A stretch of 63,672 nucleotides of DNA, counting the filler, from Nemertoderma westbladi (taxonomy: Eukaryota; Animalia; Xenacoelomorpha): assembly GCA_032718475.1 (NCBI GenBank). It is 3 parts of 3 records of this genome, joined end to end, with 100 filler letters (N's around TTAATTAATTAA, not from the genome) between each part and the next. Parts side by side here need not be neighbours in the genome. Positions count along the whole stretch, not along the records: positions 27,785 to 51,598 come from JAUCBJ010007686.1; 2 more parts are not named here. One strand, given 5' to 3'. A program made the position numbers and the translations under genes. Below the pieces are notes generated by a model. It searched no databases. It saw only the letters and a list, made by a program, of their open reading frames with translations, and had not been told where the DNA came from. This document shows, piece after piece, positions 1 to 63,672 of this stretch. Within the stretch, counting starts at the first letter, position 1, and each line of letters opens with the position of its first letter.

Positions 1-204
1 ATATAACTGTTTAATTTGTTGTTAATTTAGTGTAAACTGTTTAATTAACAGTTTAGTAGCTTGTTGTATGTTGAATGTATTCTAATATTTATGTATTTCA
101 CTCATGTAAATAATACTTTTCGGTTTCGTTTTCACTTTTGTTCGAAATTTTTTTGAATTTTGATATAACAATTTTTTACTTTTATAAATTATATTGAGCT
201 TTAT

Positions 205-965
205 AGTGTTTTTTCGCACTTATTTATATCTTATAACCTGTACAGATAAGTTTCGTTTATTGTTTTGGTTAGATTTAAACCTTCTGTAACCATATTTTTA
301 GTGAAAACCTGGTATTCTTCACATGGGGTTGGTAAACTGCAAAGTGAAATATAACAGCAGAAAGTCTGGTATAATTCTCATATTTCCATTAATAATATTG
401 AAGTAAATAGATGAGGGAAAAAAAGGTAAAAAAAAAGTGTAACTTAGCTAGGACCATATATATTATAATCCGCACTTCTCGAGGTGGGGGCCCAAACCAT
501 TTACAATATATTGAGTATAGTTAATATAGTGATCCACGACGTGTTCTTTAGTGATCGATCTTTAATGATATTTATTTACCACTTACTTGATCTATGTTTA
601 CTATATCTTACCGTACTACCAGTACTCTCGCCTGCCTAGTATCCTATATTTATTTTAACCTGACCGACCCTTTTATTATGCTCAATGGGCGCATTCTGTA
701 ACATTTGTAATCAGGATTTTTATCAACCCTGTTTGGGCCCATGTGAAGAATACCAGACTTTCTGCCGTTATATTTCACTTTCAGTTACCCCCATGTGAAG
801 AATACCAGACTTTCTGCCGTTATATTTCACTTTCAGTTACCCCCATGTGAAGAATACCAGGTTTTCACCAAAAACACAGGTTACAGAAGGACTGAATAAA
901 ACCAAAACAATAAACTAATTAGTATATGTACAGGTTATAAAACAGAAATAAGCGCTATAAAACAC
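205..965. mobile_element. Foldback/MITE-like element with ~170-bp imperfect inverted arms
   Basis: Left arm (ttataacctgtaca...tttattgttttggtt...cttctgtaacc...gtgaaaacctggtattcttcacatgggg...gtgaaatataac...gaaagtctggtat, ~230-372) is the reverse complement of the right arm (~800-940). The right arm has a 52-bp tandem duplication (atgtgaagaatacc at 741, 793, 845). Outer boundaries are approximate. Confidence 0.65.
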
Positions 966-2574
966 TTAATAAAGATAAATTCAAAATAATGTACAAATAC
1001 AAATACAAATACTGTACAAATAATTTAAACTGATATTTTAAATTTCGATTCGCCAGACCATTTTAAATATAGCCGCCGGTGGCGTAAAATCTGGATAATG
1101 AAATAAAAAATGAAATAAATATGTCGTAAAACAACATAAGGTGCAGTCAATGAACCTTCACACAAGCTACAGTCCATTACATAGAAAGTAACCTACTATT
1201 TACCTTATTTGACTGAGGTCAATGCTGGGGATAGGTATAATTTGTGAAAAAACACAACAGTCAAAAAAGCAGTTCAATAAGAAGGCTCCGCCAGCACCGC
1301 GGCTCGCCCCAGATATAACACTGGTTAGGCCTACAGGTAGGTAAGCACAAATTTGCGAACAGCATTGCCGAATTATAAATTCATAATATGAGTGTTGTAC
1401 CGACATTTTCCAGCAACATGCGATATGCGGTGCTGAAACTTGGAGGAATTACTTTTAACACTGCGATCTACTGATATCCCCTTTCTTTGTGGTAACTTGT
1501 GACTGGTGACTGCGGTCTACTGTTTTTTTTTTTTAACTCGGGCTGAATATTATCACCATTTTAGGTGTTCCACAAACAAATTCCACCTATCCGGCAGCAG
1601 GGAGTAAATAAATCTTGGTAGAAATTCTTGTGCATTCTCAAATAATGAAGTATGTAGGAACTGGTACCGGTAGGTAGGTGAATCCGAGATTTGTGGTCCA
1701 GTTATTATTATCATTGATTGCTGCAATACAAATGAAAAACTAAAAAAATGAAAACTGTTCAGCTAATATATATAAAACCACACATAAATAAATTTAGAAA
1801 AACATATTATCATTATTACAGCTAACATTTACAGTACAACGTAAAGTTAGGCCAGGCCGGCTATCCATGTGGGCCTACATCATCTATTATCATGGCCCTA
1901 GAGGCATAAATATATTAGCAATGCGAAACCAATGTGTTTTACAAGGAATTAAAAGAACAGTTTCATTCTAGTTTGCTTGAAGCATCTCCTTTACCGCCGC
2001 AGATCTATCGAATGTTGAATAACGTTTTGACAGCCAAGCATGGGGTTTGATGTTCATTTTCCTAAAGGAAATTTGTATTGGATTGTACGACCGTAAACGT
2101 ATCAAACATCACATAGTTGACCAGTACATTTATTTTATTCCTCAGATCATATAAACCATAATTGATTATGTTACATACTAACATTATAAATAATATACCG
2201 GTATAAGTTACATTATAGGCTGCTGGAAACGGGAATTAGTTTTACAGAAAAAGAGAGTCGCATATTGTCATATCGTCGATTGTATTTTAATATTTATTTC
2301 AAAATTGAATTTTTCTTGCGTATACGATCCTCTGTTTATATCGCCCTAAATTGAAAGAAGGTCATTTAAGTAATCTGATGCAAAAAAATAAAAATTATTG
2401 AACGAAAGAACGAACGTGAGAATAAATTTTGATTTTATGAACAAAAATAAGTTAGTCAGCTACTAAGCATTTGAGCAGAAACTGAAAAGAAACCAATTAA
2501 AACTTACTTCCGGTAGAAATATACCACCTGATATCAAATATATCACATTAGTTATCAAAAACCTTACAAAAGGT

Positions 2575-4195
2575 ATTCCATGTTAGATCGTATCACCGCC
2601 ATTGTCTTCATGTCTGAGTCTGTACTCCCAGATATTCCCATTGGCGATATCTCCTTTGCAGAAGTGAAGACTGCTGCAAAGAGCATTAAGACCAATCGTG
2701 CCAGTGGAGTAGATGGTGTTCCCCCTGAGGTCTTTAAAATACCTGAGTGTTTAAAGCTCATCTATCCCATCATAGTAGACATGTACCGAACAACAAGAGT
2801 CCCACAAGAAATGAAAACTAATAAGTTGGTGCCAGGGCAACCTAACACTCTATGGTTCTTTTCGGGGAATCTCATTGATCTCAATTGCTGCAAAGCTATA
2901 CAATAGAATTCTATTAAATGGCATCAGGGATCCCATTGAGAGACTGCTCCGTGGAAATCAGAATGGGTTCCGTAAAGGTCGTGGGACCATGGAGCCCATT
3001 TTGGCACTTAGAAGGATAATTGAAGAGTTATCAAAAAAGAAAGACAGGCATCTGGCTGTTATCTTTGTTGACTTCTTCAAGGCCTTTGATTCAATCTCTC
3101 GCTCACGTATGTTGAGCATACTTTCATTATATGGGATTCCTGATGAAATTATTGCAGCAATCAGATCAGTATACGATGGTTCGACAACATTTGTGTCTAC
3201 TGTTGACGGTGACACAGAACCATTTGAAGTGTTATGGGGCGTCCTCCAGGGAGACACACTTAACACCATTCTTGTTCATAATTGTGGTTGACTATGTTCT
3301 ACGCATGTCCTTAGATCATCATAATGATGATGGGGTGATGATAACTCCACCTACTGGCTCCAGAAGTCGAGGAAATCCTGCCAAGTACCTAACTGATCTA
3401 GACTTTGCTGATGACTTAGGAGTACTCTCAGAATCACTAGAGGGAGCCCAACGGCTCCTCAGCTCATTAGAACATGCTGCTTCTAGTGTTGGTCTTTTTA
3501 TTAACTCCAGAAAGACCAAAATTTTGACAGTTAACTTTGAAAGTTCTCAGCAAGTCTCTGATCGGATGAGCATAAGCTCAAAGGATGGTATGCTTGAGCA
3601 TGTGGACGACTTCTGTTACCTGGGATCATGGATCCGGAAGTCAGGTGAAGACCTTCGAATACGTAAGGGAAAGGCATGGACAGCCTTGAATAGGCTTTCC
3701 AGGATTTGGAAGTCACCGATAATTAATCGGAAACTTAAGGTCAGATTATTTAGAGCAGCAGTAGTTCCAGTACTTCTCTATGGGAGTCCATGCTGGGCTC
3801 TAACTGCTGAGGACACCAAATCTCTGGATGGAACATTCTACGCCGGGTTCATTGTGTCAAGTACAATGCCCACATCTCCAACCAGACACTATATAACATT
3901 GGAAGTGTCTCATTGGTTCCCCCAAGCTTGACACTAGAACAAAATCGCCTCTGCTTTGCAGGACATTGCTTTCGCTGTGAGGACCAGCCAGTGCATAATC
4001 TTGTACTTTGGCAGCCTCATGGAGTGGATAAGCATGGTGGACAACCCATGACTTACTTGAGACGCATCTCAATGGACACTGGCCTTGAAGATGCGCATGA
4101 TCAATCAAATGTCATGGGTGATAGGGAGTTGTGGCGGCGCAATTTTGTCGACAAGCCGGCACAGCATTCTATGCCGATACTAGTACTAGTAGTAT
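2575..4195 (+). mobile_element. RTE-clade non-LTR retrotransposon, 5'-truncated, frameshifted reverse transcriptase
   Basis: Overlapping ORFs 2580-2906, 2875-3291, 3131-3931 and 3913-4242 give ASGVDGVP, RGISLISIAAKLYN, NQNGFRKGR, FVDFFKAFDS, GVLQGDTL, DLDFADDL, DFCYLGSWI, VLLYGS, RLCFAGHCFR. Ends in a tagta-type tail at ~4180-4194. Confidence 0.9.
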
Positions 4196-5279
4196 TGTCT
4201 TCATCAAACCAATCCAAGCGAACTAAATTAAACTATCTTTAAAAAGTAATGGATCCCACAAACTTATATAGAGGTAAAGTGACTGACTACGTAGTACTAA
4301 TAACAGAGCTGTAAGGGTGGACCCTGAAGCATGTAGAGTAGCTGGGATTGGATCGGAAAGGCCATCTGCGTCGAGATAATCGAGACTGTTTACGGAGTCA
4401 GTGTAGGGCACATCGGTAGAACAGGAAGACAACGACGGATATGACATTGGGTGACACCGTTGAGTGACGCTGAGTGTCTATGTACAGAGAATGAGTTGAA
4501 AATACAGTACATAGAGCAAACCAAATGTTACATTAAGACCAAAATACATGTTATCTACATTAGAATGGGACACAAGAGAAACAATGTCAAAGCCTAGAGG
4601 GTAGAGTGTTTGAATGCTAAGAATGAATGCATAACTATTTATTATGTATGATGGCGTGCTGATGAGTGAGGTACCTCATCCAAAACATCCCTCTTAGCAT
4701 AAAACACATCACTGGTGTCATATCTAAGATCTAAAAAAATCCCGCTCGAATTAATTCGCTCAACTATGCAAATCTTTTATATATACAGGTTAGAGATTTA
4801 ACATTCCAAACGCATTCTTGGCAAATGGTATCTAGGGGAATTCCACAAGGGCTCAACGGGCTGTTAATAATGTTCCTTATACATATTAAATACAAAATTC
4901 GACAAAGAAAACTATTTTATCTAATTAATTCCAGTGATGCAGAATTCAATGGCTTATACTTAAAAGAATTTAGAGCAGAACAATGGTTATTCAATAATAA
5001 TGCATTATATGTTTTTAATTTAATTTAATTTATTTATTTTGTAATTTAAACAGAACGCAGTAAATACTGCGGAACAATTAATTTCCCATTAATTCCACAT
5101 TTGGTAAATTAATTTTTTCATCAAATTCAAATTCATTTTCATTCACTTTATTTGCTATTAAATTGATCGTTCAAAGTCATATTTAAATTACATAAAAATA
5201 TATACAATCTATGAATGTTATAAACATAAACATAGAAACACAGATCACATGAAAAATTCCAATATATTCCATGTGACTT

Positions 5280-5436
5280 CCAAATAATGGACAGACCATT
5301 CAATTCTTCCCCTTACGAATCCGAAGGTCTAACAAAAATGACTTTCGGATTGATGATCCCAAGTAGCAGAAGTCGTACAGATCGTCAAGCACACCATCCT
5401 TGTTGATTATGCTCATACGCTCAGACATTTACTGAG
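5280..5436 (-). mobile_element. Short internal fragment of the same RTE family
   Basis: Minus strand reads MSIINKDGVLDDLYDFCYLGSSIRKS...DLRIRKGK, matching MSISSKDGMLEHVDDFCYLGSWIRKSGEDLRIRKGK at 3565-3672. Confidence 0.75.
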
Positions 5437-6001
5437 AACTGCAAAAGTTTGTTCCTAAAGTACTTTAAACCGTAACAACCAAGGTAATTTGAAATAGTTT
5501 TTAATGGACAGATACTAACTTATGATATTAAATATCTTTAAAATTTATTTTTAAACTTTACAAGTATGAAAATAATTCGCTTACAAAATTGCAGCCAATT
5601 CGTGTCAGTTTGCCATCAGTATGCGTACTGAGAAAGGAAAACAAACTAACACTCTTACAGACACATTTACTTATATTTAAATTCTTCATTAATTATTTTT
5701 AAAAATAATATTTGCGTCATAAGTGTCGTACGTGGAATTGAAGTTAATGCTAATAATATATATACCAAACAGCAAATAATATAATTTAATATAGTTTTAA
5801 TTTTTTTTTTTTTTTATTTTATTTTTTTTTTATTTATTGTATATAGTTTTAAATAAAAATAAACGAGATTAATATTATAAAAGTTTAAATAATGCTAAGG
5901 CTTGTTTATTTTTTCATATTTATATATTTTGTAATAGACAGGAATCTGAATTATATATCATATATATTATTATCATTAATTTATATGTGGGGGTACAAAA
6001 T

Positions 6002-7576
6002 ATGGCAACTCTATACTATTCTAAACTCGTTATATTCATTCAGATGGTAACATGGATAATGTGCTCAAACGCAATGACAAACAAAGAACCAAATATAACT
6101 CAGTATTTGACTTCAATAATAGGAGATATATCGGTTTACAATCAAGCTATTAGACCTTATATGGGAGAGAGAACATTAGATGTTGGAGTACATGTCGCTA
6201 TAGACCACATAGGGGATATTGACGATGAAGAGATGACATTTAGTGCAATCCTATACCTACGTTTAAGGTGGGCCGACCCCAGATTAGCTTACAATGTAAC
6301 ATTTAATATTTACAGCGGGGAAATAACTATAGGAAGTTCTATTCTAGAACAAATTTGGAGACCAAATATATACTTTACAAACAGTTTATCAACAGAAATA
6401 TTTGATAAGCCAATGCCAAATTCTTTGTTAAGTATATCCCCTAATGGAAATGTATTTACGTCCCAAAGAATTCGAATTAAGAACCGCTGTTATTTCAATT
6501 TTCTACGCTACCCTATGGATGTACAACATTGCCAGATCACTATGGAAACCTATGGGTTTGACAGCCAAGAAGTGGCCTTGAAATTTGGTGATACTGGTTT
6601 CACGAATAATGGGGCGCAATTCCTCTCAGCCGTGAACCTTACCCAGTATGGTCCACTACAAGATACCGATCTGAAAATTACAGAAACTGAGTTGATTTAT
6701 GATACGGGGAATTTTTCGTTTTTAATCATAACATTTCCACTGCGGCGCCTAACCAGGGGAGTAATGGGGGGAAATCGGGCGAAACGAAATAAATATGAAA
6801 CAGTAACTTAATCGATGCTTGAAATTTGGAAGTAAATGCTAATGAAATGGAACTAAATGCCCTGGCATTGACTACTTAATAAAAATACAACTAAATACCC
6901 GTGACCACAAAATAACATGCAGTAGTACTAGTTACCGAAAATGCCTCAGAATGTTACTAATATTAAATTGTTAAATTAAAAAACCCTGATCGATCGCACT
7001 TTAAAAGCATGTTTGGTACAAAAATTACATAGAAATATTTAAGTAGAACATTTTTAAGAAAACAACTTCCCTAAGGAATAATTTATCTTGTTTCGCCTGT
7101 TTTCCCAAATACTCACCTAATTCAGCGCGTACATCATCACCGTTTACCTCCCGCTCAACATCGCCGTTGTTATATCTTGGGTCGCCTTTTGGATCGACCG
7201 AAGGGCCACTCCAGCTCGAGCTGCACTCACCATCACCACGATGTTGATCATCATAACGATCGCGTTAAACACTTACACAAGACTCCCCAACGTCTCGTAC
7301 ATAAAGGCTCTAGACGTGGGATTCGCGATCGCCTTCCTATTCGCTTTTGCGAGTCTCATTGAACTGGCTTTGGTCTGCCAATTCGGAAAACAGTTTGACA
7401 AGTTGTTGCTAGCAGAGAACCATTACAGCCACGCTAAACCCAGACATACAGACATCGCGGACCGGATAGACAAAGTGTCTCGGTTTTTATTCCCAATATT
7501 ATATATACCTTGCGTTATACTTTATTTTTGTCTGTACATGTTTGCCAACGAGTTAACGCCTTTTGGAAATTCTTAG
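6002..7576 (+). CDS. Cys-loop ligand-gated ion channel subunit, anion-selective GABA-A/glycine-receptor superfamily (exons 6002-6756 and 7126-7576, ~401 aa)
   Basis: Signal peptide (MATLYYSK...CSNA), IRP, W-x-D-P-R-L, IWRPNIYF and Cys loop CYFNFLRYPMDVQHC. Joining at 6756/7126 gives LRRLTSAYIITVYLP...SWVAFWID (M1), PARAALTITTML (M2, PAR anion filter), LPNVSYIKALD (M2-M3), M3, a short loop and IDKVSRFLFP (M4). The donor site is non-canonical (see findings), so this copy could be a pseudogene. Confidence 0.88.
6757..7125 (+). other. 369-bp intron with terminal inverted repeats (introner/MITE-like); GG...AG ends
   Basis: 6755-6794 aggggagtaatggggggaaatcgggcgaaacgaaataaat is imperfectly complementary to 7081-7118 atttatcttgtttcgcctgttttcccaaatactcacct. 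Removing it restores the reading frame and the pre-M1 spacing. Confidence 0.7.
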
Positions 7577-7900
7577 AACATAATTCATTGCATTCTGGTA
7601 TGTATGTAAGGGTGCATGTTCTGAAACATAATGATGGTTCTAGAGCATAAAGAGATGTGTTCGAGGTTTTACCTATTGTTAATAAATTGTTGTGTTTCTT
7701 CCTTGACAATTTGCTACCACACTTCCGGTTTGGCAGTGGTGTGAACGGAGTGACGACCTCTGTGAGTGGTTGATGTCCAGATTGGAGGCCCTGATGTGGA
7801 TCACATGGCAATAATGACGGTATTCGTGTAACGCGTACTGATTGCCACTCTGGATGAAAGTATGGAGACGGTTAACACATTTATTGAGAGAGCCGCCCAG

Positions 7901-9040
7901 AAGATGGGGTGATGGTAACACCCCCTACTGGCACAAGAAGTACAGGAAATCAACAAAGTTATCATACTTTTCTGATGACTAAGGCCGCGTTCACACTACC
8001 GAGTCAAAGTCAAAAGAAAATAAATATAGCTAACTAGCAATAACAAATACTAATACATTATATAGGCCTAATATAATACATAATGGCGTTCTAGAAAAAA
8101 ATTAATTTCTTGTTATTTTTTTTACATTTTTGTCTTTTGACTTTGACTCGGTAGTGCGAACGCGGCCTTAGTCATCAGAAAAGTATGGTAACTTTAGTTG
8201 ATTTCCTGTACCATTTTTGCCAGTAGGGGGTGTTCAATCACCCCATCTTATGGGCTGAATCAGTGTCACTAGAATCACTAGAGGGGGCCGAAAGGCTCCT
8301 ATGCTCATTGGATCATGTTGCTTTTAGTGTTGGTGTTTTTGTGAACTCCAAGAAGACCAAAATTATGACAATGAATATCTTATAGCAAGGCCGTAAGCTC
8401 CAATGACGGCTTGCTTGAGCACTTGGATGACTTCTGCTACTTGGGATCAGGGATCAGAAAGTCAGGTGAAGAAGACATTCGGATACGTAAGAGGGAGGCA
8501 TGGGCAGCGCTAAATAGTATGTCCAGGATTTGGAAGTCCCATGGAATAAAAGGGAATCTCAGGGTTGGAATATTTATGGCAGTAGTAGTACCAGTACTCT
8601 TAGATGGTCTAACTACAGATGATACCAAATCTCTGGATGGTACTTTCACAAGAATGCTGCGCGGGGTTCATTGCGTCAAGTACAATGAACACATATCCAA
8701 CCAGACTCTATACAACATTGGAGCTGTTCCATTAATATCCCCTAGCTTGACACTTGAACGGAACCGCCTCCACTTTGCAGGACATTGCTTTCGCCGTGAG
8801 GAGCAGCCAGTGCATAATCTAGTACTTTGGCGGCCTCACGGAGTGAATAAGCATGGTGGACAGCCCATGACTTTCTTGAGAGGCCTCTTAAAGGACACTG
8901 GCCTTGAAGTTGCGGATGATCTGGCAAATGTCATGGGTGATATGGAGTTGTGGTGACGCACCATTGTCGACAAGCCAGCATAGCATTCTTAATATATATA
9001 TGTAATATATATATAGTGCAGCTGTAATGCAGCATGTCGA
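7901..9040 (+). mobile_element. Second RTE-family copy (3' part), interrupted by the MITE and an inverted duplication
   Basis: 7903-7980 matches 3328-3417 of copy 1 (DGVMVTPPTG). Homology resumes at ~8271 (ESLEGA). ORF 8411-8956 has DFCYLGS and RLHFAGHCFR, and the shared 3' end cgacaagcc...cattct follows. Confidence 0.85.
7983..8167. mobile_element. 185-bp MITE, PIF/Harbinger-like termini
   Basis: TIRs ggccgcgttcacactaccgagtcaaagtcaaaag / cttttgactttgactcggtagtgcgaacgcggcc, flanked by TAA and TTA. Confidence 0.75.
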
Positions 9041-10470
9041 TAATATAAGTAGCCAAAGAGTCAAAGAGTAACCAAAAGGAATGGTCGACTGAAGGTATCT
9101 AATGCTGACAGGAGCACAATGATGGTACAAATCCTGGTACACTGTTAACAAATAATCCAGCTACGAGCTCATGTATGAGAATATAGGTAGGTGAGTGTGA
9201 GAATTGTGGTTCAGTTACATTATCACTCCCATTGCTTGGACCAATTCAAATTGCAGTACGAAAGAAACAAGCACATATGATCTCAAAAATTACAGTATGC
9301 TCAATAACTATATGTACAGATATGCAGTAAACGAGAGCCAATAATGTGATTTTTTTAATAAATTGTGATACTTTTATAAATTTATTGATTCTAGGATGTT
9401 TGACGACTTTGCAGACAGGTACTGTAAAGGTGTAAAGGAAAATATTCCCATTTCTCGCTCGTTATACACTTTTGTAAGTAATTATTACCAGCTAACTATT
9501 CAGTCCGGTTACAAATTATACATCCGGCAGCTCCAATTCACAAATACATTGAAATACATATCCAGCGCTAAATGGTCGAATACGAAGTAAAGTTTGTTTA
9601 TTGTTTTGGTTAGAATAGTCCGACACTATAACCAGCTCCTTTCCCTTAATGTTAAAATGAAATTAAGTTGTTAAGGTGTTTGCGGTCGTTTTGCGCTGTA
9701 ACTCTAAAAACATGAATGTATCTTTGTGAAACTACGTCATATATATAGACCATTAATGATATTATTGTATCTCTATTATTTTTTACCCAAAACTTTGTGC
9801 TTATGCTAATCATAATGTATTAACCAAATATAATTATTTATTTATTTATCCTGTTTTAACCCCTTTGTATTATCTGACCCTAGTTCTAGCCCCTGTCCTT
9901 TTGAATACTTATAACCCCTGTAACTAGCCCAATTATTATTAGGTATCTCCTCAATATGCCACAGACTGCAACTCTAGAACTTTATAATTAATTAAATATT
10001 GTTATACTATAAACTGTTATTTGGTGTCACGGCTGCTATTAATAAATATCTCGTATTTCGGCGATACTTTTGACACATTAAGCACTAATCACTGAATTTA
10101 AAATGAAATTAATTCAGAAATAATTTCGAATGCAGCTCTGGTGCAAACAGGTGCTGTACTATGGGGGGGGGGGGGGGGGGGGTTATAGAGCCACCAAAGG
10201 TGGTTGAAAAAGCTGTGACACTGGCACACAGTGCCACCCTATATACACGGGGTTTAAACTGACAGTGGGTAGAGAAAGACTTGTTTCTGTATTATGGTAT
10301 ATATAATTTATGTAGGTAGTGGCTAGGTCACTTCAAGGGTTCCATTCCATGGCCCTTTAAAATTAGTTAACATAAATTTCAATTGTAGAATAAAATTACT
10401 GTAAAACAATAATATAACACAAACAGTTAACAATAAATATACGATACCCCTCAACCTCACATCTACCCAC

Positions 10471-13400
10471 CTTAATATGGGTGTCCTCAGCAGAAGAAGC
10501 GCCTAGCATTGCGTCCTTCTTATCGTTACGACCACCTCTGGTTTTCTCTACGATAGTGTCGTACATTGATTCAATAAATCTCTGTTCTAGAATTTCGATA
10601 TCTTCATCACTGCAAAACATATATTAAATATTTAGGGTGTGAAAAGTTTTGTGTGAAAACCAATAGTTCGCATTTAATTACTCTATGATAATATATGTCC
10701 TTTCTGTCTCGTATATATTTAAGTATGTCCGTCTATCTGTTTGCCTGCATGTCTCTCAGTGATAGAAAGCTACTGAAACTCACCTTAAGGGGGGGGGGGG
10801 GGGGGGGGTGGGTTGTCGAATTTGGCAATTGGACGGGCTTTCCATTTCCGTGGTCACACACTTTAAATACTCGCTTCTGATTGGCTAATAGCCAATTTCA
10901 CGAAATTTTGATTGGTCCGTTCTTAAAATGGTGCACTGACTATCCCTTTATAGAATCCTTACAGGAATTTTTGAATTTCTTTTTCAAAATGATTTTATTG
11001 CACTTTTTGTGAAACGAAGTCATGAAATTTTAATTTTTATAGACTACACTGGCTTTAATATAACTTTTCTCGAGAACTAGAGCGAAATTAAAAAAATCCA
11101 TCTAAGCTAAGGAATCTGTTCAGGGATTTCAATAAAAAAAAATTAGCCAAATCGGATAAATATTGAAGGAGGAGATACATTTTTAGTGAATAAAAATTAC
11201 CCCAAAAAAATAAATAGGAGTAAATGACGAAAACAAAATGTCGTTTTTGAACCTCCCGCGCAAACTGTCTGTGAATATGAAAGAATGTCAGTTATAATGT
11301 CCGACAGTAAGGATGATGATAAACTAACTAAAAATTATTTCGTTATGGGGTTTTCGGGGTCGAAGATTTCATTTCTGATGTCAATTTTTATGTTTGATGG
11401 AATCTAGGCTTTCTGTCTGCCAGTCTGTCTGTCTTCAGTCTGTCTGTCTAGCTGCTAGTTGTCCATCCAATTATAATAAATCACACTGCCTAGCTAAAAT
11501 AACTCTTTCGGGGGTTTTCTGAGGCGGAGATTTCACTTCTGATGTTATTGCTATTATAACTATGATGCTTTTTGTCCATCACTTTGAAATTTTGATATAG
11601 AACGTAAAGTGTAAGTACTGCAAAAAAAGCAGTAAAAAATGACAGGCAAGCTCACATTCGCTGTATCGAAATCATTGCGCAGATTTATAGTCTCTTCAAT
11701 TGCAGTGGCAGAGAGCGGCACAAACAGAGCCGGGTAAATATTTCGTGACAGTTTCAGTTTTGTCTTACCTGCTTGTGAACAATGGGCAGTCTGCAGTTCT
11801 ATTCCCCCCCCCCCCCCCCCCCCCTCCCTCTCTGTACTAAGGTCAAGTATATTTACTACAAATACTTGTGTAGATGTAAGCGTGTATAAAGATACATATT
11901 TTTAAGTTCCCAATACCTACTACCCAGTACCTTTATACACAAACTTAAATGTAGTGAGCGAATACAAATATCAGATCACCAAAATTGTCACATTTTGAAA
12001 CGATTGCGGATGTGAACAGAACATATTAAAATTTACTTGTTTAAAAAGTGTTAAAATATTTACCATAGATAATATTTTAAGTTTCAGTTACATTGTAACT
12101 CAGATCGGGAGTACCGGTACTTACAGATCGGGGTTTCTCTCTGAGGTAGGTGCTGCTGTGTGGGTGGCCGGTGTCTGCATCTCCGAATGAAACAATTCGT
12201 CTTCCACGCCTTCCACATCCCCTTCAGCCTCACCAAGGTGCATGTCAGGGTCAAGTAAATCAACAATATCCTCGAATAACTAAAACAACAAACCGATCAT
12301 CGTTGTTGTTAAAAGTTAATTAGCAAGTCGTAAGACTTGATTACTGTAAGAAAAAAAAGCTACTGACTACTGGCTCCTGGCTACTGACTACTGGCTACGA
12401 CGTAGAGCAAAAACGGCTCAACGATTTTGATAAAATTTTGCATGGACCATGAAAATAGATTTCTAAGGGTAGGCCTACTTGTGAAATTGTGGTTTAAATT
12501 GAAACATCTCAACTTGTTTTATTTCGAAAAATAGCCCCAAAACACGAAAATTGCCATAGGCGCAATGATAAAACACCAGCTAGCACTCATGAAAAATGTA
12601 TAGAGATGGCCTGGTAATGCTATTATTCAATAGAGGAAAGGCCAACTAATTACAACTCAACTCGAGTGAGATTAGCTCGCATTGTTTGTACAGGACAAAC
12701 AAACCTCGTCTGTCATAGACAGAGTGTTTACCATCTGGTTTGGCAACTAAATTCCTTTGCCCTACCTACCGCGTTGGTCAGCATTAGTTGAATGGACAGA
12801 ACTTTTCACACCATCTGGTGTGTCTCAACTAGTATTAATGTTGGGCAAAAGATTTATAAATAAAACAATCAGACTAATTGTTTTATTTATAAATCTTTTG
12901 GCCAACATTAATACTATAGGCCTAGAGACTGTTTAAAAGGCTGCATGTTTACTCAGCTTCATGATTCTAACATGGCTCAAGATGGCTAACATTATAGTTT
13001 GTAATGTAAAAATCACTGCTTATTATCTATATCAGGTTACTCACTGTTGATTGCAAAATGTTTTATTGATGGATTACTCTCTGTCAGACTCCCCTTCTAT
13101 AGCAGTATCAAGGTACACGGTACGGTATATAATAGCAGTATCAAGGTACACGGTACGGTATATAATAGCAGTATCAAGGTACACGGTACGGTATATAATA
13201 GCAGTATCAAGGTACGAGGTACGGTATATAATAGCAGTATCATGGTATGGTATATAATAGCAATACCACAGTACACGGTACGGTATATAATAGCAGTATC
13301 AAGGTACACGGTACGGTATATAATAGCAGTATCATGGTACACGGTACGGTACGGTATATAATAGCAGTATCAAGGTACACGGTACGGTATATAATAGCAG

Positions 13401-16400
13401 TATCAAGGTACACGGTACGGTATATAATAGCAGTATCATGGTACACGGTACGGTACGGTATATAATAGCAGTATCAAGGTACACGGTATGGTATATAATA
13501 GCAGTATCAAGGTACATGGTACGGTATATAATAGCAGGATCATGGTACACGGTAGGGTATATAATAGCAGTATCATGGTACACGGTACGGTATATAATAA
13601 CAGTATCAAGGTACATGGTACGGTATATAATAGCAGGATCATGGTACACGGTACGGTATATAATAGCAGTATCATGGTACACGGTACGGTACGGTATATA
13701 ATAGCAGTATCAAGGTACACGGTATGGTATATAATAGCAGAATCATGGTACACGGTACGGTATATAATAGCAGTATCAAGGTACACGGTACGGTATATAA
13801 TAGCAGTATCAAGGTACACGGTACGGTATATAATAGCAGTATCACAGTACATGGTACGGTATATAATAGCAGTATCATGGTACACTGTACGGTACGGTAT
13901 ATAATAGCAGTATCAAGGTACACGGTACGGTATATAATAGCAGTATCATGGTACACGGCACGGTATATAATAGCAGTATCATCGTACACGGTACGGTACG
14001 GTATATAATAGCAGTATCAAGGTACACGGTACGGTATATAATAGCAGTATCACGGTACGAGGTACGGTATATAATAGCAGTATCATGGTACACGGTACGG
14101 TACGGTATATAATAGCAGTATCAAGGTACACGGTACGGTATATAATAGCAGTATCATGGTACATGGTACGGTATATAATAGCAGTATCATGGTACACGGT
14201 ACGGTATATAATAGCAGTATCATGGTACACGGTACGGTAGATAATAGCAGGATCATGGTACACGGTACTGTATATAATAGCAGTATCATGGTACACGGTA
14301 CGGTATATAATAGCAGTATCATGGTACACGGTACGGTATATAATAGCAGTATCAAGGTACACGGTACGGTATATAATAGCAGTATCATGGTACGAGGTAC
14401 GGTATATAATAGCAGTATTATGGTACATGGTACGGTACGGTATATAATAGCAGTATCACGGTACATGGTACGGTATTTAATAGCAGTATCACGGTACGAG
14501 GTATGGTATATAATAGCAGTATCATGGTACACGATACGGTATATAATAGCAGTATCATGGTATACGGTACGGTATATAATAGCAGTATCAAGGTACACGA
14601 TACGGTATATAATAGCAGTATCACGGTACACGGTACTGTATATAATAGCAGTATCATGGTACACGGTACGGTATATAATAGCAGTATCATGGTACACGGT
14701 ACGGTATATAATAGCAGTATATCAAGGTACACGATACGGTATATAATAGCAGTATCACGGTACACGGTACGGTATATAATAGCATTATCAAGGTACTTGG
14801 TACGGTATATAATAGCAGGATCATGGTACACGGTACGGTATATAATAGCAGTATCAAGGTACTTGGTACGGTATATAATAGCAGGATCATGGTACATGGT
14901 ACACGGTACGGTATATAATAGCAGTATCACGGTACACGGTACGGTATATAATAGCAGTATCACGGTACACGGTACAGTATATAATAGCAGTATCAAGGTA
15001 CACGGTACGGTATATAATAGCAGTATCATGGTACGAGGTACGGTATATAATAGCAGTATTATGGTACATGGTACGGTACGGTAAATAATAGCAGTATCAC
15101 GGTACATGGTACGGTATATAATAGCAGTATCACGGTACGAGGTATGGTATATAATAGCAGTATCATGGTACATGGTACGGTATATAATAGCAGTATCAAG
15201 GTACACAGTACGGTACGGTATATAATAGCAGTATCATGGTACACGGTACGGCATATAATAGCAGTATCACGGTACACGGTACGGGATATAATAGCAGTAT
15301 CATGGTACACGGTACGGTATATAATAGCAGTATCACGGTACACGGTATGGTATATAATAGCAGTATCACGGTACGAGGTACGGTATATAATAGCAGTATC
15401 ATGGTACACGGTACGGTACGGTATATAATAGCAGTATCATGGTACACGGTATGGTATATAATAGCAGTATCACGGTACGAGGTACGGTATATAATAGCAG
15501 TATCATGGTACACGGTACGGTACGGTATATAATGGCAGTATCACGGTACACGGTATGGTATATAATAGCAGTATCACGGTACACGGTACGGTATATAATA
15601 GCAGTGCAGTATCAAGGTACACGGTACGGTATATAATAGCAGTATCACGGTACACGGTACGGTATATACTAGCAGTATCACGGTACGAGGTACGGTATAT
15701 AATAGCAGTATCATGGTACACGGTACAGTACGGTATATAATAGCAGTATCACGGTACACGGTATGGTATATAATAGCAGTATCACGGTACGAGGTACGGT
15801 ATATAATAGCAGTATCATGGTACACGGTACGGTATGGTATACAAATAGCAGTATCATGGTACATGGTATGGTATATAATAGCAGTATCACGGTACGAGGT
15901 ACGGTATATAATAGCAGTATCATAGTACACGGTACGGTATATAATAGCAGTATCACGGTAGACGGTACGGTATATAATTGCAGTATCATGGTACACGGTA
16001 CGGTACGGTATATAATAGCAGTATCAAGGTACACGGTACAGTACGGTATATAATAGCAGTATCAAGGTACATGGTACGGTATATAATAGCAGTATCACGG
16101 TACGAGGTATGGTATATAATAGCAGTATCATGGTACATGGTACGGTATATAATAGCAGTATCAAGGTACACAGTACGGTACGGTATATAATAGCAGTATC
16201 ATGGTACACGGTACGGCATATAATAGCAGTATCACGGTACACGGTACGGGATATAATAGCAGTATCATGGTACACGGTACGGTATATAATAGCAGTATCA
16301 CGGTACACGGTATGGTATATAATAGCAGTATCACGGTACGAGGTACGGTATATAATAGCAGTATCATGGTACACGGTACGGTACGGTATATAATAGCAGT

Positions 16401-19400
16401 ATCATGGTACACGGTATGGTATATAATAGCAGTATCACGGTACGAGGTACGGTATATAATAGCAGTATCATGGTACACGGTACGGTACGGTATATAATGG
16501 CAGTATCACGGTACACGGTATGGTATATAATAGCAGTATCACGGTACACGGTACGGTATATAATAGCAGTGCAGTATCAAGGTACACGGTACGGTATATA
16601 ATAGCAGTATCACGGTACACGGTACGGTATATACTAGCAGTATCACGGTACGAGGTACGGTATATAATAGCAGTATCATGGTACACGGTACAGTACGGTA
16701 TATAATAGCAGTATCACGGTACACGGTATGGTATATAATAGCAGTATCACGGTACGAGGTACGGTATATAATAGCAGTATCATGGTACACGGTACGGTAT
16801 GGTATACAAATAGCAGTATCATGGTACATGGTATGGTATATAATAGCAGTATCACGGTACGAGGTACGGTATATAATAGCAGTATCATAGTACACGGTAC
16901 GGTATATAATAGCAGTATCACGGTAGACGGTACGGTATATAATTGCAGTATCATGGTACACGGTACGGTACGGTATATAATAGCAGTATCAAGGTACACG
17001 GTACAGTACGGTATATAATAGCAGTATCAAGGTACACGGTACGGTACGGTATATAATAGCAGTATCACGGTACACGGTACGGTACGGTATATAATAGCAG
17101 TATCACGGTACAAGGTATGGTATATAATAGCAGTATCACGGTACAAGGTACGGTATATAATAGCAGTATCAAGGTACACAGTACGGTATATAATAGCAGT
17201 ATCATGGTACACGGTACGGTATATAATAGCAGTATCAAGGTACACGGTATGGTATATAATAGCAGTATCACGGTACAAGGTACGGTATATAATAGCAGTA
17301 TCAAGGTACACAGTACGGTATATAATAGCAGTATCATGGTACACGGTACGGTATATAATAGCAGTATCAAGGTACATGGTATGGTATATAATAGCAGTAT
17401 CACGGTACACGGTATGGTATATAATAGCAGTATCACGGTACGAGGTATGGTATATAATATCAGTATCACGGTACGAGGTACGGTATATAATAGCTGTATC
17501 ATGGTAAACGGTACGGTACGGTATATAATAACAGTATCACGGTACACGGTATGGTATATAGCAGTACACGTATCTATTAAATAATAAAGTACCTCGGGGT
17601 CAACACTCCGTTCTAAATGTGGGTAGAGAGCTAACGGGTGCTGTTTCAGTCCAACTTCGATCTCCGTTATAATGTTGCGTCGGCGTTCGTCGCCTGGTAA
17701 AGCTTTACTGAATGCTGATTGGTAGATTGCATCGGGGTCGTGCGACGTCTTCGTGTTGGTCTCTTGTGACTTAAGGTTGGGCCCTAACCCTTTGTTACCC
17801 TAGCAACCGAGTATAAGAATAAAAATATATAAGAAGACAGATATAATATACGTTTAATATCATGTTTTTTCACGTTTTATTTCGGTTTTTATCAAAAGTG
17901 GGTAACTACCGCTATCGACAGACAGACTGCCTGATTTTAGACCAAACTTCAGATTCTTTCTAATCTTTTGACGGACTACATACTCATACATATCAAGTTT
18001 GGTTTAATTTCATCAAGGAATATCTGAGTTATTAGCTATTAAAAGTTTACGTCAACGTCGACGACTCGTTAATGGTCCCCATATGCTATGGCTTTGCTCA
18101 CTTCGTGACTCGCCCCACTATAAAAATATATAAAAAAAATTAAGTTACATTCAGTAGATGAGCCCAGAAACGGCCAGTACATTAAATGCTAAAAGCATAA
18201 AAAAGGCTTGAAAACCATGTATGATCCATGAAGCAATAATGATAGCAAAAAAGACGATGAGGATAAAAGGTACGTGGATAAGGAATCATATCAATTAATC
18301 AGAACTCCTAAAGTTATTCCTAGTTAACCCAAGAACTCCTAAAGTTATTCCTAGTTAACCCAAGAACTCCTAAAGTTATTCCTAGTTAACCCAAGAACTC
18401 CTAAAGTTATTCCTAGTTAACCCAAGAACTCCTAAAGTCATTCCTAGTTAACCCAAGAATTCCTAAGTTATAACTATTTATCCCAAAAACTCCTAAGTTA
18501 TTCCTAGTTATCCCAAGAACTCCTAAAGTTATTCCTAGTTAACCCAAGAACTCCTAAAGGTATTCCTAGTTAACCCAAGAACTCCTAGTTATCCCGAGAA
18601 CTCCTAAAGTTATTCCTAGTTAACCCAATAACTCCTAAAGGTATTCCTAGTTAACACAAGAATTCCTAGGTTATAACTATTTATCCCAAAAACTCCTAAG
18701 TTATTCCTAGTTAACCCAATAACTCCTAAGTTATAACTATTTATCCCAAAAACTCCTTAAGTTATTCCTACTTATCCCAAGAACTCCTAAGTTATTCCTA
18801 GATATCCCAACAACTCCTAAAGTCATTCCTAGTTAACCCAAGAACTCCTCAAGGTATTCCTAGTTAACCCAAGAACTCCTAAGTTATTCCTAGTTATCCC
18901 AAGAATTCCTAAGTTATTCCTAGTTATCCCAAGAATTCCTAAGTTATAACTATTTATCCCAAAAACTCCTAAGTTATTCCTAGTTATCCCAAGAACTCCT
19001 AAAGTCATTCCTAGTTATCCCAAGAACTCCTAAAGTCATTCCTAGTTAACCCAAAATTTTAAGTTATTCCTAGTTATCCCAAGAATTCCTAAGTTATGAC
19101 TATTTATCCCAAAAACTCCTAAGTTATTCCTAGTTATCCCAAGAACTCCTAAGTTATTCCTAGTTATCCCAACAACTCCTAAAGTCATTCCTAGTTAACC
19201 CAAGAACTCCTCAAGGTATTCCTAGTTATCCCAAAAACTCCTAAGTTATTCCTAGTTATCCCAAGAATTCCTAAGTTATAACTATCCATCCCAAAAACTC
19301 CTAAGTTATTCCTAGTTATCCCAAAAACTCCTAAGTTATTCCTAGTTATCCCAAGAATTCCTAAGTTATAACTATTTATCCCAAAAACTCCTAAGTTATT

Positions 19401-22400
19401 CCTAGTTAAACCAATAACTCCTAAGTTATAACTATTTATCCCAAAAACTCCTAAGTTATTCCTAGTTATCCCAAGAACTCCTAAGTTATTCCTAGTTATC
19501 CCAACAACTCCTAAAGTCATTCCTAGTTAACCCAAGAACTCCTAAAGGTATTCCTAGTTAACCCAAGAACTCCTAAGTTATTCCTAGTTATCCCAAGAAT
19601 TCCTAGGATGATTCCTAGTTATCCCAAGAATTCCTAAGTTATAACTATTTATCCCAAAAACTCCTAAGTTATTCCTAGTTATCCCAAGAATTCCTAGGTT
19701 ATAACTATTTATCCCAAAAACTCCTAAGTTATTCCTAGTTATCCCAAGAACTCCTAAGTTATTCCTAGTTATCCCAACAACTCCTAAAGTAATTCCTAGT
19801 TAACCCAAGAACTCCTAAAGGTATTCCTAGTTAACCCAAGAACTCCTAAGTCATTCCTAGTTAACCCAAGAACTCCTAAAGGTATTCCTAGTTAACCCAA
19901 GAATTCCTAAGTTATTCCTAGTTATCCCAAGAATTCCTATGTTATTCCTAGTTATCCCAAGAACTCCTAAACTCATTCCTAGTTAACCCAAGAACTCCTC
20001 TAAGTTATTCCTAGTTATCCCAAGAATTCCTAAGTTATAACTATTTATCCCAAAAACTCCTAAGTTATCCCTAGTTATCCCTAGTTATCCCAAGAACTCC
20101 TAAGTTATTCCTAGTTATCCCAACAACTCCTAAAGTCATTCCTAGTTAACCCAAGAACTCCTAAAGGTATTCCTAGTTAACCCAAGAACTCCTAAGTCAT
20201 TCCTAGTTAACCCAAGAACTCCTAAAGGTATTCCTAGTTAACCCAAGAATTCCTAAGTTATTCCTAGTTATCCCAAGAATTCCTATGTTATTCCTAGTTA
20301 TCCCAAGAACTCCTAAAGTTATTCCTAGTTAACCCAAGAACTCCTAAAGTCATTCCTAGTTAACCCAAGAATTCCTAAGTTATAACTATTTATCCCAAAA
20401 ACTCCTAAGTTATTCCTAGTTATCCCAAGAACTCCTAAAGTTATTCCTAGTTAACCCAAGAACTCCTAAAGGTATTCCTAGTTAACCCAAGAACTCCTAG
20501 TTATCCCGAGAACTCCTAAAGTTATTCCTAGTTAACCCAATAACTCCTAAAGGTATTCCTAGTTAACCCAAGAATTCCTAGGTTATAACTATTTATCCCA
20601 AAAACTCCTAAGTTATTCCTAGTTAACCCAATAACTCCTAAGTTATAACTATTTATCCCAAAAACTCCTTAAGTTATTCCTACTTATCCCAAGAACTCCT
20701 AAGTTATTCCTAGATATCCCAACAACTCCTAAAGTCATTCCTAGTTAACCCAAGAACTCCTCAAGGTATTCCTAGTTAACCCAAGAACTCCTAAGTTATT
20801 CCTAGTTATCCCAAGAATTCCTAAGTTATTCCTAGTTATCCCAAGAATTCCTAAGTTATAACTATTTATCCCAAAAACTCCTAAGTTATTCCTAGTTATC
20901 CCAAGAACTCCTAAAGTCATTCCTAGTTATCCCAAGAACTCCTAAAGTCATTCCTAGTTAACCCAAAATTTTAAGTTATTCCTAGTTATCCCAAGAATTC
21001 CTAAGTTATGACTATTTATCCCAAAAACTCCTAAGTTATTCCTAGTTATCCCAAGAACTCCTAAGTTATTCCTAGTTATCCCAACAACTCCTAAAGTCAT
21101 TCCTAGTTAACCCAAGAACTCCTCAAGGTATTCCTAGTTATCCCAAAAACTCCTAAGTTATTCCTAGTTATCCCAAGAATTCCTAAGTTATAACTATCCA
21201 TCCCAAAAACTCCTAAGTTATTCCTAGTTATCCCAAAAACTCCTAAGTTATTCCTAGTTATCCCAAGAATTCCTAAGTTATAACTATTTATCCCAAAAAC
21301 TCCTAAGTTATTCCTAGTTAAACCAATAACTCCTAAGTTATAACTATTTATCCCAAAAACTCCTAAGTTATTCCTAGTTATCCCAAGAACTCCTAAGTTA
21401 TTCCTAGTTATCCCAACAACTCCTAAAGTCATTCCTAGTTAACCCAAGAACTCCTAAAGGTATTCCTAGTTAACCCAAGAACTCCTAAGTTATTCCTAGT
21501 TATCCCAAGAATTCCTAGGATGATTCCTAGTTATCCCAAGAATTCCTAAGTTATAACTATTTATCCCAAAAACTCCTAAGTTATTCCTAGTTATCCCAAG
21601 AATTCCTAGGTTATAACTATTTATCCCAAAAACTCCTAAGTTATTCCTAGTTATCCCAAGAACTCCTAAGTTATTCCTAGTTATCCCAACAACTCCTAAA
21701 GTCATTCCTAGTTAACCCAAGAACTCCTAAAGGTATTCCTAGTTAACCCAAGAACTCCTAAGTCATTCCTAGTTAACCCAAGAACTCCTAAAGGTATTCC
21801 TAGTTAACCCAAGAATTCCTAAGTTATTCCTAGTTATCCCAAGAATTCCTATGTTATTCCTAGTTATCCCAAGAACTCCTAAACTCATTCCTAGTTAACC
21901 CAAGAACTCCTCTAAGTTATTCCTAGTTATCCCAAGAATTCCTAAGTTATAACTATTTATCCCAAAAACTCCTAAGTTATCCCTAGTTATCCCAAGAACT
22001 CCTAAGTTATTCCTAGTTATCCCAACAACTCCTAAAGTCATTCCTAGTTAACCCAAGAACTCCTAAAGGTATTCCTAGTTAACCCAAGAACTCCTAAGTC
22101 ATTCCTAGTTAACCCAAGAACTCCTAAAGGTATTCCTAGTTAACCCAAGAATTCCTAAGTTATTCCTAGTTATCCCAAGAATTCCTATGTTATTCCTAGT
22201 TATCCCAAGAACTCCTAAAGTCATTCCTAGTTAACCCAAGAACTCCTAAGTTATTCCTAGTTATACCAAGAATTCCTAAGTTATAACTATATATCCCAAA
22301 AACTCCTAAGTTATTCCTAGTTATCTCAAGAATTCCTAAGTTATTCCTAGTTAACCCAAGAACTACTAAAGTCATTCCTAGTTATCCCAAGTACTCAAAG

Positions 22401-23219
22401 TTATTCCTAGTTAACGCAAGAACTCATAAAGACATTCCTAGTTATCCCAAGAACTCCTCAAGTTATTATTGAATATTAATTGTCCATCGGCACCAGTTTA
22501 GAAAGTTTTTATCATGCTAAGACTTGTTTCTATATATTTATTTTATTTATTCTGTATATTATATATATATGTTTTTAAATGTTTTTCGTATATTTTTTAT
22601 TCAAGGTGTATATTTGTTGTGAGCGTCTACTGCTCAGGGTCCAATTTTCACAGCAATTCTTATCCTCAAAATTAATTTATCAACTTATCATGAGTTAGCG
22701 GTAATTACCTTAATTAGCGGTAATTACCTTAATTACAACGTTGGAGGTTGTCCGCGGTTCCCCCGATCGGAAATCGTCGGTTCCATCTCTGATAAAGGTC
22801 CATGATTGGCTAGAAAAATGTTTCTTCAGTTGCCCCGGTTTCCGATCGGCCAATCGCGTACGTAAACGTTCTTTCCACCTGTGGAACATAAAACATAATA
22901 AACGATACAAGTAGGCCTAATATTTAGGCTAATGTTTTGGTTTAATTTAATTTAATATCGTTGTGAAACAGCGGTACCCGTATGCTACGCCACCCTCACC
23001 TAATTCGTATCGTATCTCGTATAACAATACAGTACACCTGGTATTACTGTATTACTTGCAAATGATTTACTGCACTTTTTAATTTACACAAATTTATTTC
23101 GTGACTGATATTCGATTTGTAATCATAACTGTGACTTACCAAGGTTTATTATACTTTGCCAAATCTCCACTTGTAGCTACAGTTTCTAAACCGTACTTAT
23201 TTTCAGCATAAGTCGACAT
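10471..23219 (-). CDS. FAM47E: FAM47-family protein (FAM47E-like), N-terminal five exons: 23219-23140, 22878-22728, 17799-17593, 12279-12125, 10609-10471; 3' exons not found
   Basis: All junctions are GT-AG and phase-compatible (2,0,0,2,0). Spliced product: MSTYAENKYG...NKPWWKERLRTRL...SSQSWTFIRDGTDDFRSGEP...AFSKALPGDERRRNIITEIEVGLKQHPLALYPHLERSVDPELFEDIVDLLDPDMHL...DEDIEILEQRF...EDTHIK. This matches recalled FAM47 motifs PWYKERL, WVFVKEGLDDFRKG and KHPLALYPNL. The family call is stronger than the paralog-level symbol. Confidence 0.82.
12830..12916. repeat. Near-perfect 87-bp palindrome/hairpin
   Basis: tagtattaatgttgggcaaaagatttataaataaaacaat-cagacta-attgttttatttataaatcttttggccaacattaatacta. 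Confidence 0.85.
13097..17560. repeat. 33-bp minisatellite (atataatagcagtatcaaggtacacggtacggt; 38-bp variants), ~130 units, in FAM47 intron 3
   Basis: Direct reading. Contains a 965-bp higher-order duplication (rare variant gcagtgcagt at 15601 and 16566). Confidence 0.97.
18301..22468. repeat. 30-31-bp minisatellite (aagaactcctaagttattcctagttatccc) built of ~10-bp subrepeats, in FAM47 intron 2
   Basis: Direct reading. Contains a 1,912-bp higher-order duplication (rare variant cccgag at 18593 and 20505; identical ORFs at 19191 and 21103). Confidence 0.97.
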
Positions 23220-24050
23220 TGTGTGCGTGGCAGCGTGGGGAGAATTCTATATCTATCTATCTAAGAGACATCATCACGGAAATATTTAAGCGAAGCCACG
23301 CTCAAACTTGTTTATCTCTTAAAGCCTAATACTTTAAGCGAAACGCATCCAAATAATCAAAATTGTATTCCAAATATTAGGCAGATAGGCCTAACAACAT
23401 ATTGGTACCGGTATCAGGGTATGTCTGCATTTAAATAAATGTATTATTATTACTATAACTAACAATATCGCTGAGTTAGAGAAACGATTGTGGCACTAAT
23501 GGCATTGAACTGTACTCTCTTCAATGTACTGATGTAACAGTAACATCGCGACTTTTCGTTATGCTGTTATGTTTAACCGTACCCCTGGTTATAAAATAAT
23601 AATTAAAAAATATGATAACTTCTTCTCGTATTCTAAATATGACTGATCATCTGATCGGAGTCGCCAGTCGTAATTCGCATACTTGTTTATTAGCCTAAAA
23701 GCCTAATGAATGCGAATGGTGCATTTAGCGGTACCGGTAGGCCTAGTAAATAGGCAGATAGGGGCCTACTGAAATAAGAGTACCGGTAGGCGGTAGGTAC
23801 CGGTCAGTCGGTAGCGCATTCCTACATAGTGCAGTAGTGGTATGGTAACACCTCAGTAAGCTGCAGCCAGCGGCATTGCTATCACATCACATTGCCAGTA
23901 CAGCAGTACCGATACAGCACTACCGTACAGCAGTAGATAGGGTACAGTAAAATGCTGAAATGACAACTGCTAAAATATCATCCATCAGTAAGTATTCTGC
24001 GTAACCTGGCAACATCAGCTGTTTTAATTTAAACAAACATCAGTGTAAAT

Positions 24051-25337
24051 CAAGGACTACTATACTACTATAGGCAGTGTTTTTTTTATGTCCTTTTATT
24101 TGACTTTTTTTGTCATTTTTTTTACGAATTATGCATAATGACTTTTGTTGTCCTTTTAATGACTTTTATTGTCCTTTTAATGACTTTTTATGTATGTATT
24201 TCTTCAAACTGTCAGACTGCTGATTTCTGGACTGTCAGACAGTTGATTTCACTATGCCTGTGCCAAAACATTCCATGATTCCATGATTTATAGACTATGA
24301 GATAGATTTCCATATGCGCCTGTGGTAAAAAGACTCTATATTTAATAGTTTGTGGTTGTTGTCGATAATCGATTACCACATGACGTAGCAAAACACTCAT
24401 TTTATAGCCAAAAACAATTACCAATTGATGGAAAGGAGCAGGTTAAGGCCGAGTTTTCTAACCAAAACAATAAACAGTCACTTTACCAAATCAGTGAAAG
24501 GAGCAGGTTACAGAGACGGGATTTTCTAACCAAAACAATAAACGATCACTTAACTAATTGAGGGAAAGGAGCAGGTTACAGAGGCGGGATTTTCTAACCA
24601 AAACAATAAACGATCACTTAACTAATTGAGGGAAAGGAGCAGGTTACAGAGGCGGGATTTTCTAACCAAAACAATAAACGATCATTTAACTAATTGAGGG
24701 AAAGGGGCAGGTTACAGAGGCGGGGCTTTCTAACCAAAACAATAAACGGTCACTTTACCAATTCAGGGAAAGGAGCAGGTTACAGAGGCGGGATTTTCTA
24801 ACCAAAACAATAAACGATCATTTAACTAATTGAGGGAAAGGGGCAGGTTACAGAGGCGGGATTTTCTAACCAAAACAATAAACGATCATTTAACTAATTG
24901 AGGGAAAGGAGCAGGTTACAGAGACGATAAAACTAATAGTAATAGGCCTAAATTATGTGAAAGGTATATCCACATTTTCCACAATCCTGCAATCCAGTTT
25001 GGCCTATCAATTATTTAAAATTTATTAGCACAACCGGTAGGCCTACCATTACCGTATTTAACTGGTAGGCTACACGAGGCCTATAGCAGTACCGGTGCCG
25101 GTACCGGTACTAAAATACAGAAATACCTGCTTTATACCTACATCTGTACATACAATACAGCAAAATAGTGCTATATATACTAATACCGGTACTGATAGCC
25201 TGAGAGAACAGCAGTAGCATGGAACCTAACATTAGACTTTTGGATGACATAAAAAATCAAAAAAAAGGACAAAAAAAGGATTTAAACGGACAATAAAAAT
25301 TATTGCGACTACTATACTACTAGTATAGTAGTCCTTG
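24051..25337. mobile_element. Non-autonomous DNA transposon, P-element-like (CAAGG termini, 17-bp TIR, 8-bp TSD)
   Basis: TIR caaggactactatacta (24051) / tagtatagtagtccttg (ends 25337). TSD gtgtaaat at 24043-24050 and 25338-25345. hAT cannot be excluded. Confidence 0.8.
24420..24926. repeat. 68-bp tandem repeat (~7 units) inside the P-like element
   Basis: Unit gagggaaaggagcaggttacagaggcgggattttctaaccaaaacaataaacgatcacttaactaatt; period 68 (24541 to 24609). Confidence 0.92.
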
Positions 25338-26340
25338 GTGTAAATATATCAGTGTTCAGTTATAGCAGTTTTTAATAATTGCAATTATTTTGGTTATTAG
25401 AATTAAATAATTAATTATTTTGTTTAAAATTAACCGCTTATAAAGAGTACTTTTATATTGTATTGGCCTATAATTAAAGTTGTTAAACAATCATAAAGAT
25501 GTTAAATAATAATAACAATATGTTAAATATATATGTTTTGGAATGATTTCACTACATATGGGCTCCCATTGATTACCATTAAGGGCACTACATCAGGTTC
25601 TCATCTCAAGGATTAGGGGCTCTTTGTTTTGTACAACATTTATTGGAGATAATTCCACCACTACAGCACTACCTGTATAGGATACAGCAGCTAATGTTTC
25701 AATATCCAATTTTGGTGGCAAAAGTGGGAGCACCATAGCCCCCTCGGACCCCCGGCTCCTAAAGTCTCTGCCAGGTTTGGAATACCGTATAGAGGTAATA
25801 TCCCATTCATCTCCACTTTGTCTGCACGGTATTTTAAGAATAGAGTTACGTACTGCTGTACTGTCTGACTTCAAAGTATCTACGTTTATGTCAATAAAAA
25901 GTTTATCAATAAAAAATGTATGAATTTCAATAAAATGTTAAGTATGATACAAAAACGCATTATAATATTTTTCATTAAATTTTTTCGCCCCCTCCCTACT
26001 CTGCGCCTATCAGCATTGTCCCCCCTGCCCCCCCCCCCCCCCCACCCCCTTCCCCATTTGACAAAAACCCCGCGGAAGAAATCTTCGACAACTACTGTAT
26101 GATAGTCGTAATTTTGATAGAAATCTCTGTTCAATTTCAGTGTATGTTCTGTTCAGGCATTTCTACGAAATGTTCTTAAAAATGATATTATTATTTTTTA
26201 ACTGACGACATGCCGACTTTAGGGCGTTCATTGACTTAATTACTTTATAGTGATCTGGAGTTTAGCCGCTTTATAATAAGTAAGCGTGAATTTTTTATCA
26301 GCTGGATTTCTAAACCATTTAGTTCACCCAAGATATTTTT

Positions 26341-27065
26341 TTATATTTCCTTTAACAAAATCCTTTGAAATTTGACTAATTTATCAAGACCCAGCGGAAC
26401 CAATGATCTTGTGAACACCTCTTTGGGATTTTGAATTAGCATTTTGGTACGTACAACATCAATAAAATCTGTGGCTGTTTCAACATTATCAAACCCATCC
26501 CATTCATGAAATGAGTTCCTCTTAGGCAAATTGGACCCTTTTTCTTTGTGAGTACTACTGTGCTTATTGCTTTCTGATGAATCCTTCACATCGAGCCGCT
26601 TGTCCAGCTGAAAGTTTTTGACCTAAATTAATTTGCATTGAAATTAAGGCAGTTAGATATGGTTTCTTCGGTTTTCCCCACTATATCAAAGACTGACAAG
26701 CTGTTTGTTTTCAGTGCCGTTATAATACATTCATGCAAGCAGTCACGTAGCATGTCTCTTGAAAAATGTTGTTCTAGGACGAGTGCTATTGCAAGAGCGT
26801 TTATACATAAGTGAATCCCACAATCGAAGGAATTGTTTTGCTCTACTGAAGTAAGGCCGGGATATAATTGTTGACCACTGGATCTCCACAAAATTTATCC
26901 TGCATGAGTGTTCCTTAGGGAATTGTTGTCAATGGAGTTGAGAACAGTACACATCTCCCTTGTTAATCTACTCGGATTAGTGTTGCCTAAAGAACATAAA
27001 CAACATACTTCTTTGTCCTTCAGGTTAGCAACATTAATAACCCAATGGTTGTCATTTAGGTGTTG
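26341..27065 (-). pseudogene. Degenerate Ulp1/SENP-like (C48) cysteine protease fragment, probably transposon-derived
   Basis: HLNDNHWVINVANLKDKEVCCLCSLG...(stop at 26895)...EQNNSFDCGIHLCINA: His-Trp and Q-x-N-x-x-DCG motifs present. Internal stop; the expected catalytic Asp (DSL) reads CSL. Confidence 0.6.
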
Positions 27066-27684
27066 TTGCGTTTCAGCAACTGATAGTAGCGTTCGAGCCA
27101 CGTTTCGGCAACTCAATAGTCGCGTTTCGGCAACCGTTTCGGTAACATGGTTGCGTTTCGGCAACTGAGTGATGCATTTCGGCAACTCATTATTATTAAC
27201 TGATTATCACTATTATACCGTCACCTTCAAGGCAGAACCCCCTAAGTCGATTTTTTCGATTTTCATGTTTTTGACTTTTTGGGTAATTCGATATCGGCTT
27301 TTTCGTCTGGCAGAACCCCGAAGCTTTTCTACCAGCCATTTTTGAGTTATAAGCCAAAGACAGTTCCCCGTAACTTATGCCCACTTCGAGGCAGAACCCC
27401 ACAAGTCAATAATTGGCTTGCAAAACACCGTAAATTCAAGTATATAAAATTCAGTCCACCTGGCAAAACCACTTAAATCAGAAATAACAACCTGTAAAAC
27501 CCCTTAAATCAGAAACAAAGCCTGGCAAAACCCCGTAATTTATCATGTGTATACTGGTTTGTATTGCGGCCGGACACAAATATTAATGAGGGACGCAAAC
27601 ATTATTGAGGGACGCAAAACATTAATAGGGGTCCATGGTTGCCAATGGGTATTAATATGAGCGATGGTGACGCTTGCCCTCAGA

Positions 27685-27784
27685 NNNNNNNNNNNNNNNN
27701 NNNNNNNNNNNNNNNNNNNNNNNNNNNNTTAATTAATTAANNNNNNNNNNNNNNNNNNNNNNNNNNNNNNNNNNNNNNNNNNNN
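27685..27784. other. Assembly gap/contig linker
   Basis: N-run with a central TTAATTAATTAA. Confidence 0.98.
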
Positions 27785-30007
27785 TTTTTGAGTATTTACT
27801 AATTTATCGCGCTCTAGCGCGATACTTTGCTGCACTTCTTGCAACTCTAGTCTACTTTCCCTTACTGTGCCCTTGAATTGCTGGACAGTCTCCTGCAACT
27901 GTCCGAGCAGGATATCCATCCCCCGCCGTCTCTCGTCCACCCATTCGACCGCCGAAGCGGGAGTCGCCAACGTTGTAGCGGGCGGACGAGGGACAACGGG
28001 CGCCAAATTGTGAATATTTCGCTCGGGGTCCAGGACCTGAACTGTCTCTCGGGCAGTTCTACGGGGCACAGGTAGCTTAGTGCTATGTAGAGGGAATTTA
28101 TAGGTAGTCTCAGGGAGCACAGGTATGTCTATCACCGAAGGGGTGATTTCAAGAACAGGCCTAATTATTTCAGGCTCATCTACTATAGTAGGGAGTCTTT
28201 CTATTTTAATTATTTGGTCTGTGGGCTCTGTACTACCTAATTTGGTGTTATTTATTTGCCTTCTAACAGCTGGAGGCAAATCAGGCAATTTCTGCCGGTG
28301 GAATGTTCTTTTACGTCTGCTTAGGCGAGATCGATTTCCTCCGCCTTCGGTGTCGGTGGTATCGCCTTCCTCAGATGATGTATACCCCTGTCTCTTGGGA
28401 GTAGATCGACTCATCATCTGCATATTGCTCGCTGTTAACTGTTTATTGAAGTTGTCTTGCCTCTCTTGAAGATTTTCCAACTCTAGTTGGGTTGCCTCTT
28501 CAGATGCCCTCCGTTCTGCTTCTGCCACTGCCTCTACCGCCTTTCTTTCAGCTGCTGCTTCTGCCAAGGTCGCCTTTGCTTCTGCTGCTGCCTCTGCCGC
28601 CTTTGCCTCTGCCGCTGCCTCTGCCGCCTTTGCCTCTGCCGCTGCCGCTGCCGCTTTTGCTTCTGCTGCTGCCTCTGCCGCCTTTGCCTCTGCCGCTGCC
28701 GCTGCCGCTTTTGCCTCTGATGCTGCCTCTGCCGCCTTTGCCTCTGCCGCTGCCGCTGCCGCTTTTGCCTCTGCTGCTGCCTCTGCCGCTGCCAATTTTC
28801 TTTCTGCTTCTGCAGCTACCACTGCTGCTTTCTTTCTGTCTTCTATACGTTTTTTCTTTACTTGTTCTTCTTGGACTCGTGTCAGGCGGAGTTGTTCATC
28901 GAATTTAGCTTGGTTCGCCGCTAACCTATCCACATCAATTGCATCCAACACACGCTGGGCTCCTTCACTATTAGGGCTAAGTCCCTCTAGCCTTCTCCTC
29001 AACTCTTCATCTCCCACGAAACGCTGATAGTCTGACAGATAGATGTCAATGGCATCCCTCTTATGCGGTTTCTCTGCCGTCGCTTCACTTTCCACTTGGG
29101 AAAAAGTAGCGTCTGTTGATTCTCCATGGGTTGAGCGCTCCTCCAACTGAGCTTTCCACTGAGCTGCTCCTTGAACCTGGCGACTCACCCGTTGGAACCA
29201 AGTCTTTACGGCAACTTGCAACGACGTGTCTTGTTTTCTTTTAGAAGCCTCCTCAAAGGCGGATAAGATTAGCCTAATCCGCAGAACTCTTTCTCTAACT
29301 TGATAAAGCAGCGATCCCTGCTCTTGAGGTCCTTGAGGTTGTTTAAACAGTTGTCTTTCTACTCGCTCCATAGAGCTGAAGAATCCCTGGGCGTATCCGG
29401 CTGCGGACCTCTTCCATACAGCTGGATCGATGGTTTCCTTGGCTACTCCCATCCGGTGTATGTCTTCCCAGGCAGCTTCTGATAAATCAAACGGGAGTCC
29501 GGGTCCGGGGAAGTTCCATTGCGACTCGACAATAGACTTCAGTTCTTCACTAGTGTAGCCCGCGTAGCTATCTCTAGTTGACCGTTGACTTCTCGCCCAA
29601 TCGATCTGGTGTTCTTCCACCGCGATCAATAACCCAGCGAGCACGGCTGCAGGAAGGATGAGAAGGGGATCCGTATAAACCGCATCCGTCATCTCTGCTC
29701 CGCTCTCGGGTGTCAGCTCTACAGTATCCTCACTACTGGAGCTGCTGGGCCGCTGAGGAATAAGTTCTTGACTAGCGGGTTGTTGCTGTTCCGCTGCCTT
29801 TTGGTCCCGCTTGATCTGAGCTCGAGTGCCTATGATAGACCTACGATGTTGGACCAGCCTAGGTTCTGTTATTACTACTGGAGGGATGACCTTCCTCACA
29901 GTGGGAGGTGAACTGGATTTACGACCAGACGTTTGTACGTCTCTATCTGAGTCGCAGATAGTTACATCTAATAAACTGTCTGACAGGTTCTGCTTAGTAT
30001 CAGACAT
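27785..30007 (-). CDS. Long intronless ORF (>740 aa, runs into the gap) with an Ala/Glu/Lys coiled-coil repeat; probable retroelement gag/ORF1-like protein of unknown family
   Basis: Uninterrupted 2.2-kb ORF, GC-richer than the flanks, with AEAKAAEAAAEAKA repeats and predicted coiled coils. No recognisable catalytic motif in the visible part. Confidence 0.55.
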
Positions 30008-31378
30008 GACTATGTATACCGTTGAATGTCTACTGCTGTATTACAGTCTGAGTAAGTCTAGTAACTCAGTATTACCTGCTAGCCTAGTAATTAATTACCG
30101 TTACTGCTACTCAGTGTAGCGTGATATATATATAATATATTAGAATACCGGTATACTTATAGTATATATAACTATATAAGTATTATTACAGACTAGGTTT
30201 ATCACAGAATACCGGTATAATTTTAGCACAAATATATAAATATATAATAGGCCTATCGGAATACCGGTATACAGCTTACAGTTTGTAGGATATATAATTC
30301 TGAAATAGAATTAATTACAAGTACCGGTATAATTTCAGCCTAGATTTATAGAAATAAAGATAATAGGCCTATCGTAAATACCGGTATATCAATTATTTTA
30401 AATAATTGAATTTCTGAATTTTAGGGTTACTTGGTTACTTTACTTACTTTATTACCGTTATTTGAGCAGTAATCCAACTGATATTGAGACCTAATGGTTG
30501 TATGGTAGGCCTACGATTTATAAATCGTTAGATTTGATTTATAATATATATATACCCGTTTTAATGGGTTTTGTCAATGTTTGAAATAAATGTTATTATT
30601 TCTGGGGTAATCACTACACAAAGCGGTGCGCTTTCAATGAAGTGTTACGTATAGGACACTAAAACAAATAATTCTAATTTACCTAAGTTACTTAATACTA
30701 CAAATTACGTACAATTCGGGTGAGATTACAATCTCTAAATAAATGCAAAAATTTACAAAAACGCAAATACGAATTTTTAGGGTAATTTTACAAGAAGTCT
30801 ACAAACCAGCCTAACAAAGGGTTAGAAAACTGATTATTACAGGGGACAGGGTACTACGGTATTTGAAATAATAAGTAGTAGTAAATACACTGCGTTGTCT
30901 AGATAGGAAAATACCACCGCCTGACGACCTATAGCCGTATCGCTATAGGTTCTACGTTATGTATCACGGAGTGTTCCTACCTAGAAGTTAATAGAGCTAA
31001 TCGAATGTGCCTATCAACCACTTTACAACACAAATATAATGCCTACAATAATTACTTCGGAAAGTACCGTACACTAAACCCTAAATTAGGTACGAGTACT
31101 TGTACAACAGATAATCTGTAGTTAAATATACTTGAACAGCTAAAAGAACCACGGCATCTGCTGGAGTGACCGATGCACAAAATCACCAGTCTTTACCTAC
31201 GCCGAGCAGCCCGTGTAGTACCGGGGTTAATTTAACTATAGCGGTATGTATAACAAACACAATTACTGTAGGAACAAACTTAGGGACTTGAATGTTGCGA
31301 ATAATCGCATAAACTCTGAATAATAAATATTACGCTACGCGTACAAACTACTCAAACAAAATACAGACCGAACACTGA

Positions 31379-31888
31379 CAGACTACTATCAAGCCTAAAC
31401 AAACTACGGTATATGCAGACTCCGAAATGATTAGGGAGTATGCGCTCTAACCCAGTAGTGCGACTTATTCTTTAGTTGGGGGTTTACCTTACAGCGTTGC
31501 TGCCCCTACTGCCTAATCGTACTTAATCGGACAGATGATCTACACACGCGGCAATCCGTTCAGACTTAATAACAGCCAGACAACTATCCAGCCTACAAAT
31601 TATTTAAATAAAATTATACGCTACCCGTACAGACTTACACAAACAAAGTACAGACTAAACGATGGCAGACTACTCTCAAGCCTAAATAAACTACAGGACA
31701 TGCAGACTCCGAAATGATTAGGGAGTATGCGCTCTAACCCAGTAGTGCGACTTATTCTTTAGTTGGGGGTTTACCTTACAGCGTGGCTGCCCCTACTTCC
31801 TAACCGTACTTAATCGGACAAGTGCTCTACACACACTGCAATTCGTTCGGACTTAACAGCAATCAGACAACAGCTCAGCCTACAAATT
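31379..31888. repeat. ~220-bp direct repeat pair (period 287) upstream of the long ORF
   Basis: tgcagactccgaaatgattagggagtatgcgctctaacccagtagtgcgacttattctttagttgggggtttaccttacagcg occurs at ~31414 and ~31701. Confidence 0.9.
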
Positions 31889-32659
31889 GTCTGTACAATC
31901 TGATCAGGTTTACACGCCTTCTGTTCAATACTGGCCTACAAACAAATAAAACTTGACAGAAATAAGTAAAAATCTCAATAAAAACCAGGGCTGCAGTTCT
32001 CTCTTACCTTCGGTATATCAAGAACATTGGGTTTCGGGGTTGTTTATCGTTATTCCAAATATAATAATTCATCAACCATATTATGAAGAACTGATGGTAA
32101 ATAGCAGTATCAAACAACAACTGAACAGTTAGGTAGATCGGTACATCAGTACCGGTATGTCAGCAGTGAGATATTTACAGTTAAAGGATATATGCCCTTT
32201 ATAATTAAACCTACTAGTGTACGACTAAAAAGCAGTACAGCACAAAAAACTTCCAAGCCGTTCTTTCTTTGGCTCAAGACTGAATGTAAACACTGCACAT
32301 AGGCATTGCGTCATTTCTCGGAAATTTTCTGTACAAGGAGCCACAAAAACGCTCTCATTGGCTGACTGAACTGAGAGACGCCGTAGAACAAAGGAAATCA
32401 ACACGTATGAATGTCAGCTGTTAACCGTAGTCATAGTAACTACTGTTCAAGAGTAGCTATCACCCCTTTGCGTCACGAATTGCCATAGAATCATAAAATA
32501 TGCCTTTCACAGTACACATACGGAGGAAATAGGTCTTAGATCCTCTAAAAACACCGATACAGCAATAATACGGTCTCTTACACTTATTAAATCAACTACA
32601 GAGTATTTTAATGTAAAAGATAATAAAAATAACGGGGCAATTCAGCAAAGGCTTTTACA

Positions 32660-34476
32660 GGATCATTATACCAAGACTTGGTGGTTGAGAATCATGGGAT
32701 CATTATACCAATACTTGGTGGTTGAGAATCATGGGATCATTATACCAAGACTTGGGGGCTGAGAATCATGGGATCATTATACCAAGACTTGGGGGCTGAG
32801 AATCATGGGATCATTACCTAGACTTGGTGGAAGAGAATCATGGGATCATTATACCTAGACTTGGGGGCTGAGAATCATGGGATCATTATACCAAGACTTG
32901 GGGGCTGAGAATCATGGGATCATTATACCTAGACTTGGGGGCTAAGAATCATGGGATCATTATACCAAGACTTGGTGGCTGAGAATCATGGGATCATTAC
33001 CTAGACTTGGTGGCTGAGAATTATGGGATCATTATACCAAGACTTGGGGGCTGAGAATCATGGGATCATTATACCTAGACTTGGGGGCTAAGAATCATGG
33101 GATCATTATACCAAGACTTGGTGGCTGAGAATCATGGGATCATTATACCAAGACTTGGGGGCTGAGAATCATGGGATCATTATACCAAGACTTGGGGGCT
33201 GAGAATCATGGGATCATTATACCTAGACTTGGGGGCTAAGAATCATGGGATCATTATACCAAGACTTGGTGGCTGAGAATCATGGGATCATTACCTAGAC
33301 TTGGTGGCTGAGAATTATGGGATCATTATACCAAGACTTGCGGGCTGAGAATCATGGGATCATTATACCAAGACTTGGTGGTTGAGAATCATGGGATCAT
33401 TATACCAATACTTGGTGGTTGAGAATCATGGGATCATTATACCAAGACTTGGGGGCTGAGAATCATGGGATCATTATACCAAGACTTGGGGGCTGAGAAT
33501 CATGGGATCATTACCTAGACTTGGTGGCTGAGAATCATGGGATCATTATACCAAGACTTGGGGGCTGAGAATCATGGGATCATTATACCAAGACTTGGTG
33601 GCTGAGAATCATGGAATCATTATACCAAGACTTGGTGGCTGAGAATCATGGGATCATTATACCAAGACTTGGGGGCTGAGAATCATGGGATCATTACCTA
33701 GACTTGGGGGCTGAGAATCATGGGATCATTACCAAGACTTGGTGGCTGAGAATCATGGGATCATTATACCAAGACTTGGCGGCTGAGAATCATGGGATCA
33801 TTATACCAAGACTTGGGGGCTGAGACTCATGGGATCATTATACCTAGACTTGGGGGCTAAGAATCATGGGATCATTATACCAAGACTTGGTGGCTGAGAA
33901 TCATGGGATCATTACCTAGACTTGGTGGCTGAGAATCATGGGATCATTATACCAAGACTTGGGGGCTGAGAATCATGGGATCATTATACCAAGACTTGGT
34001 GGCTGAGAATCATGGGATCATTATACCAAGACTTGCGGGCTGAGAATCATGGGATCATTACCTAGACTTGGTGGCTGAGAATCATGGGATCATTATACCA
34101 AGACTTGGTGGCTGAGAATCATGGGATCATTATACCAAGACTTGGGGGCTAAGAATCATGGGATCATTACCAAGACTTGGTGGCTGAGAATCATGGGATC
34201 ATTATACCAAGACTTGGTGGCTGAGAATCATGGGATCATTATACCAAGACTTGGGGGCTGAGAATCATGGGATCATTATACCAAGACTTGGGGGCTGAGA
34301 ATCATGGGATCATTATACCTAGACTTGGTGGCTGAGAATCATGGGATCATTACCAAGACTTGCGGGCTGAGAATCATGGGATCATTATACCAAGACTTGG
34401 GGGCTGAGAATCATGGGATCATTACCTAGACTTGGGGGCTGAGAATCATGGGATCATTACCAAGACTTGATGGCTG
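32660..34476. repeat. 37-bp minisatellite (ggatcattataccaagacttgggggctgagaatcatg; 35-bp variants), ~50 units
   Basis: Direct reading; period 37 (32661 to 32698). Confidence 0.97.
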
Positions 34477-35094
34477 TTACTTTCAATTTACATGAAAGTC
34501 AAGCGTCCAAAGACGCTTGATAATAGTTATTTGACTAAGTCTTGGTAAGTAACTTGCGAATTCTATGAAAACTTATAAGTAAATCAGTACTTGACAATAT
34601 TATAACTAATTGTTTGAAAGTAATTAGCAAGCTCTTTCTAAGTTTTAAAAGAATGATTAACCCTTTGCTGCTCAGTGTTGTTCCGGAACAACATTCCTAT
34701 TATTGGCTCTCCTAATCTCAGAATGGTAATATGTGAAATCCGATTGGTTGATATGGGTTGTCAACATGTTTCTTGTAACCAAGGATCAGTTTCCTTTGCT
34801 TTCCAGAGGGAAGTTTGAACATTAGCTTACATATTGTGAGCCTATGCTTTAATAAGCGGTAATTGAAAAACATGTGCATTCATATTGTTAAAAAATGCAA
34901 TTCCTTTTAATTTTTCCGTTCCAAAAAAATTGAGTAGATAGGAAAATATGTCTAAGATGATTTTCGAATGCTCCAATAGATTGTTAATAGATTTTAACCA
35001 AGTGAGTAGTGTTTTAAAAATTGTTGTCCCCCAACAACATTGCCCATTTAATCTATAATTACACTGTTATTAGTTTTAATTTCACACTTTCACA

Positions 35095-35875
35095 GGCACT
35101 TTCACAAGAATGCTGCGCAGAGTTCACTCTGTCAAGTACAATGAACACATCTCCAACCAAACTCTATACAGTATTGGAGGTGTTCCATTAATCTTCACTA
35201 ACTTGACACTTGAACGGAACCGCCTCCGCTTTGCAGAACATTGCTTTCGCAGTAATGACCAGCCAGTGCATAACCTTGTGCTTTGGCGCTCCCATGAAGC
35301 GAATAAGCAGGGTGGACAGCCCATGACTTTCTTGAGACTCATCCTTAAGGACGCTGGCCTGGAAGATGCAGATTATCTAGCAAATGTCATGGGTGACAGG
35401 GTGTTGTGGCGGCGCAATTTTATCGACAAGCCGGCCCAGCATTCTTAATATATATTATGTAATATATATATAATGCAGCTGCAATGCAGCATGCCGATCG
35501 TAGTAGTAGTAGTTCACTGTGTGAAGTACAATGCACACATCTCCAACCAGACACTATAAAACATTGGAGCTGTCTCTCATTGGTTCCCCAAGCTTGACAC
35601 TGGAACAAAGCCGCCTCCGCTTTGCAGGACATTGCTTTCGCCGTGAGGACCAGCCATTGCATAATCTTGTGTTTTGAAGACCTCATTGGGTAAATAAGCA
35701 TGGTGGACAGCCCATGACTTTCTTGAGACGCATCTTAAAGGACACTGGCCTTGAAGATGCGGATGATCTAGCAAATGTCATGGGTGATAGGGAGTTGTGG
35801 CGGCGCAATTTTGTCGACAAGTCGGCACTGCATTCTTAAAAATGCAGCTGCAATGCAGCATGTCGAACCTAGTAG
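35095..35875 (+). mobile_element. Two head-to-tail 3' fragments of the RTE family
   Basis: 35095-35511 (GTFTRMLRRVHSVKYNEHISNQTLY...RLRFAEHCFR, tail gtagtagtagtag) and 35512-35875 repeat the same 3' end seen at 3850-4195 and 8640-9040. Confidence 0.88.
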
Positions 35876-35881
35876 TCGAGC

Positions 35882-37531
35882 GTAGGGGTGGGTGCTACTC
35901 CTATTACCCGAAGATAGGGGTGGGCGCTACTCCTATCTGATACCCGAAGGTAGGGATGGGCGCTACTTCTATCTGATACGCGAAGGTAGGGGTGGGCGCT
36001 ACTCCTACCTGCTACCCGAGGGTAGGGGTGGGCGCTACTCCTATCTGCTACCCGAGGGTATAGGGGTGGGCGCTACTCGTATCTGCTACCCGAAGGTAGG
36101 GGTGGGCGCTACTCGTATCTGCTACCCGAGGGTATAGGGGTGGGCGCTACTCGTATCTGCTACCCGAAGGTAGGGGTGGGCGCTACTCGTATCTGCTACC
36201 CGAGGGTATAGGGGTGGGCGCTACTCGTATCTGCTACCCGAGGGTATAGGGGTGGGCGCTACTCGTATCTGCTACCCGAGGGTATAGGGGTGGGCGCTAC
36301 TCGTATCTGCTACCCGAGGGTATAGGGGTGGGCGCTACTCGTATCTGCTACCCGAGGGTAGGGAGGGGTGGGCGCTACTCGTATCTGCTACCCGAGGGTA
36401 TAGGGGTGGGCGCTACTCGTATCTGCTACCCGAGGGTATAGGGGTGGGCGCTACTCCTACCTGCTACCCGAGGGTAGGGGTGGGCGCTACTCCTACCTGC
36501 TACCCGAGGGTAGGGGTGGGCGCTACTCCTACCTGCTACCCGAGGGTATAGGGGTGGGCGCTACTCGTATCTGCTACCCGAGGGTAGGGAGGGGTGGGCG
36601 CTACTCGTATCTGCTACCCGAGGGTATAGGGGTGGGCGCTACTCGTATCTGCTACCCGAGGGTATAGGGGTGGGCGCTACTCTTACCTGCTACCCGAGGG
36701 TAGGGGTGGGCGCTACTCCTACCTGCTACCCGAGGGTAGGGGTGGGCGCTACTCCTACCTGCTACCCGAGGGTAGGGGTGGGCGCTACTCCTACTACCCG
36801 AAGGTAGGGGTGGGCGCTACACCTATCTGCTACCCGAGGGTAGGGGTGGGCGCTACTCCTACCTGCTACCCGAGGGTAGGGGTGGGCGCTACTCCTACTA
36901 CCCGAAGGTAGGGGTGGGCGCTACACCTATCTGCTACCCGAGGGTAGGGGTGGGCGCTACTCCTACCTGCTACCCGAGGGTAGGGGTGGGCGCTACTCCT
37001 ACTACCCGAAGGTAGGGGTGGGCGCTACACCTATCTGCTACCCGAGAGGAGGGGTGGGCGCTACTCCTACCTGCTACCCGAGGGTAGGGGTGGGCGCTAC
37101 TCCTACTACCCGAAGGTAGGGGTGGGCGCTACACCTATCTGCTACCCGAGGGTAGGGGTGGGCGCTACTCCTATCTGCTACCCGAGGGTAGGGGTGGGCT
37201 CTACTCCTATCTGCTACCCGAGGGTAGGGGTGGGCGCTACTCCTATCTGCTACCCGTAGGTAGGGGTGGGCGCTACTCCTACCTGCTACCCGAGGGTAGG
37301 GGTGGGCGCTACTCCTACCTGCTACCCGAGGGTAGGGGTGGGCGCTACTCCTACCTGCTACCCGAGGGTAGGGGTGGGCGCTACTCCTACTACCCGAAGG
37401 TAGGGGTGGGCGCTACACCTATCTGCTACCCGAGAGGAGGGGTGGGCGCTACTCCTATCTGCTACCCGAGGGTAGGGGTGGGCTCTACTCCTATCTGCTA
37501 CCCGAGGGTAGGGGTGGGCTCTACTCCTATC
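35882..37531. repeat. GC-rich 36-bp minisatellite (gtaggggtgggcgctactcctatctgctacccgagg; 32- and 38-bp variants), ~45 units
   Basis: Direct reading; period 36 (36721 to 36757). Confidence 0.97.
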
Positions 37532-37670
37532 CCAAGATTTGCTCCCAGTTATATATAACCTGTACCCATTTTATCGACTCCAGTGGATGAAAGGCTGAGT
37601 GGACCCTGGCGGGGCTGAACCTACAACCACTTTATTGCAGGCCGTCGCTCAACCAACTGAGCTACCTCTC
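37532..37670 (-). mobile_element. tRNA-derived SINE with Nin/Deu-type conserved core
   Basis: Minus strand: A box ggtagctcagttgg, B-box-like ggttcagcccc, then ccactcagcctttcatcc...gtcgataaaatgggtac, resembling the recalled Nin-SINE core (ACTCAGCCTTCCATCC...GTCGGTAAAATGAGTAC). Confidence 0.75.
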
Positions 37671-37674
37671 CGAA

Positions 37675-38197
37675 ACTATTCTAGAACATAAATAAAATAA
37701 AAATATAATGTTATAGAACATATAGCCAGTTTTTTTATAAATTTTAAATTGTTAGTAAATTTAAAATAAAATTATTTTTAAATAAATTTCTGAATACATT
37801 TAAATTAATATTGATTATAGAGTTTTTGTATACCGATGTAACTAATTAGTTTATTTATCCATTAGGTAGTGGCTCTTGTTGGCTTTTAATATCTCATGGA
37901 ATCCGTTAAATTGTCCTTTTCTTATCTGTCGCCTCCACTGTATGCTGTCAGTTTTTCGGAGAATTTATCTTCATAGTTAATGCACTCCTCGCACGGAGCT
38001 CTGGCGTCGTATATTTTTATTATTTTTCTCCGTACCTGACTTTTGATTGATAATTGACTTAATTTGACTTTTGTGCATTTCGTATCCCAAACATTTTTTT
38101 ATATTTTTTTTAATTTCTAGCAATTTTAAATTTGAAAAATAATTAGCTATATGTTCTAGAACAATCTATTTTTATTTTATTTATATTTTAGAATAGT
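37675..38197. mobile_element. AT-rich MITE/foldback with ~100-bp imperfect TIRs
   Basis: actattctagaacataaataaaataaaaat...tagaacatatagc pairs with gctatatgttctag...atttttattttatttatattttagaatagt. Confidence 0.65.
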
Positions 38198-38579
38198 GTA
38201 TAATATTTCTATTTTGTTCGAGAACTCTACAATATTGCCATGATAACAATGATTTTATATTACAAAAATGTAGTGAAACTATAGGGAACTGTTTGTCATA
38301 TTTGAGATCGCTCGTTCTATTTTTCATATTAAAATTGTAGTAAGATTGAGTAAAGTTGAGGTTAACTGGGGTTACCGGCTTTAGGTACCCACGATCATTT
38401 TATTTATGTGAAAAGTATAAAGTACCGGTATCCTACAATTCCTATACAAAGTTTACCTAACCCGAAACATTAGTCAAACATATTGGAAAGTATAAGAAAG
38501 TAATATTGAGAAGCACCTACCACTAAAAATCTTAAAAAGTTATTGCTTGGCGATATAAGTTAAATTATAAGTCCTACAG

Positions 38580-39727
38580 TAATAATAGGCCCTATCATCT
38601 ATTAAACATACTAAACAAATTTGTATCTGTTTATAAATCACATCGCATTAGCTGGGGATTTCAACTGCCGTTTAGACTCCGGAAATCGTGGATCAGAACT
38701 TATAGAAAGTTTAAACAGCCTTGGTTTCAACCTCATTGAATTTGAGTCACCTGGAATCCCTACGTATATATCACCCTAGGGCAAAAGCGTCATTGACTTG
38801 ATTTTCGCGAAATACTATGGTATAATAACAAGAGCTCTGCCAAGAGTTACGATAACGCCCACGCCGCAACGCAAACACCAACGTTTGTCTACCATTCTCA
38901 AGATAAACAGTGTGACACCAGAATATATGACAAGATAATATATGACATATATTATCTCGCAAAATAAACATTGACACATTACAATCGCATCCACAACTTC
39001 CTGATCTATTAAACGTATTTCAGAACAAGACTGATATTAACGTTGCGGAGACCTTGCTGACAACAATTATAAAGGAATCTACAATTCCTAAACCAATCAA
39101 ACGGTTTCGGGGAAAACCATGGTTCGACGACGAGTGTAGATCCGCGAAGTCGCAGGTTATGGACGCTCTGAGATTGAGAACGACCGATACAACAAACCGC
39201 CTTCATTACTGGGCTATTAGGAAAGAGTATAAGAAGTTACTGAAAGCGAAGAAGGAATCGTATGAGGAGGAGATCGTACTGAAACGGGTAGCTGATGCTG
39301 AGATCGACCCTTGGTCTCTTTTTAAGGACCGGAAGCCGCCGACCGTGGCACTGATTGGAGTCGACCGTCTAGGCGAACATTTCCAGGCTCTATTGGGAAC
39401 TGAAAACAATCCACACGAAAGCCCAGTCGTACCGAGCACATCTCCGGAGGAGCGCGAAGCGCCTGAGTGGTATAATGAACCAGTCACTGAGGAGGAGATC
39501 TATCTAGCAGCTCGAAATGCATCCAACAAGAAGGCCAGTGGCCCCGACGGTTTATTTTATGAACACATTAAGCAATCACTTCCTTTTCTCGCGGTTTTTA
39601 TTATGATGTTATTTAACTTTTGTTTAAACGTGGGATCTATACCAGTATCGTGGTCTCACAGTTTTATCAAAATCTTATATAAAGGAATGGGTGCGTTAAA
39701 TAACCCAGATAATTATCGTGGGATAGC
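38580..39727 (+). mobile_element. Non-LTR retrotransposon, 5' half (APE endonuclease remnant and start of RT)
   Basis: IALAGDFNCR and PTYISP*GKSVIDLIF (38640-38810). ORF 39054 has KPWFDDEC, KKASGPDG and NPDNYRGIA, cut at the transposon insertion. Confidence 0.88.
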
Positions 39728-39804
39728 TACGGTGGCTGAAAGCGGCCAAAATAATTCACTACTTTTTTAATTTTTAATTTGATCAACATTTTTTTCTTGA
39801 ATTT

Positions 39805-40260
39805 CAACCCGGGTTGAAATTAATATCAACCCGGGTTGAAATTAATATCAACCCGGGTTGAAATTAATATCAACCCGGGTTGAAATTAATATCAACCCGG
39901 GTTGAAATTAATATCAACCCGGGTTGAAATTAATATCAACCCGGGTTGAAATTAATATCAACCCGGGTTGAAATTAATATCAACCCGGGTTGAAATTAAT
40001 ATCAACCCGGGTTGAAATTAATATCAACCCGGGTTGAAATTAATATCAACCCGGGTTGAAATTAATATCAACCCGGGTTGAAATTAATATCAACCCGGGT
40101 TGAAATTAATATCAACCCGGGTTGAAATTAATATCAACCCGGGTTGAAATTAATATCAACCCGGGTTGAAATTAATATCAACCCGGGTTGAAATTAATAT
40201 CAACCCGGGTTGAAATTAATATCAACCCGGGTTGAAATTAATATCAACCCAGGTTGAAAT
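39805..40260 (+). repeat. Left subterminal array: 21 x 22-bp caacccgggttgaaattaatat
   Basis: First unit at 39805, last (variant cccagg) at 40245; period 22. Confidence 0.97.
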
Positions 40261-40488
40261 TGAATTATTCGTACCGGTACTGTAGAATGTAATACTGTAA
40301 TATGAGGTAATGTCATGTTGTAGGAGTAGGAGTAGAGCTGTAGTCTGCAGTCTGTAGAGGCAGAGACTGAGAGAGGCTGAGAGGTTGGCTTATCACAGTA
40401 TCAGTGCAGTACTGCAGTACCAGTGACGGTGCTACGGTGCTTGGTCAGTTCCAGTTGGTAACCTAATTCTGTAATTCACGATCTAAAA

Positions 40489-43400
40489 ATGAGTAGGCCC
40501 AGTCCTAATAGTAGGCCTAGTGTTACTGGTGAATTAGGACTACCGGCACCATTGCCTATTACTCACGAACGACGACGGTTATTATCGGAGTTAAGAAGTT
40601 ACATAAACCTTGGTGTTGAAGACATTAATCGTGTCACTGGTCGGAGCGACGGCGTTACCTGTAGGCTTACTAGCGGCACATCTAGAATGGTTACCGGTAC
40701 CGGTACTGAAAGTGAAACGGCTTCTGATTCCGGCGATTCATCGGATAATGATTTTCGAGATGAGACAACGCGTTTGCGTCGGATACCTTCGACTACCGAT
40801 ACTGATAGGCTTCACCTTCCCTCACGCTCGTCCTCAAGTCATTTGCGCAACTCTCGTAGATTTTCGCGCGCGAAGAATAGGCCTCTGATAGCAGGATAGG
40901 GAGCCTAGGTAAAGTTGGTCGGCCTTCTCAATCGACTAAAGTTGTTATCGTTAAACTTAAAGTTCGTTACATTAATTCCACGAATGCAGATAGCATCACC
41001 ATTAGAAAGCCCTTGGGTGAGAGTAATTCTTTGAAGATGAGTCTACCAATGGATGCGAACTTATCGGTCGTTAAAAAGTTGATTCTCAATAAAATATTTA
41101 TTGAAGAGCATAACCGTTGTTTGAGGGAGCAAGGATTTCCCTCAAACCGTAATTCTTATTCGTTTCAATTAACTAACTTACAAGGCGAGAAACTTAAGCC
41201 AAAGTTTTGTTCCCTTCGACAGTATACATTGGAGCGGTGTGTTTTAGGATCCTTAAAAATCGCTGTTGTTGGAGAGTTGCCCGAAGAGGATACCGGTAAT
41301 GAGTTGGAGAACGATTCAACACTACCAGCCATTGCCGAATGTGACACGGTTCCACCCTCGCCAGGCGATGAAGGTGCCAGTACCAATGACGTGGTTCTAC
41401 CTCCGACACCTGTTGGTATACTCAGTGTCGGTAATGGCGTGGCTGCACTTCCGCCAGCCCCAGCCCTTGATGGTACTGACGCGGTTCTACTTCCGCCAAA
41501 CGTCGGTGAACTCGGTTCCTTCTGTGACATGGAACCGCTTCCACCAGCCTCCTCCGGTAATGATGTAGTTCCTGTTCTGCCTCCTCCTTTAATCGATGAC
41601 CAAGTATATCAAGACACCAGTACCGATATACGTCAGGAATCCGTGTATGAAGTTCTGTCCCGTTTGGAGTGCAAAGTGGGTCTTTGCAACAAGGTAAACA
41701 TCGTTAATGTTGACGACCGAGACAATGTACTTGATTGTGGATACCGGGCTTTTTCAAGAAAGGGATTCAACATATGGGAACCTTTATCTGTTAAATTCAT
41801 TGGGGAGCGAGGCATAGATGCTGGAGGACCTTCGCGCGAATTCATGCGGTTAACATTACAAGCGATCAGGGATTCTGCGTTATTCAGCGGCGAGGAAAAT
41901 TCCAAGAACATCGAACTGGATTACAACAGTAAGTTGCATCAAATAATCTTATGCTGTTTAAATAAATTTAATTAAACTTCTTAATTTAACTGAACCAAAT
42001 ATAATTATATTTTTATAATATTTAATTATTATATTTTATTTTTCAGGTCTAAACTTAAACAGGTATTACCTGGCGGGAAAGATGATAGGTTACTTCATCA
42101 TACACCGAGGTTCGACTCCTAGTTTCCTATCCCCATTATTGTATAACATAATTAGTATAACCGATGGATTTATTTCCGCCACCCCGGCAGTGACTGATAT
42201 AGCTGATTATGAACTACGGGACAAAGTTAATAAAGTGAGATATAGATAATTATTTATTTAATAATATAACATAAATATTAAATAAACTAATTAAATAACT
42301 ATTATATTTCGGTTAGGCCTATACAAAATATTGTTAACCATAACTTTACTTTAGATAAGTTCTGCAGAAACATCCGGAGAATTCAACACTGCAATAGACG
42401 AGGCTACTGATCTGATATCTATGAGTGGTTGTTTCAATATAACTATCCATGGCTTCAGCGACCAAACGAAAATAGATCTTGTTGGAGCTTTGGCTAAATT
42501 CATTGTGATGGATAGAAATCGTCGTGCCATTGAACAGTAAGTTAATCATTAGTATAGTTAATTATCATAATCGCTCAATTAGTCAATATTAATTTCAGGA
42601 ACTTTTTACAATTAATTTTAAACTAAACAGTCAAGTGCACTTTAGATTCCAGGATGGTCTAAAAGAAGTTGGATTAATTAACGAAATTCTAAGAAATCCC
42701 GATGGTTGGCGGGAATTCTTTGTGCATAACGAATGTGTACTTACCTCCAAAGCTGTACAAGATTTGTTTATAATACAATGGACAGAGAACAACAATAGTA
42801 TTCGGAAGAGAAAGGAGAAACGTGTTGCAGCATATTGGCTGGATCTGTTGCAGGATTTGGGAGGTATTTTAAATTTTTTATTCAAAATTGAATAAAAAAT
42901 GAAAATCACCACCAATCAAATAATTGATAAACTGTTAATTAATTTATAAATCGATTACTTGCTTAATAATTAATATGTTTCTTTCTCCTTAATTCATATA
43001 TTTCTTGATTATTAATGAATGTATTGATTATTGATTAATCTGTTTATTTTTCTTTGAAATTTGTTTAACTGTTGTTTAATAATTATGTGTTGCATTATTG
43101 TCCCAATAAGCCTAGGTCGCCTCGTATTTGTTTTGGTGTAAAGGTAAACTATACGCCGACAGCCTACAGCGGCCAACTAACAGCCGACAACAGTTATAAA
43201 TGTTGCTGGGTGTTAGTTGCCGGCAATCGGCGTAGCGTTTACACCCTCCCGTATCCGTTTAATCGTCCTGCAGTTTAAATTGATTTAATTAAATTTTTAT
43301 ATATTTTTAATTTTTAAATTATTGCATTTTTATTACAGACGGGGTTACAGGATATGCATCCGGGCGAGTAGTCGGGCTGAAAGACCTTCTTATATTTGTG

Positions 43401-43613
43401 ACTGGTATCGATGCTGTTCCCGCACTTGGATTTAACCGGGATCCTTCAGTTGTATTCCTCCACCCCGAGGACGATAACCAATATTACATTGGTCTACCAA
43501 GATCAAACACTTGTGGTCTCATTTTAAGTCTACCGATTGTTGGGTCCTACGACGAGTTTAAACGCAATATGATTAGCGCATTGGAGATAGCGACTACATT
43601 CACCGATGATTGA
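40489..43613 (+). CDS. HECT-domain E3 ubiquitin ligase (G2E3-like HECT) encoded by the transposon; exons 40489/40881-41928, 42047-42234, 42355-42536, 42646-42863, 43339-43613
   Basis: Four GT-AG introns with compatible phases (1,0,2,1). Motifs VKFIGERGIDAGGPSREF, YYLAGKMIG, QFQDGLKEVGL, LLIFVTGIDAVPALGF, catalytic LPRSNTC and terminal F-T-D-D-stop (-4 Phe). ORF 40489-40899 joins the main frame only through a frameshift near 40880; alternative start ATG at 41037. Confidence 0.9.
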
Positions 43614-43766
43614 ATGAAACTATAAACATTTTAGTAATTGTTTATTATATACTAGAAGTAAAATAGAAAAATTAAGAACTAAATTAGAACTATAGTCGTT
43701 TTATAGTAATAAAGAACTGTTATTCTTATAATAAAGTAAGAATTAGAAATTATATGTAAGTATGAA

Positions 43767-45023
43767 TCATAAATAGTGCATTATATTAGATATTAGAAAT
43801 AGTAATGTTTGTTTACATTCCCCTAATGATTGGCAACATCGAGGTGTCACCAGCGCAGTATCTTCAAGGAAACTGTCACATAAGTTAGCGATCTCAGGGA
43901 TACAGTGTGGCAGTTTGGTAGCGAATATTCTCATAGAGGCTAGAGATTCTATCTCCACGTGGTGGATGTAGTTAGGTGACTGTAAATAAAGTAGATTTGG
44001 CTTTCCTCCCGGGGATAATAGACCGCTACGGCGAATCCGGTGGCTATTGTGATAGACCATTATTAAATCGAGAGTATACTGGAGAAACGGCAAGTAAACA
44101 TATCTAACAATTTCTATATGTATAAAGTTTGAAGTATCCAAAAAGGCAAGTTCTAATTCTGCGAAATGATCTAACCAATGCGATAATCCAAGTATTGGAA
44201 TCTTGGACCAAAAAGACTCAATCCTTTGGTTCCTTGTACTTTTACCGTAGATAAACGTTGTACCGTTCAGGGCAGCATCATCATTATGATAGAGTCGAAG
44301 AAAGCGCTGGATAATTTCAATGTTGACGTTTTCTGTTCCGCGATCCGAACGTATAATATGCGGAATGCCTCGCAATAAATCGATTATTTCTAAAAAATAG
44401 GCTGCCACTACGAAAGGATCGTTATTGCTCTGACCGCATTTTAACCACATAATCTTTCTGCTAAAACCGTCCATTCCACCATGAATAGCTAAACCGAACG
44501 GTTTAAGCTTATCCCATCCGTCAATGTGGAGTAGAAAGTTTGGTCCCTTCGAAAAGTAAGTGCGACGTGTAAGTTTGTGCTTGATACGGCACAACCGCCC
44601 ATCCGGATCTAGAATACGCAGCAGTTCGGCAGTTAATTTACGCGGTACATAAATGTTATGTTGGTACATTAAAACATGTTGCATCTGCCGGTATCCAGCT
44701 GTACTTGGAGAACGATTATCACTAGAGTTTTTATGAAGTTCATTATGTATGGTATCGACTATCACACCAAAATCAGCCGGATTAAACCGTCGATGCAACT
44801 TAATTGATGATAAATAACGACGAACGGTTCTACAGGAAATGTACAAACCACAGGATTGCTGCAGTATCTGCGCTATTTCTGCATGCGTATATCCCAACCA
44901 AAAATTATCAGAAATTTCCTTCCTCCAAGGTTGCGCCGAGACTAATATTGGCAACAATATAATAATCAAAACCAGTGCAGCTACCGGTACTGATAGCGTT
45001 ACAGTAGTAACATATTTCGTCAT
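43767..45023 (-). CDS. DDE integrase-core transposase (IS3/IS481-like fold, IS3EU type), 418 aa, intact
   Basis: N-terminal HTH-like FWLGYTHAEIAQIL...ISCRTVRRYL, then GYRQM, RRTYFSKGPNFLLHIDGWDKLKPFG (D), GGMDGFSRKIMWL, IRSDRGTEN (D) and NQRIESFW (E). Confidence 0.92.
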   Translation of the reverse strand: MTKYVTTVTLSVPVAALVLIIILLPILVSAQPWRKEISDNFWLGYTHAEIAQILQQSCGLYISCRTVRRYLSSIKLHRRFNPADFGVIVDTIHNELHKNSSDNRSPSTAGYRQMQHVLMYQHNIYVPRKLTAELLRILDPDGRLCRIKHKLTRRTYFSKGPNFLLHIDGWDKLKPFGLAIHGGMDGFSRKIMWLKCGQSNNDPFVVAAYFLEIIDLLRGIPHIIRSDRGTENVNIEIIQRFLRLYHNDDAALNGTTFIYGKSTRNQRIESFWSKIPILGLSHWLDHFAELELAFLDTSNFIHIEIVRYVYLPFLQYTLDLIMVYHNSHRIRRSGLLSPGGKPNLLYLQSPNYIHHVEIESLASMRIFATKLPHCIPEIANLCDSFLEDTALVTPRCCQSLGECKQTLLFLISNIMHYL

Positions 45024-45297
45024 AATGATTTAAGCTTAAGTTTATAGCTTGTAAGTTTTGTGAAGACAGAAAGTTCCGGTCTGGTATGCAGTAGGTAAGG
45101 TACAGACAGTACCGGTCGCGGTCTGCGTCTGGTATGCAGGTTCCGATTTACACGCCGCCTTTCAGCTCTAGGTACAGTACCGGTTCGGCATGCAGGTTCC
45201 GTTTTTGATTTACACGCCGCCTTTAAGTCAGTTAGTTACATTTTAAATTTCCCTCTTCCTCATCAACATGAGTCAAATCCTCTAAAAGTCAGCTGAT

Positions 45298-45629
45298 TGA
45301 TATTAATTTCAACCCGGGTTGATATTAATTTCAACCCGGGTTGATATTAATTTCAACCCGGGTTGATATTAATTTCAACCCGGGTTGATATTAATTTCAA
45401 CCCGGGTTGATATTAATTTCAACCCGGGTTGATATTATTTTCAACCCGGGTTGATATTAATTTCAACCCGGGTTGATATTAATTTCAACCCGGGTTGATA
45501 TTAATTTCAACCCGGGTTGATATTAATTTCAACCCGGGTTGATATTAATTTCAACCCGGGTTGATATTAATTTCAACCCGGGTTGATATTAATTTCAACC
45601 CGGGTTGATATTAATTTCAACCCGGGTTG
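45298..45629 (-). repeat. Right subterminal array: 15 x 22-bp, inverted relative to the left array
   Basis: atattaatttcaacccgggttg units, cores from 45310 to 45618. Confidence 0.97.
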
Positions 45630-45706
45630 AAATTCAAGAAAAAAATGTTGATCAAATTAAAAATTAAAAAAGTAGTGAATTATTTTGGCCGCTTTCAGCC
45701 ACCGTA

Positions 45707-47060
45707 GATAGCTCTAACATCTATAATGTTGAAAAACCGCGATAATGAATAAACGTATAATTTCTAATCTAAGAGACCAGATCCCTATGGAACAATTTGG
45801 TTTTTTGCCTGGAAAGAGTGCAGTTGAAGCTATTACACAGTTACTTAGATATATCAGTGAGGCTTTTAATTCGAGTTCTAGAAATGAACGCATTGTATAT
45901 GCCTGTTTTGTAGATTTTAGAAAGGCTTTTTATTCTGTGCCCAGAGCCCTACTTCTATACAAATGTTATACATTAGGTGTCAAGGGGAAACTTTTTGATC
46001 TTATTAAGTCAATATTAAATAACAGTTTTAAAATTTTTGATGGTTGACGATTCTCAAATATCATACAACAACTTCGGGGTATTTTACAGGGCGATTGTTT
46101 ATCGCCAACATGTTTTTTACTTTTTATAGCAGATTTAGTCAGTGCTCTACGTGCAGTTGTTGCTACAATATTATCTATTTTTTATGCGGATGATTTAGTA
46201 TTCTTTTCAAAGAGTAGAGACGATATTCAGTCAGCATTGAACGCGTTATTTGAATGGTGCAGGAAAAATGGAATGGACGTGAATTTGGTGAAAACTAAAA
46301 TAGTTAAATTTCGAATAGGTGGTCGTTTAAGTACTAATGATACATTTACTTACAATGGTAATCTAGTTAAAGTAGAAAAACAATACCAATACTTAGGCGT
46401 AACAGTACAGTCGTCGTTGTGCTTTACAAACCATATCAATAGTAAAAAAGTTGAAGCTTATAAGTTAATAGGTTCTTTTACTAAGTTGCAATTACTATCT
46501 ACGGATACTGGTTTAAAGATTTTTAATGGTAAAGTGCTTCCGATGATTACTTATGGCCTACCTGCGTATGGTATCTATCTTAATTAAATTGTCAAAACTT
46601 AAAGAAATCGATAAACGAAATCTACTTTTATTAAACGTATGCTAGGTCTACACATATCTTCATCGTCAACATTAGTGCATAACTTACTTGGTGAACCAAC
46701 TTTGATAGAATATATTTTAGATAGGAACCCAAATATTTTTAACGAGACTACTGTGCTAAACTATAGGAACTATGGAGCTGTACGGATGAATAATTTTATA
46801 AGGGAGGGCTACCTAGAGGGACCTGGCTTTCAAAACTTCAACTGGAAACGACCTGGACAACGAAATCGTCATGCTGTCTGTAGGGCAACATCTCACGGGT
46901 TTCACCATCTGATCTGCTGCACTATGAACTCATTCCACTCCCCAAAAGAAGACTGTATCTGTAGTTTCTGTGGTGGGAACTGTGAAAACAGATATCACGC
47001 CCTTCGATGTCCTGCCTGTCCTAGCCTAAATTCGTTGGCTGCATGATATATATATATGTA
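45707..47060 (+). mobile_element. Non-LTR retrotransposon, 3' half (RT core and C-terminal Cys/His knuckle), degraded
   Basis: Continues IA|LTSIMLK after the TSD. EQFGFLPGKS, CFVDFRKAF, GILQGDCLSP, FYADDL, YQYLGV, CSFCGGNCENRYHALRC. Internal stops and frameshifts; (at)n tail. Confidence 0.9.
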
Positions 47061-48603
47061 TCCGTTTTGCACGATATTTTAGAATTATTTTTATCAACGA
47101 GAGAAAGCCGCCCCAATATTAGATTATAACAACAACATATCCATTGGGTAAGAAAGTGGAGGAGAGCCAGCCCGACTCTTAATTTTTTACTTTATATTAC
47201 GCGATCAATTTTCACTCATCTCGTCATGAACCCAACATGTATGTAAACTTTTGATAAATTTGTTGGCTATGCGTTTGCGGCTGTTTGGGCGGAGTGTGGT
47301 AGGCCTACACTTTTCACACTGAAACATTTTGGTTGTGAAATGTTCAGGGCACAGCGATCAGAGATATTTCATATATATTTTATTATGAGAGGAAGAAGAA
47401 CATACAACGTTATTTACTATATTATATGTAACGAAATAATTGTTTTCGGGTTTGGAAGCCTCCCCAAATAGTTGATATACGATTATATTTAAAATTATTT
47501 CCATGGTCATGGTCATTCACTCGTCTTTAATTAGAAATTTGTTTGCATGAAAGACAGTTTAGTTTAGTTTTTAATGATTTATTATCTCTTATCTGACTGG
47601 GGTAATAATAAAGGATAGGATAAATGGATGCAAAGTGTGACAGTAACAATTATTTCCCAGTCACCCTAGCATGTCTTAAGTATATGATATATCAAAGGGG
47701 GAGTTTGGATTCACTGCATAAATGCAGTTCACCAAACTTCCCCCGAATGCACACTGTAACTTCCCCCTTCCCCCAAATATCCACTGTTGAATTAATTTGA
47801 AGCGATATAATAAGTACAAAATTGTGCGAGTTTTTAATTGTGTGGTCCATTTGTTATTTGATCTCTATTTATTATTTAAAGTGCATTTAATATCACACTG
47901 GTTTTTAGAATATTATACTATACAACCTTATGTTTTATTAATTTACCCAATCGAAGCCTCATAAGGGCCGGTTATTTTTGTACGCATATCCCCTAATGCG
48001 CTCAGTAAGGTTCAAACAACATATTAATATGAAAATAAAGTATCTGCAAAGAAAAGAACCCAATACTATATAATTTGACCTTATTAAAAAATTTGCACTT
48101 TTGCACACTTATTTGTACAAGTGCACTTTAGCAGATCGTAATGGTGGCTCTTATTTAACAAACTTATGTTTATCCTCTACCGATCTACGATGGTGTATGA
48201 TCAAGTGTCAGTCGCTAAAAGTGTCAAAAATCCAATTTAATAAATCTCGATATTTGCGATTTTGGACCATATTCATGGACATTTTAAGTCACTTTATAGA
48301 CATAAAAAGTTAAACAAATGTTACGATTATAGTTAGAAATCATTCCAAACTACATTTTAATCCAAAAAATAACATTCTACGATGAATAGAACTGGAAATA
48401 ATAGTGTTTGAACTATCGAAAAAATGTTCACTATTTAAGTGCATTTTGCACTTAGTGCACATAAGTCTTTTCCCAAGTTTTATCCTATTTCACACACTAC
48501 AATCTATCCTCTATCCAATGAAAAAAGTTTCAGATTAAACGGCCCTGTAGAACCGAAGTTATTGATGTTTAAAAATAGTCACTCGAAAATTTCAAATTCT
48601 CTT

Positions 48604-48667
48604 GGTCACATAGTCTAGTGGTTATCAATCACGTTAATGAAACCGAAGTTCGCGGGTTCGAAATCCA
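48604..48667 (+). other. Degenerate tRNA-like / SINE head
   Basis: A-box-like tagtctagtggtta and B-box-like gggttcgaaatcc at tRNA spacing; no intact cloverleaf. Confidence 0.4.
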
Positions 48668-50390
48668 ATATTGACCATTCTTATTTTTTTGCAAAAAAAA
48701 ATTATTTTTATTTTTTCACTAAAATCGCTCTAACTTCGGTTCTGGTGGTCCAAATTCAATAAAATTGGTATATTCTTTGCCGTAATTTTTTTCTTAATCT
48801 TTTGAGAAGGGGTTATTTTTGGCCCCAAAAAAATTAAAAAAAAGGGCCAAAATAACGCGATATTTTTCGACCCTTAAAATTCGTAATTTTAATTATATAT
48901 GTTAAGATAAAAGATAGCGGAGTTAATTTGATACTTTTTACAGGTACTTTTGGCGCAATACGCTAAATTATAATGGAATAGCGATTTGTTAAAAAAAAAA
49001 ATGTTTCGTCCCTTTTTATAAATATTATATTTCACACGATCGCCTGCCGCTCCAGTTTTATAATACCTCCGGCGCTGTGATTAAAGCTGTTAGATAGATA
49101 ATTTAACGCACTATAAGTCTGTGTAAACAAATCTCCCGTAAGTTAAGTAGTTTTCGAGCTAGACGATTTCCCGCGAAGCAAGTTTGAAGCGCGAAATTAT
49201 AATTTTGGCCCTCATTTTTTTAATATCATCCTTGGAGCAAAACCGATAGCATATTTGAATTCCCCGTATGGATATTGACTGTATAGAATGTACCTTAACC
49301 AACTAAAGTTAAAAATAAAAAATTATTCAATAAAAACTACTTTACAAATTCTGGCCCTTTTTGGCCCCTATTGCCGACATATTTTTTGTACCCCCATTCG
49401 ATAGGAACGTAGCCCCAATGGTCTTCTACGAGTTTCATAAAATAATTAGTGGATTCCTCCCGCGTTGTCGAATTAAACATTTCGGAAATAAGATTTCCAA
49501 AAAAGACGGACAAAAACGTACAAATTTACAGCCCCTTTTTCCACCCGAAATTTTAATAAATATCTTACCCCCATTCGATACGAAGGTAGTACCACTCTTC
49601 CCCTTTCTAACCGCCTTACTTTCGTCCCCGTACGATTAATATTAGCCGAGTTATAGCGGATCCCGCAAAGTCATTTTGTCCGTTTTTTCAACTTTGACGG
49701 ACATTTTCGGAAAAAGGCGTGGTAATCTTTTTTGAAAAAAAAAACGAATTCACTAATTAATCCCTTCTATCGTATCCCGGCGTCGGCTAAGCAATAACCT
49801 AGGGTTTTTTCGAGCCACTGTAGAGCGCCTTTCAAAAAAATTTTAAAATTGTCGAAAAAATGACGGATTTTTGTCCGCCGTGTCCGTCGAAGGGTTAGAT
49901 TTAATAATGTTAGAGTTGCTAATATCTTAGAATTCCGAACCGCTCCCCTGGTGAGAAAATAAAAAAATTTGGTCTGTTCCTTCATCGAAAAGTCCCCCAG
50001 AATCCCAAGTTAACCTATATAGTTAGCGATGGCCTGCGGCTTTAGGAGCGGCCGCGGTATTCACCTCCCTCATAGCGGCCGCGGCGGTGTTGCGTCAAAT
50101 GGAGAAATATTTATCCCACCGAGTTGTTTATATATAATTTAATAATAATAAATTGTTTTATTCACACACTGAACCAAAGTAATACTGTACATATGTAAAT
50201 TATTATAAATATTATGAAATATGTTTTATAGAGTAGCCTATCGTATTTCAATATCATTGTTCAACAGTTGCGTTTATCACCAGTGCAATAAGATGGAATC
50301 CGATAAATATATTTACCCCGGTATGGGGGTGTTGATTGTCTTTAAAATTAACTTAATTATCGCACATTATTCAAATCTCAAAATGTAATT

Positions 50391-51598
50391 CTACTACTAC
50401 TACTAGGTCAAGCGAACTCGGACAGTGGAAATGAGATCCTTCCAGGCTTCCCGATTCTCCATAGTTGTCGCAATTTCGTTTCTCCCAAGTTCAGTATCCT
50501 TTTCAAGTTGATCTATATATGTTATTGCTGGTTGTCCACGACTACGCTTTCCATGAGTTGGTTGCCAGAGAAGTAGATCTGGTATGACCTCGTCTTTACT
50601 TCGCCAGCAGTGCCCACTGAATCTTAATCTGCGTTCACGGAGGGTGGTTGATACAGGTGGTATTGTACCATAAAGCTCGGCGTTTGTCATGTGTTGTCTC
50701 CAGCTGATGTTTAGGGCTGCCCTTAGTAGTCTTGTGTAGCAACCACCAATTCGTTGTTCAAGTGATTTAGTCAGTGTCCAGGTCTCACCCCCGTATATAA
50801 ATACACTTTCCACTGTGGCTCGAAAGAACTTAGTCTTCAGGTGCCTGGAGAGATCTGATTCCCAGATGGTATTCATTTTTGATAGAGCTACCCAAGCCTT
50901 TGCTTTCCTAACTCCTTTTTGCTAATGTCCTTTTTGCTACTCTCTATCCATGATCCAAGGTACTGGAAGTCGTCGACCTTCCTTAGTTGATTATTATCAA
51001 TGGTTGTCAAGTTTCCATCAACATTAAAGGTCATGAATTCGGTCTTGGTAGCATTTATATGCAATCCAACCTCCTTAACAGCCCTCTCCACTTTATTTAG
51101 TAGAAGCTGTGCATCTGCTAGCGTATTAGAGAGCAGGGCGATGTCATCCGCAAAGTCGGTGTCTATGACTGTGGTTGCCGGATATCTACTACTTCTGCGT
51201 TCTTGAAGTGTGAATCCCAGATCTTCACCGTTTGTGGCCGTCCTCATTGCGTAATTCAGCACAATTACAAATAGTAATGGTTCTAATGTGTCACCTTGTA
51301 GTACGCCAGCCAGGATTGAGAAAAACTCAGTTTCACCATCTGGTGAGAGTACCTGCGCTTCTGTGTCACAATATAACAATCCAATGCCAGCAACAATTAC
51401 TTCTGGTATCCCATAAGCTCTTAGGAATTCAAGCATTTTACCTCTATGGATAGAGTTGAATGCCTTCTTAAAGTCCACAAAAGTCATGACTGCTGGGATA
51501 TTCTTTGGTTTAATTCCTTCAATCAGTCTCCGTAGTGCAAGTATCTGAGCTATTGTTGATCTACTTGGTCGAAATCCGTTTTGGCTCTTACGCAGTAG
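50391..51598 (-). mobile_element. RTE-clade LINE (second family), RT and 3' end, truncated by the gap
   Basis: QNGFRPSRST, FVDFKKAF, GVLQGDTL, DTDFADDIAL, DFQYLGSWI, RLRFSGHCWR. One frameshift near 50915; (TAG)n tail at 50391-50405. Confidence 0.92.
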
Positions 51599-51698
51599 NN
51601 NNNNNNNNNNNNNNNNNNNNNNNNNNNNNNNNNNNNNNNNNNTTAATTAATTAANNNNNNNNNNNNNNNNNNNNNNNNNNNNNNNNNNNNNNNNNNNN
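51599..51698. other. Assembly gap/contig linker
   Basis: N-run with a central TTAATTAATTAA. Confidence 0.98.
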
Positions 51699-52506
51699 TG
51701 TCTAAGCCAGAAACACCGGCCTTTTGGGAAGAACTCTAGTAAACTGCTTGAATTATCGAAAGTATAAACTGTTACCGAACTAATTTAACTTAACAAATCA
51801 TACTCATTAACTAATCTTGATACTTTGCATTAATCATATTGCTTGTACTGTTATTTTACCGTCAGTTATTAATTGTACCTATTTGTTGATGGAAATATTG
51901 CTATTTGGATAATACGGATAAATCACCCAATTCCCAATTTTCTTGATAACACTACAGGTTAGAGAGACCGGCTATACATAACAATTGCGATTTATATTAA
52001 TGTGGTGTGTATTGAATCCAATGTTATTTAGCAGACCCTACGTGAGTCAATTACTGCTCTCTTTATGTGTGATCAAATGTACTGACTGTCGGCAGAATAG
52101 TGTGTATGATTGTGATTGGTAACAAAGTATTTCCTAAAGAATACGCTTTATACTTTAATCATAAGCAGTATCGTTGCGTTTAGTATAAGTCTTTATAGTT
52201 CTGTTTAAATAGATAAAGCGCCACGTCCTAAAGGAACTGTTAATATTTCCCGAAAGCCAATAATATCTGTCAGAGATTAATTACTAACGATCTATCGAAT
52301 AATACATTAGGTATACACTGCAACCTTACACTGTAATAATACAATTCAAGCATCCGAATTCAGTCTCCCGGGTGTAGATCCATCGGGTGAATGATCGCGC
52401 ATGGGCTGACTTCGGCTAATGTTTTGCGTATTAGCATAAAATATTGTCGTATGCTAAAGTGGTTTTAATTAACTAGAAGACATATAAATTTTGGCAGGTT
52501 AAACTG

Positions 52507-53130
52507 CTAAAGGTCTTCAAAAGCGCGAACAAAACCCTCTATTAGGGTTTGCTTAAACAGTTGTTTTTGTTCATTAGTTGCTCTCGAAAAGTTTAATTTA
52601 CCTTCACTATTCTCCCGTGAAGATATATTACAATTAATATCGCCTAAACTAAGTTTAAAATACACCGGTGAATGATTCGATAAATTGGCTCCAGAGTGAA
52701 CTACTCCCGCTTCTGTACATGAATTTAAAATGGATTGTGAAACTAAGAAATGATCAATTGTTGACGTATATAAAATATTATTAAGTGAGCACAAAAAAGT
52801 ATAATTAACATCGAAATAATCCCATAAAACATTTAGGCTATAATCTGAAACAAAAGAATTAACCAGCGAAACATGTGCTGTATGTCTTGCAAAATCAGTA
52901 TTAAGGTCACCCCCCAAAAAGAAGTGACCATGCATATTCGAGTCACTAATAATATTTCTTATATCGTTAATAATTTGCAGCAAATTATCGCTAACTAAAC
53001 TCAAATCGACTGTTTGTGTATCTACGGGAAAATAACTATTTATAATTACAAACAAACTGTTTATCTGGGAGAGATAAATTTATGGCCTGTAAACGGAAAT
53101 TATTTGTCTTCTGGCTTAGCGGCTGAATAA
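52507..53130 (-). mobile_element. LINE apurinic-type endonuclease fragment
   Basis: IINSYFP, LGGDLNTDF, YTF...STIDHFLVS and SNHSPV motifs; no RT follows. Confidence 0.8.
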
Positions 53131-53497
53131 ACTTTACTTTACTTACTTTTGGTTCCCCCAGAAAATAAAGTAAGTGAGTGAGTGTGTGAATAAGTGAGTA
53201 AAGTAAGTGAATACTATACCAGACTGCTGTAGCTACAGTACAGTATATCAATAATAATATATACAGTAGTAGATGACAGTAGTATTCCAAATTCCTTCAC
53301 TTTAAACTGCCAATCATGAGCGTTTGTTTCCGTTAATTTATGGTCCACCAAAATAATTATTCCAATGTTTAGGTTTTCTATTGACTGTCAGACTCTCAGA
53401 TTGTGTATCATGTAGGCCTATTACAGTATTACTGAACTAAATTTAAATAAGGACATGCCTAAGCCTACTCCAATGTGGCAGTAAAGACAGGAGGCAT

Positions 53498-54091
53498 ATG
53501 ATGGAGAGAACTACACCACCTTCTACCATTACAGATGAAAGTTCACCCCGGACGGCAACGGAAGATAAATCCCAACGCCTTCGTTTCCAAATAGAACTGG
53601 AATTCGTACAAACACTCGCCAACCCTCATTACCTCAACTTCCTCGCCCAGAACGGATATCTAAAACAGGAAAACTTCGTGAATTATTTGAGGTATTTGTT
53701 ATACTGGAAGGAGCCCGTGTATTCTGTTTATCTAAAGTTCCCGCAGTGTTTACACTTCTTAGAACTGCTGCAGTACGAAACATTCCGACGAGAAATAGCC
53801 AACCAGCAGTGCGTAAAGTTTATCGAGGATCAAGTTCTCTTACATTGGCAACATTACACAAAGAAACGAGTCCAACTACAGAAGTCCATGCAGCAGGCTC
53901 GAGACGTAGGTGCCACACTGGCTGCCCGAACCGACTCTACACCCCCGTCTACGGAGTCAGGCGCTCAGGAACCAACGGTTGCTAGGACACCCGTAGGTCA
54001 CGGACTAGCGGCTGGGCGTCCCAGTCCGCTCGCCGGGGACACTCAAACTGTTACTAGGCAACAGCCGCCCAACACAAAACCTTTCTATTAA
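53498..54091 (+). CDS. MED31: Mediator of RNA polymerase II transcription subunit 31 (SOH1), intronless
   Basis: RLRFQIELEFVQTLANPHYLNFLAQNGYLKQENFVNYLRYLLYWKEPVYSVYLKFPQCLHFLELLQYETFRREIAN...LHWQHYTKKR; AATAAA at ~54162. Confidence 0.97.
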   Translation: MMERTTPPSTITDESSPRTATEDKSQRLRFQIELEFVQTLANPHYLNFLAQNGYLKQENFVNYLRYLLYWKEPVYSVYLKFPQCLHFLELLQYETFRREIANQQCVKFIEDQVLLHWQHYTKKRVQLQKSMQQARDVGATLAARTDSTPPSTESGAQEPTVARTPVGHGLAAGRPSPLAGDTQTVTRQQPPNTKPFY

Positions 54092-54589
54092 CAGAACTAC
54101 CGTTAATAATTATATCGGTTTTGTTTGAAGCACAAAGTGCGTCTATATTTATCGAATTTGCAATAAATTATGTTATATTTTGTATTTTATTAATAAATTA
54201 GTTCACAAAACAAGGACACAATGTTGTTTTATTGGCAGAATCAAAATTGTCACTTAAGTGAATTAATATGTATTACTGCTAATAGTACTCAATAACGGTG
54301 ACATTCTAATGTAATATAAAGTACATTAATAATTCAACCACTTAAATAGTTTATCGAGATATTTGTAAACAAATTTGGAGTATCCTAAATGTCGTATAAA
54401 GCTTTACTTTTGATACGCAAAAAAGTATAGCCATTTCCCCAATATCTCGATATTTTTACGGAAACACTGTTTACAATAGCGCAAGTATCTCACAATTCGT
54501 TAGTCTGGTTTGATGCAAAAATAACAAATTACAACCGTTCCGATTATTTAGGTGTTCTCCCCCAGCTATATAGCTAAAACGTCAACTCT

Positions 54590-57298
54590 GGACCAAACTC
54601 CCGGTATGGCAGTTACTCGGGACCAACCTCCCGGTATGGCAGTTACTCCGGACCAACCTCCCGGTATGGCAGAGACTCGGGACCAACCTCCCGCTATGGC
54701 AGTGACTCCGGACCAACCTCCCGGTATGGCAATGACTCGGGACCAACCTCCCGGTATGGCAATGACTCGGGACCAACCTCCCGGTATGGCAGTGACTCGG
54801 GACCCACCACTGGGTATGGCAGTGAGTCCGAACCAACCTCCCGGTATGGCAATGACTCGGGACCAACCTCCCGCTATGGCAGTGACTCAGGACCCACCAC
54901 TGGGTATGGCAGTGAGTCCGGTCCAACCTCCCGGTATGACAATGACTCGGGACCAACCTCCCGGTATGGCAGAGACTCGGGACCAACCTCCCACTATGGC
55001 AGTGACTCAGGACCCACCACTGGGTATGGCAGTGAGTCCGGACCAACCTCCCGGTATGGCAATGACTCGGACCAACCTCCCGGTATGGCAGAAACTCGGG
55101 ACCAACCTCCCGCTATGGCAGTGACTCAGGACCCACCACTGGGTATGGCAGTGAGTCCGGTCCAACCTCCCGGTATGGCAATGACTCTGGACCAACCTCC
55201 CGGTATGGCAGAGACTCGGGCTCAACCTCCCGCTATGGCAGTGACTCAGGACCAACCTCCCGGTATGGCAATGAATCGGGACCAACCTCCCTGTATGGCA
55301 GAGACTCGGGACCAACCTCCCGGTATGGCAATGACTCAGGACCCACCACTGGGTATGGCAGTGAGTCCGGACCAACCTCCCGGTATGGCAATGACTCGGG
55401 ACCAACCTCCCGGTATGGCAGTGACTCTGGACCAACCTCCCGGTATGGCAATAACCCGGGACCAACCTCCCGGTATGACAATGACTCGGGACCAACCTCC
55501 CAGTATGGCAATGACTCGGGACCAACCTCCCAGTATGGCAGTGACTCGGGATCAACCTCCCTGTATGGCAATGACTCGGGACCAACCTCCCAGTATGGCA
55601 ATGACTCCGGTCCAACCTCCCGGTATGGCAGTGACTCAGGACAAATGTCCCGGATTGACAGTGACTTGGGACCAACCTCCCGGTATGGCAATGACTCGGG
55701 ACCAACCTCCCGGTATGGCAATGACTCAGGACCCACCACTGGGTATGGCAGTGAGTCCGGACCAATCTTCCGGTATGGCAATGACTCGGGACCCACACCT
55801 GGGTATGGCAGTGACTCGGGACCAACCTCCCGGTATGGCAATGACTCGGGACCAACCTCCCTGTATGACAATGACTCGGGATCAACCTCCCTGTATGGCA
55901 ATGACTCGGGACCAACCTCCCAGTATGGCAATGACTCCGGTCCAACCTCCCGGTATGGCAGTGACTCAGGACAAATGTCCCGGATTGACAGTGACTTGGG
56001 ACCAACCTCCCGGTATGGCAATGACTCGGGACCAACCTCCCAGTATGGCAATGACTCGGGACCAACCTCCCAGTATGGCAATGACTCTGGTCCAACCTCC
56101 CGGTATGGCAGTGACTCAGGACAAACCTCCCGGTATGGCAGAGACTCGGGATCAACCTCCCGGTATGGCAATGACTCGGGACCAACCTCCCAGTATGGCA
56201 GTGACTCAGGACAAACTTCCCGGTTTGACAGTGACTCAGGACCAACCTCCCGGTATGGCAGAGATTCGGGAGCAGCCTGCCGGTATGGCAGAGACTCGGG
56301 ACCAACCTCCCGGTATGACAATCACTCAGGACCAACCTCCCGGTATGGCAATCACTCCGGACCAACCACCCGGTATGGCAGTGCCTCAGGACCAATCTCC
56401 CTGTATGGCAGTGACTCCAGACCAACCTCTCGGTGTTCCAATGACTGCGGACCAACCTCCCGGTATGGCAGTGCATGCAGGACCAATCTCACGGTATGGC
56501 AGTGACTCCGGATCAACCTCCGGGTGTGGCAATGACTCGGAACCAATCTCCTGGTATTGGCAATGACTCCAGACAAACGTCCCGGAATGACAGTGACTTG
56601 GGACCAACCTCCCGGTATGGCTATGACTCCGGACCAACCTCCCGGTATGGCAATGACTCGGAACCAACCTCCCGGTATGGCAATGACTCGGAACCAACCT
56701 ACCGGTATGACAGTGACTCCGGACCAACCTCCCAGTGTGGCAGCGACTCAGGACCAACCTCCCGGTATGGCAGTGACTCGGGACCAACCTCCCGGTATGG
56801 CAGTTACACGGGAGCAACCTCCCGGTATGGCAGTGACTCCGGACCAGCCTCCCGGTATGGCAGTGACTCAGGACAAACCTCCCGGTTTGACAGTGACTCG
56901 GGACCAACCTCTCGGTATGGCAATGACTCGGGACCCACCCCTGGATATGGCAGTGACTCGGGACCAACCTCCCGGTTTGACAGTGACTCGGAACCAACCT
57001 CCCGATATGGTAGTGACTCCGGACCAACCTCCCTGTATGGCAATGACTCCGGTCCAACCTCCCTGTATGGCAGTGACTCGGGGCCAACCTCCCGGTATGG
57101 CACAGTGACGCTAGACCAACCTCCCGGTTTGACAGTGACTCGGGACCAACCTCCCGGTATGGCAGTGATTCCGGACCAAGCTCCCGGTTTGATAGTTACT
57201 CGGGACCAACCTCCCGGTATGGCAGTGACTCCGGACCAACCTCCCGGTATGGCAGTGACTCCGGACCAACCACCCAGTTTGACAGTGACTCGGGACCA
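54590..57298. repeat. 30-bp minisatellite (ggaccaacctcccggtatggcagtgactcg), ~90 units
   Basis: Direct reading; several single-base indels (~55070, 56475, 56555, 57101). Confidence 0.95.
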
Positions 57299-57688
57299 CG
57301 AGGTCCGATTTGGACCTAACGCTACATTACCCATAATGAATCGTGATGTAACATAAATGTTTACAAATTTTATTGAACTAGCACATGGCGTAACAGCAAC
57401 AGTGCAGTTTATAAAATACTGCAAGAAAGGAAATATGTAGCTTCTTATTTGTCTACACACTGTGTATAAGGTTATATGGGCGATTGTGTGACTGTACAGA
57501 ATGTAGGCCTATGTATAATACAACATGGCTGCCTGCGCATTAATCATTGACCTACAAGTACAGTTTATACAGTAGGTCTATATTATTTACATGTAATATT
57601 GTATGTGCATATATCATAACTTTCAAAGTTCATAGAGCTTCAATACTGAATAATTTTATTTAAAATAATTATTCTAACATTTTAAGAC

Positions 57689-58605
57689 GTGTCAAAGGTT
57701 CCACAAAGTCGTTCAAAGCTTCCACTAAATGGGTGAAATGTTCCATAGAAACTATTTCTTTCAGTTTACTATTACTAGTAGAGTCTGTTATGCCTTAAAA
57801 ATGGCATTATGCATACAATTTTATGAAAATTGCTATGATGAAGCGCAAAAGTGGGGTCAATATGAAAATCACTTGCTCCGTGAAAATTTCCCATATTAAG
57901 GGTCATTACCATGGCATTACCATCACCATAGATCATTTGGAAAACATAATTTTCCAAGACTCCTACAGAATTATAACCCTTACCTACCCACACTAAATCG
58001 TCATCAGATAATAATAGATTGTGGTAGATTTCAAAATCCGGTTGCCATGGCAACTACTCGGAGTACTTCATAAAAGTCATTTTACGGTATATACCAGGAC
58101 TTTTAACTACTGTATTCCCTAATACGTGTTCCACATCCGTCAAAATCATAAAACATTATAAATATATTATTGCGCAAAAACGTCCCACTCTTTCTTTCTA
58201 GTAGTAGTTTCGGTCCATTGAAATGGATTGCCCCGCCATCTTCCCTGTAACTATGGATGCAGGCAAAAATTGACCTGAATTTGCTGTTACAATGAATGTA
58301 AAATAAAACCCATTTAGAGTCAAGGAATATTGCTATGTTCAGACAATTAAGCCCAGACAACTTAGGTATGTATCTGTTGCCATGGCAACAGAAGACAATT
58401 GGTAATCTGCGGATAATGTCGAAAAATTATATTGTATAATATGTACATACAGTACTTCAACTGCGTCCATTCGTGTCAATATATCGGTTGCTGGTTAGTA
58501 CTTAAACCAGCTGCGGAACCTTTGACACAGCGTGGAACCTTTGACAGAGCGTGGAACCTTTGACCCAGCTGTGGAACCTTTGACCTTGTTGTGGAGCTTT
58601 CACCC
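57689..58605. mobile_element. Probable non-autonomous element bounded by inverted gtggaacctttgac repeats
   Basis: gtcaaaggttccac at ~57691 is the reverse complement of the ~20-bp tandem gtggaacctttgac units at 58513-58585; two internal gttgccatggcaac palindromes. Confidence 0.45.
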
Positions 58606-59326
58606 TGTAGGTGTCTCAGGTTGGCCTACACGGTTAATATGCATTCACATTCATTTGCCTAGGTGAAAAAGTTATTGTCGCTGGTAGCATTATCAGCAGT
58701 AACCTACAGCTGGCTGCTATCTTCACATAAAGAGCCCCCCATCCCCACTACATGCCAGACCTGCCCCACATCAGAAAAAGTACCTGGTATATAAATTTGG
58801 AAGATTTGGTGTGGTATTTCTGAATTCTCCTAGATTATGTAGGATTTACAGCCAATAATTGTTGGCGTCCTGAATGCTGAGTGCATCGACATTGTCTGTA
58901 GATCCCAAGCAGCCAAATGGGTACTGTTTTTACACAATTGGCTGAACTTTCCTTTCTAGAACTCGGTTTTGAGCTACTAAATTTATTGTTGATGTACAGT
59001 ACGTGTCATACTACATCCTCTATGTCAAATCATTTTAGACATTAGAATTCCGCTTTATTTTGCGTTCAGTAGTTCTCTGTATTTGTTCTTTATACTGAAT
59101 ATTTAATTATCCCTAATCATTTTGAGTACTAAAGCAAATATTATCATGCGAAGAGCGAAGAAAACATAAACTGTTAATATTATTACTGCCCAAAAAATAT
59201 ACTCCTATATATATCTTAGTTGTTTTGATTATTGGTATATATTTATTTGATTAATTGTACAGTAGTCCAGTAGAGACTGTGTGAACTACAAATATATTAT
59301 GTCAATTAATTAATGATAAAATAAAT

Positions 59327-60715
59327 ATGCAAAGTAGCATGTCATTTACAGTGGATGATGCAATTGAACATTTCTGTTTTGGGAAATTTCAAGTGAAACT
59401 ATCATTAGTAGTGGGCCTCATTTGGGCAGCCGGTGCTATTCCGATAATCTTGATGAGTTTTCTCGTCCCCGAATTGACGTGTGAATGGCGTCTACATGTT
59501 TGGACAGCAGCTCTCTTTGCGATTGTGGTGTTTTCCGGAATGTCTTTGGCGGCCCCGTTCTGGGGATATGTCTGCGATATCCGTGGTCGAAGAATCCAAT
59601 TACTTATTTCTTCACTTTTCTGTTTTGTTTTTAGCCTTTTAAGCGTCTTTTCTCCAAACATCTATTGGTTTTTGGTACTGAGATTTTTTGCTGCTTGCTT
59701 CGGCGGAGGCCTTCTCCAATCAGTGACTTATTATTCAGAGTTTCTTCCGATTAGATCACGTGGACGTTGCATTATATTTTTGACAGTATTTTTCACCATT
59801 GGAGCCAGTTTCACTGTGATTCTCGCTATTGTACTCGATCGGATAGGTGGATGGCGTGTTTTAGTTGCGCTTTGCAGTTTTCCTTTACTCTTGATCAACT
59901 GTTTTTGCTGTTGGCTCCCAGAAACGCCACGGTTTCTTCTTGTGTCGGGCAGGGCAGGTGAAGCTTTACAAGTTCTTTCAAGAATTGCTACTGAAAACAA
60001 AAAGGAAATGTTAGTTGGGCGACTTGTACCAGCCCCCAAAGTTCGACGTGGGAAAGTAAAAAATCTGTTTACCAAAGAATTATATCTAACAACTACATTG
60101 ACACTCTATATTTGGTGGGCACTATTCTTTAGTTACTACGGAATACTGTTGCTTTGCACTCAAATATTATTCCTTGAAGGATCAGCTCAAAGTTTTGGGA
60201 TGATAAATAACGGACCCAAGGATTCGTCAATCTGTTTTCAAAACAGTCATATTTTGGACACGTCTGACTATTTGGACATCCTTTGGACAACAACAGCGGA
60301 ATTCGTAGGAGTTTTGATGATGACTTTGTTGTTGGACCGAATTGGTCGTAAGAAAACTCTAGCTCTATTTGTTCTCATATTTTCAGTGTTCTCCGGTTTA
60401 TTAGCTGTCCGTTATTCCCGCTATTTGACGATATTCTTTATGTATGGAGCCCGAATGGCCATCTCGGCTGCCCAACAAGGTATGTACATCTACACAGTGG
60501 AGGTTTATCCTACCGTTGTAAGGGGAGTCGCATTGGGATTGGGAACTGCTATTGGTAAAGTCGGCGCGATTATGTCAGCAACTGTCGCCCAGGTTTTGGT
60601 AACTTATCATTACTATTTGGCGATCGGGATATTCGCTGGTTTGTCGTTGTTGGTTTGTATAGCGATCCTAAAATTACCTGTTGAAACTCGTAATAAAAAA
60701 CTGGCAGAAACTTAG
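59327..60715 (+). CDS. SVOP: SVOP-like (synaptic vesicle 2-related) MFS transporter, intronless, 462 aa
   Basis: FTVDDAIEHFCFGKFQVKLS, L-x-CEW, WGYVCDIRGRR, YSEFLP, WLPETPRF, DYLDILWTTTAEF, DRIGRKK, YTVEVYPTVVRG and LPVET; about 12 hydrophobic segments. Could be a divergent paralog. Confidence 0.85.
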   Translation: MQSSMSFTVDDAIEHFCFGKFQVKLSLVVGLIWAAGAIPIILMSFLVPELTCEWRLHVWTAALFAIVVFSGMSLAAPFWGYVCDIRGRRIQLLISSLFCFVFSLLSVFSPNIYWFLVLRFFAACFGGGLLQSVTYYSEFLPIRSRGRCIIFLTVFFTIGASFTVILAIVLDRIGGWRVLVALCSFPLLLINCFCCWLPETPRFLLVSGRAGEALQVLSRIATENKKEMLVGRLVPAPKVRRGKVKNLFTKELYLTTTLTLYIWWALFFSYYGILLLCTQILFLEGSAQSFGMINNGPKDSSICFQNSHILDTSDYLDILWTTTAEFVGVLMMTLLLDRIGRKKTLALFVLIFSVFSGLLAVRYSRYLTIFFMYGARMAISAAQQGMYIYTVEVYPTVVRGVALGLGTAIGKVGAIMSATVAQVLVTYHYYLAIGIFAGLSLLVCIAILKLPVETRNKKLAET

Positions 60716-61539
60716 AATGTTGTTTTTTGATCAAAAGTAAAGTAAAGTTACAATTTACCGTCGTTACAATTTATTTAATTATATTATCCGTATTTTATAT
60801 TGCAAATTTTATTAGTATGTGAACCGAACTATAAAATGATAACGGGTTTTTATACTGTAGTAGTCACAGTATTGAACTATTGTGGGGCGAGCCACGCAGT
60901 CAGGGCGAGCCTTAGCGCACAATTATAATTAGTAAATAGGGCAAAATGTCATGCCCGTCTGTCTGTCTGTCTGTCTGTCTGTCTTTATTGAAAAATTCAA
61001 TCGTAAATAACTTTTTAGGATTTTAATCATTTTCAACCACATTTTGTATGGGCATAGTTGAGAAAAAGTTCCAATGTGTGTGAAAATTACGGGCAAATAC
61101 CTCTCTAACTTTTGACTCCAGATCAAATCGAACTTGTAGCGAACGTGCGCGTTCGCGTGCTGCCCCACCAACGTGTAATAGTACTAGTAATAAAACTATA
61201 TTTCAGCAACATTTCTGACCAGCTATGACTATTAATGTGTTTGTTTATATCATAATTAATCATAATGGGGTGGGGAAGGTGATCTTTTCCAGGTGAATCA
61301 AAATTAATGTCTATTTCCAAATATTTCGGCCTACATGCATTTATCAATGGGTATGAGTATTGGTTTAAACGCGCAAAAATAACAAGTAGGCCATGCCTAA
61401 ACAACGCACTGACAATAATAATAATATTAATAATAATGGTCGCTTATTCCGTCCGGGGCATTGAGCCCCCAGCCAATATAGAAACGGTCGTAAATGAGGT
61501 TAAAGTCAAACTGCGCAACACCTTTATGTACCGGTAGAT

Positions 61540-62530
61540 ACCGAGCAACACTGGAGCAACACCGATCAACATTGAGCAACACCGATCAACAATGAGCAAC
61601 ACCGATCAACAATGAGCAACACCGATCAACAATGAGCAACACCGATCAACAATGAGCAACACCGATCAACAATGAGCAACACCGATCAACAATGAGCAAC
61701 ACCGATCAACAATGAGCAACACCGATCAACAATGAGCAACACCGATCAACAATGAGCAACACTGATCAACAATGAGCAACACCGATCGACAGTGAGAAAC
61801 AATGAGCAACACCGATCAACAATGAGCAACACCGATCAACATTGAGCAACACCGAGCAACAATGAGCAACACCGATCAACAATGAGCAACAATGAGCAAC
61901 ACCGATGAACAATGAGCAATCACTGATCAACAATGAGCAACACCGATCAACAATGAGGCAACACCGATCAACAATGAGCAACACCGAGTCAACAATGTGC
62001 AACACACGATCAACAATGAGCAACACCGATCAACAACGAGCAACAATGAGCAACAACGACCAACAATGAGCAACAACGGGCAACATCGACCAACAATGCA
62101 GCAACAACGACAAACAATGAGAAACAACGAGCAACAATGAGCAACAGCGAGCAACAACGAGCAACAACGACAAACAATGTGCAACAACGAGCAACAACGA
62201 TCCAGCAATGAGCAACAACGAGTAACAATGGGTAACAAAGAGCAATAATAAAGCACAACAACGAGCAACCACGAGCAGAATAATATAACAACGAGCAACA
62301 GTGAGCAACAACGATCAACAATGCGCAACAACGAGCAACAATGAGCAACAACGTGCACCAATGTGCAACAAGGAGCAACAAGCGATATATAATACAACGA
62401 GCAACAACGACCAACGATGAGCAACAACGAAGCACCAAGGAGCAACAACGAAAAACAGCGATCTACAATGAGCAACAACGAGCAACAATGAGCAACAACG
62501 GTCAACAATAAGCAACAATGGTCAACAACC
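61540..62530. repeat. 20-bp (caacaatgagcaacaccgat) minisatellite grading into degenerate 10-bp CAA-rich units
   Basis: Homogeneous 61557-61780, increasingly degenerate to 62530. Confidence 0.93.
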
Positions 62531-63672
62531 AGTGTAAAGGATTTATCGTGCACGATAAGCTCCTAAACGGCTTTTAAATTTATCTCAAAATATTGCTAAG
62601 AATAAATAAAGTGCTAAATAAAGAACAAAATAAGTGCCATCTAATAACCATAAGAACCATATATGATCATATGTATAACACTTCGTTTACTGTTTTGGTT
62701 TCTCGGTATGATGACTGACGCAGTAGCTCGCATAAAACACGGTCTTACAACGACTTGTACTTTACGGACTTCTACAACCTTTCTCAGATACTGTAGTACA
62801 AAAACGTAGTGATTTCTACTTTCAGATGTTATTAATATCTTCCTTCGGAGAAAAATAATGTACTGTACGTAACACCATTGGAAAACCTCTGGGAAGAGGG
62901 AAAAAGAGAAACCGGGTGAGGGGTGCTTTGGGTCCGTTTGGAACCAAAGTATAACCTCGAAACAGAAAAGTCAATTTTAATCAGTCTGAGTCGTAAAATA
63001 CTTGGTGCGGCTTAACGCTATTGGAAAACTAAAAAAGCTAAGGTTTGACCCCATAAGGTCGCTAAGGTCGCCCCAATGAGCCAGCGGGCAGAGTGCGCAA
63101 GCACAACCGTAAAGCACATTGTACTGAGTACTTGTACTGAGTACTGACGCACATTGACCACAAGTGAAAATTGTGATTTCAGCACGAATTGACCGGAACC
63201 GAAATAAAGTCTCGTTTATTGTTTTGGTTAGAAAACACTGCCACTGTAACCTGCTTCTTTCCCTTAATATTTTAAATTCAATTAATTAATTTTTCAAACC
63301 CACTAAACACACATTTGGAGTTTGTGGTCATTTTGCGCCATTGACTTTGACTATTGTATTAACGTCGTATGAATATTGGTTTCCGTACAATAATTCTTGC
63401 AATCTTTAAACGCCTATTTCTCAGCTGTTTCTCAATAAAATTCAGATATTGCTACATATTTGGAATCCTTTCAACGCAAGCTTTCTATTGATGTGAAAAA
63501 ATTACGACTAAAGTGAAGAATGGCAATGATACAGAGTGTGCGATTTCGCAAAATACACTTTTTTAAAACGCTTATAAAAAAAATGTAAAGGCAAAATCGA
63601 AAATTCCGGCTTCATGGTAACAACCACGGTGAGATGAACTAGTTGTGTTTTCAAATTTTCAAGCAATATGAT

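Follow-up and report, generated by a model that had tools for sequence, protein, structure and literature searches.

A two-gene IS3EU-type transposon in Nemertoderma westbladi with a HECT ubiquitin ligase gene convergent with its transposase

The DNA analysed here is a window of 63,672 nucleotides from Nemertoderma westbladi (GCA_032718475.1), and all coordinates are positions along it; the locus of interest comes from record JAUCBJ010007686.1. Between positions 39728 and 45706 lies a transposon of about 6 kb with two convergent genes. As an earlier note on this DNA had proposed, the element extends over these positions and is flanked on both sides by the 6-bp target-site duplication GATAGC, read at the boundaries (39722–39727 and 45707–45712). 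It starts with TACGG at 39728 and ends with CCGTA at 45706. The left terminal inverted repeat (TIR; 39728–40261, plus strand) is composed of a 72-bp tip followed by 21.0 copies of a 22-bp near-palindromic unit, whereas the right one (45297–45706, minus strand) has 15.4 copies of the unit followed by its 72-bp tip. The two repeats had been regarded as apparently identical, which is slightly too much to say: 409 of the first 410 bases match, and the inner arrays differ in copy number. The units of these arrays are likely candidates for transposase-binding sites.

The transposon interrupts a LINE, whose ORF2 occupies positions 38946–39727 before the insertion and 45707–47046 after it (plus strand), the latter part with a reverse transcriptase domain (PF00078, E 2e-17), a frameshift and a stop. 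When the element and one duplicate are excised in silico, the LINE frame is rejoined exactly (NYRGIA/LTSIMLK), and the claim that the whole unit, HECT gene included, moved by transposition holds. The split LINE had also been read as a sign of recency, and this part of the claim falls: the LINE was already dead, with a frameshift a few codons beyond the rejoined site and a stop at 46045, and therefore does not date the insertion. Its age is indicated by the perfect target duplication and the near-identical ends, from which the insertion of this complete element is likely recent.

The first gene, on the minus strand (45023 to 43767), encodes a transposase of 418 aa, intact as first reported, with an open frame, a helix-turn-helix (HTH) and the DDE core residues D168, D227 and E269. 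It matches the Pfam family rva_4 (PF24764, E 2e-29), the HTH matches being weak, and the three core residues are invariant in 45 of 45 aligned transposase sequences; the HHCC motif is absent from the window transposase. Residues 1–30 (44934–45023, minus strand) form a signal-peptide-like hydrophobic leader, with no second methionine between its start and the HTH.

The second gene, on the plus strand, is a HECT ligase gene with five exons. The 5′ part of exon 1 (40489–40899, with its ATG at 40489) is of low complexity, Ser/Arg-rich, and hits a stop in this copy; the 3′ part (40881–41928) contains a divergent N-terminal domain (about 40920–41276), a Pro-rich repeat linker and, from about 41640, the start of the HECT N-lobe. 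The N-lobe continues through exons 2 (42047–42234) and 3 (42355–42536), exon 4 (42646–42863) carries the hinge and the start of the C-lobe, and exon 5 (43339–43613) carries the C-lobe, the –4 Phe and the stop. The four introns (41929–42046, 42235–42354, 42537–42645 and 42864–43338) are all of the GT-AG type, and the one 3′ of exon 4 is common in position and phase to the transposon-linked ligases of loci L050 and L061. The spliced model is an open frame of 636 codons with the C-terminal sequence PRSNTC...TFTDD before the stop, where PRSNTC lies at 43497–43514 and the catalytic Cys codon at 43512–43514. Its alignment with a scallop protein, P0163 (38% over 386 aa with 20 gap positions, E 2e-80), is colinear across all four exon junctions and, together with the match of the last exon to PF00632 (E 1.8e-8), shows that the ligase ends in a two-lobed HECT domain of about 350 residues.

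The initial description of a convergent five-exon HECT gene with the catalytic Cys and the –4 Phe thus stands, except that the gene is not intact in this copy. Eight extra bases (40887–40894, plus strand) shift the frame after codon 132, and the upstream ATG frame (40489–40899) and the HECT frame are not in register, leaving a product of at most 584 aa, from the ATG at 41037. Contigs from runs X1 and X2 lack the 8 bases at 40887 at full depth, and run X3 has the window form, in a comparison that covered 40262–43200 only (with X5 in 5 of 30 bins) and where depth does not equal copy number. Without the 8 bases the ligase gene is a single frame of 764 aa, and this unbroken form occurs in two of the three runs covering the site. 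A small intron restoring the frame of exon 1 (30 GT-AG candidates) was dropped, since the difference seen in X1 and X2 accounts for the break. Within the species, 22 coding differences are listed, from 40 of 97 rows; 16 are non-synonymous and 6 synonymous, a ratio that looks about neutral, and one variant among the differences listed destroys a splice acceptor; such variants come largely from deleted copies, and thus show decay and not selection. The frameshifted copy transposed or persisted nonetheless.

No SAM or UBX domain was detected in the window ligase with Pfam and our own profiles, and our own SAM, “FFPxG” and UBX profiles gave no match to its protein. In a pairwise comparison, its N-terminal domain aligns with the “FFPxG”-type domain of protein P0226 (24% over 118 aa, E 1e-5); modelled alone with AlphaFold, it has a pLDDT of 39 and shows only the order strand-strand-helix-strand, and Atlas features yielded unnamed clusters only. 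In relatives from corals and molluscs, SAM, “FFPxG” and UBX domains are found ahead of HECT, and a UBX-like domain occurs in five transposon-linked ligases (L002, L007, L010, L052 and L071) and six further proteins. The HECT domain of L007 was modelled with a pLDDT of 89, and all Foldseek rows listed for it are HECT ligases. Canonical HECT E3 enzymes (NEDD4 family, E6AP, HUWE1, AREL1) share with the present ligase the two-lobed fold, the PxxxTC loop and the C-terminal Phe, but they are only 15–20% identical to it, and the ligase here lacks WW, C2 and RCC1 domains and sits in a transposon. A full HMMER search gave 474 matches at E ≤ 0.001; a word-based search in which the HECT portion of exon 1 served as query retained 0 of 94 candidates, and the 13 pattern matches among viral contigs included no relative.

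The assignment to the IS3EU superfamily agrees with the termini of the element, the 6-bp duplication, the integrase-like DDE transposase without HHCC and the two genes. Passages of two papers (PMC10045372, PMC12730594) define IS3EU/GingerRoot termini as TA..TA (TAYGG..CCRTA), which the present element shares along with TIRs and the duplication length, and the transposase motifs HIDGxDKLKP, DGFSRxIMWL, DxGTEN and YGKSTxNQRIE agree by eye with those of the Repbase entries IS3EU-1_CGi, IS3EU-1_DR and IS3EU-4_CGi. In contrast to GingerRoot TIRs of 100–150 bp, those found here measure 410–534 bp and are built on the 22-bp array, and the hydrophobic leader of the transposase is a further difference. 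According to passages of PMC8232023 and PMC10853768, which cite Kojima 2019, described IS3EU elements encode two proteins, so that the two-gene layout shared by our element is already in print. The second gene here is a HECT ligase, an identity that was not found in the literature searched: the word HECT is absent from the main texts of the IS3EU papers cited, and a search that lay outside the Repbase entries and Kojima 2019 (PMID 30416149) brought up no publication in which IS3EU is connected with a HECT ligase. The nearest parallel comes from fungal IS3EU elements, for which PMC12730594 reports an alpha-kinase opposite the transposase and a TET/JBP gene proposed to counter silencing. They have the same TAYGG..CCRTA termini and duplication length, a protein-modifying enzyme opposite the transposase and exchanged accessory genes, but the enzyme is an alpha-kinase or a dioxygenase instead of a HECT ligase.

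The earlier note had called for a check of transposase-HECT co-occurrence, and the pairing recurs well beyond this copy. A HECT ORF is present at 25 of 80 related transposase loci, in all 25 downstream and on the opposite strand, and upstream at none of the 17 loci with at least 1.5 kb of upstream sequence. Where 2 kb or more of downstream sequence is available, the frequency is 20 of 30 loci, and where there are 3 kb or more it is 15 of 18; after clustering the transposases at 90%, HECT is found in 23 of 75 clusters, and in 19 of the 28 with at least 2 kb downstream. Among 24 HECT loci scanned, the Pfam HECT match was above the cut-off in 15, below it in seven and absent in two. Two loci, L034 (55–5166) and L052 (3215–12608), are complete TACGG...CCGTA elements with 6-bp duplications and both genes inside; a 6-bp duplication is also seen at L009. 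A single capture, which the earlier note had named as a way to be wrong, does not fit this recurrence; on sequence grounds, this transposon lineage carries the HECT gene as a regular component. Among the 30 loci with 2 kb or more downstream, ten lack HECT, and the complete elements L009 and L069 (the latter with a remnant of the ligase N-terminal domain) belong to these ten, which implies that the ligase is not needed in cis, and in L031 and L033 a Ser/Thr-type protein kinase occupies the HECT slot.

The linked ligases are deeply divergent, with a mean tree distance of 3.1 substitutions per site, and the catalytic Cys is retained in 24 of 25 linked loci and, among the 59 homologous proteins whose C-lobe could be scored, in 55. 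For L057 and L077, the closest measurable pair, dN/dS in the HECT domain is 0.19 over 384 codons, and seven more distant pairs show pN of 0.24–0.44 against pS of 0.72–0.83. Neutral evolution across elements, also raised at the outset, is at odds with these values, which indicate that the ligase is under purifying selection between elements. The ligase and transposase trees of 13 elements agree weakly yet positively (Mantel rho 0.28, p 0.045), with short domains that make these trees noisy, and in L057/L077 dS is 0.27 in the ligase versus 1.49 in the transposase, a mismatch pointing to the exchange of ligase modules between transposase lineages. To call the ligase a “dedicated” accessory factor was therefore too strong, since modules are swapped and a kinase is found instead at some loci.

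The weak tree agreement and the replacement by kinases speak for a role directed at the host rather than for a fixed partner among the transposases. We see about an even chance that this cut-and-paste IS3EU/GingerRoot-type element uses its own HECT ligase to tag a host protein that restrains it. The enzyme, predicted to be active, would take ubiquitin from a host E2 onto the conserved Cys and pass it to the restraining protein, conceivably one that works in silencing, repair or quality control. The choice of substrate may lie with the variable N-terminal part (SAM, “FFPxG” and UBX in relatives, a divergent “FFPxG” version here), and where UBX is present the substrate could be handed to p97/VCP. 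The frameshifted copy would produce a shortened enzyme or depend on sister copies.

It is less likely, and we would hold it only tentatively, that the ligase acts on its own transposase, either by ubiquitinating the post-integration complex, with UBX recruiting p97 for its removal from DNA, or by limiting transposase levels. ClpX likewise pulls the phage Mu transposase off DNA. The UBX-like domains, the constant two-gene layout and the positive tree correlation are in line with action on the transposase, as are the 15–21 putative binding sites, which may hold a large, stable complex. However, a specific pair should resist the movement of modules between distant lineages and their replacement by kinases, the UBX-like alignment shows no conservation of the FPR loop that p97-binding UBX domains typically have, and the window ligase has no UBX. 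A complex prediction for the transposase and HECT of L007 scored 0.00 twice, in runs made without alignments or folded controls, and speaks neither for nor against such a complex.

Quite improbable is a detour through the endoplasmic reticulum (ER), in which a signal-peptide transposase would enter or anchor in the ER or nuclear envelope, and ligase and p97 would release or clear it. Met-led hydrophobic leaders before the HTH are found in the window transposase and in 24 of 75 locus transposases, compared with 132 of 1135 control ORF ends. A later Met is missing in 20 of the 24; pyrimidine content in the leaders is high at codon position 2 alone (0.54/0.85/0.59), and in many of them the junction lacks a splice acceptor. 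The window leader, however, contains TTAG, a candidate splice acceptor. Leader and UBX go together in L002, L007, L010 and L052, but these represent one clade and not independent events, in the window copy a leader occurs without UBX, leaders are present in the kinase-bearing L031 and L033, and in the other transposase clade most elements with a ligase (L034, L046, L058) have none.

That HECT is carried passively, as a G2E3-like gene captured from the host and hitch-hiking like GingerRoot/Pack-MULE fragments, is very improbable and largely refuted: clubmoss GingerRoot elements do carry gene fragments (in a passage of PMC6839031), NCBI names the homologues as host genes, and the window copy is frameshifted with neutral-looking variants in its species, but against this stand the fixed position and orientation, the Cys retained despite such divergence, the low dN/dS, the intron common to linked ligases, the nesting of “G2E3-like” proteins among them and G2E3 zinc fingers in 0 of 38 homologues scanned.

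If a whole superfamily of DNA transposons regularly has a catalytic HECT as its second gene, this would put a name to the long-unexplained second protein of animal IS3EU elements, and with two genes in 6 kb the element would offer a compact and testable system for the use of host ubiquitin by a transposon. The frameshifted ligase limits the value of this copy; as a bench model the family is convenient, given how small the element is and that other runs contain the unbroken form. It would also follow that many “G2E3-like” genes in surveys of invertebrate and fish HECT families are transposon cargo, and an origin would be offered for the chordate-restricted HECT of G2E3.

Homologues in coral, scallop, abalone, clam and limpet are automatically named by NCBI as “G2E3-like” host genes, and they nest among the transposon-linked ligases in a homologue tree that is midpoint-rooted without an outgroup and comprises neither true G2E3 nor canonical host HECTs. 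No Pfam match to PHD/RING-like zf-HC5HC2H fingers was obtained in the window exon-1 frames or in the homologues scanned. G2E3 and the “GL-Metazoa” families likewise have a divergent HECT, as PMC3673628 and PMC2837046 describe; both papers treat them as host genes, and “transpos” does not occur in either text. Our ligases differ from G2E3 in the missing fingers and the conserved Cys, the HECT of mammalian G2E3 being described there as non-functional. We infer that GL-Metazoa is this transposon cargo family. A broader reading, which we consider unlikely, is that most “G2E3-like” genes of corals, molluscs, annelids and fish represent the second gene of IS3EU, a mobile ubiquitin-p97 module that would disarm host control or free an ER-routed transposase, and from which the essential vertebrate G2E3 HECT would have been domesticated; that this module consists of SAM, a beta-grasp-like domain, UBX and HECT is put forward with the same reserve. 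In the Atlas, it is the cluster of vertebrate G2E3 that lies structurally nearest to the closest homologue, with a TM of 0.88.

The element is a real transposon, which occupies positions 39728-45706, starts with TACGG, finishes with CCGTA and is flanked on either side by the target-site duplication GATAGC. Once it is excised in silico, the reverse transcriptase frame of the interrupted LINE becomes continuous at NYRGIA|LTSIMLK, so the ends, the 6-bp duplication and the exact splitting of the LINE described in the earlier note are all borne out. The terminal repeats, described there as apparently identical, are near-identical (409 of 410 bases); each has a 72-bp tip and then arrayed copies of a near-palindromic 22-bp unit, 21.0 of them on the left and 15.4 on the right. 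The proposed recent move is supported by the perfect duplication and by terminal repeats that hardly differ, and recency is judged from these two features because the LINE, which bears its own frameshift and stop, gives no help in dating.

The transposase is an open 418-aa frame on the minus strand (PF24764, E 2e-29), intact as reported, whose residues D168, D227 and E269 show no variation across all 45 sequences of the alignment. Its relatives comprise 431 proteins at E <= 1e-20, with a best match of 41% identity, and the named ones come from a brachiopod, wasps, bivalves, echinoderms and fish. In its ends, its target-site duplication, the kind of transposase and the arrangement of two genes, the element agrees with IS3EU/GingerRoot as described in the accessible parts of PMC10045372, PMC6839031, PMC8232023, PMC10853768 and PMC12730594, and motifs compared by eye would place it in this clade. 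The accessible text of PMC11934779 calls the structure and function of the superfamily largely unexplored, and nothing on a second gene was found in the parts seen of PMC13343696, PMC5753468 and bioRxiv 2021.09.26.461848. Our literature search, outside which lie Repbase and Kojima 2019, brought up no paper that assigns a HECT ligase to IS3EU; these two sources may name one.

The ligase gene, on the plus strand, was presented as a convergent five-exon HECT gene, and its five exons, GT-AG introns and open frame with the end PRSNTC...FTDD* stand; the spliced model is colinear with a scallop protein across all exon junctions (38% over 386 aa). However, the window copy is frameshifted after codon 132, because eight extra bases break a 764-aa frame that is continuous without them: the first ATG frame (40489) runs in another phase than the HECT and meets a stop at 40899. 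These 8 bases at 40887 are missing, at full depth, from contigs of two sequencing runs (X1 and X2), and a 967-base contig of the third (X3) matches the window's form with zero differences. To judge from the sequence, the only product open to this copy could be one of 584 aa, starting inside the N-terminal domain. Diverged and internally deleted sister copies are present in the same runs, with joints at window positions 40862-41575, 40649-40692 and 42553-42646. Their coding differences are non-synonymous in 16 of 22 cases (the coding ones among 40 of 97 rows), the pattern expected for decaying copies.

The co-occurrence of both genes in units bounded by repeats and duplications extends beyond the window. 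Among the 80 loci fetched with the transposase alignment, the best 80 of at least 511 relatives, an iterated profile, seeded with four linked ORFs and the model of the window's gene, detected HECT in 25, always downstream and on the opposite strand (25/25), and upstream in none of the 17 with at least 1.5 kb of upstream sequence. Within these best 80, the share was 20/30 with at least 2 kb downstream and 15/18 with at least 3 kb, and 19/28 at 2 kb after clustering at 90%. As an independent scan of 24 of these HECT loci, Pfam passed 15, placed 7 below its cut-off and missed 2. At two loci, L034 and L052, both genes sit inside a complete element that has TACGG ends and 6-bp duplications. Ten long loci of the same 80 have no HECT, among them L009, a short complete element akin to L052, and L069, which keeps a remnant of the ligase N-terminal domain. 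In another, L031, as in the shorter L033, a minus-strand protein kinase gene occupies the ligase slot (L031:2956-4352, Pfam Pkinase E 3e-41; L033:2674-2922, E 3e-11). In a further locus (L028:1807-4970), a TTAA-flanked inverted-repeat element, with ends that we take to be Kolobok- or piggyBac-like, surrounds incomplete stretches of an IS3EU transposase and of a HECT, the latter without the Cys; this content is a captured internal fragment.

The ligase is an old, selected part of the element's lineage, as argued by this fixed layout together with the catalytic Cys, the substitution pattern, a common intron and the HECT fold. The Cys is retained in 24 of the 25 HECT loci from the best 80 of at least 511 relatives, and in 55 of 59 ligase homologues. 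Neutral evolution between elements was not seen: dN/dS is 0.19 for the pair L057/L077, and seven pairs that are further apart have a pN much lower than their pS, which is saturated. The last intron has the same position and phase in the window, L050 and L061, and the predicted model of the L007 HECT (pLDDT 89) retrieved only HECT ligases among the structure matches listed. In related ligases the HECT is preceded by SAM, 'FFPxG' (a conserved domain) and UBX-like domains; of these, the window protein shows no more than a divergent domain of the 'FFPxG' type. In a grouper gene model (P0272), CARD and caspase domains are joined to a HECT from this family, which may be a mis-joined model or a real fusion; an Atlas cluster pairs Neuralized with such a HECT.

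Ligase homologues in corals and molluscs carry the automatic name G2E3-like; the G2E3 zinc fingers are absent from 38 of 38 homologues scanned, and the G2E3-like proteins nest among transposon-linked ligases in the tree. The parts seen of PMC3673628 place a divergent 'GL-Metazoa' family beside G2E3, with transposons unmentioned, and those of PMC2837046 date G2E3 after the chordate/echinoderm split. With a TM of 0.88, above SMURF1 and HERC4, the cluster of true G2E3 is the Atlas structure nearest to the closest ligase homologue, a modelled likeness that offers a lead for possible domestication.

DDE enzymes have an established chemistry, by which the transposase would cut out and insert the whole unit with the 6-bp stagger shown by the duplication. 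The ligase would likely take ubiquitin from a host E2, and its target would be a host substrate, the role that we rank first and hold at about even probability. Ligase and transposase trees of 13 elements (near-duplicates L032 and L077 left out) agree weakly (rho 0.28, p 0.045), and L057 and L077 differ by a dS of 0.27 in the ligase vs 1.49 in the transposase; therefore, the modules have been exchanged. This exchange, and the kinases in the ligase slot in animals (L031, L033) and in the matching slot of fungal IS3EU (accessible parts of PMC12730594), are why a host substrate comes first, and the slot beside the transposase looks like a place for a host-modifying enzyme. A more tentative proposal, in which p97 works with the ligase to take the transposase off the DNA, is kept alive by the UBX-like domains of related ligases. 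A role via the ER is doubtful; it is raised by a Met-led hydrophobic leader in the window transposase (44934-45023, minus strand) and 24 of 75 relatives, vs 132 of 1135 controls. That the HECT gene is passive cargo, against the selection on the ligase, is very unlikely, and other roles take the remaining probability. Signal-peptide-like starts occur in many IS3EU transposases (the window's, L002, L004-L010, L014-L016 and others). In coral-type elements the leader is followed by a conserved motif, VLPxYxP, and it is at this point that relatives lacking a leader begin, as MPLPxYxP; the leaders of L005 and L015 show synonymous and conservative differences.

The window is a repeat-rich animal region, with several LINE fragments and five long minisatellite arrays, of periods 33 (13099-17560), 30 (18301-22467), 37 (32660-34476), 36 (35877-37531) and 30 (54585-57298). 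A 767-codon minus-strand frame (27737-30040) with an Ala/Glu-rich repeat, which ends at an assembly gap and has zero Pfam matches, is possibly, as a guess, a gag-like or ORF1-like gene. On the plus strand lie a ligand-gated ion channel subunit (5873-7576, PF02931), whose complete extracellular domain is encoded by a single open frame, an intronless MED31 (53447-54091, PF05669) and an intronless MFS transporter (59285-60715).
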